NCBI GenBank assembly: GCA_038244085.1
Contig: JBBRTX010000006.1
Span: 20,891 to 84,890, forward strand
Length of the DNA stretch: 64,000 bases
Direction of reading: 5' to 3'
Source: Bacteroidales bacterium
GTDB lineage: Bacteria; Bacteroidota; Bacteroidia; Bacteroidales; FEN-979
Part shown: positions 1 through 64,000 of the stretch, one piece after another
How the letters are laid out: every line of letters begins with the position of its first letter
How positions within the stretch are numbered: position 1 is the stretch's first letter
Program-made: the position numbers and the translations under genes
The notes under the pieces: model-generated
Seen by the model: only the letters and a program-made list of their open reading frames with translations
Told to the model about the DNA's origin: nothing
Database searches by the model: none

Positions 1-1557
1 TCTCCTTACCTCGGGAACCGTGCACTTGAAGGTTGCAGTGATGTTGCTGTTTCCTTTCAGCTCGAAGCACCCGCCACAACTCCTTATACGGTCAATTATA
101 CCATAAGCGGAACCGCCGTCAACGGTGTGGATTATACCCAGATTTCCAATTCAGTCACATTCCTGACCGGATCGGACAGTGTTGCGGTGGTGATACACCC
201 TGTTTTTGATACCATAGCTGAAGGTCCCAAAACCGTTATTCTGAAACTGGACAAGGTTTCATGCGACGGAGGTGTTGTGGCTGATACGGTCATCATCGAA
301 GATTACCTTCCCATGTCAATGCATCTCATGGCCGACACCACTATATGCCATGGAATCTCCCTGAAGTTCCTCCAGGTTGTTACCGGAGGTACAGGATCCT
401 TGTCCTATCATTGGAATATTTCCACGGTTACTGACAGTGTTCTGACAATTGTGCCTGATGTCGGACAACACTTTATTATCGGAACGGTGACGGATCTGTG
501 TCCGAATTCTGTTTCAGATACGACAATCGTATTGGTCCATCCGACTCCCATTGCCAATGCGGGTACCAATATTTCCATTCCAAACGGGACCAGTACCACG
601 CTTCATGGCATTGCTTCAGGAGGAATTGGGCCTTATGTTTACCAGTGGATCTCCAATCCGCCGGGATTTTTATCCAACGAGCAAAACCCGTCAACCGGAA
701 ATCTGCCGGTAACCAAAATATTTTTACTAACGGTGACGGATAGTCTGACCGGCTGTCAGAGCGAACCTTCGCAGGTAATCGTTGCGGTTATAGGTGGTCC
801 ATTATCTGCCAATCCTGCGGCTGATCCGGGTGTGGTCTGCGTGGGGGACCCCGTTCATCTTTATGCACTGGCCGGAGGAGGTTCCGGGCTATACACCTAT
901 TCATGGAGTTCCGTTCCTTCCGGATTCGCTTCCCAGGAACCCGATCCTGAGACAACCCCTCAACAAACAACCACCTTCCAGGTCATCGTCAATGACGGAT
1001 TTAACAACTTTCCGGGATCTGCAACGGTAACGGTAAATCCTCTTCCGGTAATCCATATGGGGCCGGTGGATTCAACGGTATGTATTTACGATTCCGTGGT
1101 CCTGGATGCAGGTAATCCCGGCTCTGCTTATGAATGGTCAAACGGAGCCACATCAAGAACCATCACCATCACTTCTGCCGGATTGAGTACCGAAGTTCAG
1201 ACTTACCAGGTCAGGGTTACTAACCAGAATCAATGCATGGATTCGGCCCTGATCAATGTCATCTTTTCTTTTAATGCTTGTGTTGGAATTCATGATCAGT
1301 CTGATTTTAAAGATTTTACTGTATTTCCGAATCCTACAAACGGCAGCTTTAAAATCTTCATAAGGCCACTGGAACCCAGGACAAATGTTGAAATTTATAA
1401 TATGACGGGAAGCAATGTCTTCAGTACGATTATCGAGGGTATTCCCGGAATAACCATCGAAAAGGAAATCAATATTTCAAACTTTTCAGCTGGAATTTAC
1501 CTGATAAAGATCTACGGAAAAGGGTACTCAGGAACGGCAAAAATTCTGCGGCAATAA
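1..1557 (+). CDS. T9SS-secreted repeat-domain surface protein (5' end lies outside the window)
   Basis: Frame 1 is open from base 1 (SPYLGNRALEGC...TVNYTISGTAVNGVDY, a Calx-beta-like motif), so the ORF-track GTG at 127 is internal. Three Ig/PKD-like repeats carry GG.G.Y.Y.W. The C-terminus (FTVFPNPTNGSFKI...GIYLIKIYG...KILRQ) fits the T9SS C-terminal sorting domain pattern. Confidence 0.7.
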   Translation, partial: SPYLGNRALEGCSDVAVSFQLEAPATTPYTVNYTISGTAVNGVDYTQISNSVTFLTGSDSVAVVIHPVFDTIAEGPKTVILKLDKVSCDGGVVADTVIIEDYLPMSMHLMADTTICHGISLKFLQVVTGGTGSLSYHWNISTVTDSVLTIVPDVGQHFIIGTVTDLCPNSVSDTTIVLVHPTPIANAGTNISIPNGTSTTLHGIASGGIGPYVYQWISNPPGFLSNEQNPSTGNLPVTKIFLLTVTDSLTGCQSEPSQVIVAVIGGPLSANPAADPGVVCVGDPVHLYALAGGGSGLYTYSWSSVPSGFASQEPDPETTPQQTTTFQVIVNDGFNNFPGSATVTVNPLPVIHMGPVDSTVCIYDSVVLDAGNPGSAYEWSNGATSRTITITSAGLSTEVQTYQVRVTNQNQCMDSALINVIFSFNACVGIHDQSDFKDFTVFPNPTNGSFKIFIRPLEPRTNVEIYNMTGSNVFSTIIEGIPGITIEKEINISNFSAGIYLIKIYGKGYSGTAKILRQ

Positions 1558-1561
1558 CCAA

Positions 1562-1601
1562 CTCACCAACTCATCAGCTCATCAACTCATCAGCTATCCA
1601 A
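1562..1601. repeat. Tandem octamer array, left copy (CTCACCAA CTCATCAG CTCATCAA CTCATCAG CTATCCAA)
   Basis: Read directly from the sequence. It starts 4 nt after the stop of the upstream plus-strand gene. CTA at 1594-1596 is the TAG stop of the LexA-like gene on the minus strand. Confidence 0.85.
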
Positions 1602-2400
1602 GCTCGAGCCTTGTCTGGATTGCTTTCACCTCCTCGCGCAGTTTCTGTACTGTTTGAGCAAGCTGTGAAGGATCAACCTGGTCATTCGAAGGAAGATCAG
1701 CACTGATGTAATGCACGAACTGCCAGATTTCACGGATGTCTTTCACCTGAATGTCGTACGGACGATAGGTGGGGTTCAGCGAATGCAATATCAGCTTTGA
1801 ATCATCCCTGATCTTGTTTTCGGCCACTTTAAAAACAATTCCTTCATCGATGGTGAGAATGATATAGGCGTCTTTGTCTCTGACCGTTGACCAATCCTGT
1901 ACAAATACACCCGTCACCCAGGAACCATCAGGAATCGGCAGCATGGAATCACCGGTGATCTGAAAAGTCCGGTATTTTTTCTGTTTCGAGAGAAACGGAA
2001 GCCGGAAAGTAGGAAGGATACTGATGTACTCGGGATCTGCAAACCCACTCGTATATCCTGCCTTTGCCTTATGAGCGACGAGTTCAATGTTCTCCTCATT
2101 ATCTTTTCCGATGGTGGTGGTCAGAATCCGCAGATTACTTCCCCTGATGAATACATCAAATCCTTTTTCCAGTTGACGCAACTGACTTTCAGGGAGTTTT
2201 GAAAGATCGACTTTCAGCAAGGTATCGATCGCGATGTTGAAATAGTTGGAAAAACCAACCAGCGATTCCATGCCAGGCTGTGCGATTGAGTTTTCATAGC
2301 CACTCAGGGTTGAACGTTTCATCTTCAGCATAAAGGCCACATCATCCTGCGTCCGGCCCAGTCGTTTCCTCAGGATTTTAATGTTCGAGTTAAAAAACAT
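1594..2400 (-). CDS. LexA-like repressor: N-terminal XRE-type HTH plus C-terminal S24 self-cleaving peptidase domain
   Basis: The N-terminus (IKILRKRLGRTQDDVAFMLKMKRSTLSGYENS) is a classic XRE HTH. GDSM (ITGDSMLP) supplies the S24 catalytic Ser motif, with a downstream Lys candidate (FKVAENK). An Ala-Gly candidate cleavage site lies in HKAKAGY. The gene is divergent from a dinB/dnaE2 pair. Confidence 0.8.
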   Translation of the reverse strand: MFFNSNIKILRKRLGRTQDDVAFMLKMKRSTLSGYENSIAQPGMESLVGFSNYFNIAIDTLLKVDLSKLPESQLRQLEKGFDVFIRGSNLRILTTTIGKDNEENIELVAHKAKAGYTSGFADPEYISILPTFRLPFLSKQKKYRTFQITGDSMLPIPDGSWVTGVFVQDWSTVRDKDAYIILTIDEGIVFKVAENKIRDDSKLILHSLNPTYRPYDIQVKDIREIWQFVHYISADLPSNDQVDPSQLAQTVQKLREEVKAIQTRLELG

Positions 2401-2414
2401 TTGCGGTATTTTTT

Positions 2415-2448
2415 AAAAATGATTATATTGTGATCGAAAAAATGATTA
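2415..2448. promoter_or_regulatory. Candidate operator: direct 11-mer repeat AAAAATGATTA (2415-2425 and 2438-2448), 23-nt period
   Basis: Exact 11-nt direct repeat in the divergent lexA-like/dinB intergenic region. It lies just downstream of the minus-strand -7 box. The inverted half TAATCA recurs at 2521-2526, next to the dinB ATG. Confidence 0.35.
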
Positions 2449-2457
2449 AAAACACGT

Positions 2458-2465
2458 CAAAGATA
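2458..2465 (-). promoter_or_regulatory. Bacteroidota -7 promoter box (TATCTTTG) for the lexA-like gene
   Basis: Matches TAnnTTTG on the minus strand, 58 nt upstream of the ATG at 2400. Confidence 0.5.
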
Positions 2466-2533
2466 AGCCAATTATTTAAAAAGTGAAATGGAAAGATCGT
2501 TTTTTTTTATGTATCCATTCTTAATCACCTGAT

Positions 2534-3688
2534 ATGCTTCGATCGCGGGATATTCTGCATTTGGACTTGGACACTTTTTTTGTTTCAGTTGAGCGGTTGC
2601 AGAATGCTTCCCTGGTTGGTAAGCCTGTGATCATTGGCGGGATGTCCGACAGGGGAGTGGTGGCCAGTTGCAGTTACGAGGCGCGCCGTTTCGGTGTCAG
2701 TTCCGGCATGGCGATGAAGATGGCGCGGATGATGTGCCGTGATGCTGTTTTTATCCGCGGCGACATGGAGACCTACTCCAGGTATTCCCATCTGGTCACC
2801 GAGGTCATCGAGGAAAGAGCCCCGCTGTATGAAAAGGCTTCCATCGATGAGCATTACCTGGATGTAACGGGGATGGATCGTTTTTTTGGTTTACAGAAAT
2901 GGACACACGAGCTCCGGCAGGCCATCATAAAAAATACCGGGCTGCCGATCTCTTTTGGTTTATCTGTGAACAAGACTGTTTCAAAGATCGCAACCGGCGA
3001 AGCAAAACCCAACGGGGAGCTGCAGGTTCCCCAGGAGAGGGTTCAGCCGTTCCTGGCTCCTTTATCGATCCGGAAAATCCCCGGGATCGGCGAAAAAACC
3101 TACCCGTTGCTCCGTTCCATGGGCGTATCAACGATTGAGACCCTTAGCCGTATACCGGTTGACATGATGGAGCGGGTAATGGGGAAAAACGGGGTGGTGC
3201 TCTGGGAAAGGGCCAATGGCATTGATACCACACCGGTACGGCCCTATTCCGAAAGCAAATCCGTTAGCACCGAAACTACGTTCGATCAGGACACCATTGA
3301 TGTTGTCAGAATGAAAGAAATACTCGTAAAGATGGTTGAAAAGCTATCGTTTGAGCTGCGGGAACAGGAAAAACTGACAGCCTCTGTGACCGTTAAGATC
3401 CGCTATTCCAACTTCGATACCCATACCATTCAACAGCAGGTTCCCTATACCGCCTTCGATCATGTGCTGATCCCGCTGGTGAAGGACCTGTTTGATAAAG
3501 TCTTCCAGCGGCGGATGTTGATCCGGCTGATTGGCGTGCGTTTCAGTAAGCTTGTTTCCGGAAATCCGCAACTGAACATGTTCGAGGAAAGCACCGAAAT
3601 GATCAATCTTTACCAGGCAATGGATAAGATCAGGTCAAAATACGGGGCTTCTGCCATCCGACGGGCAGTGGCGTTGAAGTGTTGTTGA
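2534..3688 (+). CDS. dinB: Y-family DNA polymerase IV (DinB-like, catalytic carboxylates retained)
   Basis: HLDLDTFFVSVE and SIDEHYLDVTG correspond to the DMDxFFA and SxDEAYLD motifs of DinB, including the Asp/Asp/Glu metal ligands. At 384 aa the length is typical. Confidence 0.85.
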   Translation: MLRSRDILHLDLDTFFVSVERLQNASLVGKPVIIGGMSDRGVVASCSYEARRFGVSSGMAMKMARMMCRDAVFIRGDMETYSRYSHLVTEVIEERAPLYEKASIDEHYLDVTGMDRFFGLQKWTHELRQAIIKNTGLPISFGLSVNKTVSKIATGEAKPNGELQVPQERVQPFLAPLSIRKIPGIGEKTYPLLRSMGVSTIETLSRIPVDMMERVMGKNGVVLWERANGIDTTPVRPYSESKSVSTETTFDQDTIDVVRMKEILVKMVEKLSFELREQEKLTASVTVKIRYSNFDTHTIQQQVPYTAFDHVLIPLVKDLFDKVFQRRMLIRLIGVRFSKLVSGNPQLNMFEESTEMINLYQAMDKIRSKYGASAIRRAVALKCC

Positions 3689-3772
3689 TTTAAGAAAAAA
3701 CAAGGTGAAAAGACAAAAGTTGACTTCAGGATCGGATTCGTTTTCTAATGTTCTATTTCAGGGAATGGTAAA

Positions 3773-6733
3773 ATGTTCCTGAACGGTCATTCATATTATA
3801 GCCTTAGATATGGAACGCTTTCCATTGAGAAGCTCGTGGAGACGGCGAAAGTCAATGATGTGCATACACTAGCCCTGACGGACATCAACAACTCTGCGGG
3901 GATCCTGGATTTTGTGAAGGAATGTACCTTGAACGGGATCAAACCCGTTGCCGGGATCGAATTCCGTTCAAACGATCAATTGCTCTATATTGGGATTGCC
4001 AGGAATAACGAGGGCTTCCGCGAACTGAATGAATTTCTCACTGCCCATAACCTTCAGAAGATCCCGTTACCTCGCGAGGCCCCGGAATTTGAGAATGCCA
4101 CAGTCATCTATCCTTTTACCGACCAGGCTTTCACGAGAAGAAAAAAGCGTTTTCAGGACATGACGGATGTGGTGGGAATCCGTCCTTCGGAGATCAGGCG
4201 GCTGACCACGCATCCCGATCGTGAGTTCCTGCTGCGGAATTCGGTAATCCTTGCCCCGGTTACTTTTCAGACCGAAGCAGAATATTTTCTCCATAAAAAC
4301 CTCAGGGCCATTGATCATAATATCCTGATCAGTCATCTGAAACCTGAACAGATTGCCGGACAGGATGAAATGATGATCCCGGAAGGTGATCTGAAAATGA
4401 TATTTAAGGACTATCCTCAACTGATTCTCAATACAGAGAAGTTTTTGGATGATTGCCACATATCTTTTGACCGTTCATCTACAAAAAATAAAAAGACCTT
4501 CACCGGAACGCCCTATGATGACAAGGAGTTATTGGAAAAATTGGCCTTCGACGGGCTGGATTACCGATATGGAAAAAAAAACAAACAGGCCGTTGCACGC
4601 GTCCGGCATGAGTTGGAGATCATTGATAAAATGGGTTTTTCGTCCTATTTCCTGATTGCCTGGGACATTGTCAGATATTCCATGTCAAGAGGATTTTATC
4701 ATGTGGGAAGGGGCAGTGGCGCCAACAGCATTGTGGCTTATTGCCTGAAAATTACCGATGTGGATCCCATTGAACTCGATCTTTATTTCGAACGATTCAT
4801 CAATCCCAAGCGGACGTCTCCTCCCGATTTCGATATCGATTATTCGTGGAAAGAGCGGGATGAAGTGCTGGACTACATATTTAAGCGGCATGGCCATCAG
4901 CATACTGCGCTGCTGGGGGCTATGTCGACCTTCAAATCCAATTCAATTTACCGGGAACTCGGAAAGGTGCACGGATTACCCAAACTGGAGATGGATCAGT
5001 TTCTGCGTCATCCCGAAGAGAAGACGTATGAGAATGATAATATCATCAACAAAATCAGGACAATCGGCGCCATGATGGTTGATTTTCCGAATCTCAGGAG
5101 CATTCATGCCGGCGGAATTCTGATCTCCGATAAACCCATCACCTGTTATACCGCTCTGGATCTGCCTCCCAAAGGTTTTCCCACGACCCAGTGGGACATG
5201 TATGTTGCGGAAGACATAGGGTTTGAAAAACTGGATATCCTTTCGCAACGGGGCATCGGGCATATCAAGGAGGCGGCTGAGATCATTCTCGGAAACCGTA
5301 AGGTGAAAGTGGATGTACACCAGGTACAACTTTTCAAGAAGGATGAAACGGTGAAAGAACTGTTACGATCGGGGGACACCATCGGTTGTTTTTATGTGGA
5401 AAGTCCTGCCATGCGGCAACTGTTAAAGAAACTGCATTGCGACAATTACCTCTCACTGGTTGCAGCAAGTTCCATCATTCGGCCGGGTGTGGCAAGATCA
5501 GGAATGATGCGCGAATACATTTACCGTTTCCATCACCCCCACGGTTTCAGCTATATCCATCCGGTAATGGAAGAACAACTGAAGGAGACCTATGGTGTGA
5601 TGGTTTACCAGGAAGATGTGCTGAAGATCTGCCATCATTTTGCAGGACTGGACCTGTCGGATGCCGATGTGCTCCGTCGCGCCATGAGCGGAAAATTCAG
5701 ATCGAAGAAGGAGTTCCAGCGGATCGTTGACAAATTTTTTGAAAACTGCCGGAATTCCGGCTACCCGGAGGAGGTCACCAAAGAAGTCTGGCGACAGATC
5801 GAATCTTTTGCCGGCTATTCATTTTCAAAAGCACATTCAGCTTCCTATGCCGTGGAGAGCTACCAGAGTCTTTACCTGAAATCCCATTTCCCGCTTGAAT
5901 TTATGGTTGCCGTCATTAATAACTTCGGCGGTTTTTATTCTTCCTGGGTCTATTTCAATGAAGCCAGAAACTGGGGGGCTGCGTTGCATGAGCCTTGCGT
6001 GAACCGCGGAAATTACAAGACCAGCATCACGGGGAAAGACATTTTTGTCGGTTTCATCCATGTGGCGAACCTGGAGAGGGATACGGGGAAAATGATTCAG
6101 GAGGAACGAATGACAAATGGCCTCTATCTTGATCTCGGGGATTTTATCACCCGTACACAGATCAGTCTTGAACAGCTCATCATCCTGATCCGCACCGGTG
6201 CATTCAGGTTTACCGGCAAATCAAAATCGCAGCTTCTCTGGGAAGCCCATGTGCTGACGGGCGGCAAACCGGACTCAACAGAAACGGGAACGCTTTTCGT
6301 TACACCTGTCAAAAACTACGAGCTTCCACAGCTTGAACAAAACCGGATTGAAGATGTTTATGATGAAATCGAATTCCTGGGTTTTGCAGTAAAATATTCC
6401 TTTTTCGATCTTCTGGAGACTTCTTTTCGCGGAGAATGTCTTGCAAAGGAGATGCTGAATTACACCGGGACGAAAATGCGGATGCTCGGGCACCTGGTTA
6501 CAATCAAATATGCCCGAACCATCAAACATGAATGGATGAACTTCGGGACTTTTCTGGATGTTACAGGGCAGATCTTCGATACGGTTCATTTTCCGTACAG
6601 TCTGAAAACCTACCCTTTCCGCGGCGACGGAATCTATCTTCTTATGGGTAAAATCACTGAAGAGTTCGGCTATCCCATCATGACCGTGGAAAAGATGGCA
6701 AAAATGCCCGTGGTCAAAGATCCCCGGCAGTAA
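3773..6733 (+). CDS. dnaE2: Error-prone DNA polymerase III alpha-subunit paralogue (DnaE2/ImuC-like)
   Basis: N-terminal PHP domain (GHSYYSLRYG...LALTDINN) and a pol III alpha core (FERFINPKRTSPPDFDIDY, SFAGYSFSKAHSASYA). At 986 aa it is shorter than a replicative DnaE. It lies directly downstream of dinB and next to the LexA-like gene. Confidence 0.75.
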   Translation: MFLNGHSYYSLRYGTLSIEKLVETAKVNDVHTLALTDINNSAGILDFVKECTLNGIKPVAGIEFRSNDQLLYIGIARNNEGFRELNEFLTAHNLQKIPLPREAPEFENATVIYPFTDQAFTRRKKRFQDMTDVVGIRPSEIRRLTTHPDREFLLRNSVILAPVTFQTEAEYFLHKNLRAIDHNILISHLKPEQIAGQDEMMIPEGDLKMIFKDYPQLILNTEKFLDDCHISFDRSSTKNKKTFTGTPYDDKELLEKLAFDGLDYRYGKKNKQAVARVRHELEIIDKMGFSSYFLIAWDIVRYSMSRGFYHVGRGSGANSIVAYCLKITDVDPIELDLYFERFINPKRTSPPDFDIDYSWKERDEVLDYIFKRHGHQHTALLGAMSTFKSNSIYRELGKVHGLPKLEMDQFLRHPEEKTYENDNIINKIRTIGAMMVDFPNLRSIHAGGILISDKPITCYTALDLPPKGFPTTQWDMYVAEDIGFEKLDILSQRGIGHIKEAAEIILGNRKVKVDVHQVQLFKKDETVKELLRSGDTIGCFYVESPAMRQLLKKLHCDNYLSLVAASSIIRPGVARSGMMREYIYRFHHPHGFSYIHPVMEEQLKETYGVMVYQEDVLKICHHFAGLDLSDADVLRRAMSGKFRSKKEFQRIVDKFFENCRNSGYPEEVTKEVWRQIESFAGYSFSKAHSASYAVESYQSLYLKSHFPLEFMVAVINNFGGFYSSWVYFNEARNWGAALHEPCVNRGNYKTSITGKDIFVGFIHVANLERDTGKMIQEERMTNGLYLDLGDFITRTQISLEQLIILIRTGAFRFTGKSKSQLLWEAHVLTGGKPDSTETGTLFVTPVKNYELPQLEQNRIEDVYDEIEFLGFAVKYSFFDLLETSFRGECLAKEMLNYTGTKMRMLGHLVTIKYARTIKHEWMNFGTFLDVTGQIFDTVHFPYSLKTYPFRGDGIYLLMGKITEEFGYPIMTVEKMAKMPVVKDPRQ

Positions 6734-6757
6734 TTACTTAGCTGCTGAAACATAGAG

Positions 6758-6797
6758 CTCACCACCTCATCAACTCATCAGCTCATCAACTACTTCA
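6758..6797. repeat. Tandem octamer array, right copy (CTCACCAC CTCATCAA CTCATCAG CTCATCAA CTACTTCA)
   Basis: Read directly. It matches the left copy at 31 of 35 in-register positions. CTA at 6790-6792 is the TAG stop of the minus-strand peptidase gene. Confidence 0.85.
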
Positions 6798-8445
6798 GTC
6801 CCAAAGCAGCTGGTCCCTGCAAATAGAGGATGTCCACGGGAATACTGGCTGTTCTAAGTTTGTCAATATCGGATTGAAGTGTTTGGCGGATCTTTCCGTT
6901 TGTTTCAAGATAAGCGGAAGCTCCCGGGTAATCTCCTTCGCCTTCAAATACCAACACCTTGTTTGCCCATTCATTCATAGCAATACGCATCTTGTCCATA
7001 TTGACTTTGTAAGTCCCTTCCGCACTTCTTTCAAAAGCGCCCTTGTCTTCAAAATAATTGAAACACATCATATTGGCTTTTCCATGGGAATCGGCAGCAC
7101 CAAAGCGGACAGAGCGGATGATCCCGGCCATAAAGGTCACAAAACAATCTTCCTGGGAAATGTCCTTGAGTTCGCCTTTTTCGATCAACTTCGAAACCAT
7201 GAAAAGACCCAGGATGTCAGCTTTTGCCTCTTCAAAAGAGGAATATTTTTCTTTCAACGCATCGCGCACGGTCCCTTTCCCATTGATGGTATTCTTGATA
7301 CCCAGTCCATGCGCCACTTCATGGAACATTACATTTGAAAAGAAGGCATCGAAAGTGATATTCTTCTTTTGAGAAGGATCGGTGAGCACATTGGAAATGG
7401 GAACCAGGATGCTCTCGAATTTTGCCTTCATGGCATTCTTTAACTGTAACCTTCTCGAGCCTTTTGCCAGTTGAACCTTCTCATCATTCGGGAGGTTGAT
7501 GGCAATGGTTTTTCCGCCTGCATTGGAATGACCTGTGACATAAATGATGTCGTAGGCATTCAGGTCGGATCCTGAAGCAGGCACCTCTTTTTTATATTTT
7601 GCATCGACCGGCAACTGTCGCTGAAGTTCAGGCAGCACACCGGTAAATTTTTCCAGTTTTTTGCTCCAGTCTTTATCCTTCACAAGAATGGCCGATTCGT
7701 ATGCAGTTTTATAACCAAAAAGTTCGTCTTCATAATTCTCAATTGGGCCTATCACAATGTCCAGTGTGTTGGTCTTCATATCCATCCAGGCCATGTCGCT
7801 GGCAAAATAGTCATCCGAAACCAGGGCATTGGCTCTCAGGGAAAGATATTTTTTCAGACCGGGATCCTCTGCCAGTTCGCTTGCTTTCTGAAGCAATTCA
7901 GCAGCCCTTCCGAGTTTTTGTTTAAATGCTTCGTGAAACCAGATTAGTTTGAGGCTCTTGTCATTATTTCTGCCAACCAGGGTATACTGACTGGTTTTAT
8001 CCTTTTCTTTCCATGCTTCAAATTCTTCTTTCGTCATATCCTGCGGATAAAAATTGGCTCCGGCAGGCTTTTCTCCGAAACTTTTCATGAAAGGCTTGTT
8101 CCCATTGAGTCTTTCCCAGGGTCCGTAATTGATTGATACAAAACGGCGAATCAGCGTATCCCCGATGGTATCCAGGAAGGCCGCTTTGGGACCAATTACC
8201 TGTTCCCAGTATAAATCGTCCATGATATCAGCGGCTTCCATTAGCAGCGGAATCATTTCCTTCTCTTTATCTGTAAGTTTTGAAAGATTGGTTGTGAGTT
8301 TCACTACTGCAAACTCGTTGATTTTTGCATTGATCACCGAATCCTGCCCGGTAAGGTTGCCGGTTTTTCCATTGGAACTGCATCCTGTAAGTAAGGTTCC
8401 GGTCATAAATGCGATCGCTAAAATAATCAGATTGAATTTTGACAT
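6790..8445 (-). CDS. Zn-metallopeptidase lipoprotein, DPP III (M49)-like
   Basis: HEVAHGLG plus a downstream EEAKAD resemble the HExxGH / EExxAE(D) pair of family M49. The start is placed at MSKFNLIILAIAFMTGTLLTGCSS (lipoprotein signal), because the -7 box at 8467-8474 lies inside the longer ORF-track version. Confidence 0.5.
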   Translation of the reverse strand: MSKFNLIILAIAFMTGTLLTGCSSNGKTGNLTGQDSVINAKINEFAVVKLTTNLSKLTDKEKEMIPLLMEAADIMDDLYWEQVIGPKAAFLDTIGDTLIRRFVSINYGPWERLNGNKPFMKSFGEKPAGANFYPQDMTKEEFEAWKEKDKTSQYTLVGRNNDKSLKLIWFHEAFKQKLGRAAELLQKASELAEDPGLKKYLSLRANALVSDDYFASDMAWMDMKTNTLDIVIGPIENYEDELFGYKTAYESAILVKDKDWSKKLEKFTGVLPELQRQLPVDAKYKKEVPASGSDLNAYDIIYVTGHSNAGGKTIAINLPNDEKVQLAKGSRRLQLKNAMKAKFESILVPISNVLTDPSQKKNITFDAFFSNVMFHEVAHGLGIKNTINGKGTVRDALKEKYSSFEEAKADILGLFMVSKLIEKGELKDISQEDCFVTFMAGIIRSVRFGAADSHGKANMMCFNYFEDKGAFERSAEGTYKVNMDKMRIAMNEWANKVLVFEGEGDYPGASAYLETNGKIRQTLQSDIDKLRTASIPVDILYLQGPAALGLK

Positions 8446-8466
8446 ATCAGGTTTATTTATTTTAAA

Positions 8467-8474
8467 CAAAAATA
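8467..8474 (-). promoter_or_regulatory. -7 promoter box (TATTTTTG) for the peptidase gene
   Basis: TAnnTTTG on the minus strand, 22 nt upstream of the ATG at 8445. Confidence 0.5.
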
Positions 8475-8521
8475 CAAAATTGTGAGGCATTAAATATTGA
8501 ATGGAAACCAATTATTTTTTT

Positions 8522-8529
8522 TACATTTG
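8522..8529 (+). promoter_or_regulatory. -7 promoter box (TACATTTG) for the SPFH gene
   Basis: TAnnTTTG, 34 nt upstream of the ATG at 8563. It lies inside the longer ORF-track start, which argues for the shorter start. Confidence 0.5.
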
Positions 8530-8562
8530 ATTTTTAGTAATCTCATTAAAAACATTTTCATT

Positions 8563-9444
8563 ATGGAATCTGTACCTATACTGATTATCGTCGGCATCTT
8601 AGTGCTGATTTTCTTCTCAGGAATACGCATTGTACGTCCCACACATCGCGGACTCATTGAGCGGTTGGGTAAATATCACCGTTTTGCTACTCCCGGTTTT
8701 AACTGGATTATCCCACTGATTGAAAATATGTATCAGGTGAATGTTACTGAAAAGATGATCAATGCCGAACCCCAGGAGATCATCACCAACGATAACCTGA
8801 ATGCCAAGGTGGATGCCCAGGTTTATTTCAGGATCAGGGCCGAGGAAGTAAGTGTTAAGTTCTCGCAATACAATGTAAACAATATTGAGTACCAGATTGT
8901 TAACCTGGCTCGTACTACACTTCGTAACATTATTGGCACGCTTACCCTGAAATCGGCCAACAGTGAACGCGGGAGGATCAATAAGGATCTTCATACCACG
9001 CTGCTTGAAGAAACCAGTCACTGGGGGGTAGAGATCATCCGTACCGAACTGAAAGAGATTGAACCTCCCAAAGACGTTCAGGAGACCATGAATAAAATCG
9101 TTAAAGCTGAGAATGAAAAGATTGCTGCTATCGATTTCGCAACGGCTACTGAAACCCGTGCCGACGGTGAGAAACGTGCCGAGATCCGCAGGGCTGAAGG
9201 AATTAAACAGGGTGCCATTCTTCGTGCTGAAGGAGAAGCCCAGGCCATTGCCCTGGTAAACGAAGCAGCTGAAAAATATTTTGTTGGTAATGCGCAGATT
9301 TTACGGAAGATTCAGGCCATGGAGACTGCCCTGAAGGAAAACGCTAAAATCGTCGTTCCTGCCGGATCCGACCTGGTCAATGTGCTGGGAGAGATGGCAG
9401 GTATTGTACCTCTGAAAACAAAAGATCCCAACGTTTCAATGTAG
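8563..9444 (+). CDS. SPFH/band-7 (stomatin/prohibitin-like) membrane protein
   Basis: N-terminal TM segment, then IVRPTHRGLIERLGKYHRFATPGFNWIIPLIE and an Ala/Glu-rich coiled C-terminus (RAEGEAQA), both typical of SPFH proteins. Confidence 0.8.
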   Translation: MESVPILIIVGILVLIFFSGIRIVRPTHRGLIERLGKYHRFATPGFNWIIPLIENMYQVNVTEKMINAEPQEIITNDNLNAKVDAQVYFRIRAEEVSVKFSQYNVNNIEYQIVNLARTTLRNIIGTLTLKSANSERGRINKDLHTTLLEETSHWGVEIIRTELKEIEPPKDVQETMNKIVKAENEKIAAIDFATATETRADGEKRAEIRRAEGIKQGAILRAEGEAQAIALVNEAAEKYFVGNAQILRKIQAMETALKENAKIVVPAGSDLVNVLGEMAGIVPLKTKDPNVSM

Positions 9445-9466
9445 CAAGGGTTCACGATCCGCGTGC

Positions 9467-9481
9467 GATGTTTACAGTAAA
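9467..9481. repeat. 15-bp palindrome TGTTTAC-A-GTAAACA
   Basis: Perfect inverted repeat 23 nt after the SPFH stop. It shares GTTTAC/GTAAAC arms with the 28-bp palindromes at 47420 and 47893. Confidence 0.6.
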
Positions 9482-9491
9482 CAGAAAATAT

Positions 9492-9516
9492 AAGGGCAGG
9501 TAATTAACCTGCCCTT
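9492..9516 (+). terminator. Terminator-like hairpin after the SPFH gene
   Basis: AAGGGCAGGT / ACCTGCCCTT 10-bp stem with a 5-nt loop. The downstream T-tract is weak (TATTCATTT). Confidence 0.5.
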
Positions 9517-9691
9517 ATTCATTTCCTCCAACGAATTCATTCCTCCCAACCCGAATTCCGTATGTTGTATGATATAGGATAAAAGAAATCTTTCAGATTT
9601 ATTATTTATTCACCTAAATGGAATTTTTTTTATTACATTGCACATCGTTTGGAGGTGTGTAGCTGTTAATGTAGTTTTTATATTCATAATC

Positions 9692-10765
9692 ATGAAAAGC
9701 ATTGTCTTTAAGAGGACACTTAACTTCGTGTTTCTCATTGTCATTGTATCAATCCTTTCATCCTGTGCCAAGTCCGTACCGGAAGTAGATAACTTTAGCC
9801 ATGTGGGATGGGCCGTGGGTGTTATGGAAAATAATGCAGGGACCATCCTTCATACCTTTAACAACGGATTGGATTGGGATAAGCAGCATACCACGCTGGC
9901 AGAGGGTGTCGACCTGTTTGGCGTTTCCGCTATATCTGAGAAGGAGGTCTGGGTAGTGGGAGGAAAAAAGGACGGCTTTGGAATGATTCTCAGAACGACT
10001 GACGGCGGAGTTACTTGGCAGCGGGTGGGAGATAAAAACATGATTCCCAATTTCTCGGTTTTCGGAATACAGGCTGTTACAGACCTGAAATTATGGGTTT
10101 GCGGTGACAGCGGGACCGTGATGAAAACCATGAATGGGGGTGGGGTCTGGACAAAAATGCCGGTTGATACGCTTTCCGGAACAAACACCCGTTTTTATTC
10201 AATCACCACTTCCGGGGAAGATAATATCTGGGTGATAGGGACAGAATCCGGTTCATCTGGTTCACAAGCTGTCATTATCCACAGTTCAAACGGTGGAGCA
10301 ACCTGGGAACGCCAGGGACAAGCTTTTGGAATTAGTTCGCATCTTTCGGATATCCAGGCTATTGATGATCTGACTGTCTTTGTTTCAGGGTGGGAGCATA
10401 TTTACCTGACCCATGACGGGGGTGTTACCTGGTCAACGTTATTAACTACTTATGCCAACGATATTGAAGGGATTTGTGTTACAGACGAAAACACGGTATG
10501 GGCCGCAGCTTCTAACAATTCAATCTATCATTCAAATGACATGGGTGCTACCTGGGATACCATTCATTCACCCTATCCCAATACATCATTTTACGGGATA
10601 ACCGGAATCGACAATTTACACGTCTGGGCAACGGGTGTTTCGGTTTCCGGCACTAGCCAGAGTATGCTTCTGTACACCCAAAACGCAGGCAAAACCTGGT
10701 TTTACGGAGAAAATGAATCAAGAGGCCGTATCAACAGGGTTTCATTTCCCGCTGCCGTCAAATAA
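9692..10765 (+). CDS. BNR/Ycf48-like beta-propeller lipoprotein
   Basis: Lipoprotein signal (VSILSSCAKS) and repeated GG.TW blades (GGVTWQRV, GGVWTKM, GGATWERQ, GGVTWSTL, MGATWDTI, AGKTWFY). Confidence 0.65.
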   Translation: MKSIVFKRTLNFVFLIVIVSILSSCAKSVPEVDNFSHVGWAVGVMENNAGTILHTFNNGLDWDKQHTTLAEGVDLFGVSAISEKEVWVVGGKKDGFGMILRTTDGGVTWQRVGDKNMIPNFSVFGIQAVTDLKLWVCGDSGTVMKTMNGGGVWTKMPVDTLSGTNTRFYSITTSGEDNIWVIGTESGSSGSQAVIIHSSNGGATWERQGQAFGISSHLSDIQAIDDLTVFVSGWEHIYLTHDGGVTWSTLLTTYANDIEGICVTDENTVWAAASNNSIYHSNDMGATWDTIHSPYPNTSFYGITGIDNLHVWATGVSVSGTSQSMLLYTQNAGKTWFYGENESRGRINRVSFPAAVK

Positions 10766-10773
10766 GCTCGGTT

Positions 10774-11220
10774 TCATTCACGGCCACGGTCAATCTCGCG
10801 CTGAACATCCTTATTCTTGAGGGTCTCCCGTTTATCGTAATGATGTTTTCCCCGGGCAAGCGATATCGTCAGCTTGGCAAGTCCTCTTTCATTGATGAAT
10901 AAAACGGTTGGAATGATGGTAAATCCTTTTTCCTTTACCTTGGTTTCGAGTTTGGTAAGTTCACGTTTGGAGAGTAAAAGTTTCCTGTCGCGCTTCGGTT
11001 CATGATTGTTGTAGGTTCCGAAAGTATATTCCGAGATATGCATATTGATAACGAAAAGTTCATTGTCGCGGAAAGTACAATAAGCATCCACAATACTGGC
11101 TTTCCCATCCCGGATTGATTTTATTTCGGTACCAGTCAGCTGTATCCCGGCTGTAATTTCCTGAATGAGGAAATATTCGAAACCGGCTCTTTTGTTCTTT
11201 ATATTGATCTTATTCTCCAT
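10774..11220 (-). CDS. smpB: SsrA-binding protein SmpB
   Basis: [35 protein letters not shown]...[12 protein letters not shown] and a basic C-terminal tail; 148 aa. Confidence 0.9.
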
Positions 11221-11223
11221 TTG

Positions 11224-14040
11224 TCATTTTTTCTCCGGCATCAAAACCACTCTGACATAATGATCAGGATTGATGAGTGTTGAAGCGGTTTTCTGAAGAT
11301 CAGCCACGGTCAGAGCATTTACCCGATCTTTAAAGTTCAGGATGGTGGCAGGATCTGTTTTGTCATAATATACGGATTCGATTTTCGAAAGCCAGAAACT
11401 GTTCTTTTCAATATCAGTCTCTCTTGTACGGATCAGGTTCTCTTTTGCCTTTTGAAGATCAACTTCGGTAGGCCCGTTTTTCCTGATCTTTCCGATTTCC
11501 TTGAAAACAGCCTTGGTCAGCTTATCAGCCATCTGGGGAGAACAACCGAACATGATCATCATCTGGTAATTGGAATAGGGGAAATGGTCAGGACTCAGCT
11601 GGATCTGTGGTGAGTAAACCCCGCTGAGTTTCTCGCGGATTACTTCGATCATTTTAATAGAAATAATCTCCTTTATCATAGAAAGCTGAAGCAAAGTTGA
11701 CGAATTCCAGTCAATCGGTTCCGACATCACAATACCCACCATTGTTTGAGGATCTGTTCCTTTATTTACCGTAAGATTGGTCACACCAGTAGCAAATACG
11801 GGGTGAAGATCTTTCCAGGTTTCAACTCTCTTCGAACTGGGTAAGTTTCCAAAATATTTTACGATAGACGGGGTAATTGAATCAATGTTGAAATTGCCGA
11901 CAATCGTAAAAGTAAAATCGCTGGCATCGGCAAACCGGTCCTTATAAATGGAATAAATATCATCCAGGTTGACCTGTTTAATCTGTTCCACAGATGGGAT
12001 CATGATCATCCTTTTTGATCCGGGAAAAGCGACTTTATAGAGTGTGTCATAAAAAGTGTAGACAGGATTACTCTTGATGAATTTCAACTGGTTTTCCATC
12101 TGTGATTTGAACGCTTTGAAAGCGGTCGTATCTTTCCTGGGTGCATCAAAATAAAGATAAACCAGTTGCATCAGCGTTTCAAAATCTTTGGGTGAAGCAT
12201 TTCCAGTAAATCCTTCTTTCGCATCATCAATAAATGGAGAGATCTCAAGATTTTTCCCTTTCAATTTTTTCTGCAACTCGATGTTATCAAATTTCCCTGC
12301 ACCACTGAGGTCAATCACCTGTGTTGCAAACATGGCAGATGGAAACTTGTTATCCGGATAAAGAGAATTCCCTCCGGGACTGAAAGCAGAAACTAAGATC
12401 TCGTCATTTTTGAAGTTGGTGGACTTGAGGATTACCCTTACGCCATTGGATAAATCGAGTTCTGTGAACCCCATTTCGTTATTGACTTTCTTATTCACGA
12501 TTTTTCCTTCCGGAAGAACTTTGTCAACCAGGGGTTCTTCCCTGAAATTATCCACATAAGCCGTAAGTTGAGCAGTTTTCGAATCTTTAATGATTTTAAG
12601 GATATCCTCTTTCACCGGCACTTTTACCTGGTCCTTTTCGGGTGCCATCACCACCATGGCCATGTTGTCGTCGGTTACAAATTCGCCAGCCAGGGCATTG
12701 ATCTCTATAAGGTTGATCCCGGGCATCAGGTTTTTGGTGATTTTATATTCCTTCTGGGCGCCTGGAATGGGATCACTTGAAAGAAAATTTGCAACATAAT
12801 TGTTGGTGAGGCTCATTGATTCCGTCTTATCGGCTTCTTTCGCCATTTTCTCATACGTGCTCAGCATGTCCGCTTTTTGCCGGTCCAGCTCGGTCTGAGT
12901 AAAACCGAACCTTTTCACCCGCTCGTTTTCCGCCAGAACCAGCGTCAGCGTCTGATCAATCTGGTTCTCTTTGGGAACGGCCGTAACGAAATATGCATCT
13001 TTGGTCCTGACCAGGAATTGTCCATAATTGGAATTTGCAAAAATAAAGGGAGATTCCGGTTTCTGGGAAATTTCGGAAAGACGGTTATTCAGCATGCCGG
13101 TAAATAATTCGGACATGATATTCTGTCGAAAATCGCCCAGGTTTTTCTCAGGTCTCAACGGATGTTTGTAAAAGAATAAAACCACGTTATTCGTAGCCTC
13201 TTTATCGGTAACAATCGAAATGAGCGGGTCTGTATTGGCAGGAAGGTCATATACCTTGCGTTCTTTTTCATTTTCGGGATTAGTCAGGCCGGCAAAATGC
13301 GCTTTGATACGCGCTTCAACCTGGTCGGGGTTAATATCTCCAACTACGATAATGGCTTGCAGATCCGGACGATACCAATCATGATAGAACTGCCTGAGCG
13401 TTTCGTGTTTGAAATTTTCGATGACCTCTACTTTTCCGATGGGAATACGATCTGCATATTTTGAGTCTTTAAAAATCACCGGAAAAAACTTCTTCCGCAT
13501 CCTGTCCTGGGCGCCCAGTCCCAATCTCCATTCTTCTACAATGATTCCGCGTTCTTTGTCAATTTCTTTGCTGTCGAGCGTTGCATTGTGCGCCCAGTCT
13601 TCAAGCACCTGGTATCCTTTTTCCACCAGCAGCGAATCATCAGTGGGAAGCTGAAGCATATAAACGGTTTCGTCAAAGCTGGTATAAGCGTTAATATCTG
13701 CTCCGAATTTGACCCCGGTTTTCTGCAGAAAATCAATGAGTTCATTTTTTGGAAATGTCTTCGTACCATTAAAATTCATATGCTCCATGAAATGCGCCAA
13801 TCCCAGCTGATCATCATTCTCCAGTATCGAACCGGCATTAACCGCCAGCCGGAGTTCCACCCGTTTTTCCGGTTTACGGTTTTTTTGGATGTAGTAAGTC
13901 AAACCGTTACCCAGTTTCCCGATTCTTACATTGGGATCAACCGGAATGGGAGTGGTAAGGTCAATGGAAGAAGTTTGACCAAATAGTAAACCTGCCCCAA
14001 GGAAAAAGAGGGAAGCTGTAAGCAAAAAGACGTTTTTCAT
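11224..14040 (-). CDS. M16 (insulinase/pitrilysin) family zinc peptidase, secreted
   Basis: HxxEH inverted zinc motif (HFMEHMNFNGT) and a duplicated M16 architecture of about 940 aa. The start is placed at MKNVFLLTASLFFLGAGLLFGQ (signal peptide). Confidence 0.8.
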   Translation of the reverse strand: MKNVFLLTASLFFLGAGLLFGQTSSIDLTTPIPVDPNVRIGKLGNGLTYYIQKNRKPEKRVELRLAVNAGSILENDDQLGLAHFMEHMNFNGTKTFPKNELIDFLQKTGVKFGADINAYTSFDETVYMLQLPTDDSLLVEKGYQVLEDWAHNATLDSKEIDKERGIIVEEWRLGLGAQDRMRKKFFPVIFKDSKYADRIPIGKVEVIENFKHETLRQFYHDWYRPDLQAIIVVGDINPDQVEARIKAHFAGLTNPENEKERKVYDLPANTDPLISIVTDKEATNNVVLFFYKHPLRPEKNLGDFRQNIMSELFTGMLNNRLSEISQKPESPFIFANSNYGQFLVRTKDAYFVTAVPKENQIDQTLTLVLAENERVKRFGFTQTELDRQKADMLSTYEKMAKEADKTESMSLTNNYVANFLSSDPIPGAQKEYKITKNLMPGINLIEINALAGEFVTDDNMAMVVMAPEKDQVKVPVKEDILKIIKDSKTAQLTAYVDNFREEPLVDKVLPEGKIVNKKVNNEMGFTELDLSNGVRVILKSTNFKNDEILVSAFSPGGNSLYPDNKFPSAMFATQVIDLSGAGKFDNIELQKKLKGKNLEISPFIDDAKEGFTGNASPKDFETLMQLVYLYFDAPRKDTTAFKAFKSQMENQLKFIKSNPVYTFYDTLYKVAFPGSKRMIMIPSVEQIKQVNLDDIYSIYKDRFADASDFTFTIVGNFNIDSITPSIVKYFGNLPSSKRVETWKDLHPVFATGVTNLTVNKGTDPQTMVGIVMSEPIDWNSSTLLQLSMIKEIISIKMIEVIREKLSGVYSPQIQLSPDHFPYSNYQMMIMFGCSPQMADKLTKAVFKEIGKIRKNGPTEVDLQKAKENLIRTRETDIEKNSFWLSKIESVYYDKTDPATILNFKDRVNALTVADLQKTASTLINPDHYVRVVLMPEKK

Positions 14041-14105
14041 GTTGATGGATTTTATGCGATGCAATTTATAACATTTCTTCACCATACAAAAACTTTTCAT
14101 CCTGA

Positions 14106-16553
14106 TCAGATCCTGATATGAATCCCGACAAGGTAATTAACCAGAGCCTGAGGAAAATAACCGTTCATTTCTTTTGCGGCTCCACCCAGATAGTAACGGT
14201 AAACCCAGGCATTGGTCTCATATTTATTACTGAAAATATTATTGGCTTGCAGCGTGAACCCTATCTCATCGGCCCATGAGGTCCGGAAAGAAAAGGATGC
14301 CACTATGTTTTGGGTGAACCAGGCCTTCAGAATCCGTTCCTCGTTCGATGTGTTGTCTGTAAACTGTTTGCCGACATATCTTGACTGAAGGGTTAAATTC
14401 AATCCCTTGATTGGGATAAATGTAAACTCATTCATGGCAATCAGGGAAGGGGAGAATGACAGGTCAGTTTCACCCAGGTTTTTGCTGACCTGCCCGAGAA
14501 AGTTCCAGTCAGCATCATAATTGTCAACAAATTCTGTAAAATTGTTGATTTTATTGCGGCTGAAGGTCGCGTTGGCATTCCAGGTTAACCATTTTACAGG
14601 ATTTGCCCCGAGGCTGATTTCTATTCCGGCCCGGTAGCTTTCCGGAACGTTTGTCATGATAGCAGCACCGGTATTGTTAATCTCACCGGTTAGCACGAGT
14701 TGATCACGATAGTTCATGTAATAAAGGTTGACAGCACCCCTGAAATGGGAAAATGAAAGATCATACCCCAATTCATAATCATACAGCGTTTCACGGGTGG
14801 GCATATGTTGTGCATCGGCATCCTTGTAGTTGTCCCGGTTAGGTTCACGGTTGGCGATACCGAAGGAGAAATAGGCCTTTTGTTTTTCGTTGATATCTGC
14901 ATAGATCCCGGCCTTCGGATTAAAGAAGTTAAACTGATGGGTTTGATCCAGGATCGAAAGATCATCTTCCGTTCCTTTCATTTTATGATCTACATATCGG
15001 TACTGCATATCTCCGAAAAGATTTATTTTACCGAGCAGACGATAGGTCACCTTGGTGAAAACCGTAAAATCTTTTTTCTCGCCGGTGCTGTAATACCAGT
15101 TTCGGTCGTTGTTACCGTTCGAAGCAAATTCAGCCCAGATGATTTTACCGGAATGCCTTCCAAGATAATGGCTGTATGAGCCTCCAACCGTGATCTTCCA
15201 CTTGTCGCCGGAGTAATAATTTCCCGAAAATGTGACACCGGAAAAATCATTGTCGAGAATTTTCCTGTTGATCAAATCGGTAGAGGTGAGGGTATCACTT
15301 CCGGTTACCACGTTTTCCAGCCCATAAGCCGCAAAGGATTCTCCCTGTTTATAATTTTCATAATAACCATGACCATGGGTGTAGAAAAGGGCCGCATTGA
15401 GGTTGAGGTTTTTTGTGATCGTCTGCGAGAAGATCAGCTGGTAATGATCCTGGTTATAATTATCCGTCTGGTTGTTGTAGTATGCGATTTTCCCGTTTTT
15501 GTCGATGTATTCCCCGGAAGGATTATACGTACGGTTGGTGGTCAGCGAATCTTTTGGAACCCCCAACCATGCCTGGTAGGTTTTCTCATATCCCGATAAA
15601 ATATTGACCTTGACGGTGGTATTCTTTCCGAAATATCCTCCCGAAAGATAATAGGAACTTAACTTTGCTGAAGCGCGGTCGATATAACCCTCGGAGGTGA
15701 CAAAGGAAGCCCTGCCATCGAAAGAGAATCGGTTTTTGATCATGCCGGTTCCAAACCGGAAGGTGTTTTTGAAAGTGCTGAAAGATCCGACAGAACTATT
15801 GACTTCGCCATAAGGATCCTGGTTCAGAGCCTGGGTCTGTATGTTGACAGATGCGCCAAATGCACCGGAGCCGTTGGTGGAAGTCCCCACACCGCGCTGA
15901 ACCTGGATGTTCCCTGTCGAAGAGGCAATATCCGGCAGATCGACGAACCAGACACCCTGCGACTCTGCGTCATTCACCGGGATCCCGTTCATCGTTACAT
16001 TAATCCGGGTCAGGTCAGAACCGCGAATGCTGATCCCGGTATAGCCAATGCCGGTTCCGGCATCTGAAGTAACCAATACCGAGGGGGTGGATTGAAGAAT
16101 ATATGGCATATCTTTCCCAAGATTGAGCTCTTCAATTTTCTTTGCAGAAATATTTGTAAAGGTTGCTGGTGTGCGCGGCTGAGCCCTGGTTGCAATGATA
16201 TTGACCTCTTCTCCAAGAATGGCGGCATTTTCAAGCGCCACATCCACAATCGTATCTTTTGATAAACGGATTGTAGTGAGATAACGCTGGTATCCCATAA
16301 AACTGACCCTGACCGTGTGGACCCCGGAAGGAATCGAACGGATATGATAAATCCCGGCCCCATCTGTAAAAGCAGATAAAAAGGTGTTCTCCAGGGTGAT
16401 GTTGGCGCCGGCAAGCGGACTGCCGGTAACAGCATCTTTTACGACACCCGATAGCGAAACCTGCGCAGTAGCTGGCAATACCAATATCATGAAAAATGCG
16501 ACAGTCAATGAAAGCACCTTCCAGCAGAAAGTTGAAAAATGTTTGTTTTGCAT
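14106..16553 (-). CDS. TonB-dependent outer-membrane receptor (predicted thiamine/TPP-precursor uptake)
   Basis: N-terminal carboxypeptidase-regulatory-like domain (SGVVKDAVTGSPLAGANITLE), a plug domain, and a C-terminal beta-barrel ending with an aromatic-rich terminal strand. A TPP riboswitch sits directly upstream. The start is placed at the ATG (MQNKHF...) rather than the TTG at 16592. Confidence 0.8.
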   Translation of the reverse strand: MQNKHFSTFCWKVLSLTVAFFMILVLPATAQVSLSGVVKDAVTGSPLAGANITLENTFLSAFTDGAGIYHIRSIPSGVHTVRVSFMGYQRYLTTIRLSKDTIVDVALENAAILGEEVNIIATRAQPRTPATFTNISAKKIEELNLGKDMPYILQSTPSVLVTSDAGTGIGYTGISIRGSDLTRINVTMNGIPVNDAESQGVWFVDLPDIASSTGNIQVQRGVGTSTNGSGAFGASVNIQTQALNQDPYGEVNSSVGSFSTFKNTFRFGTGMIKNRFSFDGRASFVTSEGYIDRASAKLSSYYLSGGYFGKNTTVKVNILSGYEKTYQAWLGVPKDSLTTNRTYNPSGEYIDKNGKIAYYNNQTDNYNQDHYQLIFSQTITKNLNLNAALFYTHGHGYYENYKQGESFAAYGLENVVTGSDTLTSTDLINRKILDNDFSGVTFSGNYYSGDKWKITVGGSYSHYLGRHSGKIIWAEFASNGNNDRNWYYSTGEKKDFTVFTKVTYRLLGKINLFGDMQYRYVDHKMKGTEDDLSILDQTHQFNFFNPKAGIYADINEKQKAYFSFGIANREPNRDNYKDADAQHMPTRETLYDYELGYDLSFSHFRGAVNLYYMNYRDQLVLTGEINNTGAAIMTNVPESYRAGIEISLGANPVKWLTWNANATFSRNKINNFTEFVDNYDADWNFLGQVSKNLGETDLSFSPSLIAMNEFTFIPIKGLNLTLQSRYVGKQFTDNTSNEERILKAWFTQNIVASFSFRTSWADEIGFTLQANNIFSNKYETNAWVYRYYLGGAAKEMNGYFPQALVNYLVGIHIRI

Positions 16554-16614
16554 TGCGACTGATTTTAAAGGTTTATAAAGCTTTACAATCAATCAATAGA
16601 GGGAATTCTGAAGA

Positions 16615-16705
16615 GTAACGGTTGGTTCCTCCCTACGCCGGCATTACCCGGATCAGGTATTAAGAGTATAATCTCAGCCTTTAAATGGCACCCCTATTGG
16701 ATAGA
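16615..16705 (-). promoter_or_regulatory. TPP (THI-box) riboswitch
   Basis: The minus strand reads AAUAGGGGUGCCAUUUAAAGGCUGAGAUUAUACUCUUAAUACCUGAUCCGGGUAAUGCCGGCGUAGGGAGGAACC. This contains the GGGGUGC, CUGAGA, ACCUGAUC.GG.UAAUGCC.GCG.AGGGA signature of the TPP aptamer. Confidence 0.85.
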
Positions 16706-16710
16706 TTCAG

Positions 16711-16718
16711 CAAAGTTA
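16711..16718 (-). promoter_or_regulatory. -7 promoter box (TAACTTTG) driving the riboswitch and receptor
   Basis: TAnnTTTG on the minus strand, ending about 6 nt before the aptamer begins. Confidence 0.55.
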
Positions 16719-16754
16719 ATAGAAAAATGTGAGCATGCTTATTTTTCTCCTTAC

Positions 16755-16762
16755 TATCTTTG
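16755..16762 (+). promoter_or_regulatory. -7 promoter box (TATCTTTG) for aroQ
   Basis: TAnnTTTG, 40 nt upstream of the ATG at 16802. It overlaps the ORF-track TTG at 16760, so that start is rejected. Confidence 0.55.
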
Positions 16763-16801
16763 CAAATTGATCAGGAAAAAAATGAATTAAATCTGCCAAA
16801 A

Positions 16802-17224
16802 ATGAAGCTGCTCATTATCAACGGACCTAACCTTAACCTGGTCGGTGACAGGGAAACCGATATTTACGGAAGTGTTTCTTTTACGGCATACCTGAAAAAA
16901 CTCAGAAAGCTGTATCCTCATGTAAGCCTTGAATATTTTCAGAGTAACGTGGAAGGGGAGATAATAGATGCCATTCAGAAGGTGGGTTTTTTGTATCAGG
17001 GAATCATCCTGAATGCCGGAGGATATACTCACACTTCCGTGGCAATTGCTGATGCAGTGCGTGCCATCAAAGCACCAGTCATCGAGGTGCACATATCCAA
17101 TATCTTTTCAAGGGAATCTTTCCGTCACAATTCATTTATTGCGCCTTATGTAAAAGGAAGTATCATCGGATTCGGAATGGAATCCTATCGCCTGGCTGTA
17201 GAGAGTTTTGTAAAAGAAATCTGA
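16802..17224 (+). CDS. aroQ: Type II 3-dehydroquinate dehydratase
   Basis: MKLLIINGPNLNLVGDRETDIYGS and HISNIFSRESFRH motifs. Confidence 0.9.
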   Translation: MKLLIINGPNLNLVGDRETDIYGSVSFTAYLKKLRKLYPHVSLEYFQSNVEGEIIDAIQKVGFLYQGIILNAGGYTHTSVAIADAVRAIKAPVIEVHISNIFSRESFRHNSFIAPYVKGSIIGFGMESYRLAVESFVKEI

Positions 17225-18244
17225 TTATCTCCAGAACTTCTGCTGGTCGAAATCGGAGAACTTCTTCTTACCATGAAGGAAGTGTTCAAAAACGATATTT
17301 TTTCCATAAACATTCTTCATGTGCCGATGCTGCAAGAGATGCCGTTTTTTACGAGTCATTGAAAGGGAAGTGTAAAAACTGTAATGAGCTTTCATCACCG
17401 CAAAGAAATCCTTGAAGCCTGCAGTGAACAGGAAACGCATGGCTGCGATGCCGTCAAGCACCAATCTTTTTGCAAAGACCTCAAAAAGAAGCTCATCCGG
17501 GAGATTTTTATAAAGAAGATAGAAATTGTTACGGAAGTTGTAATAGGTCTTTCTCCAGGATACCTTAGGGAGGGTACCCCCGCCGATATGAAACACCGTT
17601 GACCCGGGACAGTACATCACTTTATATCCATTGTTCTGCAATCTCCAGCAAAAATCAATCTCTTCCATGTGGGCGAAAAAATCTGCATCCAGACCGCCCA
17701 TCTCATGAAATATCCGTGATTTTACAAACATACAGGCACCAGTAGCCCAAAAAATCTCGACTTCATCATCATATTGGCCATGGTCATCCTCGATTTCCTG
17801 AAAAATCCGGCCACGGCAAAACGGGTAGCCGTATTTATCCATGAAACCACCGGCAGCTCCGGCATACTCGAATTTTTCGGGTTCGGCAAACGACCGGATT
17901 TTCGGTTGGCATGCAGCGATCAGGGGATCGCGCTCCATTAGCCGGATGACGGGCATGATCCAGTTCGGAGTGACTTCGATATCTGAATTGAGTAAGACAT
18001 AATAATCGGCCTCAATCTGTTTCAGTGCAAGATTATATCCTTCGGCAAATCCTCCGTTCTTTGCATTTACAATCGTTCTGATTTGCGGGTAATGGGCCTT
18101 CAGAAAAGCCATGGAGTCATCTGTTGAAGCATTGTCTGCTACGATGATCTCTGCATCACCTTCGCTATGTTGTAATAATGAAGGAAGAAATCGTTCAAGG
18201 AATTTTCTTCCGTTCCAGTTAAGTATTACTACAGCAATATGCAC
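17225..18244 (-). CDS. Family 2 glycosyltransferase
   Basis: VVILNWNGRKFLERFLPSL...IIVADNASTDDS and a DxD-like LNSD, typical of the GT2 rhamnosyl/galactosyl-transferase type. Confidence 0.75.
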   Translation of the reverse strand: MHIAVVILNWNGRKFLERFLPSLLQHSEGDAEIIVADNASTDDSMAFLKAHYPQIRTIVNAKNGGFAEGYNLALKQIEADYYVLLNSDIEVTPNWIMPVIRLMERDPLIAACQPKIRSFAEPEKFEYAGAAGGFMDKYGYPFCRGRIFQEIEDDHGQYDDEVEIFWATGACMFVKSRIFHEMGGLDADFFAHMEEIDFCWRLQNNGYKVMYCPGSTVFHIGGGTLPKVSWRKTYYNFRNNFYLLYKNLPDELLFEVFAKRLVLDGIAAMRFLFTAGFKDFFAVMKAHYSFYTSLSMTRKKRHLLQHRHMKNVYGKNIVFEHFLHGKKKFSDFDQQKFWR

Positions 18245-18290
18245 GACAGGGGAGTGTTTTTGATTTATCCGTTTCGGGAAGTAAAAGTAA

Positions 18291-18323
18291 TAAAAATTCG
18301 TCCCGCATGGAAAATGCGGGACG
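18291..18323 (-). terminator. Intrinsic terminator after the GWxTD gene
   Basis: CGTCCCGCAT / ATGCGGGACG 10-bp stem (18299-18323) with a 5-nt loop, followed on the minus strand by AATTTTTA. Confidence 0.7.
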
Positions 18324-18346
18324 ATTGCCGGGATATTTTTTCTTCA

Positions 18347-19807
18347 CTAATTAGGAAGATTCCAATAGTCGTCAGAAAATTCACCCCATGCCTTGATTAC
18401 CTGAGTATCCTGAAGGTCCCTTGTTGGAATGATACGGGTCCTTAATTCCTTTTGCCATGCGAGATTATTCACTTCTCCAATGGCATCAGAATGAAGCAGC
18501 GTGAAATCACTGGTAACCATATCCTGAGAATAGAAAACAAACTTTTTGTTCCGCTGTGAATTGTTCAGGACATAATATTGCCATATTTCGTAAGGATACG
18601 AGGCCGGTTCATTATATTGAGTTACCCGTGCATTCGGGGCACCGTACTGGAGATATACCCTGCCCCGGTCGGTCTGGTAGCCTCGCTTGGTTCGTGAACC
18701 GAAATTGTATTGAACCTTATTGACTTCACCCTTGTAGGCTAACCAGGCCTTTTCAGGATTTTTACTGTCACGGCGTAACCAGAAACCATAGAAATATTGC
18801 TGCATACTCTTAAGATCATTGCTTTTCTTTACTTCCCGGATGTAAGCCTGTTCGATTCCCGTTGAAATGGGATATGTGCTGCTGATAAACTCCTTAAGAC
18901 TGTCGATTTTAATGATCTTATCCGCAAAAGTATTAGCGCTGGAGGTTGTTAGCAAATTTTCATACGACAATTTTGCATTGGGGTTACTTCGTTGGAAAAA
19001 AATCTTCTTTAAGGCAATTACCTCATTCTTTTGGTTCCTGGCCTCAATAACCAGGTTATAATTACCGGTAGCCAGGTTGTCGACAGCCATTTCAGTAAGT
19101 AGCAGGTTGACGGTCCTGGCAGTCTCCTTTTTGGATTTTGCAAAATCATTGAGTGGAAGGTTGTTCTCGAAACTTTCCAGGTAATAATTGATGACAAATT
19201 TCTGATCTGCTCCAACCATCTTATCCATATTGTACAACTCGGAATAGAAGATCATTTTCGTTTCTTTCTGCGGATAGAAGTTGTAAATGTATGGAACCAG
19301 GTCATAACCGCTCTTGGTAAGGATGTTGGCACTTTCACTTTTTTTGTAGGATTGAACCATCTCAATACTGGAGAATGAAGCACTGTCGGCAGGGAAATCA
19401 ATAGCTACAGGTTGTGTAAAAGGCCTTGGATCCACCATTTTATTTTTGTCGGAAAGCTGCAATTCAAAATCATAGGATCCATTGGGCAACTGGAACCGCT
19501 GCTGATCGATGAACTCATAATTGTTGCTGACCGTATCATCTATTTCAGGACTCTTCAGTTCATATTTCTTGAAAGCTTTTATGACATCATTTTGTTTGAA
19601 TGTCATTAACACGTTAACCGTTGCCTGGAATTTTCCATTTTCTAACTTGATATATTTCACGCTGTTTCCCGCAACGGTCATATACGTTTCGATATAGGGT
19701 CCTTCAGGGGAATTAAAAGTGGAATAGGAGAGAAAGGCCCAAAGATTTTTGGATTCAGCAATAAACGGAAGAATGAAAATGCTGAGTATTAAGAGATATT
19801 TTTTCAT
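18347..19807 (-). CDS. GWxTD domain-containing secreted protein
   Basis: Signal peptide MKKYLLILSIFILPFIAES. The C-terminal RGYQTDRGRVYLQYGAPN...YPYEIWQY corresponds to the GWxTD-domain signature. Confidence 0.6.
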   Translation of the reverse strand: MKKYLLILSIFILPFIAESKNLWAFLSYSTFNSPEGPYIETYMTVAGNSVKYIKLENGKFQATVNVLMTFKQNDVIKAFKKYELKSPEIDDTVSNNYEFIDQQRFQLPNGSYDFELQLSDKNKMVDPRPFTQPVAIDFPADSASFSSIEMVQSYKKSESANILTKSGYDLVPYIYNFYPQKETKMIFYSELYNMDKMVGADQKFVINYYLESFENNLPLNDFAKSKKETARTVNLLLTEMAVDNLATGNYNLVIEARNQKNEVIALKKIFFQRSNPNAKLSYENLLTTSSANTFADKIIKIDSLKEFISSTYPISTGIEQAYIREVKKSNDLKSMQQYFYGFWLRRDSKNPEKAWLAYKGEVNKVQYNFGSRTKRGYQTDRGRVYLQYGAPNARVTQYNEPASYPYEIWQYYVLNNSQRNKKFVFYSQDMVTSDFTLLHSDAIGEVNNLAWQKELRTRIIPTRDLQDTQVIKAWGEFSDDYWNLPN

Positions 19808-20032
19808 GGCTCTAAGATTTACAAGCATAAATGACGCTTACAAAAATACATTAAAATCGGTCATTTTGTCAAGTGAAATCGACCAAGAACAGCAATTGTC
19901 GGATAAAACTCAATGAATGAACGGGATATCAGCAGGAGGGGTGTTGTAGATAAGATTTGATCGGAAACTTTGATTTATCCCTATCTTAGTTCCTGTTACC
20001 TTACCCATGCTTTATTTTCTAACCAGGTATGG

Positions 20033-20626
20033 TCATACATTCTTCCGATCGTTCAGGTGATATCGGAAACAGTAGGTCATGTGGTCGTTGATCATTCCGG
20101 CAGCCTGCATGAAAGCATAACAGATGGTTGTTCCGACGAATTTGAATCCTCTTTTTTTCAGATCTGCACTCATCGCATCCGACTCTTCCGATTTTGAAGG
20201 CATGTGTTGAAGGTCTTTCAGTTCGTGCGAAAGGGTTACTCCACCGGTAAATTGCCATATATACTGATCGAATGTTTCGTATTCTTCTCTGACTTTCAAA
20301 AAACAGGCTGCATTGTTTATGGTTGCATTAACTTTGGCTTTATTCCGGATGATCCCCGAATCCGAAAGCAATGCTGTGATTTTCTCCGGATCATATGCAG
20401 CAATTTTTTTAACATCAAAATCATCAAATGCTTTTCTGAAATTTTCCCGTTTATAAAGGATCGTCCTCCAACTCAGGCCTGCCTGAAAAGCGTCCAGCAC
20501 CATGAATTCGAACAACTTCCGGTCATCATGCAGGGGAACGCCCCATTCATTATCGTGATAATCGTTCATCAGCGGGTCATTGGAAGGCCAGGGACAGCGA
20601 TCCGGACTTTTACCTGTATTTGTCAT
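20033..20626 (-). CDS. tag: DNA-3-methyladenine glycosylase I
   Basis: RCPWPSNDPLMNDYHDNEWGVPLHDDRKLFEFMVLDAFQAGLSW is the Tag family signature. Confidence 0.9.
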   Translation of the reverse strand: MTNTGKSPDRCPWPSNDPLMNDYHDNEWGVPLHDDRKLFEFMVLDAFQAGLSWRTILYKRENFRKAFDDFDVKKIAAYDPEKITALLSDSGIIRNKAKVNATINNAACFLKVREEYETFDQYIWQFTGGVTLSHELKDLQHMPSKSEESDAMSADLKKRGFKFVGTTICYAFMQAAGMINDHMTYCFRYHLNDRKNV

Positions 20627-20767
20627 CGCTATTGGGTTGAGTACTAATGTAAAAATAGCGCAAAATATCCAATCTGAAAAAAAGTTGGCCGGGTTTTACA
20701 AGGTGTTAAAGTTGTAGGATTAATGAGTGGTGCCGGCCAGATTAATTTTGCAGGAACCAAAATTATT

Positions 20768-20775
20768 GTAATTTT
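20768..20775 (+). promoter_or_regulatory. -7 promoter box (TAATTTTG) for the tRNA-Ser pair
   Basis: TAnnTTTG ending 5 nt before the first tRNA nucleotide. A second copy lies at 20743-20750. Confidence 0.55.
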
Positions 20776-20780
20776 GCCGG

Positions 20781-20866
20781 TGGAGAGATGGCAGAGTGGT
20801 CGATTGCGGCGGTCTTGAAAACCGTTGAGGTGCAAGCCTCCGGGGGTTCGAATCCCTCTCTCTCCG
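20781..20866 (+). tRNA. tRNA-Ser (anticodon UGA)
   Basis: Acceptor GGAGAGA/TCTCTCC, anticodon stem GCGGT/ACCGT with loop CT-TGA-AA, a long variable arm, and a GGTTCGAATCC T-loop. Confidence 0.9.
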
Positions 20867-20901
20867 CATATTGACCTCACACGCAAACACACATTTGCCT
20901 C

Positions 20902-20988
20902 GGAGAGATGCCAGAGCGGTCGAATGGGGCGGTCTCGAAAACCGTTGATCCCTTACGGGGTCCGGGGGTTCGAATCCCCCTCTCTCCG
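20902..20988 (+). tRNA. tRNA-Ser (anticodon CGA)
   Basis: Same acceptor and T-arm as the first tRNA, anticodon loop CT-CGA-AA, and a long variable arm. Confidence 0.9.
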
Positions 20989-21033
20989 CACAATACTGCC
21001 TGAACCCTTCTTTTAGCTTAAATCCCGGAAAAT

Positions 21034-21588
21034 TTATTTGCTGAACTTATCGAGAACGAGTTCCACGGTAACTTCCATCGACTTTGCGACATTGTTTGCC
21101 ACAGCAGCGGGAACCGTAATGTTATAATCAGCCAATGCCACATTGAATTTGGCTCTTGCCTGAATTCTTCCTGCCATGATTTCGAACTCCCCTTTTACTT
21201 TCACGGTTTTTGTGACCCCGTGAATGGTCAGTTTTCCTTCAACTTCGGCAGGATAGGTACCTTCTTTATTGGTGTTAATATCCTTGATATTGGACACCTT
21301 ACCTAAAAAAGTAGCGCTGGGGTAGGTATCGGATTCCACATAATTTTCGTTAAAATGTTCCTGCATCAGTGCTTTTTGGAATACGAATGATTTCATGAGA
21401 ATCCTGAAGACAAAATCGCCCGAGTTGGCATCCAGGGCAGCATTGACCTGCCGGTTGGATCCTTCGATTTTCTCGAGGGAGGTTTCACCTGAAAAACGGA
21501 TTAACCCATTTTTGGTGACATATTTCTGTGCATTTACGTTGAATGCAAATAAAACAGACAGAAGGGTAAAAAACGCGACTTTTTTCAT
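21034..21588 (-). CDS. YceI-family periplasmic protein
   Basis: Signal peptide, then IRFSGETSLEKIEGSN...LTIHGVTKTVKV, typical of the YceI-like domain. Confidence 0.7.
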   Translation of the reverse strand: MKKVAFFTLLSVLFAFNVNAQKYVTKNGLIRFSGETSLEKIEGSNRQVNAALDANSGDFVFRILMKSFVFQKALMQEHFNENYVESDTYPSATFLGKVSNIKDINTNKEGTYPAEVEGKLTIHGVTKTVKVKGEFEIMAGRIQARAKFNVALADYNITVPAAVANNVAKSMEVTVELVLDKFSK

Positions 21589-21633
21589 AAGTGTTATTTT
21601 GATTGAATTGGTGTTGATGAAACAATACCGGTA

Positions 21634-22068
21634 TTAATAATGCAAGGAGCATTGCTCCACGATCACATCAGATCCGGAAAATCCGGTGCAAAAACCTTTG
21701 ATCCTGATGGTTCCGTCAGGTTTCAGTTTGTTGGCTTCTTCATTGTATTTAGACAACATGGTACAACGAATTCCGGTATCGCCAAAGTCACCCTGACCAA
21801 AGACGAAAACAGCAATTACGAGTGAATCAGCTACCTCGATCCGGCTGAGTTGTCCTTCGAGTTCGATCATTTTTCCAAGGTAAAGCTGGTTCGCGGTCGC
21901 CTGGTTGGTCGAATAGGCTTTATACAGTTTTTCAGCAGACAGAGAAAAGTCTGCCGTTAGATTTTCAAAATCCGGATGAGGCTTATTATAAATAAAAAAA
22001 TATACCAAAACGCCGGCAACCATGCCGAGAACGCATAATCCAAGCAGAATTTTAAGCCATGTTTTCAT
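21634..22068 (-). CDS. Membrane-anchored OB-fold (tRNA_anti-like) protein of unknown function
   Basis: N-terminal TM segment, then YNKPHPDF...LYKAYSTNQATANQLYLGKMIELEG, which resembles the Bacteroidota tRNA_anti-like family. Confidence 0.45.
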   Translation of the reverse strand: MKTWLKILLGLCVLGMVAGVLVYFFIYNKPHPDFENLTADFSLSAEKLYKAYSTNQATANQLYLGKMIELEGQLSRIEVADSLVIAVFVFGQGDFGDTGIRCTMLSKYNEEANKLKPDGTIRIKGFCTGFSGSDVIVEQCSLHY

Positions 22069-22125
22069 CTTTGTGAATTAAGTGAGGACGATTCGTCATA
22101 AAGGTTTCAGCTGATCCAAAATCGG

Positions 22126-22758
22126 TTAAGGGAAAGGATGAAAATCGTTGGAAAAAGGATCTGAGCTGAAAAGGGAAGAGGCCGGTGATCGGAATGGAGA
22201 AGCCTGTTCATGGTAACCAAAACCAGCCTGCAGATGCACGCCTTCAGCAATTTTGTAATCCACATTCAGGTTAAAACCTTGTCCTTCCTGGTTCCGGTAG
22301 GGATGATTCAACGAATTACCTGAAAGATCAAACATTTTATATGCAGAACCTGTCACTATGACCCGGTCATTCAGAAGATATCTTCCGCTCAGGTATACCA
22401 GACCCATCGAGAAATTATCATTCACTTTTTCTTCTGAAAGAAAATTGGGTCTAACCCCGGTATAAGTTGTGTTGATGTAACCGATTCCTCCTGAAAGACT
22501 GAACCGTTTGGTCAGTCCATAAGAAATTTCCGGGATGATAAAAGTGCTGAAACCCGAGCCATATCCCCGGGCAGAGGAAAATTGCGATCCCATTCTTACC
22601 ACCGTGTTGAATTTATGGGTAGAAAAACCGGAAACACTGGAGGTGACTGCCGGTTGGTAATCAGAAGCAGGCATCATGAATGAGGAATCCGTTTGGGCGA
22701 ATATATTGACGGCGGTTAAGTTAAACATGAAGAAGAATAGAAGCAACCGGGTTTGCAT
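22126..22758 (-). CDS. Putative outer-membrane beta-barrel protein
   Basis: Signal peptide (MQTRLLLFFFMFNLTAVNIFAQ) and alternating Gly/aromatic beta-strand pattern. No recognisable family. Confidence 0.4.
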   Translation of the reverse strand: MQTRLLLFFFMFNLTAVNIFAQTDSSFMMPASDYQPAVTSSVSGFSTHKFNTVVRMGSQFSSARGYGSGFSTFIIPEISYGLTKRFSLSGGIGYINTTYTGVRPNFLSEEKVNDNFSMGLVYLSGRYLLNDRVIVTGSAYKMFDLSGNSLNHPYRNQEGQGFNLNVDYKIAEGVHLQAGFGYHEQASPFRSPASSLFSSDPFSNDFHPFP

Positions 22759-22781
22759 GCCTTTCAGATTTATCAGCAAAA

Positions 22782-23420
22782 TTACTGTTTTTCAGGTCTG
22801 AGTGAATAAAACGTTTGTTTTTCGGTAAATTGTATGTCGATGGTTTTAAGCAACAGAAATTTCACTAAGATCATTTCCGCCTTGGCCCGCGGGATACCCG
22901 CGATTCTGCAAAACTTTGAGAGGGTGATGGTTGGATGATCGCCGAGATACTCCAGCAGTATTTTTTCCTTTTCCGTGAATTTGAGAAAGACACCCTTCGG
23001 TTCCCCTTTCTTTGCCCAGAATCTCAGTAAAACCTGGTTTGCCAAAAGGTTCTGGTCACCAACACGGATGTATACCATCCATTTTCCGTCAGCGTGCATC
23101 GCATAATGCGGCTTCAGTTCACTCTTTGGAATGATGATCTCGATAACCGTCTTGCTGTTAATATTCCATTCAACGCTTTTAAATTCCACAGGTGGCTTGC
23201 AATACATGGTAGCTGCAGCCTCGAGCATGTAGTACTCCTCGTCCGACCTTACGCCTGCAATGGCTCCGTTATCTTTTACCCCGATAAGCAACCTGCCTCC
23301 GTCGGTATTGGCAAACGCCACCAGGGAGCGGGCAATACGCCGGGCATCTGTAATTTCGAATTTGAAATCCAGTTGCTGGTGCTCACCTTCTGAGATCAGA
23401 CGATGAATATGCGTTGACAT
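22782..23420 (-). CDS. AlbA_2 (Schlafen-type) DNA-binding domain protein with C-terminal winged-helix-like region
   Basis: EGEHQQLDFKFEITDARRIARSLVAFANTDGGRLLIGVKDNGAIAGV is the AlbA_2 signature. Confidence 0.6.
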   Translation of the reverse strand: MSTHIHRLISEGEHQQLDFKFEITDARRIARSLVAFANTDGGRLLIGVKDNGAIAGVRSDEEYYMLEAAATMYCKPPVEFKSVEWNINSKTVIEIIIPKSELKPHYAMHADGKWMVYIRVGDQNLLANQVLLRFWAKKGEPKGVFLKFTEKEKILLEYLGDHPTITLSKFCRIAGIPRAKAEMILVKFLLLKTIDIQFTEKQTFYSLRPEKQ

Positions 23421-23425
23421 CCGTT

Positions 23426-23893
23426 TTAAAGAAAAGCAATCGTATCACTCGTGGTGATCTTTTCGCAATAGTGACATTTCAGTTTAAGATTCTTTTTATC
23501 GATCACAACAAATTTTGTGACAACCGTCTCGTGATTGGTAATGCAATTGGGATTAAAGCATTTTACGATATGATCCACCTTATCCGGCACCTGTACCTGC
23601 TTCTTTTCCACAACATTAAAATCTCGGATCACGATCAGCGTGGCTGTTGGGGCAACCAATGCGATCTTGTTGATTTCGTTGGGTTTAAAGAAAATATTGC
23701 TTAACTTGATGATCCCTTTCTTTCCCATTTTATGGCTGTCGAGATTGGTTCCGAACAGGATCTGGTCTTCGGTTTCTTTTAATTTCAGGATTTTGATGAC
23801 CTGGAAAACACTTGCGGATGGAATATGATCAATCACGGTTCCGTTTTCGATGGCGGAAACCTTGAATTCTTTTCTTGATTCTTCTTTTTCCAT
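23426..23893 (-). CDS. pyrI: Aspartate carbamoyltransferase regulatory subunit
   Basis: KVSAIENGTVIDHIP and a C-terminal Cys cluster (CFNPNCITN...KCHYCEK), the zinc domain of PyrI. Confidence 0.9.
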   Translation of the reverse strand: MEKEESRKEFKVSAIENGTVIDHIPSASVFQVIKILKLKETEDQILFGTNLDSHKMGKKGIIKLSNIFFKPNEINKIALVAPTATLIVIRDFNVVEKKQVQVPDKVDHIVKCFNPNCITNHETVVTKFVVIDKKNLKLKCHYCEKITTSDTIAFL

Positions 23894-23933
23894 TGATTTT
23901 CTCTTTTCTGCGATGATTAAAAAACGGGAGATC

Positions 23934-24842
23934 TTATTTTACGCCAAGGATCGATGCGAGTAATGCCTGGCGGACATAAACGCCGTTCAGTGCCTGAGTA
24001 AAGTAGTATGCCTTTGGATTGTCATCAACATCCACCATGATTTCATTAACACGGGGAAGCGGATGCAGGATGCGCATGTTGGGTTTCCCCTGTTCAAGCA
24101 TAGAATTTTTAAGGATATAGGAATTCTTTACCTGTTCATAGTCCAGGGGATCCGAAAAACGTTCTTTCTGAATCCGGGTCATATAAAGAATATCCACCTT
24201 TGAGATGACTTCTGCCAGTTCTGTATATTGAATGTATTCCAGATTACTCTCCTTAATGTGGAGTTTCACGGAACTTGGCAGTTTCAATTCATCCGGAGAA
24301 ACCAGGTGAAAGGTGGTGTGATAGTTGCACAATGCCTGAACCAGCGAATGAACGGTTCTTCCGTATTTAAGATCTCCTACAAAAGCGATATTCAGGTTAT
24401 CCAGGGTTCCCTGGGTTTTCCTTATTGAATACATATCCAGGAGGGTTTGTGTGGGATGCTGGTTGGCTCCGTCACCTGCATTGATAATAGGCACTTTGGC
24501 GACCTCACTGGCAAAGCGGGCGCTGCCTTCACGTGGATGGCGCATCACAATGATATCGGAGTAGTTGCTGACGGTTTTGATGGTATCACGCAAGGATTCT
24601 CCTTTTTGCACGCTGGTTGAACCAGGTTCTGAAAACCCGATCACCTTGGCTCCGAGCCTTGATGCCGCGCTTTCAAAACTCAGGCGGGTACGGGTTGATG
24701 GCTCAAAGAACAGGGTGGCTACCACGTAATCTTCCAGAATTTTTTGGGTGGGTTTCTTTTCGAATTCTTCTGCCAGGTCAAGAATCCTGATATGTTCCTC
24801 CCGGGTGAAGTCGTTGATGGATACTAGGCTTTTTTTTCTCAT
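23934..24842 (-). CDS. pyrB: Aspartate carbamoyltransferase catalytic subunit
   Basis: FFEPSTRTRLSFE, HPTQ and HPLPR motifs. Confidence 0.92.
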   Translation of the reverse strand: MRKKSLVSINDFTREEHIRILDLAEEFEKKPTQKILEDYVVATLFFEPSTRTRLSFESAASRLGAKVIGFSEPGSTSVQKGESLRDTIKTVSNYSDIIVMRHPREGSARFASEVAKVPIINAGDGANQHPTQTLLDMYSIRKTQGTLDNLNIAFVGDLKYGRTVHSLVQALCNYHTTFHLVSPDELKLPSSVKLHIKESNLEYIQYTELAEVISKVDILYMTRIQKERFSDPLDYEQVKNSYILKNSMLEQGKPNMRILHPLPRVNEIMVDVDDNPKAYYFTQALNGVYVRQALLASILGVK

Positions 24843-24870
24843 TGATGGTAAGTTAAAGAGTCAATAAAGA

Positions 24871-24898
24871 TAAAAAAAAAGGGGCAAATGCCCCTTTA
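24871..24898 (-). terminator. Intrinsic terminator / possible pyrBI attenuator
   Basis: The minus strand reads AAAGGGGCAUUUGCCCCUUU followed by U-run UUUUUUUUU. It begins 2 nt after the upstream stop and ends about 29 nt before the pyrB ATG. Confidence 0.75.
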
Positions 24899-24899
24899 A

Positions 24900-26246
24900 T
24901 TACTTCTTGGTTTTGATTTTGTGAACTTTAAGGAAATCGTTGATGATGGTATCCATATCCGGTTTCCCGATTTCCTGGAGATCATAATAAACCCTTGTGT
25001 TGGGTTTCTTGATCTTCACGATACGGTTCAGGTCGATAGGGGTTGCGATGATGACCGAGTCGCAATCTACCTTGTTGATAGATGTCTCAAGATCCTTTAC
25101 CTGCTGCGCACCATAACCCATGGCCGGCATCAATTTTCCGATGTTGGGATAGATTCTGAAGGTCTCAGCAATTTTACCAACAACAAAAGGACGGGGATCA
25201 ACCATTTCGGCAGCGCCATATTTCTGGGCAGCAACCACACCGGCACCGATTTTCATCTCACCGTGGGTTAAAGTAGGGCCATCTTCAATAACCAGAACCC
25301 GTTTTCCCCGGATGATCGACTCATCATCAACACGGATGGGGGAGGCACCGTCTACAACGATGGCTTTTGGATTGATCTTCTGGATATTCTCTCTTACCTG
25401 GGTAATATTCTCGATGGAAGCAGAGTCAATTTTATTCAAGACGACGACATCGGCAATACGGATGTTCACTTCGCCGGGATAATATCCAACCTCAGCACCG
25501 GGACGGTGCGGATCGGCTACGGTAACCATCAGATCCGGTTTGTAGAACGGGAAGTCATTATTACCACCGTCCCAGAGGATAATATCACAACCTTTGGGAT
25601 CTTTTTCGGCAGCGCGAAGAATCGCCTCATAATCAACACCGGCATAAATAACATTGCCGCGTTCAACGTGGGGTTCATATTCTTCCATCTCTTCGATGGT
25701 ACACTTGTGTTTCTTCAGGTCGGCGATGGTGGCAAAACGCTGAACTTTCTGATCAACCAGGTTTCCGTAGGGCATCGGGTGACGAACCGCAACAACTTTC
25801 AATCCTTTTGCCATCAGGATCTCTATGATACGGCGTGATGTCTGACTTTTACCGCAACCGGTGCGGGTAGCACCTACTGCAATAACGGGTTTGGTACTTT
25901 CAACATAAGTATCCCGGGGGCCGAGAAGTAAAAAGTTTGCTCCGGCAGCATTCACCAGCGAACTGATGTTCATAACCCGTGGGTAAGGAACATCGCTGTA
26001 AGCAAAGTTGCAGATGTCAACATTGTGCTTTTTGATAAGAGCAGGTAACTCTGATTCAGCGAAGATGGGAATTCCTTTAGGATAAAGTTTCCCGGCAAGT
26101 TCAGCTGGATATTTTCTTCCGTCAATGTCTGGAATCTGGGCAGCAGTAAATGCGACGACATTGTAGTCTGCATTGTCGCGATAGTAGGTGTTGAAGTTGT
26201 GAAAATCCCTACCAGCAGCGCCGATGATGATTACATTCTTTTTCAT
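24900..26246 (-). CDS. COG2403-type P-loop protein (cyclic 2,3-diphosphoglycerate synthetase-like / predicted GTPase)
   Basis: MKKNVIIIGAAGRDFHNFN N-terminus and a Walker A motif, GATRTGCGKSQTS. The overall 448-aa layout resembles the cpgS-like family. Function in bacteria is unknown. Confidence 0.5.
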   Translation of the reverse strand: MKKNVIIIGAAGRDFHNFNTYYRDNADYNVVAFTAAQIPDIDGRKYPAELAGKLYPKGIPIFAESELPALIKKHNVDICNFAYSDVPYPRVMNISSLVNAAGANFLLLGPRDTYVESTKPVIAVGATRTGCGKSQTSRRIIEILMAKGLKVVAVRHPMPYGNLVDQKVQRFATIADLKKHKCTIEEMEEYEPHVERGNVIYAGVDYEAILRAAEKDPKGCDIILWDGGNNDFPFYKPDLMVTVADPHRPGAEVGYYPGEVNIRIADVVVLNKIDSASIENITQVRENIQKINPKAIVVDGASPIRVDDESIIRGKRVLVIEDGPTLTHGEMKIGAGVVAAQKYGAAEMVDPRPFVVGKIAETFRIYPNIGKLMPAMGYGAQQVKDLETSINKVDCDSVIIATPIDLNRIVKIKKPNTRVYYDLQEIGKPDMDTIINDFLKVHKIKTKK

Positions 26247-26312
26247 AAAGACTTCTTTTTAACTTTTTGATGTTAATAATCAGGCTATTATTCATATAAT
26301 ATACCTCATTTG

Positions 26313-26320
26313 CAAAGCTA
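26313..26320 (-). promoter_or_regulatory. -7 promoter box (TAGCTTTG) for the COG2403 gene
   Basis: TAnnTTTG on the minus strand, 67 nt upstream of the ATG at 26246. Confidence 0.45.
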
Positions 26321-26422
26321 CCAACTTTTCGGGAATTACACAAACCGGGTTGAAAAAATGTAATAACTTGTTGATTCTTTAAAGTGGCCATTCCGGCCTT
26401 TTTTACAGCCGTTTTTTTTCTC

Positions 26423-26430
26423 TACCTTTG
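26423..26430 (+). promoter_or_regulatory. -7 promoter box (TACCTTTG) for argS
   Basis: TAnnTTTG, 22 nt upstream of the ATG at 26452. It overlaps the ORF-track TTG at 26428. Confidence 0.55.
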
Positions 26431-26451
26431 CTCACCCAAACCGGCATTCAG

Positions 26452-28260
26452 ATGATAGAATCCTTATTAGCAGCAAAGACCGCAGAGGCCATCCGGCTTT
26501 TATACGGACAGGAAATTCCCGCCGAATCCATCAATATCGAAAAAACCCGGAAAGAAATCCCAGGTGATTATACCCTCGTTGTTTTTCCTTTCCTGAAGAT
26601 CTCCCGTAAGTCACCACTGGAAACCGCTACCGCAATCGGGGCTTTCCTGAAAGATGAAATTCCTTATATCGCAAAGTTTGAAATCATCAACGGTTTTCTC
26701 AATATTTTCCTGTCCGATGAATTCTGGATTTCCTTTCTTCAAAAGGAAGCAACAGAGGCACACTTCGGGATGACCGCCGAAAAAGGAGAAGTCCCGGTAC
26801 TCATAGAATATTCCTCTCCGAATACCAATAAGCCCCTTCATCTCGGGCACATCAGGAACAACCTGCTTGGCTTCTCACTGGCCAGGATTCTCCAGGCCAA
26901 CGGGGAGAAGGTTTTCAAACTGAACCTGGTTAACGACCGGGGCATTCATATTTGTAAATCGATGCTTGCATACGAAAGATGGGGACTTAATGAGACGCCT
27001 GAAACATCAGGAATGAAAAGCGATCACCTCATCGGCAAATATTATGTCCTGTTTAATAAGAAATTCAAGGAAGAAGTAAAAGCATTGGTTCATCAGGGAA
27101 TCAAGGAGGAAGATGCCGAAAAACAGGCCCCCATGATGCTGGAAGCCCAGGAAATTTTGAGGAAATGGGAAGATCATGACCAGGAAACCCATGCACTGTG
27201 GCAAAAGATGAATAACTGGGCTTACGAAGGATTCGATCAAACGTATGCTAGACTGGGGATATCATTCGATAAGATCCAACATGAGAGTGATACCTATCTT
27301 TCGGGAAAATCGATTGTGATGAAAGGTCTTGAGGAGGGACATCTTCAGTCGAAGCCGGATGGAAGTGTATGGGCGGATCTCCGCGACGAAGGACTTGATG
27401 AGAAGCTGCTTTTGCGGTCCGATGGCACATCTGTTTATATGACGCAGGATCTGGGAACGGCAGAACTCCGCTTTAACGAATTTCATCCTTCCCGGATGAT
27501 CTATGTGGTGGGCAACGAACAGAATTATCATTTCGATGTACTGAAACGTATCCTGAAAAAACTCGGAAAACCTTGGGCTGAAAATATTTTTCATCTTTCT
27601 TATGGGATGGTTGAACTTCCGGAAGGGAAAATGAAATCGCGTGAAGGAACGGTAGTCGATGCAGATGACCTGATGGATGAGATGTATCAAACAGCTGAAG
27701 AAACCACCCGTGAATTGGGAAAGGTGAACGACTTTACGGAAGAAGAAGCCACGACGCTTTTCAATCAGATCGGTCTGGGTGCATTGAAATATTTTATCCT
27801 GAGGGTTGACCCCAGGAAAAATATGTTGTTTGACCCAAAAGAATCCATCGATTTTAATGGAAATACGGGACCATTCATTCAGTACACCCATGCAAGGATC
27901 CGGTCGTTACTGAGAAAAGCGCACGAATCAAACAGATGGACTGAGCAGGAAATGACCGGAGACGTTAATCGTGAGTTGTCTTTCATTGCACCCGGTGCAC
28001 AGGAGAAACAGCTTTTAAAGATTCTTTATCGTTTTCCGGAATCGGTTAAGGAAGCAGGGATTACTTACAGCCCTGCCATCATTGCAAATTATGTATATGA
28101 GCTTGCGAAAAGCTTCAACCAGTTTTACCAGGAAGTACCCGTTTTGAAAGAGGAAAAACCGGAACTGGTTTCGTTACGCCTTCTCCTTTCCTTTGCTACT
28201 GCAGAGGTGATCAGGAAATGCATGAATCTCCTTGGGATTGACGTACCCGAAAGAATGTAA
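26452..28260 (+). CDS. argS: Arginine--tRNA ligase
   Basis: SSPNTNKPLHLGHIRN (HIGH region) and a C-terminal DALR anticodon-binding region (YELAKSFNQFY). Confidence 0.92.
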   Translation: MIESLLAAKTAEAIRLLYGQEIPAESINIEKTRKEIPGDYTLVVFPFLKISRKSPLETATAIGAFLKDEIPYIAKFEIINGFLNIFLSDEFWISFLQKEATEAHFGMTAEKGEVPVLIEYSSPNTNKPLHLGHIRNNLLGFSLARILQANGEKVFKLNLVNDRGIHICKSMLAYERWGLNETPETSGMKSDHLIGKYYVLFNKKFKEEVKALVHQGIKEEDAEKQAPMMLEAQEILRKWEDHDQETHALWQKMNNWAYEGFDQTYARLGISFDKIQHESDTYLSGKSIVMKGLEEGHLQSKPDGSVWADLRDEGLDEKLLLRSDGTSVYMTQDLGTAELRFNEFHPSRMIYVVGNEQNYHFDVLKRILKKLGKPWAENIFHLSYGMVELPEGKMKSREGTVVDADDLMDEMYQTAEETTRELGKVNDFTEEEATTLFNQIGLGALKYFILRVDPRKNMLFDPKESIDFNGNTGPFIQYTHARIRSLLRKAHESNRWTEQEMTGDVNRELSFIAPGAQEKQLLKILYRFPESVKEAGITYSPAIIANYVYELAKSFNQFYQEVPVLKEEKPELVSLRLLLSFATAEVIRKCMNLLGIDVPERM

Positions 28261-28316
28261 ATTCCCTTTTGTAATTTGTGTACCACAATGGATTTCCATT
28301 GGGTTACACGAAAAAA

Positions 28317-28356
28317 AGAAGGGTGTCTCCGAATTCCGGGACACCCTTCTTTTTTG
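28317..28356. terminator. Bidirectional intrinsic terminator between argS and the convergent T9SS gene
   Basis: AGAAGGGTGTC / GACACCCTTCT stem flanked by A7 upstream and T6 downstream. Confidence 0.8.
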
Positions 28357-28385
28357 TAAGGTTAAAAACCTTGAAGCATTAATGA

Positions 28386-29978
28386 TTAGTTAATAACCAC
28401 TTTCTTTACAATAGATCCATCGGTCATAACCACTTTTACATTGTACAGGCCTGACTGTATGCTGGAAGTGTTAATGGTGAGTGAATTATTGTTGACTTTC
28501 TGGCTGAATACGATCTGGCCAAGGAGGTTATAAACCTGAACTTCTTTAATGGTGTTGTTTGCGTTAACATAAACAACATCTGTTGCAGGGTTCGGGCCAA
28601 CGGTAACCGTTGCCTTGGTAATTTCATTGATTCCAATTCCACCAACCTTGATATAACCGGTCTTGGTTAAGGTAGTATTCGGAGTGAAAGTATTCGAAAC
28701 GGTCAGAGAAACATTATAAAGTCCGCCAGCAGTGTATTGAATAGCAGGAGGTGTTTGTAATGTTGATGTGGCAGGAGTTCCACCCTGGAATGACCAGAGG
28801 TAAGTAGCAGCGCCTGTTGAAAGATTTGTAAATGTTGCTGTTCCGCCAAAGAGGATAGCTGTATCTGCTGTTTCGAAAGCAGGAACTGCCTGAACCAGGT
28901 TGTCGATGAATTTAAACATGCCACCAGTGGTTGCATCTGTGCTGAATGCACCGACCCATCCGGTCTGAGGATTAATCCATGATTCTGCAAGGAACTGGAT
29001 TCCATTGGTGTTCGGCATTTCAGCCCATGTATGTCCGCCATTGAAGGAATAAACAACGCCAGCAAGGCCATTGGTTGCATCAGCACCGGAAGCCACATAA
29101 GTGTTGGGTGATGTGGGTACATATTCAAGATCATTGGTATAAACAGTACCTACGGCTGTAACAGCAGTCCAGGTTGCACCACCATCAGATGATTCGGCAA
29201 GACCACCGGTTGTTGATGCACCTCTGTCCTGGGCTAAGCCATGCATGCCATCTTTGAAAGCGGGGGTGCAATAGATTGCACTCCATCCCGGAATAGCTGC
29301 GGCGGTCCAGTTGAGTCCCTTATCTACGCTCTTGTATATTCTTCCTTTGTTGGTTCCAAACCAGCTGGTATCACCAATCGAAGAGGTATAACCTACAACG
29401 CCGAATTCACCTGATACAGGGTTGGCAATCTGGGAACCAGGAACCAGGGTCCATGCAGCACCACCATTGTTGGTTGTATAAATTTCAAAGTCTCCGTTGA
29501 TGGGATCGCCCATACACCATCCATCATTTGCATTATAAAAATGAACGCAATTTGGGAAAGATGATGCATTGGCAAAAGTTGCGGTCGTTTGACGAGCCCA
29601 TGTAGTCCCTCCGTTGGAGGTTTTATAGATACCCATACCGGTTGTGGCACTTGCAGGCGGGAAAGCAACAATCCATGCAGTCTGATCATCAATTGCACTT
29701 ACCATGGCAAGTGCTAATGCGGAGATACCGGGAATGGTACCAGCTGTCCAAAGGGTTCCGCCATTGACAGTGCGGGTGAAATCTGTACAAGCACCAGCTG
29801 CATTTAAGCCATCATAAGCAACAGCCCAAACAACCGTTGAACTGACTGCATCCATATGACGGATACCTCTTGATGCGGCTGCGAATCCACTGGCCTGCTC
29901 AACAAATACATCTACCTGGGCAAATGTAACAATTGTTAATGCCAACATGGCGATTACGGAAAGTAATGTTCTTTTCAT
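28386..29978 (-). CDS. T9SS-secreted BNR/Ycf48-like beta-propeller plus PKD-domain protein
   Basis: Signal peptide and GG.TW blades (GGTLWTAG, GGTTWARQ, GGAAWTLV, GGATWTAV, GGHTWAEM). A PKD-like segment follows (FTNLSTGAATYLWSFQGG...YNVSLTVSN). The T9SS C-terminal domain is VGPNPATDVVYV...VYNLLGQIVFS...GLYNVKVV. Confidence 0.7.
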   Translation of the reverse strand: MKRTLLSVIAMLALTIVTFAQVDVFVEQASGFAAASRGIRHMDAVSSTVVWAVAYDGLNAAGACTDFTRTVNGGTLWTAGTIPGISALALAMVSAIDDQTAWIVAFPPASATTGMGIYKTSNGGTTWARQTTATFANASSFPNCVHFYNANDGWCMGDPINGDFEIYTTNNGGAAWTLVPGSQIANPVSGEFGVVGYTSSIGDTSWFGTNKGRIYKSVDKGLNWTAAAIPGWSAIYCTPAFKDGMHGLAQDRGASTTGGLAESSDGGATWTAVTAVGTVYTNDLEYVPTSPNTYVASGADATNGLAGVVYSFNGGHTWAEMPNTNGIQFLAESWINPQTGWVGAFSTDATTGGMFKFIDNLVQAVPAFETADTAILFGGTATFTNLSTGAATYLWSFQGGTPATSTLQTPPAIQYTAGGLYNVSLTVSNTFTPNTTLTKTGYIKVGGIGINEITKATVTVGPNPATDVVYVNANNTIKEVQVYNLLGQIVFSQKVNNNSLTINTSSIQSGLYNVKVVMTDGSIVKKVVIN

Positions 29979-30139
29979 AGTTTAGAAATTTTGATTAGTT
30001 ACTAATGTTTTTACAAACTTACATTTTTTTTAAAGAATGTGCAAAAAAAAGAAGAAATGTCTTCTTTGTTAGTCCTGCAAACCTACATCATTTTTTTTAA
30101 TGATGCATAGGGTTTGGAGAAAAAACTAAGTAAAATTCG

Positions 30140-30147
30140 TAAATTTG
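30140..30147 (+). promoter_or_regulatory. -7 promoter box (TAAATTTG) for the ffh-folD-queE unit
   Basis: TAnnTTTG, 62 nt upstream of the ffh ATG. The leader contains a GGGCAT/ATGCCC hairpin (30165-30179). Confidence 0.5.
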
Positions 30148-30208
30148 CACCTTTCAAATCTGAAGGGCATCAAATGCCCGGGAATAATAATCATCAGGAG
30201 AAAAATTT

Positions 30209-31543
30209 ATGTTTGAAGGTTTAACCGATAAACTTGACAGGGCTTTTAAGTTGCTGAAAGGGCAAGGTCACATCACCGAAATCAATGTGGCAGAAACTTT
30301 GAAGGATGTTCGTAAAGCACTGCTCGATGCCGATGTCAGCTTTAAGATTGCCAAACAGCTTACCGATCAGATCAAGGAAAAAGCGCTGGGACAAAATGTA
30401 TTGACCTCTGTTTCCCCCGGGCAGCTTATGGTCAAGATCGTTCATGATGAATTGGCGGAGTTGATGGGTGGCGAGAAGACAGAACTGAATATAAAAGGTG
30501 ATCCGACCATCGTTCTCATTGCAGGATTGCAAGGATCAGGAAAAACGACTTTTGCTGCCAAGCTGGCCAATTATCTCAAAACAAAAAAGGGACGAAAACC
30601 CTTATTGGTAGCTGGCGACGTTTATCGTCCTGCCGCGATCGAGCAGTTGAAAATATTGGGCGAACAGATCGGTGTGGATGTATTTACCGAAGAAGGCAGC
30701 AAGGAACCCGTAAAAATTGCCAAGAATGCCATCAGTCATGCAAAAGAATGGGGATTTAATGTGGTGATCATTGATACCGCTGGTCGTCTTGCCATCGATG
30801 AGGAGATGATGAAAGAAATCTCCGCTGTGAAAAAGGCAGTTAATCCCCAGGAAACCTTATTCGTGGTTGACGCAATGACCGGCCAGGATGCAGTGAATAC
30901 AGCCAAGGCATTCAATGACCTGCTTGATTTCGAAGGTGTGGTCCTTACAAAATTGGATGGCGATACCCGGGGAGGTGCAGCACTTACCATTAAGGCCGTG
31001 GTAAATAAACCCATTAAGTTTGTCGGTATCGGGGAAAAAATGGAAGCCATTGATGTCTTTTACCCGGAGCGAATGGCCGATCGTATTCTCGGAATGGGCG
31101 ACATCGTTTCACTTGTTGAAAAGGCCCAGGAGCAGTTTGATGAAGTGGAAGCACAGAAACTGCACAAGAAAATCGCCAAAAACCAGTTTAATTTTGATGA
31201 TTTCCTCACCCAGATCAAGCAGATCAAGAAAATGGGGAACGTGAAAGACCTCATCGGCATGCTTCCCGGTATGGGAAAAGCTTTGAAGGATACCGAAATC
31301 GATGACAATGCATTTAAAGGAATCGAGGCGATCATCTATTCGATGACCCCTGAAGAAAGAAATGAACCAGCCATCCTTAACGGCAGCCGCCGTAAAAGGA
31401 TTGCTACGGGAAGTGGCACCACTATACAGGAAGTGAACCGCCTGATCAAACAATTTGAAGATACCCGGAAGATGATGAAGATGGTGACTACCAACAAAGG
31501 CAGGGGCATGGCCAACATGATGAGAAACATGCGTAATAGTTAA
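30209..31543 (+). CDS. ffh: Signal recognition particle protein Ffh
   Basis: GLQGSGKTT, DTAGR and TKLDGD GTPase motifs, and a Met-rich M domain. Confidence 0.93.
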   Translation: MFEGLTDKLDRAFKLLKGQGHITEINVAETLKDVRKALLDADVSFKIAKQLTDQIKEKALGQNVLTSVSPGQLMVKIVHDELAELMGGEKTELNIKGDPTIVLIAGLQGSGKTTFAAKLANYLKTKKGRKPLLVAGDVYRPAAIEQLKILGEQIGVDVFTEEGSKEPVKIAKNAISHAKEWGFNVVIIDTAGRLAIDEEMMKEISAVKKAVNPQETLFVVDAMTGQDAVNTAKAFNDLLDFEGVVLTKLDGDTRGGAALTIKAVVNKPIKFVGIGEKMEAIDVFYPERMADRILGMGDIVSLVEKAQEQFDEVEAQKLHKKIAKNQFNFDDFLTQIKQIKKMGNVKDLIGMLPGMGKALKDTEIDDNAFKGIEAIIYSMTPEERNEPAILNGSRRKRIATGSGTTIQEVNRLIKQFEDTRKMMKMVTTNKGRGMANMMRNMRNS

Positions 31544-31554
31544 ATCAGGATTTT

Positions 31555-32439
31555 ATGGAATTATTGGATGGAAAACTGATTGCCAGCCAGATCAAAGCGG
31601 AGATCGCAAAAGAAGTCAAAAGTACCATGCTCGATAAGGGGATCAATACTCCCCATCTTGCTGCCATACTTGTGGGTGAAGATCCGGCAAGCCAGAGTTA
31701 TGTGACCAGCAAGGAGCGATCTTGTAAAGAGGTGGGCTTCATCTCCTCTGTTTATAAATATGAGTCCAATATTTCTGAAAAGCATCTCCTTGAGGCCGTT
31801 GACTTTTTAAATAACGATCCTGAAGTAGACGGCTTCATCGTCCAGCTTCCGCTTCCCAAGCACATCAACGAACAGAACATCATTGAAAGAATCAAACCGT
31901 CGAAGGATGTTGACGGGTTTCACCCGGTAAACCTGGGACGAATGTTATTGAACATCCCGGGTTTCCTGCCAGCCACTCCCTTTGGCATCATGACTTTGCT
32001 GGAGAGATATAAAATCGAAACGGAAGGGAAGCATTGTGTGGTACTGGGAAGAAGCCATATCGTTGGTTCTCCCGTCAGCGTGCTGATGGCCAGGAAAACC
32101 AATCCCGGAAATTCCACCGTCACGCTTTGCCACAGTTTTACGAACAATATACCTGAAATCGCAGCAACAGCCGACATTCTTATCGTTGCCATCGGGAAAC
32201 AGGAATTCATCACTGCCGAAATGGTAAAAGAAGGTGCAGTGGTCATCGACGTTGGCATTCACCGGGTAACTACCACAGAAACCGAATCCGGTTTCAGGCT
32301 CAAAGGAGACGTTAAATTTGATGAGGTTTCCAAAAAATGCAGTTTTATCACTCCCGTTCCGGGAGGTGTCGGCCTGATGACCGTCGTATCTTTGTTGCAG
32401 AATACCTTAAAGGCCGCAAAAAAAGAATTTAATTATTAA
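31555..32439 (+). CDS. folD: Bifunctional methylenetetrahydrofolate dehydrogenase/cyclohydrolase
   Basis: LAAILVGEDPASQSYV, VQLPLP and GRSHIVG, with PGGVGLMTV near the C-terminus. Confidence 0.92.
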   Translation: MELLDGKLIASQIKAEIAKEVKSTMLDKGINTPHLAAILVGEDPASQSYVTSKERSCKEVGFISSVYKYESNISEKHLLEAVDFLNNDPEVDGFIVQLPLPKHINEQNIIERIKPSKDVDGFHPVNLGRMLLNIPGFLPATPFGIMTLLERYKIETEGKHCVVLGRSHIVGSPVSVLMARKTNPGNSTVTLCHSFTNNIPEIAATADILIVAIGKQEFITAEMVKEGAVVIDVGIHRVTTTETESGFRLKGDVKFDEVSKKCSFITPVPGGVGLMTVVSLLQNTLKAAKKEFNY

Positions 32440-32441
32440 TC

Positions 32442-33074
32442 TTGGACGAACAAACTAAAAAGCTTCTTGCCGAAGGCAAGGTGCTTCCCCTGATGGAGGA
32501 ATTTTATTCCCTGCAGGGAGAAGGCTACAATACCGGTAGTCCTGCCTATTTTACACGGATTGGCGGCTGTGATGTAGGTTGCCGCTGGTGCGACATACCT
32601 GAATCATGGGATGCGGATAAATATCCTCCGGTTTCCGTGGACGGAATCATCGAAAGGGCTTCGGGTTTCCCGGCCAAAGCAATTGTCGTCACAGGCGGTG
32701 AACCACTCCTGTATAATCTTGATTATTTCTGCAAAGGCCTTCATGAGAAAGGTGTGAAGACTTTTCTTGAAACTTCCGGCTCATCTCCGTTGAGTGGAAA
32801 ATGGGACTGGATATGTCTTTCGCCTAAAAAAGATGCACCTCCGCTTCCGGAAGTTCTTCAAGTAGCCAATGAACTGAAAGTAATCATTCAACAACCGGAA
32901 GATATTGATTGGGCAGAGGAAAATGCCATGAATGTTATGCCGGATTGTATGCGCTATCTGCAGCCTGAATGGAGCAGGCGTTCTGCTATCATCCCGGTCA
33001 TCGTAGGCTACATTGCCAATCATCCTTCCTGGAAAATTTCCCTTCAAAGCCATAAATACATGAGGATACCTTAA
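32442..33074 (+). CDS. queE: 7-carboxy-7-deazaguanine synthase (radical SAM)
   Basis: EEFYSLQGEG...FTRIGGCDVGCRWCD (a QueE-type CX14CX2C-like cluster). The TTG start lies 2 nt after the folD stop, and the conserved N-terminus precedes any ATG. Confidence 0.75.
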   Translation: MDEQTKKLLAEGKVLPLMEEFYSLQGEGYNTGSPAYFTRIGGCDVGCRWCDIPESWDADKYPPVSVDGIIERASGFPAKAIVVTGGEPLLYNLDYFCKGLHEKGVKTFLETSGSSPLSGKWDWICLSPKKDAPPLPEVLQVANELKVIIQQPEDIDWAEENAMNVMPDCMRYLQPEWSRRSAIIPVIVGYIANHPSWKISLQSHKYMRIP

Positions 33075-33101
33075 AGAAGAGGTCATAAAACAAAGATTGA
33101 A

Positions 33102-35051
33102 ATGATGATACATCTGCCAATATCTTTATCCCGTCTTCTGCTATTTTGTCTTATCCTGCCGGCTCACCTATTGCAGGCTCAGGTTAAACCTACCACAACG
33201 ACCTCCAAAAGAGCTGAAAAATATTTCATGGATGCCCAGGACTATTATTATGGCAGGGACAACCGCCAGGCCTTGGATGCTTTGGAGAAAGCGTTGAAAG
33301 ACGATCCGCAATTCGTGGAAGCCTGGATGCTTCAGGGAGAGTTGCTGGTCGAAGCTGATCGCACCGAAGAAGCAATAACCTCCTACAAGAGAGCTGCAAC
33401 GATCCAACCGGATTTTTTCCCGCCTTTGTACTTCCGGACTGCCTCTCTTGAACTAAGGGTCGGGAAATATTCGGATGCCCGGGAAGATATTACCCGCTTT
33501 CTGAAATACCCCAAAATTCCTCCAGACCTGGTTGCAAAGGCGAAAGCCGCCTTGAAAACGGCTGAATACGGCGTCTGGGCCGTGGCACATCCCGTTCCTT
33601 ATAATCCGGTGAATCTTGGCGACAGTGTGAATACAAAGGATGATGAATATGTGAATGCGATCACGGCGGATGAACAGAAACTCTATTTTACCCGGTTGAT
33701 ACCTGTCAGGGCCGATCAGCCGGAACTAAGAGAAGAAGATTTTTACGTTTCCGCAAAATGTGACACCGTATGGTGTAAGGCCAGGGACATGGGAAGCCCT
33801 ATTAATACCCGCGGTAACGAAGGAGCGATTTCCATTTCTCCTGATGGGCAATTCCTTTTTTTTGCCGCCTGTAACCGTGAGGATGGATTTGGAAGCTGCG
33901 ATATTTACGGAGCGAGAAAACAGGGCGAAAACTGGAGTGTCCCGCAAAACCTGGGACAGGTAGTAAATTCCCCGTCCTGGGATTCACAACCTTCCTTTTC
34001 TTCAGATGGAAAGACCCTTTATTTTGCCAGCAAACGGCCAGGGGGAAAAGGCAGTTCGGATATCTGGAGTACAGAACTGCAGGTGGATGGCTCTTGGACA
34101 GTCCCCATCAACTTGGGCGATTCAATCAATACTCCCTTTGAAGAGATGGCGCCTTTTATCCATCCGGATGACCAGACGCTGTATTTCTCCTCAAGAGGGC
34201 ACCAGGGGCTGGGAGGTCAGGATCTTTTTTGTTCCAGAAGAGATGTGAACAGAAACTGGCGAAAACCTTTTAATCTGGGGTACCCGATCAACTCATCTTC
34301 TGATGAGATTACACTGATTGTAAAACCATCAGGAGACCTGGCCTATATATCTTCTGATAAACTCGGGGGAAAAGGTAGGCAGGATATTTACGCTTTTCCG
34401 TTGTACAAAGAAGCACAGCCGTTGAAATCAACCTATTTTAAAGGTGTTGTTTATGATAAAGCCACGAAACAACGGTTGCTGGCTGTCTTCGAGCTGGTTG
34501 ATCTTTCGACAGGCCGCCTGATAACAAGAGCCAACTCAGATCCGGTTACTGGTGAGTTCCTTTTATCACTGCCTACAGGAAAAGATTATGCACTGAGCGT
34601 TTCCAGGCAGGGTTATCTTTTTTACTCGGATAATTTCGCCCTTCAGGGAGATATTTCCCTTACAAAGCCTTTCATCAAGGATGTTCCGTTGCAGAAGATA
34701 CAAACAGGGGAGAAGGTGGTGTTAAGAAATATCTTCTTTGATACGGATAAATACAATTTAAAACAGGAATCCGTCATTGAAATAGATAAACTGGTTGCCT
34801 TTCTGAAAACCAACCCTTCACTCCATATTGAAATCAATGGACATACCGATAACAAAGGCGGACCTGAATACAATCTCAGCCTTTCCAGGAACCGGGCAAA
34901 AGCAGTATATGATTTTCTTGTCAGCAAGGGAATTGCCCCGGAACGGCTTACCTATGTTGGATATGGTCTCACCCAGCCGGTTGATTCCAATGCTACAGAA
35001 GAGGGAAGGGCGAAAAACAGGAGAACGGAATTCACGGTGACGGGTAATTAA
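33102..35051 (+). CDS. OmpA-family protein with TPR, TolB-like WD40 repeats and a C-terminal OmpA peptidoglycan-binding domain
   Basis: Signal peptide, TPR-like N-terminus, and repeated SP.GK.LYF(AS) beta-propeller blades. The C-terminal sequence is NIFFDTDKYNL...INGHTDNKGGPEYNLSLSRNRAKAV...NRRTEF. Confidence 0.8.
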   Translation: MMIHLPISLSRLLLFCLILPAHLLQAQVKPTTTTSKRAEKYFMDAQDYYYGRDNRQALDALEKALKDDPQFVEAWMLQGELLVEADRTEEAITSYKRAATIQPDFFPPLYFRTASLELRVGKYSDAREDITRFLKYPKIPPDLVAKAKAALKTAEYGVWAVAHPVPYNPVNLGDSVNTKDDEYVNAITADEQKLYFTRLIPVRADQPELREEDFYVSAKCDTVWCKARDMGSPINTRGNEGAISISPDGQFLFFAACNREDGFGSCDIYGARKQGENWSVPQNLGQVVNSPSWDSQPSFSSDGKTLYFASKRPGGKGSSDIWSTELQVDGSWTVPINLGDSINTPFEEMAPFIHPDDQTLYFSSRGHQGLGGQDLFCSRRDVNRNWRKPFNLGYPINSSSDEITLIVKPSGDLAYISSDKLGGKGRQDIYAFPLYKEAQPLKSTYFKGVVYDKATKQRLLAVFELVDLSTGRLITRANSDPVTGEFLLSLPTGKDYALSVSRQGYLFYSDNFALQGDISLTKPFIKDVPLQKIQTGEKVVLRNIFFDTDKYNLKQESVIEIDKLVAFLKTNPSLHIEINGHTDNKGGPEYNLSLSRNRAKAVYDFLVSKGIAPERLTYVGYGLTQPVDSNATEEGRAKNRRTEFTVTGN

Positions 35052-35758
35052 GGGATCGAAACCGGATCCATTCTTCTTAAACGATAGCCTACTCCTGGTT
35101 CGGTGATCAGCAATTCAGGTAGTGACGGATCTTTCTCAATCTTTTTCCGGAGCTGGGCGATGTGAACCCTGAGAATCTGGGCATTGCTTGAGTAGGGATT
35201 GTTCCATACCTTCTGGCTGATGAAAGAATGCGTCAATACTTTTCCGGCATTCCGGGCAAATAAAGAAAGCAGAGAATATTCGGTGGCAGTAAGTTTAATC
35301 TCCTGCTGATTGAACTTAACAACCCGGTTATTCATATCCAGTACAAGTGGTCCGCTGGTGAAAACCGGTGATTCATCAAGCCGGAGCGAATGCCGGATGG
35401 CTACTCTTATTCTTGCCAGGAGTTCCCCTGTATTAAAGGGTTTGGTGACATAATCATCTGCCCCTGAATCAAGCGCAGCAATCTTAGTGTTTTCATCATC
35501 GCGAACGGTCAGAACAATGACTGGTAGATTGGACCAGCTTCTTAACCGCTGCAATACCTCCAGCCCGTCCTCATCAGGGAGTCCGAGGTCGAGAAGAACC
35601 ACATCCGGTCGGTTCATGGATACAGATAATACACCATCCCTCGCATTCCCTTCTTCGAAAACCCTGTATTCATTGGCTTCGAGTGTCATCCTTAATAACC
35701 TCCTGATCGGGGGCTCATCATCGATGATCAGAACTTTATATTTCCTGTTGTTGTCCAT
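35048..35758 (-). CDS. kdpE: OmpR-family response regulator, KdpE-like
   Basis: KVLIIDDEPPIRRLL receiver domain and a winged-helix output domain (LTATEYSLLSLFARNAGKVLTHSFISQKVWN...GVGYRL). It is translationally coupled to a KdpD-like kinase. Confidence 0.7.
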   Translation of the reverse strand: MDNNRKYKVLIIDDEPPIRRLLRMTLEANEYRVFEEGNARDGVLSVSMNRPDVVLLDLGLPDEDGLEVLQRLRSWSNLPVIVLTVRDDENTKIAALDSGADDYVTKPFNTGELLARIRVAIRHSLRLDESPVFTSGPLVLDMNNRVVKFNQQEIKLTATEYSLLSLFARNAGKVLTHSFISQKVWNNPYSSNAQILRVHIAQLRKKIEKDPSLPELLITEPGVGYRLRRMDPVSIP

Positions 35759-37268
35759 ATTTAGTTTCTGTATTTAGGATTATTGAAACCTGAAATCCGC
35801 CTTTTGAAAGGTTTTCTGCGAATACCTGTCCACCATGCAGTTCTATAATGGCACGGGTGATGGTTAGTCCGAGGCCAATGCCTCCGCTCTTGGATCCCGG
35901 CACACGGTAAAACTTCTCAAAGAGATGTGAAAGGTATGTTTCAGGGATTCCGGGTCCCTGATCTATGATGCAAATACCGACTTTCCCGGGGGAATCATAG
36001 AAAGCCTCAACCGTGATCGGCGAACCGGGAGGCGTATAAATCGCGGCATTGTGTAATACATTGATAACGGCCTGTTTCAATAGGTTGATGTCTGCCTGGA
36101 TCCATGGAAGGTTATCTTCCACCCTGATCCGGATATCATGATCCTTAAGGCCGGTATTTACCTCTTTTACCACGATCCCGATAAGGTCGGTGATGTCGCA
36201 AAACTGGAGATTCATCCTGAGTAATCCGGATTCGATCCGAGACATATCCAGGATATTTTCCACCAGGTGATTTAACCGGATTGAGGCTTCCTCCAGTTCT
36301 TTACCGATCTGCATCCGAACGGACTCGGAAGAAGCAGTGCGGGAATCATTCAGATTGGCCACGGCTGCAGCAATGATGGAAATCGGTGTGCGCAATTCAT
36401 GGGAGACGCTATTCAATATTGTCTGGAAGAGCTTTTCTGACTCAGCAGTGATTTCCTTTTCTTTCATAAGGTCAACACTTATTTCACGGTAAAGTGCCGA
36501 TGCAATCTGCACAATAAATGACTTCAGAAAGATCAGATAGTCTTTTCCTGGCGATTTGTCTTCCGGAAAAACAAAACCAATGATTCCAAGCGTTTTTCTG
36601 GGCTCAGTCAATGGAAAAAAATGAATGACTGGAACCTTCCCTGGGAAGGTGCTGTTTTTTGCAGAAACATCCTGAAAGAGTGACATGGCCAGCCTGAATG
36701 AAACATCATCATGCATTGAAGTATTTCCGAATGCTTTTGGCGATAGTCCATCACCCTTTTTCTCCCTTAGGTACAGGATCATCTCTGCATTAAAATTGCT
36801 CTTTATGGCTTCAGCTGCTTTATTGACGACTTCTTTGATGGAAGCCGCATGATTGAGTGATTCGAGAAAAGTATGGAGGAGGATCAGTCTTTCCTGGCTA
36901 TTCTGAAGCGTTACCTGGCTTTTTCTGATCCTGCTGATCAACGCACTCGCAGTGATGGCAACGATTAAATTGGTGCTAAGGGCGACCATGTCATGGACAC
37001 TATGAACGCGGAGCGTAAACAAGGGTTTGATGAAAAAAAAATTCCATACAACGGAATTCAGCAAGGCGGCAAAGATCAGAGCCCCTCTGCCCAGAAAGAG
37101 CGAAAGTAAAGAAATGGCCATCACGAAGATTAGACCTACGGTCTGGTATCCGATGGCATCACTGACGGGAAAGCATAATCCAGCAACAAATAACGTTGTA
37201 ATAAATACGATAATAAAATCCCGTCCAGGCGATTTTTTATGAAGAAAGAAAATTAATCGTTCAGCCAA
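35736..37268 (-). CDS. Sensor histidine kinase, KdpD C-terminal-half type (DUF4118 membrane domain, GAF-like, HisKA, HATPase); no N-terminal Kdp/Usp sensor domain
   Basis: Four N-terminal TM helices (GYQTVGLIFVMAISLLSLFLGRGALIFAALLNSVVWNFFFIKPLFT), an H-box (SHELRTPIS), and G-boxes (DQGPGIP, GGIGLGL). Only a TTG (37268) is available as a start upstream of the first TM helix. Confidence 0.7.
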   Translation of the reverse strand: MAERLIFFLHKKSPGRDFIIVFITTLFVAGLCFPVSDAIGYQTVGLIFVMAISLLSLFLGRGALIFAALLNSVVWNFFFIKPLFTLRVHSVHDMVALSTNLIVAITASALISRIRKSQVTLQNSQERLILLHTFLESLNHAASIKEVVNKAAEAIKSNFNAEMILYLREKKGDGLSPKAFGNTSMHDDVSFRLAMSLFQDVSAKNSTFPGKVPVIHFFPLTEPRKTLGIIGFVFPEDKSPGKDYLIFLKSFIVQIASALYREISVDLMKEKEITAESEKLFQTILNSVSHELRTPISIIAAAVANLNDSRTASSESVRMQIGKELEEASIRLNHLVENILDMSRIESGLLRMNLQFCDITDLIGIVVKEVNTGLKDHDIRIRVEDNLPWIQADINLLKQAVINVLHNAAIYTPPGSPITVEAFYDSPGKVGICIIDQGPGIPETYLSHLFEKFYRVPGSKSGGIGLGLTITRAIIELHGGQVFAENLSKGGFQVSIILNTETKYGQQQEI

Positions 37269-37287
37269 TAAGCGTACTTTTGATCCC

Positions 37288-37295
37288 CAAACTTA
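37288..37295 (-). promoter_or_regulatory. -7 promoter box (TAAGTTTG) for the kinase/regulator operon
   Basis: TAnnTTTG on the minus strand, 20 nt upstream of the TTG at 37268. Confidence 0.45.
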
Positions 37296-37381
37296 AGCAT
37301 AAAATGTTTTTCTGCAGATATCTTTATATATTCTTAATACTTCACCGAAGAATCTTTATAACCTCCTTATGATAACCGGGG

Positions 37382-37389
37382 TATTTTTG
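37382..37389 (+). promoter_or_regulatory. -7 promoter box (TATTTTTG) for kup
   Basis: TAnnTTTG, 24 nt upstream of the ATG at 37413. Confidence 0.5.
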
Positions 37390-37412
37390 CCTTCCGAATT
37401 CGCCCCATTGCT

Positions 37413-39356
37413 ATGCAAAAGTCCGAGAGCCATATAAGCAAGGTGTCCGTTGCCGGCTTGTTGGTGACCATCGGGATTGTCTTTGGTGATATCGGAACAT
37501 CACCACTCTATGTGGTTAAAGCCATCATTGCAGGCGGAGATAATGTGAATGCGGCATTCGTCTATGGCGGAGTATCCTGTATTTTCTGGACATTGACTCT
37601 TCAGACGACCCTGAAATATGTGATCATCACGCTGCGTGCCGACAACAGGGGAGAAGGAGGGATTTTTAGCCTGTTTGCACTGATCCGCAGACGGGCCAAA
37701 TGGGCATATATGTTTGCGATTCTGGGTGGAGCAGCCTTACTGGCTGATGGGGTTATCACTCCTTCCCTGACGATTCTCTCTTCTATTGAAGGGCTTCAGA
37801 TATTAAACCCCCGAGTCCCGGTAGTGCCAATCGTACTGGGAATCCTTACCCTTTTATTTTTCATGCAGCGTTTCGGGACGAAAGCCATTGGTAGATTTTT
37901 CGGGCCTGTGATGGTGGTTTGGTTTGTCATGCTCGGCGCCCTCGGTCTGCTGCAAGTACTTGCACATCCAGGAATTATCAAAGCAGTAAATCCTGCCTAC
38001 GGTTATCATTTCCTCGTAGATTTCCCTGAAGGATTCCTTCTGCTGGGAGCCGTATTTCTCTGCACCACGGGTGCAGAAGCGATGTATTCAGACCTGGGTC
38101 ATTGCGGTTTGAAAAATATAAGGATCACCTGGATGTTTGTAAAAATCAGCCTTCTTCTTAACTATTTCGGTCAGGGTGCCTGGGTGATCAATAATTTGGA
38201 AAGTGTAAGCCAGGTTGTAAATCCGTTTTATGGTGTCATGCCCGCCTGGTTTCTTTTACCGGGAATTATGATCGCCACGGTTGCTGCCATTATCGCCAGC
38301 CAGGCGCTCATCAGCGGTTCCTTCACCCTGATCAGTGAAGCCATTTCGCTCAACTTCTGGCCGAAGATCAAGATCAAGTATCCGACGAAGATCAAAGGTC
38401 AGATGTATATCGGTGCCATTAATTGGGGACTCTGGTTCTGCTGCGTTCTGGTGGTTCTGATCTTTCGGGAATCATCGAATATGGAAGCAGCCTATGGTCT
38501 GTCGATTACCATCACGATGCTGATGACTACTGCCTTACTGACGATCTACCTCTATTACAGGAAGGTTCCCGCTTACCTGATTGGCCTGTTACTGCTGGTT
38601 TACCTCTCCATCGAAGGCTCTTTCCTCGTTGCCAACCTGCATAAATTCATTTATGGCGGTTGGTTCACCATCCTCCTGGGAGGTATCATCGCAATGACCA
38701 TGTATGTATGGTATCACGGCAGAAAGATCAAAAACAGTTTCATTGAATTCGTGAAGATTGAGAACTACTTTGAGGTGATCAAAGCGATCCACAGCGATAA
38801 AACCATTCCAAAATTCTCGACCAACGCGGTTTTCATCACCAAGGCCAACAAAACTTCCGATATCGAAGCAAAGATCCTTTTTTCGATCATCAATAAGCAG
38901 CCCAAACGGGCAGATGTCTACTGGCTGCTGCATATCGATATCAATGATGATCCCCATATGCTTGAATACCGGGTGACCCAGATGATACCCGGTATTCTTA
39001 TCAAGATAGATTTCCGGATCGGGTTCAAGGTACAACCCAGGGTAAACCTTTTTTTCAGGCATGTTCTGGAAGAGATGAGCGGAAATAAAGAGATTGATCT
39101 GGTCAGCCGATATAAGTCTTTACGCGAACATGGGATATCAGCCGATTTTCGTTTCGTTCTGATCGACCGTGTTCAGAATTATGATTTCGATTTTCCTACC
39201 CGCGACCAGATGATCATGAATCTTTATACAATATTGAAGCAGATCGGAATCAGCGAAGTCAAAGCCTTCGGATTGGATACCAGTAATGTTACTGAGGAAA
39301 CGGTCCCTTTATATATGGATCGCAACGTTCCGCTGCTGACGCCCTCGAGGACTTAG
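37413..39356 (+). CDS. kup: KUP/HAK/KT-family potassium uptake protein
   Basis: GDIGTSPLYV, GEGGIFSL and a 12-TM core, plus a cytoplasmic C-terminal domain; 647 aa. Confidence 0.9.
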   Translation: MQKSESHISKVSVAGLLVTIGIVFGDIGTSPLYVVKAIIAGGDNVNAAFVYGGVSCIFWTLTLQTTLKYVIITLRADNRGEGGIFSLFALIRRRAKWAYMFAILGGAALLADGVITPSLTILSSIEGLQILNPRVPVVPIVLGILTLLFFMQRFGTKAIGRFFGPVMVVWFVMLGALGLLQVLAHPGIIKAVNPAYGYHFLVDFPEGFLLLGAVFLCTTGAEAMYSDLGHCGLKNIRITWMFVKISLLLNYFGQGAWVINNLESVSQVVNPFYGVMPAWFLLPGIMIATVAAIIASQALISGSFTLISEAISLNFWPKIKIKYPTKIKGQMYIGAINWGLWFCCVLVVLIFRESSNMEAAYGLSITITMLMTTALLTIYLYYRKVPAYLIGLLLLVYLSIEGSFLVANLHKFIYGGWFTILLGGIIAMTMYVWYHGRKIKNSFIEFVKIENYFEVIKAIHSDKTIPKFSTNAVFITKANKTSDIEAKILFSIINKQPKRADVYWLLHIDINDDPHMLEYRVTQMIPGILIKIDFRIGFKVQPRVNLFFRHVLEEMSGNKEIDLVSRYKSLREHGISADFRFVLIDRVQNYDFDFPTRDQMIMNLYTILKQIGISEVKAFGLDTSNVTEETVPLYMDRNVPLLTPSRT

Positions 39357-39401
39357 GGGATCATTCTGGCAAAAACCTCTCAGGAATTCAAAAAAAAGTG
39401 A

Positions 39402-39409
39402 TACCTTTG
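39402..39409 (+). promoter_or_regulatory. -7 promoter box (TACCTTTG) for thrS-infC-rpmI-rplT
   Basis: TAnnTTTG, 24 nt upstream of the thrS ATG. Confidence 0.55.
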
Positions 39410-39432
39410 CACCCTTATTTTTTTGAGCCGAA

Positions 39433-41379
39433 ATGATAAATATTACTCTACCCGATAACTCTGTCCGCCAGTATCCTGAAGGGATTACCGGAATGGATAT
39501 CGCGAAAAGCATCAGCGAAGGTCTTGCACGAAACGTGCTGGCTGTAAAAGTGAATGAGGAAGTTTGGGACGCTACCCGTCCTATCCCAATGGATTCAAGG
39601 GTGACCTTGTTCACCTGGGACAGCGAAGAAGGGAAGCATGCCATGTGGCACTCTTCTGCCCATCTGATGGCCGAAGCCATTGAACAACTCTATCCTGGAG
39701 CCAAGTTTGGAATCGGTCCTGCTATTGAAAATGGGTTTTATTATGATATCGATTTCGGAGAACGGTCCGTCTCATCTGAGGATTTCCCGAAAATAGAAGC
39801 AAAAATGCTGGAACTGGCAAGAGCAAAACAGACTTTCATCCGCAAGGAAGTGCACAAAGCCGAAGCCATAGAATATTTCTCAAAAAAGGGGGATGAATAC
39901 AAAGTTGAATTGCTGAACGACCTGGAAGACGGTACCATCACTTTTTATGAAACCGGAACGTTCACTGATCTCTGCCGCGGACCGCATCTGCCGGATACTT
40001 CACCGATTAAGGCTGTTAAGGTACTTGCCATTGCAGGCGCTTACTGGAGAGGCGATGAGACCCGTAAACAACTTACCCGGGTTTATGGAATAACTTTCCC
40101 GAAACAAAAAGAACTTACAGAATACATGGAACTGCTGGAGGAGGCGAAAAAGCGCGACCACCGGAAACTTGGCAAGGAACTGGAACTTTTTACTTTTTCA
40201 GCAAAGGTGGGACTTGGTTTACCCCTTTGGCTACCGAAAGGTGCAATGCTTCGTGAACGTCTGGAGATGTTCCTGAAAAAAGTTCAGAAAAAAGCAGGGT
40301 ATCAGCCTGTGATTTGCCCGCATATCGGAAATGTCGAGTTGTATAAGACCTCCGGACATTACCAGAAATATGGCGAAAGCTCATTCCGCCCCATTACCAC
40401 ACCCGTTCCCGGTGAGGAATTTTTCCTCAAACCAATGAACTGTCCGCATCACTGCGAAATCTATAAATACAAACCCCGTTCTTACAAAGATCTTCCTATC
40501 CGGCTTGCTGAATTCGGTACGGTTTACCGTTACGAACAAAGTGGTGAGCTGCACGGGCTCACCCGTGTACGCGGATTTACCCAGGATGATGCCCATATAT
40601 TCTGTACTCCCGAACAGGTGAAAGATGAATTCAAAGGTGTCATTGATATCGTGATGTTGATCTTCAAGGCATTGGATTTTAAAGATTTTGTCACTCAGAT
40701 ATCCTTACGTGATCAAACGAAGAAGGAAAAATATATCGGCAGCGACGAAAATTGGGATAAGGCTGAAAAAGCCATTATTGAAGTCGCCCAGGAGCGTGGA
40801 TTGAATTACGTGATCGTTCCAGGTGAAGCTGCTTTCTATGGTCCGAAGATGGACTTTATGGTAAAAGATGCCATTGGCAGAAAATGGCAATTGGGAACCA
40901 TCCAGGTTGATTATAACCTCCCGGACAGATTTGAACTCGAATACATCGGTAACGATAATCAGAAACACCGTCCGGTGATGATTCACCGGGCACCTTTCGG
41001 TTCGATGGAGCGTTTTGTCGCAGTGCTGATCGAACATACTGCCGGGAAATTCCCTTTATGGCTTACTCCCGAGCAGGTTATCATCCTGCCAATCAGTGAA
41101 AAATATCAGAAATACGCCGAAAAAGTTTCAAGTCTCCTAAATAATTCCGATATTCGCGCCCAAATTGACGACCGGAATGAAAAAACCGGTAAGAAGATCC
41201 GCGATGCAGAAATGAAGAAAATCCCCTTCATGTTAATTGTCGGGGAGAAAGAAGAGTTGGAAGAATCAGTTTCTGTGAGAAAACATGGAGAAGGCGACCT
41301 CGGTGGTCAGACACTGGCGGCGTTCGTTAACTTTATTCAGGAAGAAGTAAATCGGGAGCTGGGTGATCTCAGTGCCTAA
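39433..41379 (+). CDS. thrS: Threonine--tRNA ligase
   Basis: TGS domain N-terminus, [11 protein letters not shown], class II motifs (FRPITTPV...[19 protein letters not shown]) and a C-terminal anticodon-binding domain. Confidence 0.93.
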
Positions 41380-41416
41380 GCTTACAAAATATAAACTAAT
41401 ATAGGAGGAAAGCCTT

Positions 41417-41989
41417 ATAGCTATTCAGAAGCATACGTTTTACCGGGGACCCGCTGGCGGTCGCAGACCTTTTCAGAAAAAAGAAGATCCCCATAAAATC
41501 AATCAGCACATCAAAGCCCCGGTCGTTCGCGTCGTGGGCGATAACGTCGCTACGCCCGGCATCTACAATATCCGGGAAGCACTGACGATCTCGGAGAACT
41601 TAGGACTGGATCTGGTAGAAATATCTCCAACCGCCAATCCGCCTGTTTGCAGAGTGGTTGATTATAAGAAATTCCTTTACGAGCTCAAGAAAAAACAAAA
41701 GGAAATGAAGGCCAAAACGGCCAAAATTGTTGTGAAAGAGATCCGGCTCGGACCCAATACCGATGATCATGATTTCAATTTTAAACTGAATCATGCCATC
41801 AAATTCTTAAAAGAAGGTGCCAAGGTGAAGGTGGATGTATTTTTTAAAGGCAGATCCATCATCTATAAAGAACAGGGAGAGATCATTTTACTGAAATTTG
41901 CACAGTCGATTACCGATTATGGGAAAATAGAGCAAATGCCGCGACTGGAAGGTAAAAGAATGATCATGATCGTTACCCCGAAAAAATAA
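41417..41989 (+). CDS. infC: Translation initiation factor IF-3 with a non-canonical start (AUA 41417 or AUU 41423)
   Basis: The conserved IF-3 N-domain ([19 protein letters not shown]...[26 protein letters not shown]) begins upstream of the ORF-track GTG at 41534. The frame opens after the TAG at 41402-41404 and has no ATG/GTG/TTG before 41534. AGGAGG at 41403-41408 precedes ATA by 8 nt. Confidence 0.75.
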
Positions 41990-42024
41990 ATGAATATTTA
42001 ATCACCCTTATAAAAACCAGTAAA

Positions 42025-42216
42025 ATGCCAAAAATGAAGTCAAAATCCGGAGCCAAAAAAAGGTTTGATATTACCGGCACCGGAAAGGTAAAAAGGAAGC
42101 ACGCTTTCAAAAGCCACATCCTGACAAAAAAATCAACCAAACGCAAACGTAATCTTACGTACAGCACGCTGGTTGACAAGTCGGATGCAGCCAATGTTAA
42201 AGAAATGCTCCAGTAA
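42025..42216 (+). CDS. rpmI: 50S ribosomal protein L35
   Basis: [14 protein letters not shown]...[17 protein letters not shown]. Confidence 0.92.
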
Positions 42217-42289
42217 TCAATCATTGTTTCACTTGTTTTTAGCTTTCAAAGGACCCGTTAAGGGACGCTAGAACAAAAAAAAGAAAAAC

Positions 42290-42637
42290 ATGCCAAGATC
42301 AGTTAATGCCGTTGCTTCACGGCAAAGAAGAAAAAAGATTCTTAAACAGACCAAAGGTCAGTTTGGAAGAAGGAAAAATGTCTTAACCGTTGCCAAGAAC
42401 TCCCTCGAGAAAGGGTTAACCTATGCTTATCGCGACAGGAGAGTCAAAAAGAGAACCTTCAGGGGACTCTGGATTTCCAGAATCAACGCAGGTGTTCGTG
42501 AATATGGAATGTCTTATTCCGTATTCATGGGTAAAATTGCCGAAAAAAATATTGCCATCAACCGTAAAACCCTGGCCGACCTGGCCATGAATCATCCAGA
42601 GGCTTTCAAAGCGATCGTGGAAATGGTTAATGCTTAG
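42290..42637 (+). CDS. rplT: 50S ribosomal protein L20
   Basis: [23 protein letters not shown]...[21 protein letters not shown]. Confidence 0.93.
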
Positions 42638-42654
42638 ATACAATCATCTGAATA

Positions 42655-42691
42655 TAAAAAAAGCTGTCAGGAACCTGGCAGCTTTTTTTTA
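42655..42691. terminator. Bidirectional intrinsic terminator after rplT
   Basis: AGCTGTCA / TGGCAGCT stem (one G-U pair) with a 6-nt loop, A7 upstream and T8 downstream. Confidence 0.75.
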
Positions 42692-42710
42692 TTCAGTCCT
42701 CGAATTCGTT

Positions 42711-44147
42711 TTATTTTTTGTAATTCCTGATGAAAAGGGAGATTTGTTCTGCTCCGAGTTGTTTCGCGAGAATCACTTTGTTTTCATTCAGGATGAAAAT
42801 GACCGGTGTGGTCTGGACATCATACTGGTCATGGTAATTGCCGGTAAGCGAACGGGGACCGTTGACGTTGATCCAGTTCATTCCGCGCTTATGAAGGGAC
42901 GTTTTCATCTTCACGAGCGAAGTATCTGAGCAAATGGTCATGATTTTAATATCGTATAAAGCCTGATTTTCATCATAAAATTTTTTGATTTTCGGGATTT
43001 CCTGCTCACAATGTCCGCAATCCGGGTCCCAGAAGAGCAGGATCAGGAACTTCGCCTTGATATCATACATGGAAACCAGTTGATTCGTGGTATCCATCAT
43101 GATCATGTTCGGTGCTTTGGATCCGATTAACAAAGGCCTGATTTTATTGGCTTTTTTGATGAGGTTGTCCCTGACGGTGGCATTCACCCATGGGGTCTGG
43201 TTTGTTACATAGTACTGATCAACCACATGAACAAACACCTTGTCCATTCCCATAATCTCTGAATTTTCATAATGCCATGTGGTAAACCATACCAGGTATT
43301 TATACATTTCCGCATTGGGTCTGGCTATTCCGATCAGCCGATCCGATTCGCTGATGATGGAATCCGGCGTCTGAAGAAGTACCTTGTCAAAATATTTTAC
43401 CAGTTTACTATGGAAAACAGGGGTTCTGAGCAGACGGTCATCGGTAAAGTCAGTTCCATCCCAGAAATGGTTCCTGAAATAACGATAAGCGAAAGTTGAA
43501 TCTTTCCGGCCGTTAGCCAATACCGGGATTTCCGGTACTTCCGGCTCTTTCATCGCCCGGATGAAAAATGCCACAAATGAATCCGGGTGCTTTTCAACGA
43601 GATCCAGCTTATATTTAACGGTCTGTTCATTGATTGTATTGATCTTCTGGTCAATGATCTTCAGTGAATCAGTGCTTTTAACCTTTTTCTGCTGATTCTG
43701 TAACTCTTTACTTTCATTGAAAAGATCCCGGTTGAAATGCAGGTAATCATAAAACAGGGAATTCTCCGGTGATCCGGTAATAACCATCTTTCCGGCCGGA
43801 TCGATCTTTTCCGTTACCATGGAAAACTTTTTATCCTGGTTCACAATGAATTCAAAATAGTTTTTATCCGTAATGACAACCAGGTATATCCCACGGGGAA
43901 GGTCTTCGGAGGCCTTAAAAGTAAATTTCCCGGAATGATCCACTTTCAGGGTGTCTTTAATATAGGTTCCGTTCCCGTAATAATTGGCGATAAGGCAGGT
44001 CGTGTCTTTTATCCCTTTCACCTGGAAACGGATCTGGTATCCTTCAGCATATACCTGTGGAAGGATACCGCCGAGGAATAAGGCAATGAGAAAAAGGAAG
44101 CGAAGTCTGGAGTAGATCGAATATTTACTGCGATTATTGATGCTCAT
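42711..44147 (-). CDS. Thioredoxin-fold (TlpA/redoxin-like) protein with a large N-terminal domain
   Basis: Signal peptide and a C-terminal LILLFWDPDCGHCEQEIPKI CxxC redoxin motif. Confidence 0.7.
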   Translation of the reverse strand: MSINNRSKYSIYSRLRFLFLIALFLGGILPQVYAEGYQIRFQVKGIKDTTCLIANYYGNGTYIKDTLKVDHSGKFTFKASEDLPRGIYLVVITDKNYFEFIVNQDKKFSMVTEKIDPAGKMVITGSPENSLFYDYLHFNRDLFNESKELQNQQKKVKSTDSLKIIDQKINTINEQTVKYKLDLVEKHPDSFVAFFIRAMKEPEVPEIPVLANGRKDSTFAYRYFRNHFWDGTDFTDDRLLRTPVFHSKLVKYFDKVLLQTPDSIISESDRLIGIARPNAEMYKYLVWFTTWHYENSEIMGMDKVFVHVVDQYYVTNQTPWVNATVRDNLIKKANKIRPLLIGSKAPNMIMMDTTNQLVSMYDIKAKFLILLFWDPDCGHCEQEIPKIKKFYDENQALYDIKIMTICSDTSLVKMKTSLHKRGMNWINVNGPRSLTGNYHDQYDVQTTPVIFILNENKVILAKQLGAEQISLFIRNYKK

Positions 44148-45681
44148 CTCGTAACAAGTCGTTTATGGTTTTAACGGGATTAAAAGTGATGATAGGGATT
44201 TCAACAAAAATCGTAATCCACCCGGCCATTGATCCATTCCACAAACCAGGAAGTTCCTGCGCCTTGATCTCCCTTCCTCCGAAAGACTTCACTGAAATGA
44301 GCCCTGTTGAATCATCCACAAAATCAGCCAGGATAAACTTTTGCCCATGGTAATTTTTTATACAACAAACGAGATCTACAGGATTAAAATGTGTTGAGGA
44401 GGCTAAAATTTTCCGCTGGATCTCGTTATTCATGTCAATTTGCGCTGATTCAACGATTTGCAGGCTAATTTTCCCTGCCTCATCTTTCACCCAGAAAGGT
44501 CCGCCACCGGGTTCACCTTCATTTTTTACCATGCCGCAAATGCGAATCGGGCGATTAAAACGGGTTTTGAGTTCTTCCAGTATGATTTCCCGTTCTTTTT
44601 TAATCAGATCCGGAGAAAATGAAAGCAACATATTCTCTTCGGCAAATTTCACAGCTGCAAGAATTTCTTCCTCCGACAAGGAACCATTTTCGGCTTTTTT
44701 CAGAAAACTAAAGATAAATGCCCGGATCCAAAGCAGGTATCCTCCGATGAGTTTCTTGGAAGTGTAGGTCTCATTTTTCAACCGATCCGGTACAATGTTA
44801 TCAATGTTTTTGATAAAGATGATATCTGCATCAGGGATCATGAGATTCTGAAGGAGTGCACCATGTCCGGCCGGACGGAACAGGAGAGAACCGTCCGGAT
44901 TTCTTACCGGGTTATTCTCCATGTCAACGGCGATGGTATCTTTTGATGACTGCTGAAAAGAATGAGTGATTTCAAAAACCGTATTTAATGCCGATGAATA
45001 TTTTTCGGTAGCCATCTTCATTTTTTCATCAAATTTCCGGATATGCCCCGGCGATACGGTAAAATGAATGCGGGCTGTGCGGCAACCATCACTCGCATAA
45101 TGGGCTGCTTCTATCAGATGCTCTTCTGCTGCAACACGAGCGCCATCAGGGTAGGAGTGGAACTTGATCAGTGCCTTGGGAAGTTCGGCATACCCCAACT
45201 TCTCACCGATAAGCAACGCACGAATCAGTTTTTTATATTCTCCGCTATCTATCAGCCCTTGAACGGATGTGCCTGTTTCTTTCAGCACATGATCAAGATC
45301 ATTATAAAAGGCAAAATTCCGGATTCGTTTGATAAACCGGTAAACAGAATCAGAACCCTGATCTTTCTCAATGATTTCCATGGATACTTCATCATCACCC
45401 TCTTTATCCAGGAACTCAAACAGTTTTTTGAACATGCGGCTGGCAGCTCCGGAGGCAGGAACAAATTTCTGAATCTTATAATGCCTGAAGTGTTGGTCAT
45501 AATATGTCAAAAAGAAATTTCTCTTTTCCCCTTCGAATTTCATGATGCCATCGCCTACACCAGCATGCCTTTCCAACCTGATGTGCGGAAAGCCTTTCCT
45601 GAAATTTTCCAGCTGTTTTCTGATCGTTTCCGGCTCAATGTCTTTGGCTTCAATCTGCAAATGATCCAAATTGCTCAGCAT
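44134..45681 (-). CDS. DUF4301-like protein (nucleotidyltransferase-like, function unknown)
   Basis: KFVPASGAASRMFK resembles the glycine-rich loop of UDP-sugar pyrophosphorylase-type folds. The start is placed at MLSNLDHLQ, because the longer ORF-track version would overlap the divergent S8 peptidase gene. Confidence 0.4.
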   Translation of the reverse strand: MLSNLDHLQIEAKDIEPETIRKQLENFRKGFPHIRLERHAGVGDGIMKFEGEKRNFFLTYYDQHFRHYKIQKFVPASGAASRMFKKLFEFLDKEGDDEVSMEIIEKDQGSDSVYRFIKRIRNFAFYNDLDHVLKETGTSVQGLIDSGEYKKLIRALLIGEKLGYAELPKALIKFHSYPDGARVAAEEHLIEAAHYASDGCRTARIHFTVSPGHIRKFDEKMKMATEKYSSALNTVFEITHSFQQSSKDTIAVDMENNPVRNPDGSLLFRPAGHGALLQNLMIPDADIIFIKNIDNIVPDRLKNETYTSKKLIGGYLLWIRAFIFSFLKKAENGSLSEEEILAAVKFAEENMLLSFSPDLIKKEREIILEELKTRFNRPIRICGMVKNEGEPGGGPFWVKDEAGKISLQIVESAQIDMNNEIQRKILASSTHFNPVDLVCCIKNYHGQKFILADFVDDSTGLISVKSFGGREIKAQELPGLWNGSMAGWITIFVEIPIITFNPVKTINDLLRDEHQ

Positions 45682-45735
45682 GTGGGGATAGATTTGTTGT
45701 AACTTTATTGCGAATTTACTTGAATCTGAGCTATT

Positions 45736-47409
45736 ATGCAAAAAATGAAGTTTCTTCTCGTTCTCAGCTTGTTCTTGGCTGAACTGTTTGTGGTTGCACA
45801 GGTTGCACCCGATAAATATTTTGTTGAGTTTAAGGATAAAAACGGGACACCTTATTCCATAAGCCAACCAGAACAATTTCTGTCACAGCGTGCCATTGAC
45901 AGAAGAAATACACAGTTCATCTCCTTTACAGATGAGGATCTTCCGGTAAATCCGGCCTATGTTCAGGCAGTCAGCGCTACCGGAGTGACGGTTCTTAATC
46001 GTACAAAATGGCTGAACGGCGTGTCGATCTATACCACGGATCCTGCTGCCCTTGCTGCAGTTCAAGCCTTACCCTTCGTGAAAAACGTCCTGAAGAAGAG
46101 TTCATCCTCCGCCAGGAACGAGATTCCCGATAAATTTCTCCTTGAAAATTTCCCAGGGTTACCGGTGAATGTCTCCAGCCTGATGACCAAAAACACCCTG
46201 CTTGGGTTCAATTATGGGCCATCCTACAACCAGATCCATATGCTGAACGGTGATCTGCTGCATACTAGCGGCTACAGGGGACAGGGCAAGGTGATTGCCA
46301 TACTGGATGGTGGTTTTCTAAATGCGGATCAAATCCAGGTCTTCGACAGTCTTAGGAATGAAGGAAGATTACTGGGGACAAAAGACTTCGTTGAACCGGG
46401 TGGGAATGTTTTCACTGCGAATTCGGCGCATGGTACCATGGTTCTGTCAACAATGGCAGGTAATATTCCCGGTCAGATCATAGGGACGGCTCCCAAGGCT
46501 TCCTATTGGCTGTTACGTACAGAAGATGTAATTACAGAATTCTTCCTTGAGGAATATAACTGGGTTTCAGGGGCTGAATTTGCGGATAGTGTTGGCGCTG
46601 ATGTGATTAACTCTTCGCTGGGTTATACTGAGTTCAACGAACCGACCTTTAATCACACGTGTGCAGACATGAATGGAAATACCACGGTCGTGACCCGGGG
46701 TGCAAACATCGCTGCCAGTAAGGGGATTGCAGTCGTAAACAGCGCGGGTAATTCAGGAGGTTCAGGTTGGACATGTGTAGGTGCGCCGGCTGATGGTAAT
46801 GAAGTTTTGGCCGTTGGTGCAGTCGATTCGCTCGGTAACTACGCATTTTTCAGTTCGGTAGGAGTAGATACGGCCGGCCGTGTGAAGCCGAATGTTGCAT
46901 CACAGGGAGAAAGTGCATTGGTTTGCGGGGCAAATGGATTTATTACCCGAAGCAACGGAACTTCTTTTTCATCGCCCATCATGGCGGGTATGGTTGCCTG
47001 TTTATGGCAGGCTCAACCTACAAGGAACCGCCAGGACCTTCTGCTGTCCATTGAAAAAAGTGCCAGCCATTACCTGAACCCTGATTCACTTACCGGTTAT
47101 GGAATTCCCAATTTTCAGCAAGCTTTACTCATTCTTTCTGTTTCTGAAAAGCAGATACTGAATTCTGTCGTTTATCCCAATCCTTTCCGCGATCAATTAT
47201 CTGTTCAGTTTAATGGACAGAAAGGGGAGAAGACAACCCTGGCTCTTTATGATGTAATGGGAAGAATGGTTGGAAAATGGATTACTTCTGCTACAGAAGG
47301 GGAAAACCGGCTTACACTGGAATCACTTTCCGGGCTGATCCCGGGTGTGTACTTGTTGACAATTGGTACACAAACTGCATCAACTTCTCTTCGGGTAGTT
47401 AAACTGTAA
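45736..47409 (+). CDS. S8 (subtilisin) family serine peptidase with T9SS C-terminal sorting domain
   Basis: Asp (GKVIAILDGG), His (HGTMVLST) and Ser (GTSFSSPIMAG) triad motifs. The C-terminal domain is VVYPNPFRDQLSV...LYDVMGRMV...GVYLLTI...LRVVKL. Confidence 0.85.
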   Translation: MQKMKFLLVLSLFLAELFVVAQVAPDKYFVEFKDKNGTPYSISQPEQFLSQRAIDRRNTQFISFTDEDLPVNPAYVQAVSATGVTVLNRTKWLNGVSIYTTDPAALAAVQALPFVKNVLKKSSSSARNEIPDKFLLENFPGLPVNVSSLMTKNTLLGFNYGPSYNQIHMLNGDLLHTSGYRGQGKVIAILDGGFLNADQIQVFDSLRNEGRLLGTKDFVEPGGNVFTANSAHGTMVLSTMAGNIPGQIIGTAPKASYWLLRTEDVITEFFLEEYNWVSGAEFADSVGADVINSSLGYTEFNEPTFNHTCADMNGNTTVVTRGANIAASKGIAVVNSAGNSGGSGWTCVGAPADGNEVLAVGAVDSLGNYAFFSSVGVDTAGRVKPNVASQGESALVCGANGFITRSNGTSFSSPIMAGMVACLWQAQPTRNRQDLLLSIEKSASHYLNPDSLTGYGIPNFQQALLILSVSEKQILNSVVYPNPFRDQLSVQFNGQKGEKTTLALYDVMGRMVGKWITSATEGENRLTLESLSGLIPGVYLLTIGTQTASTSLRVVKL

Positions 47410-47419
47410 CGTCCGAAGT

Positions 47420-47447
47420 GTTTACAAGTGTAATTACAATTGTAAAC
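47420..47447. repeat. 28-bp palindrome, copy 1 (GTTTACAAGTGTAATTACAATTGTAAAC)
   Basis: Read directly. It is a near-perfect inverted repeat centred on TGTAATTACA, 10 nt after the S8 peptidase stop. Confidence 0.85.
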
Positions 47448-47892
47448 AAAGTATAACACACGCTTCTACTCCATAGTATTGCTTGTTTTTACGATAGAAT
47501 TATCTACCGAACATTACTAATTCGTCGTATTTAATCAGCCTCACTTACCGCAAAAAGGTAATATCTTTCTGAACGGAACGATGCGTCTCCTCGCCTTAGC
47601 AGTGAAATTTAAACTATACTGGCACGATAGTGATTGATCAAATAAAAGAATGAGAGCAAGGATTATACGGATGGCCGCGGCTAAAATTAATAAACGTAAA
47701 TCAGCAACATCCGGGTTCATCAGTCTTCTAAAAAATCAGCATAAATTAGTAACATCCGCTTCATCAGCGTTCACTTTCTCCTTCATAAGAGGGGTGGAGG
47801 AGTTTGGGTTAATTCCCTGTAGCTTGCTATGAAGTGAAAGGATAAATTCCACTTTAATACCTTAAAGCCGCGAGGTATTTCATTACCAATTT

Positions 47893-47920
47893 GTTTACAT
47901 ATGTAATTACATTTGTAAAC
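47893..47920. repeat. 28-bp palindrome, copy 2 (GTTTACATATGTAATTACATTTGTAAAC)
   Basis: 25 of 28 positions are identical to copy 1. It contains a plus-strand TACATTTG -7-box match (47908-47915). Confidence 0.85.
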
Positions 47921-48137
47921 AATAATAAAACGGACTTCACCACAAATTTAGACAGATTATCAGTTATTAGCGACGATTAGCATCGTTGGCCCTAAGCCTT
48001 ATCACGGTAATCTGGTAAATTACTAATGATTATTGTGTTTACATTTGGAAAAACGACAATATTATTTGTCATATAGTATTAACAATCAGGAACTAAATAA
48101 TGTTTATTTAATTTATTACTTTATGTTAAAACAAAAT

Positions 48138-48155
48138 TTACAGTTATAACTGTAA
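48138..48155. repeat. Perfect 18-bp palindrome TTACAGTTATAACTGTAA
   Basis: Read directly. It has the same TTACA/TGTAA arms as the 28-bp palindromes and lies 26 nt upstream of the -7 box of the XRE gene. Confidence 0.8.
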
Positions 48156-48180
48156 TTGTCAAAAGATTGAAGGATTTTGT

Positions 48181-48188
48181 TACTTTTG
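48181..48188 (+). promoter_or_regulatory. -7 promoter box (TACTTTTG) for the XRE regulator, embedded in a TTAC-N4-GTAA palindrome
   Basis: TAnnTTTG, 19 nt upstream of the ATG at 48207. GTTACTTTTGTAAT (48179-48192) is an inverted repeat that overlaps it. Confidence 0.5.
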
Positions 48189-48206
48189 TAATGAAAATTA
48201 AGAATC

Positions 48207-48671
48207 ATGATTGAGCGGATTTTAGAAATTATCAGACAAAAGAATTTGACTCCTTCGCAATTTGCGGAAGAGATCGGGATCCAACGTTCCAGTATTTCTC
48301 ACCTCGTATCAGGGAGAAATAAACCAAGTCTTGAATTTATACAGAAGATACTGATACAATTTCCGGATATCAGTTCCGAGTGGTTATTATCCGGAACAGG
48401 AAGTATGATGAAGGCGCAAATGGATGGAGAGAATGCAACGGATACCCTTCCGCCGGCAGTGACGAAGACTGAAAAGAACCCGTCAGCGGATGAGTACAGT
48501 CTCTTATTTGATGCGGATCAAATCAATGAACCGGAAGTGCAACCCAAAACAGATTCCTCCCGCCAGATAAAAAAGAAGAACATGCCAGCCCCGGAAATAA
48601 GGCAGATTGAAAAGATCGTTTATTTTTATAAGGACATGACTTTCAGAGAGTACTATCCTGATAATGCCTAA
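48207..48671 (+). CDS. XRE-family helix-turn-helix transcriptional regulator
   Basis: LTPSQFAEEIGIQRSSISHLVSGRNKPSLEFIQKI is a clear HTH_3-type motif. The C-terminal half is low-complexity and unrecognised. Confidence 0.75.
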   Translation: MIERILEIIRQKNLTPSQFAEEIGIQRSSISHLVSGRNKPSLEFIQKILIQFPDISSEWLLSGTGSMMKAQMDGENATDTLPPAVTKTEKNPSADEYSLLFDADQINEPEVQPKTDSSRQIKKKNMPAPEIRQIEKIVYFYKDMTFREYYPDNA

Positions 48672-49087
48672 TATTGTTCCATCAGCGAAAAGAAAAACCG
48701 TTCTTCCCGTAATGCATTTTCATCGCTGTCGGAAGCATGGATGGCATTTTCCTGGACACTTTTCCCATAAAGTTTACGTATGGTTCCGGGTGCAGCCGCA
48801 TTTGGATCGGTAGCACCAATCAGCTTTCTGAAATCCAGCACTGCGTCATCTTTTTCAAGAATCATGGCAACCACGTGTCCTGAGGACATAAAGCCGATTA
48901 ACCCATCAAAAAAAGGCTTTCCCTGGTGTTCCTGGTAAAAAATGGAAGCCTGGATATTGGTAAGGTGCGTCAGTTTCATAGCCATAATCCTGAAGCCCGC
49001 TTCTTCAATTCTTGTGATAATGGGTCCTGCCAGCTGATCTCGCACTGCGCTGGGTTTTATCATGGTAAAAGTTCTGTTTCCGGCCAT
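48668..49087 (-). CDS. ndk: Nucleoside-diphosphate kinase
   Basis: RTFTMIKPSAV...GFRIMAMKL...NAIHASDS (catalytic His). The start is placed at MAGNRTF, and the -7 box at 49115-49122 lies inside the longer ORF-track version. Confidence 0.9.
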   Translation of the reverse strand: MAGNRTFTMIKPSAVRDQLAGPIITRIEEAGFRIMAMKLTHLTNIQASIFYQEHQGKPFFDGLIGFMSSGHVVAMILEKDDAVLDFRKLIGATDPNAAAPGTIRKLYGKSVQENAIHASDSDENALREERFFFSLMEQY

Positions 49088-49114
49088 AATTTTTATTTTG
49101 GGATTTCTGTTAAA

Positions 49115-49122
49115 CAAATGTA
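49115..49122 (-). promoter_or_regulatory. -7 promoter box (TACATTTG) for ndk
   Basis: TAnnTTTG on the minus strand, 28 nt upstream of the ATG at 49087. Confidence 0.55.
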
Positions 49123-49193
49123 TAAATAATAATGTGATCCTGGGTTTCTCGTTCATGATATTCCCAGAATAGCCACAAATCCTGAAAAATCTT

Positions 49194-49201
49194 TACATTT
49201 G
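49194..49201 (+). promoter_or_regulatory. -7 promoter box (TACATTTG) for nrnA and the FKBP genes
   Basis: TAnnTTTG, 18 nt upstream of the GTG at 49219. Confidence 0.5.
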
Positions 49202-49218
49202 CGTTTAAATTTCGAATT

Positions 49219-50247
49219 GTGCCCATAAAAGTAACGGATTTTCCAAAGATAAAGGAACTCCTCGACGCAACCCACGGAACGATCATCGTGACCACGCATA
49301 CCAACCCGGACGGAGATGCAATTGGTGCCAGTCTTTCCTTGTCAGGTTACCTCAGGAAGAAGGGGTTCAAGGTATCCACAATAATCCCCGATCCTGACCC
49401 TGTTTTCCTGCAATGGATGCCCTTTCACGACAGCATCCGCATATTTTCGGAAGCTCCGGAAGAATGTTCAAAGCTGATCGGAGAAGCAGAACTCATTTTT
49501 TGCCTTGATTTTAACGGGCTAAGCCGTGTTTCCAAAGCCGAGACTGCATTTCGCAAAGCCACGGCAAAAAAGGTACTCATTGATCACCATACCAATCCGA
49601 AACCGGATTTTGATCTGATGATTTCGGTTGTGTCTGCCTCCTCCACCTGTGAATTGGTTTATGATTTCATTGAAGATTCAGGGGATCTTGCATTAATTGA
49701 CAAACCCATCGCTTCCTGTATCTATGCCGGAATCATCACCGATACCGGTTCTTTCAGCTATTCCTGCGAAAATGAACGGCCCTACCTGATTGCTGCTGAC
49801 CTGGTGAAAAGAGGGGTTAACGGAGAGCAGGTTCACCGCCTGGTATATGATACCTATTCAGAAAACCGCCTCAGGTTACTGGGACATGCCATCAGCGAGC
49901 GTCTGCACGTTTTGCCGGAATACCATGCCGCCTATATTGCCCTTACCAAAGATGACCTTGACCGGTTTAACCACCAGGTAGGCGATACAGAAGATATTGT
50001 CAATTTCGCACTCTCCATCGGGAGTGTCAATTTTGCTGCCTTATTTTATGACAGGGGGGATGAAGTAAAAGTATCCCTGAGATCAAAAGGCCATTTCTCA
50101 GTGAATGCCGTTGCAACAAAATATTTCAATGGAGGAGGTCACGTCAATGCAGCCGGGGCAACAACCTACATCAGTCTTGAAGAGACGGTCAACATTTTTC
50201 TTTCGTTACTTCCCATATATGAAAAGGAATTAAAAGCCGTTTACTGA
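49219..50247 (+). CDS. nrnA: DHH/DHHA1 phosphoesterase (NrnA-like oligoribonuclease / pAp phosphatase)
   Basis: VTTHTNPDGDAIGASL, LIDHHTN (DHH motif) and GGGHVNAAG (DHHA1). Confidence 0.8.
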   Translation: MPIKVTDFPKIKELLDATHGTIIVTTHTNPDGDAIGASLSLSGYLRKKGFKVSTIIPDPDPVFLQWMPFHDSIRIFSEAPEECSKLIGEAELIFCLDFNGLSRVSKAETAFRKATAKKVLIDHHTNPKPDFDLMISVVSASSTCELVYDFIEDSGDLALIDKPIASCIYAGIITDTGSFSYSCENERPYLIAADLVKRGVNGEQVHRLVYDTYSENRLRLLGHAISERLHVLPEYHAAYIALTKDDLDRFNHQVGDTEDIVNFALSIGSVNFAALFYDRGDEVKVSLRSKGHFSVNAVATKYFNGGGHVNAAGATTYISLEETVNIFLSLLPIYEKELKAVY

Positions 50248-50786
50248 TGTCATCTTTGTTCTTAAACAGATGCCTTGCATCATTCTTCTTTCTCCCATTC
50301 CTTTTTCTCGCTTGTAACGACGCACCTCAAAATACGGTCTCAACCGGAAATTTTGTCATTACCGCTGATACGGTTATGAATTATCACCATGGTGCCTCAA
50401 GGGCAGAAGACCAGCAGATTGAGGACTTCATCAATCGGTATGGATGGAAGATGACCAAAACTCCCACCGGATTGCGGTATCTCATCTATCAAAAAGGACC
50501 CGGACAAAAAGCGGTAAAAGACAAAGTGGCCGTATGCAGGTATTCCTTGAAGTTACTGAACGGACAAGAGATTTACCGTTCTGAAAAAGAAGGCTTAAAA
50601 GAATTCAGGATTGGGCATGGAGGGGTTGAGAATGGATTGGAGGAAGGGATTTTACTGTTGAAGGTGGGTGACAAAGCAAAATTTATTGTACCTTCGCACC
50701 TTGCTTTCGGCCTCCTTGGCGACCAGGACAGGATTCCGTCGGGTGCAACACTGGTCTACGATATTGAACTGGTACAATTGAAATAA
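50247..50786 (+). CDS. FKBP-type peptidyl-prolyl cis-trans isomerase lipoprotein
   Basis: Lipobox FLACND, and FRIGHGGVENGLEEGILLLKVGDKAKFIVPSHLAFG...TLVYDIELV. Confidence 0.8.
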   Translation: MSSLFLNRCLASFFFLPFLFLACNDAPQNTVSTGNFVITADTVMNYHHGASRAEDQQIEDFINRYGWKMTKTPTGLRYLIYQKGPGQKAVKDKVAVCRYSLKLLNGQEIYRSEKEGLKEFRIGHGGVENGLEEGILLLKVGDKAKFIVPSHLAFGLLGDQDRIPSGATLVYDIELVQLK

Positions 50787-50812
50787 AATCATTAAAAAAT
50801 CAACTAAACAAC

Positions 50813-52114
50813 ATGAAAAAAACTTTCTTACAATCATCATTGATGATGATGGTGATTGCGTTTGCCTTACTGGCATGTTCAAAGTATCCGGGTTTCAAGC
50901 AAACCGATACCGGGTTATATTACAAAATTGAAAAAATAAGCAAAGACACAGCTAAGCCAAAAACCGGTGACTGGGTTTCCATGGATTACCGGATCACAGC
51001 GGTTTCAAAAGGAAAAGATACCTTGGTTTTTGACAGCAAGAAAGCTGGTCAGAGTCCATTCCGCATCCAGATTCCTGACGCCAAGAGCAACATGCCCATC
51101 TTCGAAGCCGTTAAGATGCTTTCGAAAGGTGACAGTGGTAGTTTTATTATCAAGGCCGATTCTTTCTTCGTAAAACTTGGTGGTATGAAGCCTCCTTATG
51201 TTGACAGCAACAGCATGATCCGCTTTTTCGTATATCTTGTTGATGTCCAGAATCCTGCAGCCATGATGCAAAAAGAAGACAGTGACCGGAAAAGCTATCT
51301 TCAATCCAACAATATCACTGCAGCTCCTTTACCTTCCGGTGTATATTACATTGAGACCCTGGCTGGCACAGGAATGAGAATTGATACGACAAGATATATC
51401 AAACTGAATTATGCTGTCACACTTCTCAGTGGGAAAGAATTATTCTCCACCAAACAGTTTCCTGAAACACCGACAGTAAAATACGGTCAGAGTTTCGATA
51501 CGCCCGGATTCACCGAAGCGGTAGGCCTGATGTCAAAAGGAGGGAAAGCAAATATTATCGTTCCTTCGGCGCAGGCATTTGGTGACAAAGGAATGGGAAG
51601 TCTGGTTCCACCTTATTCAACCCTGGTTTACAATGTCGAGGTCCTCGATGTATTGACCAAAGCCGCTTATGATAAAGAACAGGTTGAAAAGAAAAAAACA
51701 GAAGCAAAAAAGCAGGCAGAGGCTCAAAAAGGTGAGATCAGCCAAATTGAGAAATACATGAAAGATAATAATCTTAAGGGGAAAAAGTTGAACGACGGAT
51801 TGTACTATGTTGAGAAAGTAGCCGGTACAGGACCCAAGGCGGTCAGTGGCAAAAATGTCAGCGTTCATTACACCGGAACCCTGCTCAATGGCAACAAATT
51901 TGATTCATCGGTCGATCGTGGAAAACCTTTCGAATTTACCCTGGGGCAGGGTCAGGTCATCAAAGGATGGGACGAAGGAATCACCCAGATGAAAAAAGGG
52001 GGCAAGGCCATCCTGATTATCCCGTCAGCACTTGGCTATGGTCCACAGGATAAAGGCACAATCCCGCCGAACTCTATCCTCGTTTTCGACGTAGAACTGA
52101 TTGATATAAAATAA
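50813..52114 (+). CDS. Multi-domain FKBP-type peptidyl-prolyl isomerase lipoprotein
   Basis: Lipobox LLACSK and three FKBP-like modules. The last is canonical (VSVHYTGTLLNGNKFDSSVDRGKPFEFTLGQGQVIKGWDEG...ILVFDVELIDI). Confidence 0.85.
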   Translation: MKKTFLQSSLMMMVIAFALLACSKYPGFKQTDTGLYYKIEKISKDTAKPKTGDWVSMDYRITAVSKGKDTLVFDSKKAGQSPFRIQIPDAKSNMPIFEAVKMLSKGDSGSFIIKADSFFVKLGGMKPPYVDSNSMIRFFVYLVDVQNPAAMMQKEDSDRKSYLQSNNITAAPLPSGVYYIETLAGTGMRIDTTRYIKLNYAVTLLSGKELFSTKQFPETPTVKYGQSFDTPGFTEAVGLMSKGGKANIIVPSAQAFGDKGMGSLVPPYSTLVYNVEVLDVLTKAAYDKEQVEKKKTEAKKQAEAQKGEISQIEKYMKDNNLKGKKLNDGLYYVEKVAGTGPKAVSGKNVSVHYTGTLLNGNKFDSSVDRGKPFEFTLGQGQVIKGWDEGITQMKKGGKAILIIPSALGYGPQDKGTIPPNSILVFDVELIDIK

Positions 52115-52128
52115 AAGTAAGTCGGAAG

Positions 52129-54147
52129 TTATTTTGACTCCAGAAGCTTGTCCAGGGCAAAGAGCTCATCTCTTAGCCGGGCTGCCTCCAGAAAATCCAT
52201 CTCCTTTACGGCAGACTCCATGGATTTCCGGGTTTTGGCAATGAGCTTCTGGAGTTTTTCTTTTGACATGTATTGAATCACGGGATCTGCTGCCACATCC
52301 ACCCTGTCATTTTCAATATAAGCCCCTTCTACTGCCTTGTTTCCGGCCACGGCTGTCTGACTCATGATATCCATTGTAGTTTTTACAATCTGGGTAGGCG
52401 TAATGTTATTGGCAATATTATAATTCATCTGTTTTTCCCGGCGCCGGTTGGTTTCATTAATCATGCGTTGCATGGAATCTGTCGTTTTATCGGCATACAT
52501 GATTACCTTACTGTTGATGTTTCTCGCTGCCCTGCCTGCTGTCTGGGTGAGGGATCTTTCCGACCGGAGAAATCCCTCCTTGTCAGCATCCAGGATTGCA
52601 ACCAGCGAAACTTCCGGAAGATCCAGTCCTTCCCTTAGCAGGTTCACGCCGATCAGTACATCGAAAACACCCATACGGAGTTCTCTGAGTATCTCCACAC
52701 GTTCCATGGTGGGCACATCGGAATGGATATAGCGGCAGCGGATGTCCATTTTGGTAAAATATTTCGACAGCTCTTCAGCCATTCGCTTCGTCAGAGTGGT
52801 CACCAGGGTCCGCTCATTTATGGCCGACCGCTGGTTGATCTCATCCATCAGATCGTCAATCTGGTTCACGCTTGAACGGATCTCTGTGACCGGATCCAGA
52901 AGCCCTGTCGGGCGAATCACCTGTTCCACCACGATGCCCTCTGATTTTTGCAATTCATAATCAGCCGGTGTAGCGCTGACAAAGATGGTCTGGTTGATCA
53001 TCCGTTCAAACTCTTCAAATTTCAGCGGACGATTGTCCATGGCTGAAGGTAACCGGAATCCGTATTCCACCAGGTTATGTTTCCTCGATCGATCCCCGCC
53101 ATACATGGCTCTGACTTGTGGCAACGTTACGTGGCTTTCATCCATGATCATCAGGTAATCATCCGGAAAGAAATCAAGCAGGCAGAAAGGCCTTGAACCT
53201 GCAGCGCGGCCATCAAAATACCTTGAATAATTCTCAATTCCGCTGCAATAACCCAGCTCCCGCATCATCTCAATATCATAGCTGACCCTTTCTTCCAATC
53301 GCTTGGCCTCCAGATCTTTTCCGATACTTTTAAAATAGGTGACCTGTTTTACCATGTCATCCTGGATCTCGTAAATTGCCTGCTTCATCTTATCTTTGGA
53401 AGTCACGAAGATATTTGCCGGGTATATGGAAAGGGTCTCGACTGTTTCATACCGATGCCCGGAAACCGGATCAATGGATTCGATGGATTCGATCTCATCA
53501 CCCCAGAAAATCACGCGAAAGGCATAATCGAGATAGGCAGGAAAGATATCGATTGTATCACCTTTAACCCTGAACTTGCCGCGGGTAAACTCCATCTCCG
53601 TCCTTGAATACAAACTGTTCACCAGTGCATAAAGGAACTTGTTCCGGTTGATCTTTTCCTTGACATTCAGCCGGATGATATTGGACGTGAAATCATCCGG
53701 GTTTCCGATACCATAGATGCAGGAAACGGATGAAACCACGATGATGTCTCTTCTCCCCGAAAGCAGGGTGGAGGAGGTGCTCAACCTTAACTTCTCAATC
53801 TCTTCATTGATCGAAAGATCTTTCTCAATGTATGTGTTGGTGATAGGGAGATAGGCTTCCGGCTGGTAATAATCGTAATAAGAGACAAAAAATTCGACCG
53901 CGTTGTTTGGGAAGAACTGCTTAAACTCGCCATAAAGTTGTGCTGCGAGTGTTTTGTTGTGACTCAGTACAAGGGCAGGTCGGTTCAGCTCCTGAAGAAC
54001 ATTCGCAATGGTAAAGGTCTTTCCGGAACCAGTAACCCCAACCAGGACCTGTGCAGAATCTCCCCTTTGAATTCCTTCCACAAGCTGTTTGATGGCTTCA
54101 GGCTGATCGCCTGTTGGCTTAAAGTCAGAGGTTATCTGAAATTTCAT
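52129..54147 (-). CDS. uvrB: Excinuclease ABC subunit B
   Basis: GVTGSGKTFT Walker A, DESH box, helicase motifs and a C-terminal UVR domain (EAARLRDEL). Confidence 0.95.
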   Translation of the reverse strand: MKFQITSDFKPTGDQPEAIKQLVEGIQRGDSAQVLVGVTGSGKTFTIANVLQELNRPALVLSHNKTLAAQLYGEFKQFFPNNAVEFFVSYYDYYQPEAYLPITNTYIEKDLSINEEIEKLRLSTSSTLLSGRRDIIVVSSVSCIYGIGNPDDFTSNIIRLNVKEKINRNKFLYALVNSLYSRTEMEFTRGKFRVKGDTIDIFPAYLDYAFRVIFWGDEIESIESIDPVSGHRYETVETLSIYPANIFVTSKDKMKQAIYEIQDDMVKQVTYFKSIGKDLEAKRLEERVSYDIEMMRELGYCSGIENYSRYFDGRAAGSRPFCLLDFFPDDYLMIMDESHVTLPQVRAMYGGDRSRKHNLVEYGFRLPSAMDNRPLKFEEFERMINQTIFVSATPADYELQKSEGIVVEQVIRPTGLLDPVTEIRSSVNQIDDLMDEINQRSAINERTLVTTLTKRMAEELSKYFTKMDIRCRYIHSDVPTMERVEILRELRMGVFDVLIGVNLLREGLDLPEVSLVAILDADKEGFLRSERSLTQTAGRAARNINSKVIMYADKTTDSMQRMINETNRRREKQMNYNIANNITPTQIVKTTMDIMSQTAVAGNKAVEGAYIENDRVDVAADPVIQYMSKEKLQKLIAKTRKSMESAVKEMDFLEAARLRDELFALDKLLESK

Positions 54148-54152
54148 GAAGG

Positions 54153-55265
54153 TCAGTATTTTAGATAGACTGAAATGGGATAGTGATCCGAGAGATCTGT
54201 ATTGTATCTTTTGTAGCTGAACGCTTTAAAAGGGCTTCCATAGAGGATGTAATCAATCCTGAAAGAAGGAAACTTCCCGGCATAGGTATTACCGAAAATT
54301 CCCTTGCCTGCTTTCCGAAACGAATCATTCAATCCGGCTGTCATCTCATGGTAAGTATAAGAAGTAGGGCTGTCGTTAAAATCGCCACAGATGATCACAG
54401 GATAGGGGGAATCATGAATATGAGCCACCAGGATGTCAACCTGCTGTGCCCTGAGTGCAAAGGCCCTTCGAAGTTTGGCGATAATCTTTATGGATCCGTC
54501 CTTGAGTCCCTCGGGCGCTTTTTTCTCTGTTTCCGTCAAATGAGCATAAAAGGAATAATCGTCATCACCCAGGTTGATCGATTTAAGGTGAAGGTTATAG
54601 ACCCTGATGGTATCTTTCCCGACCAGATGATCTGAAAAGATGGCAAATACATTGAGATTATTTAACCTCAGGGAACCTGTCCTCACGACCGGGTATTTCG
54701 AAACAGTTACAATGGCATTCACTCTTTTTTTATCCTTGATAGTATAATAGTTTTTGTACGCATATTCAGGAAGATAAACAGAGGCGGCAAACTTTCCGAT
54801 GATCTCCGTACTGTCATCCGAACGGACATAAAACTCTTGTATGCAGGCAAAATCAGGCTTTTCGGCGATCAGCAGGTTTGAAACCTCCGATCGGGTCCTT
54901 TTACCGGATTTCTCCGGAGAGATCCCGTATAGACTATGGACATTGTATGAGAGAATCTTCATACTTCCGGCGGGCGGGGCAACCAAAGACCGGAACTGGA
55001 AAGAAGCCAGCAAAAATGTGAATCCCAGTGCGATCGCAAGGATTGAAATCCAGATATATCTTTTCCAGAGCAGAAGCCAGAGCAATACAAAGAGCAGGTT
55101 AACAGCAAGCCAGATCGGATAGGCCAGTCCAAAAAATGCGAGGATCCATATCTTCTCCGGGCTGATGTAAGGCGCTAGGTAGGACACCAGCAAACATAGC
55201 ACAAACAAGAGGTTGATGATGAGCAGCAGGATGGTGAAAAAAGATTTTCCTTTCTTCTTTGCCAT
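54153..55265 (-). CDS. Membrane-anchored endonuclease/exonuclease/phosphatase (EEP) family protein
   Basis: Three N-terminal TM helices, then ILSYNVHS...CIQEF...GDFNDSP...SDHYPI, the EEP catalytic motifs. Confidence 0.75.
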   Translation of the reverse strand: MAKKKGKSFFTILLLIINLLFVLCLLVSYLAPYISPEKIWILAFFGLAYPIWLAVNLLFVLLWLLLWKRYIWISILAIALGFTFLLASFQFRSLVAPPAGSMKILSYNVHSLYGISPEKSGKRTRSEVSNLLIAEKPDFACIQEFYVRSDDSTEIIGKFAASVYLPEYAYKNYYTIKDKKRVNAIVTVSKYPVVRTGSLRLNNLNVFAIFSDHLVGKDTIRVYNLHLKSINLGDDDYSFYAHLTETEKKAPEGLKDGSIKIIAKLRRAFALRAQQVDILVAHIHDSPYPVIICGDFNDSPTSYTYHEMTAGLNDSFRKAGKGIFGNTYAGKFPSFRIDYILYGSPFKAFSYKRYNTDLSDHYPISVYLKY

Positions 55266-55268
55266 AGT

Positions 55269-56183
55269 TTAATTTTTTTTCCCGGAAGACTTAAATAACA
55301 ACTCCTTTTCTTCTTTGGTCAGGCTGTCATACCCGCCTTTTGAGATTTTGTCCAGGATGTGATCGATCTTCTTTTGGTTCTTTATTTTTGTTGCATTGTA
55401 ATCTTCATCACTGAGCGGTCTGCTGTAATTCACAGATGCTTTCATTTTTTTTCTCCGGAACAATGACCCGAATGAACGGGCGAAACCGAACCGGAGCCCC
55501 CATGAAAAGGGCATCCTTCCTCTTTTAAGCAGAAAGATATAGAAAAATCCCCAGAAAGCGCCGCCAATGTGTGCGATATGGCCTCCTGAGTTTGCTCCGG
55601 GAATGGCAAAAAAATCAAAAACAAAAAGAATCAGAGCCAGGTACAGAATTTTTATTCTTCCAAAGAAAAGAAGCTGGATAGAGTAATCGGGAACATAAAA
55701 TGAAATGGCAGTCACAATGGCCATTACCGCTGCCGAGGCCCCCAATGCTATGCTTACCGGAAGAGCCGTTTCGTAAAGCGGGAAAAAATTGAAAGCAAAA
55801 ACATAAAGAAGCCCACCGGTAATCCCACCCAGGAGATAGGTGAGTAGTAATTTTTTTTCGCTCAGGTATTGAAGAAAAATCTTTCCGAACCAGAAAAGCC
55901 ATAACATATTGAACAGAATATGCCAAAAATCAAGGTGAAGAAACATATAAGTCACCAAAGTCCAGGGCTTGCTGAGCAGGGAGGGTATAAATGCAGGTAG
56001 GGCAAAATACCGTAAAACCATTGCATCGGTAAGTTCGGTAGGCTCCCGGTAAAGGCTGAAAAGGACATGAGCTACCTGGATAAGCAGCCAGATGGCTGTA
56101 TTGATAAGGATGAGGCGTGAAAGTACGGAACCTTTCAGGAAAAATTTTTTAACCTCATCCAGCGGGTTTGCAGTATAGTTCAT
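55269..56183 (-). CDS. Rhomboid-family intramembrane serine protease
   Basis: HLDFWHILFNM, GASAAVMAI (catalytic Ser) and HIAHIGGAFWG (catalytic His). Confidence 0.8.
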   Translation of the reverse strand: MNYTANPLDEVKKFFLKGSVLSRLILINTAIWLLIQVAHVLFSLYREPTELTDAMVLRYFALPAFIPSLLSKPWTLVTYMFLHLDFWHILFNMLWLFWFGKIFLQYLSEKKLLLTYLLGGITGGLLYVFAFNFFPLYETALPVSIALGASAAVMAIVTAISFYVPDYSIQLLFFGRIKILYLALILFVFDFFAIPGANSGGHIAHIGGAFWGFFYIFLLKRGRMPFSWGLRFGFARSFGSLFRRKKMKASVNYSRPLSDEDYNATKIKNQKKIDHILDKISKGGYDSLTKEEKELLFKSSGKKN

Positions 56184-56194
56184 GCTTTAGTTCA

Positions 56195-57028
56195 TCATTG
56201 GTGGTGATAAGTCTTTTTTCGCCAGTACAAGATAAGAAGAATACCAAAAATCATTCCTCCCAAGTGGGCAAAATGTGCAACATTATCGCTGGGGTTATTG
56301 GAAATGCCAAGATAGAGCTCTAAAGCACCATAACCGATAACGAGCCATTTTGCCTTGATCGGGAACAAAAAGTAAATCAGTATCATCATATTAGGGAACA
56401 ACATTCCAAAAGCCAGCAGGATTCCAAAAACAGCTCCTGAGGCACCGATTGTGGAAACACTGATCTGCTGCTGGTAAAGCATGGAAATGTATTCCTGCGA
56501 CAGGGCAAGATTCTGCGAACTCATTGGATTTGTTCTCCATTGTGTGACAAAAAGGTTGAGTTTCTCCAGGAGTTCGCGGGTATGCGGCGGAAACTGGTTT
56601 CCGAAGTTAACAAAAGCATCCACACCCGGATTGGCATTATAAGCACTCATGGCTGCTTCGAGCGGGATAAAACTGAAATATTGAACAACCATTTGAACCA
56701 GGGCGGCACCAATTCCTGTTACCATATAATAGGTCAGAAATCTTTTGGATCCCCATACATTTTCAACGAGGTAACCGAACATCCAAAGCGCAAACATGTT
56801 AAACAGGATGTGGGCGAAATTGGCATGTATGAACAGATAGGTCACAAACTGGTATATGCGGAACGAGTCGGATTTGAAATAATGCAGACCCAGTATGTCC
56901 GTAAGGTCCATTCCGAAAGCAGTTCCAGTCGAAATGGTTGCAAGAAAGAAGAGACCATTGATGATCAGCAGGTTTTTTACAACCGGAGGCAGGACGCTGA
57001 ATCCGGTAGGTGAATATTGTTGCTCCAT
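56195..57028 (-). CDS. Rhomboid-family intramembrane serine protease
   Basis: HANFAHILFNM, GASGAVFGIL (Ser) and HFAHLGGMIFG (His). Confidence 0.8.
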   Translation of the reverse strand: MEQQYSPTGFSVLPPVVKNLLIINGLFFLATISTGTAFGMDLTDILGLHYFKSDSFRIYQFVTYLFIHANFAHILFNMFALWMFGYLVENVWGSKRFLTYYMVTGIGAALVQMVVQYFSFIPLEAAMSAYNANPGVDAFVNFGNQFPPHTRELLEKLNLFVTQWRTNPMSSQNLALSQEYISMLYQQQISVSTIGASGAVFGILLAFGMLFPNMMILIYFLFPIKAKWLVIGYGALELYLGISNNPSDNVAHFAHLGGMIFGILLILYWRKKTYHHQ

Positions 57029-57033
57029 ATTTT

Positions 57034-58860
57034 TTATTTGAATTTCCGGTTAAGCTCGTCAAAGCCGATGATCATCATGACTGGTTTCCCATCAGGAGTG
57101 ACATCGGGGGCATTGCAGGCAAAAAGTTGTTCAACCAATCCGTTGATCTCTTCGACCTGTAGTTTTTGATTTCTGGAAGTGGCCAGGCTTTTTGCCAGGG
57201 TCTTTGCCAGTCCGATGTAAGCCTGTCCGCCGGCATCGGCAGGATTTGCCTTCAGGTTTTCGAGAATCTTCTCTATCAACCCGGGAATATCGTTGTTATT
57301 GCATCCTGCAGGGATAGCTTGAACCAATATTGTATTATTTCCGAAATCGGAAATCTCAAATCCGGCCTTTGAAAACTCCTGGAAATGTTCTTTCAGAAGA
57401 CCGGCGTCTCCGGCCGAAAGCGGAACATTCACAGGCAGAAGTTGCTGCTGGGCGATCGGGGAGTTCTTTTCCATTTGAGCGAGGAATCGTTCAAAAAGGA
57501 TTCTTTCGTGGGCATTCTGCTGATCAATGATCATGAGTCCGCTGCGGGTATGGGTCAGGATAAACCGGTTTTGAATCTGTATTGACTGGAAAGCAGTCTG
57601 ACGGTCTTCCAACTCATCCCAGTTCGAAAGGACATGTTGCTTCTCCGGGTCTTCGTTACCCGTGACGTTAAAACGGATATCCTTCAATGGGTCGTAGAGC
57701 GATTGCCAGGGACCGGTATAATTTCTTTGCTGGGAGGGTGGTGGCCCGTTTTTCTCAAAAGGATTGTAATCCGGATTAACCCTGATTTCTGGCTGAGGAT
57801 ATACCCTTCCTTCAGCAGGCGGAGAGAGGCTGATGCTCCGTTCGGTTTCAAAATCGAGCGTAGGCGTGATATTGAATTTCCCGATGGCCTGACGAACGGA
57901 GGAATGGAGAATGGCATAAATACTTTTGATGTCCTGAAAGTTGATTTCTGTCTTTGTAGGATGAATGTTGACATCGATGGTTTTCGGATCAACATTGAGG
58001 TATAAAAAATAAGTAGGGAAGGAGTCGCTCGTGATCAGTTCCCGGAAAGCATTTTCAATGGCATGATGGAGATAAGAGTTTTTGATAAACCGGCCATTGG
58101 CGAAGAAATACTGTTCTCCCCTTGTTTTCTTTGCAAATTCAGGCTTCCCGATAAACCCATGAATGCTTACAATAGCGCTTTCCTGTTCCACCGGCACCAG
58201 TCGCTGGTTATAGTTGTTCCCCAGCAGGCTTACCAGCCGCTGTTTTAAGTTGGATGCCGAAACCTGGTGCAGGATTTTATCGTTATTGTAGAAAGTAAAG
58301 GCTACGGAAGGATTCACATAAGCCACCCTGAAAAATTCTTCCAGGATATATTTCAGTTCGAGTGTATTGGATTTCAGGAAGTTTCTCCTGGCGGGAACAT
58401 TAAAAAAGAGATTTTTGATCAGGATGCTGGTTCCTTCAGGAGTGGTGACTGGAGATTGGCTTTTGAAATCAGAGCCTTCGATCACGATGGCAGTTCCGAC
58501 CTCGTCTCCGATGCGTCGGGTGCGCAACTCCACCTGGGCGATGGAGGCGATGGATGCCAGCGCTTCTCCGCGGAAACCCAACGTATGGATGGCAAGCAGA
58601 TCATCAGTCGTTTCTATCTTCGAAGTAGCATGGCGTTCGAAACACATTCTTGCATCGCGTTCCGACATGCCACAGCCATTATCCATAACCTGGATCAGGG
58701 CTCTTCCTGCATCTTTGATGATCAGTTTTATGCTGGTTGCACCGGCATCAACCGCGTTCTCGAGAAGTTCTTTCACAGCGGATGCCGGCCGTTGAACGAC
58801 TTCCCCGGCCGCAATCTGGTTTGCGACCACCTCCGGTAATAATCGGATCAGATCTGGCAT
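57034..58860 (-). CDS. mutL: DNA mismatch repair protein MutL
   Basis: IAAGEVVQRPASAVKELLENAVDAGA, GFRGEAL and a C-terminal dimerisation domain. Confidence 0.93.
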   Translation of the reverse strand: MPDLIRLLPEVVANQIAAGEVVQRPASAVKELLENAVDAGATSIKLIIKDAGRALIQVMDNGCGMSERDARMCFERHATSKIETTDDLLAIHTLGFRGEALASIASIAQVELRTRRIGDEVGTAIVIEGSDFKSQSPVTTPEGTSILIKNLFFNVPARRNFLKSNTLELKYILEEFFRVAYVNPSVAFTFYNNDKILHQVSASNLKQRLVSLLGNNYNQRLVPVEQESAIVSIHGFIGKPEFAKKTRGEQYFFANGRFIKNSYLHHAIENAFRELITSDSFPTYFLYLNVDPKTIDVNIHPTKTEINFQDIKSIYAILHSSVRQAIGKFNITPTLDFETERSISLSPPAEGRVYPQPEIRVNPDYNPFEKNGPPPSQQRNYTGPWQSLYDPLKDIRFNVTGNEDPEKQHVLSNWDELEDRQTAFQSIQIQNRFILTHTRSGLMIIDQQNAHERILFERFLAQMEKNSPIAQQQLLPVNVPLSAGDAGLLKEHFQEFSKAGFEISDFGNNTILVQAIPAGCNNNDIPGLIEKILENLKANPADAGGQAYIGLAKTLAKSLATSRNQKLQVEEINGLVEQLFACNAPDVTPDGKPVMMIIGFDELNRKFK

Positions 58861-58908
58861 GGTTCCGGCTGATTAAAATTCGTCGTGCTCATTTTCATCC
58901 TTCTTTCG

Positions 58909-58916
58909 CAAAAATA
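58909..58916 (-). promoter_or_regulatory. -7 promoter box (TATTTTTG) for the mutL...uvrB unit
   Basis: TAnnTTTG on the minus strand, 49 nt upstream of the mutL ATG. Confidence 0.45.
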
Positions 58917-59099
58917 CCCAATTTTAGAATTGATCCATCAATGGAATGAGCTAATAGATCCTGTTTTAAAAAGAAAATGATGCAAAGGATTTGTTGTCCA
59001 TATATAATAAAAACTACCTTCGCAAAAAATTGCAAAAGTAGTTCTTGAAAATCTTGTCGTAAGACTGTTTATTGTATTCTATCTCAGGTAGATACTCGC

Positions 59100-59660
59100 T
59101 CAGATGCGATTTCTGTCCAGTACCGGAAAACGCATTTCAGCCAGAAAGAACGCACCATAGAACACTGCACTGAAGAACAGTGAACCGAAGACATCATTCA
59201 GGAAGAATGAGAGGCCAGTGGTGGTATCCCGGAAAAAAGCCAAACCTGCAACGTAACATTCCAGAAGACCTGGGATGGTTTGCGGATAGAACGGACTGGC
59301 AAGCCATGCGGAGAAATTCGTGATCAGGAAAAAGATCACGGAAGACCCGACAGAAGCCATGAAAACCGTACCCACACTAACCCTTCTTCTGATTGCCATG
59401 CCGATGAGTACCGTAACGGCGAAACCCAGGTAAACAGCAGGCATATTTGCATGTAAACCGATCAGGAGATCGCTGATAAACATCGCAGCGATGGGTATAA
59501 CAAAAGCAAAATGCTTTTTCTCGAGATAGGTTCCGGCAAATAATGCCATTGCCGCGATGGGGGTAAAATTGGGCCAATGCGGTAACAATCGCATGATTGC
59601 AGCGAAAGCGATGACTGAGAGAACAACAATAAACCTTGGAGTTAAGGTTTTATATTTCAT
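59100..59660 (-). CDS. Multi-pass membrane protein (DUF6580-like putative transport component)
   Basis: Five or six predicted TM helices. The N-terminus (RLLPHWPNFTPIAAMALFAG) resembles that family from memory; there is no catalytic motif. Confidence 0.4.
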   Translation of the reverse strand: MKYKTLTPRFIVVLSVIAFAAIMRLLPHWPNFTPIAAMALFAGTYLEKKHFAFVIPIAAMFISDLLIGLHANMPAVYLGFAVTVLIGMAIRRRVSVGTVFMASVGSSVIFFLITNFSAWLASPFYPQTIPGLLECYVAGLAFFRDTTTGLSFFLNDVFGSLFFSAVFYGAFFLAEMRFPVLDRNRI

Positions 59661-59771
59661 TTGATATTTTGGTTTAAGTCCAACAAAAATAATAAATCAT
59701 TTTAAATTTTGGTCAAATATTTCACAAAATGTTTTTTATTTGTCTTCTTCAAAATCTAAAGTAGTAAAAAA

Positions 59772-61415
59772 ATGCGCACATTCCAACTATTCTTTATTTT
59801 CATAATGATGTTAATTTCAGCAGCTTCTGCACAGGAAAAGCCACAGGCGGACCTTTTGGTGACCGGTGGAAGAATTTATTCCGTTGATGAAAAAAATTCT
59901 GTTTATGAAGCCATGGCCATCCGGGAAGGAAAAATTCTTGCACTCGGGACCTCAAAAGATATTCTTCAGACCTGGTCGGGGAAAATAATGGATGTCCGTG
60001 GAAAAATCATTTTTCCGGGGTTCATTGATGCCCATTCCCATTTTTATGGCTATGCGCTTGGGTTTCAGCAGGCGGATCTCACCGGAACCCGGTCGTTTGA
60101 TGAGGTATTGGCAAAAATGCAGTTGTGGTCAGCAAAATACCCCGGCGAGTGGCTTGTGGGCAGGGGCTGGGATCACAACACCTGGCTCGTAAAGGAGTTT
60201 CCTGATCGCAAGCGGCTCGATGAAATGTTTCCGGACCGGCCTGTGGTGCTGATCCGCATTGATGGTCATGTAGTACTCGCCAATGGTGAAGCTTTAAAGA
60301 GGGCGGGGATTGCCAAGGAAACCGCATTTTCTTCTGCGGAGGCAGAAGAAAAGAATGGCCACCTCACGGGTATCCTTAGCGAAAATGCAGCTGATTTTAT
60401 GCGAAATGCCATTCCCCCGCCTGATAGAAAAAGTCTCGTTGCCTTGCTCCGGGAGGCTGAGGGGAATTGTTTTGCGGCAGGTCTGACCACAGTGAATGAC
60501 GCCGGTACAGATAAAAAGATCATTCTTTTGCTGGATTCTTTGCAAAAATCAGGGGATTTATCGATACGGTTATCGGTCATGCTGAACCCGACCGAAGAGA
60601 ATGTCACGTTTTTCATGAAGAATGGTGTTTACCGTACAGAGAAAATGACGGCCGGGGCGGTGAAGATGTATGCAGACGGAAGCCTGGGTTCAAGGACGGC
60701 TTTATTAAAGCAGCCCTATTCGGATGACCCATCTAAAAGCGGGATCCTGGCAAACCCAGAAGACCGGATCCGTAAATACTGTGAATTATGCCTGAAATAC
60801 GGTTTCCAGATGAACATTCATGCCATCGGGGATTCGGCTGTCGCAATGGTACTTCATATTTACGGCGATTACCTGAAAGGAAAGAATGATCTTCGCTGGA
60901 GAATTGAACATTCGCAGGTAGTGGATCCGGCGGATATTGCGTTATTTGGTAAATATTCCGTTATTCCTTCCATACAGGCCACTCATGCAACTTCCGACAT
61001 GTACTGGGCTGGTAGCAGGCTTGGGCAAAGCAGAGTTGCCTGGGCATATGCTTATGGTGCTCTGCTGCAACAAAACGGGTGGCTTCCCAATGGGACTGAC
61101 TTTCCCATTGAAAAGATCAACCCGCTGAATACTTTTTATGCTGCTGTAGCCAGGAAAGATCTGAAGGGATTCCCGGAAGGCGGTTTTCAAAAGGAAAACT
61201 CACTCACCCGGGAACAGGCTCTGCGGTCCATTACGATATGGGCGGCAAAAGGAAGTTTTGATGAAGGGCGGAAAGGAAGCCTGGAAGCAGGAAAGTTCGC
61301 TGATTTCGTGATACTGAATCAGGATTTATTGAGGATACCTGAGGAACTGATACCGCAAACCAAGGTACTTGAGACGTTTGTGGGAGGAATAAGGATGTTT
61401 GGAGTGACGAAGTAG
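59772..61415 (+). CDS. Amidohydrolase-family metal-dependent hydrolase (YtcJ/Amidohydro_3-like), secreted
   Basis: Signal peptide, GFIDAHSHF metal-binding motif, downstream HAIGD and DFP motifs; 547 aa. Confidence 0.75.
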   Translation: MRTFQLFFIFIMMLISAASAQEKPQADLLVTGGRIYSVDEKNSVYEAMAIREGKILALGTSKDILQTWSGKIMDVRGKIIFPGFIDAHSHFYGYALGFQQADLTGTRSFDEVLAKMQLWSAKYPGEWLVGRGWDHNTWLVKEFPDRKRLDEMFPDRPVVLIRIDGHVVLANGEALKRAGIAKETAFSSAEAEEKNGHLTGILSENAADFMRNAIPPPDRKSLVALLREAEGNCFAAGLTTVNDAGTDKKIILLLDSLQKSGDLSIRLSVMLNPTEENVTFFMKNGVYRTEKMTAGAVKMYADGSLGSRTALLKQPYSDDPSKSGILANPEDRIRKYCELCLKYGFQMNIHAIGDSAVAMVLHIYGDYLKGKNDLRWRIEHSQVVDPADIALFGKYSVIPSIQATHATSDMYWAGSRLGQSRVAWAYAYGALLQQNGWLPNGTDFPIEKINPLNTFYAAVARKDLKGFPEGGFQKENSLTREQALRSITIWAAKGSFDEGRKGSLEAGKFADFVILNQDLLRIPEELIPQTKVLETFVGGIRMFGVTK

Positions 61416-61432
61416 TGAAGGGTGAAGGGTGA

Positions 61433-61469
61433 AAAAAAAGAGGCTTCGGATAAGGAAGCCTCTTTTTTA
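61433..61469. terminator. Bidirectional intrinsic terminator
   Basis: GAGGCTTC / GAAGCCTC stem (61441-61463) with A8 upstream and T6 downstream, between convergent genes. Confidence 0.8.
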
Positions 61470-61488
61470 TACTACTTAAGGTGATGGT

Positions 61489-62103
61489 TTATTTCAGCAC
61501 ATTCTTTATAAAAAAAACTCCGAGGTGTTCCCCGGCACGATCGTAACAGCTTTGGATTCGTGATCCCGTGTCAAAATCATAACCTGCCATGCTCAGGCTC
61601 TCTTCTTTTTTCATTTCGATCGTTGCCAGTATGGTTCCCGGGTTGGCTGTTTCAACGAGGTCAATTTCCATGCGGATCCAGGCTCTTTGCCTCGTGATAC
61701 CTATGTTAAACCCCGGTTCGGTAAAAGTTGTGCGGCAGATCAGGGTATATTTGGCATCGCGGGCTCCTTCCTTAAAGGTAATGCCGAACTGACCTGTCCG
61801 CTCATTCAGATTCTTTTCAAACATAGGTTGAAATTTGTCCTGTCTGTCACCAACCCATTGCTTTCCCCACTCATCACCCGACCCTGTCTTTTTCTTGTTA
61901 CGGTCAGCAATTCCATTCGTAACATAATCCTGCTCATTTGAATATTTTCCGACCGACATTTTCGCGTAATCAAACTGCAGGTTTACGATGGTCTGGCCTT
62001 TCAGGACTGATGCTTCGCCTGATTTTAATTTGGCCTGGGCTGAAACTGCAATGGCAGAAATCATGAAAATGCCCATCAATAAAAGAGAATTGATTTTCTT
62101 CAT
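61489..62103 (-). CDS. Secreted hypothetical protein
   Basis: Signal peptide MKKINSLLLMGIFMISAIAVSAQA. I could not recognise a family. Confidence 0.4.
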   Translation of the reverse strand: MKKINSLLLMGIFMISAIAVSAQAKLKSGEASVLKGQTIVNLQFDYAKMSVGKYSNEQDYVTNGIADRNKKKTGSGDEWGKQWVGDRQDKFQPMFEKNLNERTGQFGITFKEGARDAKYTLICRTTFTEPGFNIGITRQRAWIRMEIDLVETANPGTILATIEMKKEESLSMAGYDFDTGSRIQSCYDRAGEHLGVFFIKNVLK

Positions 62104-62179
62104 ATAAATAGGTTTTAAATTGTGGTTAAATAATGACATCAAATTTATAATGAAAATGGGGTAGCCCCAAGAAAAAGCT

Positions 62180-63496
62180 TTAATTTTTTGATTTATCGCG
62201 TTTATCGATGAACTTGACAGGTTTCCGGCTGATTTCGGGGAACTGAATCTGGCTGATGGTGTCCCAGGTCTGGAATTTTAATAGCGGAGCTACGCGAAGT
62301 TTTGCCCGGAAGTGGTCTTTGATATCTTTTTCGCGATCTTCGATGGGTTTCTTACTTCCGACGTGAATCAGGATTTCATCGGTCCCGATCTCATTGGTAA
62401 ACACTTCTACCACATAATTGGAAATAAAATCTATGTTGTCAAGAATATCATACAACGCAGGCGGATACAAGGTAGTTCCCTTGTATTTGATCATCTGGTT
62501 CTTCCGGCCGATTACTGGGCCGAGTCGCATGGTGAAGCGTCCGCAGGGGCAGGGATCTGTATAATGGTAACATACATCTCCTGTCTTGAAACGCAACAGG
62601 GGCATACCTTCAATTCCAAGTGTCGTTATAGTGACTTCGCCGGGCTGGTCATCTTTTACCGGCTGGTCATTTTCGTCCAGAAATTCAACAATGATCAGTT
62701 CAGGATGATGATGTCCTCCGATTCCCTGTCCGCATTCCGTAAAAGAAGTTCCCATTTCGGTGGAGGCATAGGTGGAATAAAGCTGAATCGGCCATTTTTC
62801 AGTGATCCTTTTGCCCAGGGTATTGAGAGTAAAATCGGTATTTCTTAGTGGTTCACCGATACAGATGGCTTTGCGGATGCTGGAACTTTGGTAGTCGATG
62901 TGGTTTGCTTCAGCATATTCAATGACCTTGAGAATAAAGGATGGAACGGCAATCATGGAATCTGGATTCACTCTTCGGATGGTATCCCATTGTAATTCAG
63001 GAATCCCGTTACCTACACGAACAATCCCTGCGCCCATCAGCCTGATTCCCATGAAATAAGCGAGTCCGGCCATGAATCGCCTGTCGATGGTGGTCATGAG
63101 CTGATAAATGTCTGAAGAAGACCCGTCGGCACAGGTAAAAGAGATGGCTTCATTGTAGGCAAGCCGTTCCAGGTCTTTTTCTGTCATAGCGAAAGTCACC
63201 GGATAGCCCATGGTACCGGAGGTTGTGATGTAGTCGATGATCTTTTGCCTGGGAACACAGATGAATTCGCTGTTACGGATCTGAAGATCTTCTTTTGTGG
63301 TTACCGGGAGACGTGTAAGGTCATCTGTTGTCAATACCGATGCAGGGTCGATTCCGTTTTTTTTGAAGAGATCCTGATAAAAGGGAGAATAAAGGTTCAG
63401 ATAGTTCATTGCCTCCCGCAGGCGTTCGTTCTGATATTTTTTTATGGTTTGAAAATTCTCCTTTTCGATACCCGGGAAAAACGGATCTGTCTGCAT
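62180..63496 (-). CDS. Phenylacetate-CoA ligase-like (PaaK / F390 synthetase family) adenylating enzyme
   Basis: TSGTMGYP (AMP-binding P-loop), YSTYASTEMG, RFKTGD and a C-terminal KYKGTTLYP. Confidence 0.7.
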   Translation of the reverse strand: MQTDPFFPGIEKENFQTIKKYQNERLREAMNYLNLYSPFYQDLFKKNGIDPASVLTTDDLTRLPVTTKEDLQIRNSEFICVPRQKIIDYITTSGTMGYPVTFAMTEKDLERLAYNEAISFTCADGSSSDIYQLMTTIDRRFMAGLAYFMGIRLMGAGIVRVGNGIPELQWDTIRRVNPDSMIAVPSFILKVIEYAEANHIDYQSSSIRKAICIGEPLRNTDFTLNTLGKRITEKWPIQLYSTYASTEMGTSFTECGQGIGGHHHPELIIVEFLDENDQPVKDDQPGEVTITTLGIEGMPLLRFKTGDVCYHYTDPCPCGRFTMRLGPVIGRKNQMIKYKGTTLYPPALYDILDNIDFISNYVVEVFTNEIGTDEILIHVGSKKPIEDREKDIKDHFRAKLRVAPLLKFQTWDTISQIQFPEISRKPVKFIDKRDKSKN

Positions 63497-63511
63497 TTGC
63501 TTATGAATTAG

Positions 63512-64000
63512 TTACTGGCGATAACCCGACCGGGTCATGTGCCTTTCAAGATTCTCAACAATGATTTTCTTTTCTTCATCTGTAAGAATGAAGATGTTTT
63601 TCTGATACTGATCCATTTCCGACCCGAAAGAAATTATGGCTGATTCAAATTCAGGTGTAAAGGAGAGTCCAAGATCGGAATAAATCCTTTTCATTTCGCC
63701 TATGGAATCTTTCTCAAGATTTTCGAACCGGACTTCAGAAAAATGTCCGGCCGGGATCAGGGTTTTATGTTCTTCAATCACATCAAGCATTCGGGTCAGC
63801 ACGGTTGATACTTCACCGATCGTGGGCTTATGAGCATTCCGGTTCAGGACATTCTGTTGTTGCACGATATTCCACATGTGGATGGTCGAAGGAACTACTT
63901 CATAGGGATGACGAGTGATATGAATAAACCGGGCTCCGGGAAACATCTTCATGAGTTCCCTGATTCGTAATGAGTTGAATGGGTTTTTGGAAACGATGGT
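63512..64000 (-). CDS. Sulfotransferase-family protein (N-terminus outside the window)
   Basis: The frame stays open upstream of the ORF-track ATG to the window edge (TIVSKNPFNSLRIRELMKMFPGARFIHITRHPYEVVPS). The FP.A.FIH..R.P...V.S pattern fits the sulfotransferase 3'-PB region. Confidence 0.55.
   Translation of the reverse strand, partial: TIVSKNPFNSLRIRELMKMFPGARFIHITRHPYEVVPSTIHMWNIVQQQNVLNRNAHKPTIGEVSTVLTRMLDVIEEHKTLIPAGHFSEVRFENLEKDSIGEMKRIYSDLGLSFTPEFESAIISFGSEMDQYQKNIFILTDEEKKIIVENLERHMTRSGYRQ

Follow-up and report, generated by a model that had tools for sequence, protein, structure and literature searches.

The locus analysed here is an ordinary, previously described Bacteroidota DNA-damage module, in which a phage CI-like non-canonical LexA accompanies two error-prone polymerases. 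Its reading as an SOS-type translesion module composed of a non-canonical LexA repressor, PolY2 and DnaE2B was given a probability of about 0.8. Three genes compose it (coordinates refer to the window, i.e. the whole 64-kb stretch of DNA that was analysed):

1594..2400 (-): repressor gene, 268 aa, non-canonical LexA with HTH_3, linker, S24 peptidase and C-terminal amphipathic helix (Pfam, homology)
2534..3688 (+): dinB, 384 aa, Y-family polymerase of the 'Bacteroid-PolY2' group, predicted active (NCBIfam, catalytic residues, identity)
3773..6733 (+): dnaE2 (DnaE2B group), 986 aa, C-family polymerase (Pfam, NCBIfam, identity)

These positions are exactly those proposed in a sequence-only reading, which also noted that the repressor gene is transcribed divergently from the polymerase pair; this layout was found in nearly all of the 80 related loci with enough flank. 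Likewise, the profile search suggested by that reading returned the expected Pfam domains in all three proteins, and its claim that ImuA is absent agrees with tblastn searches using ImuA, ImuB, RecA and LexA queries, which gave no match within the 64-kb window. Nor did these 64 kb show a DnaE1 gene. The gene content thus supports a putatively self-contained, damage-inducible TLS module made of an XRE-HTH/S24 repressor, a seemingly active Y-family polymerase and a DnaE2-type polymerase, with no ImuA. Only its description as an 'unusual composition' did not hold, this being the standard Bacteroidota arrangement, published three times: the pairing of an active PolY with DnaE2, devoid of ImuA or ImuB-C, was described in Bacteroidetes in 2019 and 2026 (PMC6511836, PMC12926913), and the CI-like LexA substitute, together with its terminal helix and its dinB-COG0587 operon target, in 2021 (PMC8565304). 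The addition made here is modest and consists of a lineage-specific operator sequence.

The repressor is a member of the Bacteroidetes family of non-canonical LexA proteins (Sanchez-Osuna et al., NAR 2021, PMC8565304). Its determinants are distributed as follows:

2221..2382 (-): HTH_3 DNA-binding domain, aa 7-60 (Pfam; in the PDB, Xre and CylR2-type HTH proteins match best)
2056..2061 (-): A114-G115 codons, predicted self-cleavage bond (opposite the LexA and lambda CI Ala-Gly pair, both in the published alignment and in a re-alignment)
1945..1947 (-): S152 codon, predicted nucleophile, in GDSM (alignment, invariance)
1828..1830 (-): K191 codon, predicted general base, in VFKV (alignment, invariance)
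1603..1683 (-): C-terminal heptad-repeat helix, about aa 240-266, characteristic of the family (lines up with the terminal helix seen in published proteins)

Pfam located HTH_3 at aa 7-60 (E=7.8e-11) and Peptidase_S24 at aa 111-219 (E=8.6e-8), as expected from the earlier proposal of an XRE-type HTH fused to S24 rather than a winged-helix LexA. Over its C-terminal 163 aa, terminal helix covered, the protein displayed 46% identity (E=1e-52) with the Pontibacter actiniarum regulator WP_025606010.1. The latter was validated by EMSA and RT-qPCR and falls in the CTAA-N5-TTAG cluster; a paralogue from Elizabethkingia anophelis is associated with TTAC-N5-GTAA (PMC8565304). More than 6,300 homologues were recorded, some of them named 'LexA family transcriptional regulator [Bacteroidales]' by NCBI. 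The serine of the GDSM motif and the candidate AG cleavage site that had been spotted (the latter within KAGY) were invariant, as was K191, among 34 homologues at 71-85% identity; S152 and K191 would form the Ser/Lys dyad on which the sequence-only reading made its call depend. The coiled extension of about 40 aa that it also reported displays a 4-3-4-3-4 hydrophobic heptad pattern and a weak leucine-zipper Pfam match (E=0.068), and matches the terminal helix described for this family. The AF2 model was poor (pLDDT 52.8), the HTH_3 domain being its only confident part; a helix was placed at aa 244-264 with low confidence.

At the sequence level, the polymerase pair corresponds to the predicted 'PolY2-DnaE2B-RecA' module, a putative mutasome of Bacteroidetes exemplified by Cellulophaga algicola ADV50500/ADV50501 and Draconibacterium halophilum QIA08209/QIA08210 (Timinskas & Venclovas, NAR 2019, PMC6511836; NAR 2026, PMC12926913). 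DinB contains the Pfam domains IMS, IMS_HHH and IMS_C, passes the NCBIfam PRK02406 cut-off (283.9 bits vs 256) and shows 54-56% identity with the PolY2 proteins from D. halophilum, C. agri and S. spiritivorum. It keeps its catalytic carboxylates, as previously claimed, since D11 and D13 (HLDLD), D105 and E106 (SIDE) align with D8, D10, D103 and E104 of E. coli DinB. Two motifs stand out in its C-terminal part:

3569..3583 (+): QLNMF, aa 346-350, predicted beta-clamp-binding motif (conserved Q(Q/L)(L/I)(N/D)(M/L)F in 65 homologues)
3599..3667 (+): RecA-NT-like tail motif, aa 356-378, MINLYQAMDKIRSKYGASAIRRA (hhalign)

The former is what we take to be the site of clamp binding. For the latter, weak but convergent hhalign matches to RecA residues 9-30 of E. 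coli (E=0.019) and 14-36 of D. halophilum (E=0.0025) suggest a RecA-NT-like tail; its sole Pfam match was DUF4113 (E=0.023). The impression that dinB is richer in GC than its neighbours was borne out (51.1% vs 44.4% for the window, and above every 1155-bp segment sampled at 200-bp steps). This excess occurred in 54 of 54 related loci, with a mean of 6.8 points over the surroundings. It thus characterises the gene family rather than this genome and gives no evidence of recent transfer.

The 986-aa polymerase displays the Pfam domains PHP, DNA_pol3_alpha, finger and HHH_6. Its catalytic aspartates D354, D356 and D488 are intact, and motifs PDFDIDY and KLDIL invariant. The PHP site is degenerate (LNGHS, RYG, TDINN) and there is no tau-binding C-terminal domain, the match to the DnaE1 model ending at position 1060 of 1146. 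Its N-terminal 400 aa showed 47-51% identity to published DnaE2B proteins, compared with 26-28% for DnaE2A and E. coli DnaE1. A plasmid-borne copy with 60% identity was found in Adhaeribacter swui, within an SRAP-dinB-dnaE operon preceded by a perfect CTAA-N5-TTAG box. The two polymerase genes are separated here by 84 nt; they overlap or abut in many relatives.

The divergent control region between the repressor gene and dinB spans 133 bp. Operators were sought by phylogenetic footprinting of 70 related loci, followed by PWM scoring against 20 shuffles:

2421..2435 (unstranded): predicted operator O1, GATTA-TATTG-TGATC, clade consensus GATTA-TATTG-TAATC (footprint; PWM 23.6)
2444..2458 (unstranded): predicted operator O2, GATTA-AAAAC-ACGTC (footprint; PWM 22.7)
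2458..2465 (-): TATCTTTG, candidate -7 element abutting O2 (exact TAnnTTTG match)

Only O1 and O2, whose starts lie 23 bp apart, exceeded the shuffled maximum of 19.0 in the window. The block AATGATTATATTgTaaTCg-N-AAAaaTGATTAAAAA is common to the rep-dinB intergenic regions. In its right arm, O2 keeps just the outer TC here, and many relatives display a perfect GATTA-AAAAA-TAATC. Perfect GATTA-N5-TAATC sites numbered 63 in 840 kb of loci, 50 of them within 20 kb of rep-dinB spacers. The other 13 comprised about eight just upstream of displaced dnaE2 genes, two where the rep-dinB spacer meets dinB, two upstream of rep at contig ends and one inside a coding sequence; the box recurs before dnaE2 wherever this gene stands apart from dinB. 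These GATTA-N5-TAATC-type dyads are predicted operators distinct from the published CTAA-N5-TTAG and GGA-N5-TCC boxes. Both published boxes were absent from the control region and from the entire 64-kb window, so that the proposed binding specificity derives from the footprint alone. With TAnnTTTG taken, on our assumption, as the Bacteroidetes -7 promoter element, TATCTTTG is probably part of the repressor-gene promoter; an exact TAnnTTTG box for dinB was searched for on the plus strand and not found.

Outside the genes, two short tandem arrays were recorded:

1559..1595 (+): 8-bp tandem array (CTCATCAR, about 4.2 copies) filling the stop-to-stop spacer beside the repressor gene (repeat search)
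6758..6791 (+): second copy of the CTCATCAR array, in the stop-to-stop spacer after dnaE2 (repeat search)

Identical arrays thus bracket the cassette on both sides. They were the only two in 64 kb, where 0.29 matches were expected by chance.

In the repressed state, a repressor dimer would bind both dyads of the control region. O2 abuts the presumed -7 box of the repressor gene, and O1 and O2 would lie between this box and the repressor start codon, upstream of dinB; from these positions, one protein would silence the dinB-dnaE2 operon as well as its own gene. Once DNA is damaged, RecA filaments would stimulate cleavage at A114-G115 by S152/K191, parting the HTH from the dimerisation module and derepressing both promoters. 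DNA binding, RecA-dependent cleavage and damage induction are expected here by homology to experimentally tested relatives. The induced PolY2 would be a catalytically competent, Pol IV-like enzyme equipped with the clamp motif and RecA-NT-like tail, and the induced DnaE2B would pair an intact polymerase centre with an inactive PHP site and lack a tau-binding domain. As published models predict, both would presumably join RecA in a PolY-DnaE2B-RecA mutasome.

Since right arms are poorly conserved and O2 retains the outer TC only, the operator might instead be a direct repeat: two ATGATTA half-sites 23 bp apart, recognized for instance by a head-to-tail oligomer formed via the C-terminal zipper, with right arms incidental or promoter-related. 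In the 70 loci, the left arms of both sites hardly deviate from ATGATTA, right arms take several forms (TAATC, TAGTC, TCGTC, ACGTC, TGATC) and the invariant O1 spacer suggests an overlapping promoter constraint. Yet in both sites the right arm's outermost C is conserved as much as the left arm's outermost G, perfect 5+5 palindromes make up 24 of the 70 O1 sites and many of the O2 sites, and the lone boxes before displaced dnaE2 genes are single perfect palindromes. Validated family members, moreover, bind dyad-N5-dyad sites and lose binding when either arm is mutated (PMC8565304), and a direct repeat was considered unlikely. Somewhat less probable still is an S24 domain that no longer responds to RecA, which would make the protein a constitutive or otherwise-signalled local repressor and the cassette not damage-inducible. 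The operator has diverged from those of tested proteins, the clade is known from sequence alone, and the 2021 paper ties paralogy to regulatory divergence (PMC8565304); against this, the four cleavage determinants are invariant in the 34 homologues, and the diverged E. anophelis paralogue, also opposite an error-prone polymerase gene, is induced by mitomycin C (PMC8565304).

That the protein is a CI-type immunity repressor of a prophage or mobile element, with the polymerase genes as cargo and no chromosomal SOS circuit, seems very improbable. Its CI/Xre-like N-terminal domain, weak NCBIfam matches to phage RstR and antitoxins, the bracketing arrays, the related plasmid operon of A. swui and the GC content of dinB would fit such an origin. 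However, integrase, phage or transfer genes were not found in or beside the cassette, flanking genes (T9SS protein, M49 peptidase, Band_7) are common to several relatives, almost all related loci keep the rep/dinB pairing, the GC excess extends to the whole family and so does not point to recent arrival, and the published phylogeny sets the repressor family apart from phage repressors (PMC8565304). That the 986-aa protein serves the cell as replicative Pol III alpha (DnaE1) and merely adjoins dinB is scarcely credible. NCBI annotates its homologues as 'DNA polymerase III subunit alpha', its score is slightly higher with the NCBIfam DnaE1 model than with DnaE2 (530.6 vs 462 bits) and by BLAST it is at least as close to E. 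coli DnaE1 (28% identity) as to DnaE2A (26%). But both scores reach about half of their cut-offs, the tau-binding domain is missing and the PHP metal site degenerate. Furthermore, the proteins to which it is 47-51% identical were classed as DnaE2B by dedicated phylogeny and come from genomes that also encode DnaE1 (one DnaE1 and one DnaE2B in Draconibacterium; PMC6511836, PMC12926913), the gene stands behind a predicted LexA-type operator, or its own when displaced, and the 60%-identical copy is plasmid-borne.

The SOS-type translesion module retained here can be compared with four kinds of systems. With non-canonical LexA proteins, the repressor shares the whole architecture (PF01381 HTH, linker, S24 with Ala-Gly/Ser/Lys, terminal alpha-helix) and, as predicted here, dyad-N5-dyad sites in its own promoter and a dinB-COG0587 operon as target; the E. 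anophelis member is likewise paired divergently with an error-prone polymerase gene. It differs by GATTA/TAATC half-sites, unlike both main published motifs and the validated TTAC/GTAA variant, by two tandem sites, and by its occurrence in uncultured environmental 'Bacteroidales' MAGs (Prolixibacteraceae, Draconibacterium, Lentimicrobiaceae-type). With PolY-DnaE2B-RecA pairs, the gene order is the same, an active Y-family polymerase with clamp motif and RecA-NT-like tail directly preceding a short DnaE2 of reduced PHP and thumb, and neither has ImuA or ImuB-C; apart from the 84-nt gap, sequence divergence is the only difference. Canonical (lexA)-imuA-imuB-dnaE2 cassettes (Agrobacterium pTiKerr27, Mycobacterium, Caulobacter, Pseudomonas) share an SOS-type repressor that governs damage tolerance through a Y-family protein and a second Pol III alpha. 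In contrast, the present locus has no ImuA, its Y-family protein appears catalytically intact and is devoid of the ImuB-C domain, its polymerase is DnaE2B instead of DnaE2A (26% identity), and a CI-type HTH replaces the winged helix. Lambda CI and HdiR-type S24 repressors display the same fusion of a multi-helical HTH to a self-cleaving S24 domain, and have a divergent control region with tandem operators, as is predicted here, but the present repressor is chromosomal, is set over repair polymerases instead of a lytic programme, carries an extra terminal helix and belongs to a family that the published tree separates from phage repressors.

Profile searches returned the expected domains for all three genes that the sequence-only reading had proposed for the cassette, and each gene was located where that reading had placed it:

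1594-2400, minus strand: rep, repressor of 268 aa; Pfam HTH_3 at aa 7-60 (E=7.8e-11) and Peptidase_S24 at aa 111-219
2534-3688, plus strand: dinB, Y-family polymerase of 384 aa; Pfam IMS, IMS_HHH and IMS_C
3773-6733, plus strand: dnaE2, C-family polymerase of 986 aa; Pfam PHP, DNA_pol3_alpha, finger and HHH_6

Judged from its sequence, Rep is a member of the family of Bacteroidota SOS regulators named non-canonical LexA of Bacteroidetes (Sanchez-Osuna et al. 2021, PMC8565304); EMSA and mitomycin C RT-qPCR have validated two of its representatives as well as a diverged paralogue. It was 46% identical to P. actiniarum WP_025606010.1 along 163 aa (E=1e-52), through the terminal helix, and more than 6,300 relatives were recorded in databases, several of which NCBI names as LexA family transcriptional regulators. 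A repressor without the winged-helix LexA fold had been anticipated, and the HTH_3 and S24 domains found by Pfam agree with this: the HTH is of the multi-helical PF01381 type, and the PDB sequence search returned HTH matches only (Xre and CylR2-type HTH proteins), with none to the S24 domain. In the alignment to LexA, CI and UmuD taken from Supplementary Data S5 of PMC8565304, A114-G115 coincided with the cleavage bond of LexA, lambda CI and UmuD, and S152 and K191 with their catalytic dyad; all four residues were unchanged across 34 homologues (71-85% identity). The GDSM serine and the candidate AG cleavage site suggested earlier hold up in this alignment, now with the lysine of the predicted dyad. 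Likewise, the coiled C-terminal extension was retrieved, since residues ~238 to 268 aligned with the terminal helix of published non-canonical LexA proteins and the last 30 residues (NDQVDPSQLAQTVQKLREEVKAIQTRLELG) displayed a 4-3-4-3-4 hydrophobic spacing reminiscent of a leucine-zipper heptad. The Pfam CLZ match at this end was weak (E=0.068), and AF2 placed a helix at 244-264 with low confidence; its input was a shallow 34-sequence alignment, only the HTH was modelled confidently (mean pLDDT 52.8 over the protein) and the model was not used for fold search.

For comparison, 80 related loci were collected, nearly all from metagenome-assembled genomes labelled Bacteroidales, Bacteroidota/Bacteroidetes, Prolixibacteraceae, Draconibacterium or Lentimicrobiaceae. 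Genes rep and dinB were divergent in nearly all loci with enough flank, while dnaE2 directly followed dinB in many of them and occurred 0.4-4.5 kb downstream in others. In a footprint over 70 loci, the rep-dinB spacers shared one block, AATGATTATATTgTaaTCg-N-AAAaaTGATTAAAAA...C, holding two dyads of the GATTA-N5-TAATC type whose starts are 23 bp apart. Across loci, hardly any change was seen in the left arms or in the outermost G and C, and the inner bases of the right arms varied. A position weight matrix built on these dyads gave the following best matches in the window, the best of 20 shuffles scoring 19.0:

2421-2435: O1, candidate operator, GATTA-TATTG-TGATC, score 23.6
2444-2458: O2, candidate operator, GATTA-AAAAC-ACGTC, score 22.7
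28382-28400: next-best real match, ATGATTAGTTAATAACCAC, score 12.5

Further operators in the window were rejected, all remaining matches (12.5 or below) being inside the shuffled range and one-mismatch dyads (28384, 29993 and 53146) occurring at chance frequency. The operator assignment is supported by the distribution of perfect GATTA-N5-TAATC sites: 63 were found in 840 kb of loci, 50 of them within the 20 kb made up by rep-dinB spacers. As for the other 13, about eight immediately preceded a dnaE2 separated from dinB, two were placed where the rep-dinB spacer meets dinB, two preceded rep at the ends of contigs and one was in coding sequence. It follows that dnaE2 has its own box wherever it is out of the operon. 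These dyads are therefore in silico candidates for the operators of the rep promoter and of the repair-gene promoters.

TATCTTTG (2465-2458, minus strand) exactly matches TAnnTTTG, the -7 promoter element of Bacteroidetes, and abuts O2; this would put both candidate operators at the rep transcription start or immediately downstream of it. No exact TAnnTTTG box was found for dinB, nothing above chance emerged when 1400-7000 was scanned for sigma-70 promoters and intrinsic terminators, and the 84-nt dinB-dnaE2 spacer displayed neither terminator nor operator. The two main motifs published for the family, CTAA-N5-TTAG and GGA-N5-TCC, were both absent from 2401-2533, and the former from the whole window. 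This does not exclude membership of the non-canonical LexA family, since diverged motifs are documented in its paralogues: for paralogues without the main motif, many diverged dyad-N5-dyad candidates appear in Table S10 of PMC8565304, one of them from Draconibacterium sp. M1, and the GATTA/TAATC box of the rep clade is not among these candidates. In the RecA tree of the same paper, Draconibacterium and Prolixibacteraceae genomes are labelled with two regulators of that non-canonical LexA cluster.

DinB is assigned, from residue and profile comparisons, to the Bacteroid-PolY2 group of Y-family polymerases with intact catalytic residues. It exceeded the NCBIfam equivalog cut-off of PRK02406 (283.9 bits vs 256) and displayed 54-56% identity over the full length with three published PolY2 proteins, and 66% with dinB of an Adhaeribacter swui plasmid. 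The catalytic carboxylates claimed at the outset were found in place, D11 and D13 (HLDLD) and D105 and E106 (SIDE) aligning with D8, D10, D103 and E104 of E. coli DinB; the FF steric-gate pair was also kept in this alignment. Two tail motifs were conserved across 65 homologues, QLNMF (aa 346-350), a predicted clamp motif, and LYQAMDKIRSKYGxxxIRR. With hhalign the latter fell on the N-terminal helix and strand of RecA, both for E. coli (residues 9-30, E=0.019) and for D. halophilum (residues 14-36, E=0.0025). The sole Pfam match of the tail was DUF4113 (E=0.023, below cut-off), which is the UmuC RecA-NT region. Weak but convergent, the hhalign and Pfam matches may point to a RecA-NT-like motif; a profile search of the tail against PDB gave no RecA match.

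For the second polymerase, the N-terminal 400 aa of DnaE displayed 47-51% identity with three published Bacteroidetes DnaE2B proteins, and DnaE was 26% identical to Agrobacterium DnaE2A, 28% to E. coli DnaE1 and 60% to the A. swui plasmid dnaE product. Its scores were about half of both NCBIfam cut-offs (530.6 vs 1002 for DnaE1, PRK05673; 462 vs 939 for error-prone DnaE2). The catalytic motifs PDFDIDY (D354, D356) and KLDIL (D488) were invariant, the PHP metal ligands were replaced (LNGHS, RYG, TDINN), and the thumb carried an 18-residue deletion relative to Taq DnaE, a deletion described for Bacteroidetes DnaE2 (Timinskas 2013). A replicative DnaE1 was rejected on the half cut-off score and on the missing tau-binding C-terminal domain: the match to the DnaE1 model ended at position 1060 of 1146, short of that domain, and the protein measures 986 aa vs 1160 aa for E. 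coli DnaE1. The 60%-identical copy in an SRAP-dinB-dnaE operon on the A. swui plasmid also argues against a replicative role, as does D. halophilum, for which a published genome table records one DnaE1 and one DnaE2B (PMC12926913). The traits of the 986-aa protein are thus those that a non-replicative polymerase of the DnaE2B group should show, and the original DnaE2 call can be kept in this refined form.

DnaE2B homologues ranged from 980 to 1110 aa (related loci L054, L061, L062, L064, L004 and L013 were compared). This spread was due to low-complexity linker inserts just before a conserved ..LF motif, and the inserts coincided with 7-nt tandem arrays. The counterpart of the insert site in the window is aa 820-842 (nt 6230-6298), where ..LF reads TGTLF, a possible weak clamp motif.

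What was observed directly is the content of the sequences, their family membership and the conservation of the operators, and the best-supported model for this locus is a LexA-like switch. Rep dimers would occupy O1 and O2 and block both the promoter of rep itself and that of dinB-dnaE2. Upon damage, RecA filaments would promote Rep cleavage at A114-G115, and the released HTH would lose affinity for the operators. PolY2 and DnaE2B would then be made and, presumably together with RecA and the beta clamp, carry out lesion bypass. In this scheme, tested relatives and published models are the basis for binding, cleavage, induction and complex formation. No rival is preferred to the LexA-like switch, be it a direct-repeat operator reading of the two sites (the outermost bases of both arms are kept), a non-cleaving repressor (bond and dyad residues do not vary), a repressor of mobile-element origin or a replicative DnaE1.

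The higher GC content of dinB relative to its neighbours, noted from spot counts, held up under window-wide sampling: 51.1% vs 44.4% for the window, above all 1155-bp windows sampled. The same excess was observed in 54/54 relatives (mean 6.8 points over the locus; protein composition or codon usage could be the cause), and dnaE2 was GC-richer than its locus in 28/28 (mean 3.7 points). Several relatives also shared flanking genes with the window, in partial synteny. The GC excess therefore belongs to the gene family, and recent horizontal transfer into this genome was rejected as its explanation.

Two short tandem arrays of the same unit and orientation flank the cassette:

1559-1595: 8-bp array (CTCATCAR, ~4.2 copies), stop-to-stop spacer between convergent genes, cassette end beside rep
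6758-6791: 8-bp array (CTCATCAR, ~4.2 copies), stop-to-stop spacer between convergent genes, after dnaE2

No further CTCATCAR array occurs in the 64 kb, where chance predicts 0.29 matches, and RNA from the plus strand would be C-rich and G-poor. Arrays of period 7 to 9 were encountered in 62/80 related loci (L002-L079), with units differing between genomes. They occurred right after dinB, rep or dnaE2 stops, right before the dinB start, or on either side of small inserted genes (four-helix-bundle, ORF6N) in the form of inverted pairs; examples are L010 3766-3838 and 4278-4353, L016 4702-4754 and 5899-5926, and L021 4025-4088. PMC4679880 describes intergenic short tandem repeats that they resemble, from Beggiatoaceae, cyanobacteria and a few Bacteroidetes. 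Two same-strain metagenome assemblies (SRR19962014 and SRR19962012) are 100% identical here and thus gave no sign of copy-number variation. That the bracketed cassette is a recombination-delimited unit appears very unlikely to us. If true, arrays mediating insertion or shuffling would give environmental Bacteroidales a so far undescribed type of gene mobility, with the SOS module as one passenger. In a milder novel reading, Rep would be a paralogue acting locally, its operator specificity being new (GATTA-N5-TAATC), and would occupy its two tandem sites cooperatively via the C-terminal zipper.

In about 20 relatives the module was interrupted by small, apparently selfish genes, which fill the short gaps between rep, dinB and dnaE2: 126-151-aa four-helix-bundle (23S rRNA IVS-type), ORF6N-domain, GxxExxY and IS200-like transposase genes. 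The rep-dinB spacer was interrupted in L010, L012, L022, L040, L043, L047, L049, L062 and L063, and the dinB-dnaE2 spacer in L005, L006, L057, L062 and L064; a dnaE2 displaced in this way had its own GATTA-N5-TAATC box. Long gaps contained unrelated membrane or enzyme genes. An ImuA-like gene was searched for in these gaps and none was RecA-like. The DinB-DnaE2 fusion suggested by L059 (1391 aa) was discarded as an artefact of ORF extension, the junction reading stop codon, one more codon, then ATG. Two contigs bearing the Bacteroidales cassette are named for other organisms, L001 (JBLNAN010000367.1, 'Syntrophothermus sp.') and L028 (SACF01000012.1, 'Alphaproteobacteria bacterium'), both from metagenome-assembled genomes; the L028 control region hardly differed from the one in the Bacteroidales contig L024, and L001 and L028 are probably mis-binned. 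The A. swui plasmid (NZ_CP055155.1, 117 kb; locus L083) carries an SRAP-dinB-dnaE2B operon at 2985-7955 in a cultured Hymenobacteraceae strain. A perfect CTAA-CAATA-TTAG box precedes its dinB by 38 nt, and the same 150-nt spacer also holds two one-mismatch boxes.

Elsewhere in the window, the following features were recorded:

16616-16705, minus strand: TPP riboswitch (62.7 bits), upstream of the TonB-dependent receptor gene at 14106-16592
20782-20989, plus strand: two adjacent tRNA-Ser genes (anticodons TGA and CGA)
47420-47449 and 47893-47922: two copies of a ~28-bp palindrome (GTTTACAnnTGTAATTACAnnTGTAAAC)

The palindromes lie in an 800-bp stretch (47410-48206) in which neither a convincing ORF nor an Rfam match was seen; a 154-aa HTH_3-like ORF (48207-48671) follows downstream.

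In public databases the 986-aa protein is annotated as "DNA polymerase III subunit alpha" and Rep often as "XRE family regulator"; read literally, such names hide an error-prone polymerase pair and an SOS switch. The locus opens no new question. It carries the non-canonical LexA family of 2021 and the PolY-DnaE2B module of 2019 and 2026 into many uncultured environmental Bacteroidales-type genomes, whose SOS regulon could become predictable from the candidate operator (GATTA-N5-TAATC, two sites).

The canonical imuA-imuB-dnaE2 cassette includes a RecA/SulA-like ImuA, whereas the window cassette has no such ORF. As the sequence-only reading had it, ImuA is absent: tblastn gave no match to ImuA, ImuB, RecA or LexA in the 64-kb window (queries included Agrobacterium ImuA and E. 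coli LexA), and a separate DnaE1 gene is likewise missing from the window. Canonical ImuB is catalytically dead and carries ImuB-C; in contrast, the 384-aa DinB has intact carboxylates and ends right after the RecA-NT-like motif. The description of the cassette as unusual has to be dropped, all three features having already been published (2019, 2021 and 2026); the operator sequence of the clade and its two-site layout do not appear in the parts of those papers considered here. A PolY2-group polymerase with a RecA-NT-like motif, paired with DnaE2 and lacking ImuA or ImuB-C, was described in PMC6511836. Adjacency of the DnaE2B and PolY genes is conserved in related loci, dinB and dnaE2 overlapping or abutting in many of them and standing 84 nt apart in the window, and the corresponding module has been named PolY-DnaE2B-RecA and modelled for C. 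algicola, D. halophilum, C. agri and S. spiritivorum (PMC12926913).

Follow-up and report, generated by a model that had tools for sequence, protein, structure and literature searches.

A conserved array of palindromic sites upstream of an XRE-family gene in Bacteroidales, predicted to serve as an autoregulatory multi-operator region

Transcriptional regulators with the fold of the 434 repressor, SinR and the C proteins bind palindromic operators as dimers. In phage lambda, strong and weak operators located at a distance from each other cooperate by looping, and small XRE proteins such as SinR, Xre of PBSX, the C proteins and DdrO autoregulate their expression via two to four palindromic sites in their promoters. 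To our knowledge, the binding motifs of transcription factors are poorly charted in the Bacteroidota. Here, we describe a 797-bp intergenic region (positions 47410-48206) in a 64-kb window, by which we mean the whole stretch of DNA that was analysed. We consider it probable that this region is a cis-regulatory, autoregulatory multi-operator array, predicted to bind dimers of the XRE protein encoded next to it, probably in a cooperative manner or by looping.

The region is flanked on the left by a plus-strand gene for an S8 peptidase with a T9SS sorting tail (45736-47409) and on the right by the plus-strand gene for the XRE-family regulator, a protein of 154 aa with a Pfam HTH_3 domain (48207-48671). 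The latter is followed on its 3' side by ndk on the minus strand, a gene for a DHH phosphoesterase and two FKBP genes. No open reading frame of at least 150 aa overlaps the region, which by this measure is the longest gap in the window and bears out its description as the longest gene-free stretch in an earlier note on this DNA. Two tRNA genes were identified with ARAGORN, both for tRNA-Ser and both located far from the region. The GC content of the region is 0.33, as compared with about 0.44 for the window. The same note had called the entire region AT-rich, which is true of positions 47900-48206 (21-30% GC), to which the strong AT-richness is limited, but not of the inner 445 bp (38-39% GC).

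The palindromes of the region form a family, and all positions previously listed for the 28-mers, the half-site, the 18-bp palindrome and the -7 boxes were found to be correct. Two 28-mers, GTTTACAAGTGTAATTACAATTGTAAAC (47420-47447) and GTTTACATATGTAATTACATTTGTAAAC (47893-47920), differ at 3 of the 28 positions and are separated by 473 bp; a degenerate pattern describing them matched twice in the 64-kb window and never in 100 shuffled sequences. Each of them is made up of a pair of 12-bp palindromes, TTACA-N2-TGTAA, placed end to end and detected as a period of 12 by TRF. The predicted distal double operator (47420-47447), which starts 11 bp past the stop codon of the peptidase gene, contains the perfect sites TTACAAGTGTAA (47422-47433) and TTACAATTGTAA (47434-47445). 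The predicted central double operator (47893-47920) contains perfect sites at 47895-47906 and 47907-47918, and its right half, TTACATTTGTAA, doubles as a plus-strand Bacteroidetes -7 box (47908-47915). The perfect sites, four in total, are thus all distal to the gene, with the doubles at -300/-312 and -773/-785.

Three weaker sites are located in the AT-rich promoter-proximal region to the right of the central double (47921-48206). A single site at 48034-48051 matches with one mismatch (TTACATTTGGAA, 48039-48050, at -168); it includes the half-site GTTTACA at 48037-48043 and overlaps a plus-strand TAnnTTTG box at 48040-48047. The second is the perfect 18-bp palindrome at 48138-48155, TTACA-GTTATAAC-TGTAA, in which the half-sites are arranged in a 5-8-5 layout that is equivalent to two overlapping one-mismatch sites. 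The third, TTACTTTTGTAA on the plus strand (48180-48191), is an operator-like site that includes the -7 box of the XRE promoter, and the slightly longer sequence GTTACTTTTGTAAT is located at 48179-48192.

Sites of this kind are rare in the rest of the window. The pattern TTACAnnTGTAA with at most one mismatch was found 10 times in the window, where 1.8 matches were expected, and 8 of these were located within 47422-48191. Under a first-order Markov model fitted to the composition of the region itself, the expectation for the 797 bp was 0.003 exact sites and 0.10 sites with one mismatch or better, as compared with 4 and 8 observed, the 8 being the 4 exact sites and 4 with one mismatch. A regulon scan of the 64-kb window with a position weight matrix yielded no convincing further site; the best match outside the region, at position 7329, scored 9 bits and is located inside an open reading frame. 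We predict the operator consensus to be (G)TTTACA-N2-TGTAAA(C).

The palindromes lie over the promoter elements of the regulator's own gene. The -7 box of the XRE gene, TACTTTTG (48181-48188), is located 19 nt before the ATG and within TTACTTTTGTAA, and the 18-bp palindrome directly adjoins the place where the -33 element is expected. Plus-strand TAnnTTTG boxes start at 47908, 48040 and 48181, and one box was found on the minus strand (47950-47943). A similar layout was observed in relatives: a site overlapping the -7 box and sites flanking the -33 region are present both in the clade of the window and in a clade from the rumen. TTACTTTTGTAA is kept at -25 to -27 in four of the related loci (L081, L001, L170 and L083), the 5-8-5 element is present as TTACA-ATTTTTTC-TGTAA in L083 and L084, and counterparts of the -168 site are located at -156 to -175 in L081, L001 and L168.

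The set of relatives comprised 80 loci from genomes of GTDB species, 80 from metagenomes and several closer ones obtained by exact-protein look-ups. The homologues of the XRE protein in these loci are 30-59% identical to that of the window and derive from MAGs of Bacteroidales, Prolixibacteraceae and Marinilabiliaceae. Among the 158 unique loci, exact matches to TTACAnnTGTAA numbered 280 in the 850 bp upstream of the XRE start codons versus 5 in 801 kb of flanking sequence, corresponding to densities of 2.25 per kb upstream and 0.006 per kb elsewhere. Loci that lack an exact match have one-mismatch versions at the matching positions. The palindromes are conserved upstream of the XRE homologues, and the sites, their positions relative to the promoter elements and their exclusive linkage to the XRE family can be read directly from the DNA. 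Of the three explanations that had been offered side by side in the earlier note, this conservation lends strong support to operators of the XRE protein, while neither a minus-strand transcription unit nor a MITE/REP-like element found support.

In the rumen clade (70 unique loci), the sites have fixed offsets of -16, -93, -331, -365 and -401 and stand out as almost fully conserved islands in variable AT-rich DNA, with a central N2 that varies freely, a pattern that marks DNA bound by a protein. The relatives share the AT-rich spacer, and in the rumen clade the stretch from the -331 site to the -93 site is always 237 bp long. Doubles equivalent to the central one are located between -250 and -500 relative to the ATG in five loci (L081, L165, L168, L001 and L172), and in L081 a site comes immediately after the stop codon of the gene for the S8 peptidase, as in the window. 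Among 12 copies of the double site with unrelated flanks, taken from 10 loci, the 26-bp core TTTACAnnTGTAATTACAnnTGTAAA shows no variation. When 2.9 million viral contigs were scanned for the double site, three matches were obtained, two of which were in AT-rich giant-virus MAGs; the third (L172) is located 447 bp upstream of another XRE homologue that has a similar array.

The loci of the window's clade share the gene order DUF4301 / S8 peptidase / long intergenic region / XRE / ndk / DHH / FKBP, with an intergenic region of 530-970 bp in which BLAST recognises the palindromes only. Likewise, when the full 797 bp was compared with the relatives by BLAST, only the palindromes matched. The gene upstream of the array differs between clades, for example a 4Fe-4S protein gene in L008 as opposed to the S8 peptidase gene in the clade of the window, which indicates that the array travels with the XRE gene. 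Taken as a whole, the family and its array of sites are conserved across more than 150 Bacteroidales genome fragments, and the family is uncharacterised.

Also conserved in the rumen clade, at -505 to -410, is a block of about 110 bp in which the motif GCGAWWTTT occurs three times. This block is absent from the window as judged by nhmmer, has no match in Rfam and yielded no RNAalifold consensus structure on the plus or the minus strand; an Rfam scan of positions 3300-4100 of one relative (L034) was also negative. In this clade, the -401 site always reads as a plus-strand -7 box, and the array carries a second distal promoter-like site.

The XRE protein has an HTH_3 / lambda-repressor-like DNA-binding domain (Pfam HTH_3, E = 2.6e-10, 40.6 bits with a cut-off of 23; HTH_19, 33.5 bits versus 30.2). 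In the AlphaFold model, the helix-turn-helix domain at residues 1-65 adopts the five-helix XRE fold with pLDDT values above 90. It is followed by a variable, low-complexity, disordered linker and a C-terminal motif, IEKIVYFYKDMTFREYYP, which in the alignments is a stretch of about 20 aa that is invariant in the family and in the AlphaFold model a predicted beta-hairpin. The recognition-helix region is also invariant across the family (Q26, S28, S31, H32, S35, G36, R37 and N38). Since an invariant recognition-helix region is matched by an invariant half-site, we counted this in favour of the XRE protein as the predicted binder. The structural neighbours retrieved with Foldseek were the 434 repressor and Cro, P22 c2, SinR, R-M controller (C) proteins, C.BclI, DdrO and HigA. 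No specific NCBIfam model reached its cut-off, the best being RstR with 29 bits versus 80, and the searches of NCBIfam, PHROG and PDB assigned the protein to no specific family beyond generic HTH. Full-text literature searches for the XRE family or the motif in Bacteroidetes gave no account of either.

We propose that the XRE protein would first occupy the strong distal doubles, which are of a size suitable for tetramers. The bound protein would then bridge, cooperatively or by looping, across the flexible AT-rich DNA to the three imperfect sites at the XRE promoter, namely the -7-box site, the 18-bp palindrome at -33 and the -168 site, possibly through the conserved C-terminal beta-hairpin on its disordered linker. 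Occlusion of the promoter would shut off transcription of the gene itself, amounting to negative autoregulation. That the protein binds its own sites is suggested, indirectly, by the fact that sites and gene are exclusively linked in cis across the 158 loci, and it is the overlap with the promoter that points to repression rather than activation. We infer the identity of the binder, repression and looping; the co-localisation of XRE gene and sites falls short of proof.

Some of the observations fit less easily with this scheme. The centre-to-centre distance of the half-sites is 7-9 bp, which is short for a classical XRE dimer. The spacings of the rumen-clade sites (77, 238 and 70 bp) do not correspond to integral helical turns, so that looping in phase is not obviously enforced, and the distance from one double to the other ranges from 68 to 473 bp among the relatives.

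Given the conservation, the odd architecture of the protein and the long AT-rich spacer, whose length is fixed in one clade, the function could be somewhat richer. Instead of a simple autorepressor, the helix-turn-helix protein and its array of 400-800 bp could form a conserved higher-order nucleoprotein switch in Bacteroidales, for example a looped and possibly bistable one that senses a signal linked to the supply of nucleotides or dNTPs. In 32 of the 121 loci, the XRE gene has ndk, nrdDG or pyrKD beside it, and a site is located in a pyrK leader. We regard a switch of this kind as unlikely. For the gene located 3' of the XRE gene, the counts were 23 of 121 loci for nrdG-nrdD, 5 of 121 for pyrK/pyrD and 4 of 121 for ndk. 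The site in the pyrK leader is a perfect one and was observed in a single locus (L002), and in 10 loci with a neighbouring nrdD gene, the DNA upstream of nrdD had no sites.

The remaining explanations depart from autoregulation by the XRE protein, and the first of them concerns the site-free, lineage-specific spacer of 445 bp between the two doubles (47448-47892). In the earlier note, one of the options was a minus-strand unit encoding an sRNA or a small protein. The latter could be, for example, the 59-aa open reading frame at 47720-47541; transcription would start from TAAATTTG at 47950-47943, with the palindromes acting as a gate. A TAnnTTTG box is indeed present on the minus strand just to the right of the second copy, the 59-aa open reading frame includes a hydrophobic stretch, and the GC content of the segment is higher than that of the rest of the region. 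However, the box has no TTTG -33 element at the proper spacing, and neither the box, as inspected in L081, L168 and L001, nor the open reading frame is conserved. No homologue of the segment was identified by BLASTN, nhmmer or six-frame tblastn in the window and the 170 related loci, or by blastn among the PLSDB plasmids and INPHARED phages. Nor did the Rfam 15 covariance models, searched over 46500-49500 on both strands, give any match at E<=1. Folding of the two strands showed no excess stability over shuffled sequences (z-scores of -0.45 and -0.81), and the open reading frames of the segment have no Pfam match. We therefore consider a minus-strand unit to be quite unlikely; if present, it would be a strain-specific transcript.

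With no homologue, no Rfam match and no excess of RNA structure, the segment is best described as a lineage-specific spacer. It contains zero sites even at <=2 mismatches and includes a degenerate 45-bp tandem duplication (47689-47778). In the closest relative for which DNA was available (L081; 59% protein identity), the segment is absent and the doubles are only 68 bp apart. Similarly, the two distal sites of the rumen clade are 70 bp apart, and other relatives have 160-300 bp of unrelated sequence in its place. As judged by these sequence comparisons, the 445-bp segment is a non-conserved spacer and not a functional element of the array. A clear terminator is located right after the S8 peptidase gene in two relatives (L165 and L168), whereas the window has none at this position. 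Further downstream, a terminator-like hairpin on the plus strand, CTCCTTCATAAGAGGGGTGGAGGAG followed by TTTGGGTTAA (47778-47812; one match versus 0.5 by chance), is a tentative candidate for the end of the peptidase transcript, and the segment may thus possibly represent the 3'UTR of this gene.

The palindromes could also be operators of another regulator, such as a winged-helix repressor of the BlaI/MecI/CopY type, of which the XRE gene would merely be a target. The operator of these repressors, the cop box, has the core TACAnnTGTA and the extended consensus RNYKACANNTGTMRNY (PMC7253601). All four perfect sites include this core and fit the extended consensus, and the central 10 bp of every site is identical to the BlaI-MecI core (PMC7253601). 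The distribution of the sites speaks against such a regulator: they follow the XRE gene through differing neighbourhoods, as is evident from the upstream and flanking counts given above (280 versus 5 in 801 kb). If a regulator with this motif were the binder, its own operon should have sites too, but the flanks contained none. A tblastn search with a BlaI query, which was of limited sensitivity, gave no match in the window or the 170 loci. The neighbours are the genes for the S8 peptidase, the XRE protein, NDK and DHH, with no linked Penicillinase_R gene accompanied by a BlaR1/M56 sensor or a cop ATPase. We find it very unlikely that another regulator, be it a repressor of this type or not, is the binder.

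Also considered was a chromosomal nucleoprotein site, origin-like or centromere-like, that is organised by the adjacent helix-turn-helix protein. The palindromes are clustered, the spacer is very AT-rich and of conserved length in the rumen clade, and the adjacent DNA-binding protein has a disordered linker and a C-terminal interaction motif. On the other hand, the XRE gene has canonical promoter elements that the sites overlap, and no ParA-like or replication gene is located next to them. Matches to the DnaA box TTATCCACA with at most one mismatch were absent from 44320-49372 and numbered 15 in the window as a whole versus 18 expected, and the cumulative GC skew climbs monotonically through the region with no turning point. 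A site of this kind is highly improbable, and an oriC in particular was ruled out since the DnaA-box cluster and the skew minimum are both missing.

It is scarcely credible that the 28-mers represent a genome-wide REP-like repeat, or that they delimit a MITE as its terminal inverted repeats or its duplicated target: the arms at 47419-47450 and 47890-47921 (32 nt, 91% complementary) do enclose 439 bp of lineage-specific DNA, but each arm is itself a palindrome that is kept as a stand-alone element upstream of XRE homologues without the 445 bp, no transposase remnant was found, and rather than being dispersed, the 28-mer has its 2 window copies in this region, neither it nor the inner segment having a further copy in the 64 kb of the window, in the related loci (about 0.9 Mb), or in plasmids or phages, and with matches in the related loci and viral contigs that are essentially confined to positions upstream of XRE genes. 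The extended identity of the two copies over 31 bp (TGTTTACA...TGTAAACAA), considered as a target-site duplication, was found to be a conserved property of the sites in relatives and not the trace of a recent duplication.

The proposed multi-operator array for the XRE protein provides a precise and testable predicted operator for an uncharacterised XRE family that is conserved in the Bacteroidales of the rumen, the gut and environmental samples. The family combines an unusual domain layout with an array of sites that is unusually long and conserved in position, and what was previously an anonymous helix-turn-helix protein becomes a regulator with a predicted autoregulatory circuit. As a compact pair of repressor and operator, it could serve as a genetic tool in Bacteroidetes. 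The mechanism that we propose is ordinary, textbook XRE autorepression; the family itself is conserved and undescribed.

As compared with known systems, the sites share the 10-bp palindromic core with the cop box of BlaI, MecI and CopY, and cop boxes are also often paired (PMC7253601). They differ in that the latter are bound by winged-helix Penicillinase_R proteins of bla, mec and cop operons, whereas the array in the window is linked to an HTH_3 gene, with no bla, mec or cop operon found in the window or the related loci. The closest structural matches to the protein are SinR, Xre of PBSX, the C proteins and DdrO (1b0n, 3zkc, 2b5a, 1y7y, 6jq1), although the partners of these proteins, which are SinI for SinR, restriction-modification genes for the C proteins and a C-terminal domain with the IrrE protease for DdrO, are absent here. 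In comparison with the repressors of phages 434, lambda and P22, the protein has neither an S24/CI oligomerisation domain nor any other C-terminal domain recognised by Pfam, and carries the linker and the beta-hairpin of about 20 aa instead. Nor is the array accompanied by a divergent cro-like gene or a prophage, being located in housekeeping synteny (S8/XRE/ndk/DHH/FKBP). The operators of these phages are 14-17 bp long, whereas the half-sites in the window are 2 bp apart, giving a site of 12 bp, and the array spans 400-800 bp. Common to both are the five-helix XRE fold (Foldseek 2or1, 1pra, 3jxb) and the arrangement of multiple palindromic operators over the regulator's own promoter, with strong and weak sites at a distance from each other.

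Three different clades have a gene for nucleotide supply as the direct 3' neighbour of XRE. This neighbour is nrdG-nrdD at 23 of the 121 loci (for example L008:4523-7116, in a relative's locus), pyrK-pyrD at 5 (L002:4632-6301, another such locus) and ndk at 4; in the window it is ndk (48668-49156). A perfect copy of the predicted operator, GTTACATATGTAAAC, is located 27 bp ahead of the pyrK start codon in L002, where it sits 3' of a -7 box, TATCTTTG. At the 10 loci checked for nrdD, the DNA upstream of that gene had no site.

The rumen clade has a block of conserved sequence, about 110 bp long, exemplified by L034:3499-3601 and with equivalents at about 90 loci of the clade; it spans positions -505 to -410 relative to the XRE start codon and adjoins the most distal operator on its upstream side. 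The block is not present in the window. The motif GCGAWWTTT occurs in it three times; the first copy is inverted and pairs with the second as a hairpin that is followed by a run of T residues; the block gave no match in Rfam and no consensus structure with RNAalifold. The TAnnTTTG box of the adjacent site at -401 is oriented on the plus strand in every case, and this constant orientation suggests that a further promoter lies distally or that another factor has its sites here.

A canonical terminator, consisting of a hairpin and a T-run, is located immediately 3' of the S8/T9SS peptidase gene in two related loci (L165:1527-1610 and L168:1598-1680). This position (47409-47460) is occupied in the window by the distal double operator, and the earliest terminator-like hairpin is located about 370 bp further downstream, at 47778-47802. 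Within the 445-bp spacer of the window, a stretch of about 45 bp is also duplicated in tandem, in degenerate form (47689-47778; units AATAAACGTAAATCAGCAACATCCG...TTCATCAGTCTTC and AATCAGCATAAATTAGTAACATCCG...TTCATCAGCGTTC), which scores below the TRF threshold. In L081 (421-520), the closest relative for which DNA was available, the spacer that separates the central double site from the proximal ones includes a run of short TGATTT-rich repeats, gattttatgattttttgatttctgattccggattgatttatctgattgctgatttctgaattctgatttt, which has no counterpart in the window. Elsewhere in the window, two neighbouring tRNA-Ser genes with the anticodons TGA and CGA are located on the plus strand (20782-20989).

The XRE family shares an invariant C-terminal motif, IEKIVxFYxDxTF(R/E)EYxPE, corresponding to residues 135-152 of the window protein (gene at 48207-48671) and falling outside any Pfam domain. 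The prediction for the motif is a beta-hairpin, with a pLDDT of about 85-90. The linker that tethers it differs in length among the relatives, from about 20 to 150 residues. An XRE homologue with this operator array was also observed on L172, an IMG/VR contig labelled as viral with a GC content of 49% (L172:1140-1615 and L172:7961-8176), whose opposite strand carries another XRE-like ORF that is more distantly related. This contig may be a bacterial fragment misclassified as viral, or the module may have been captured by an element.
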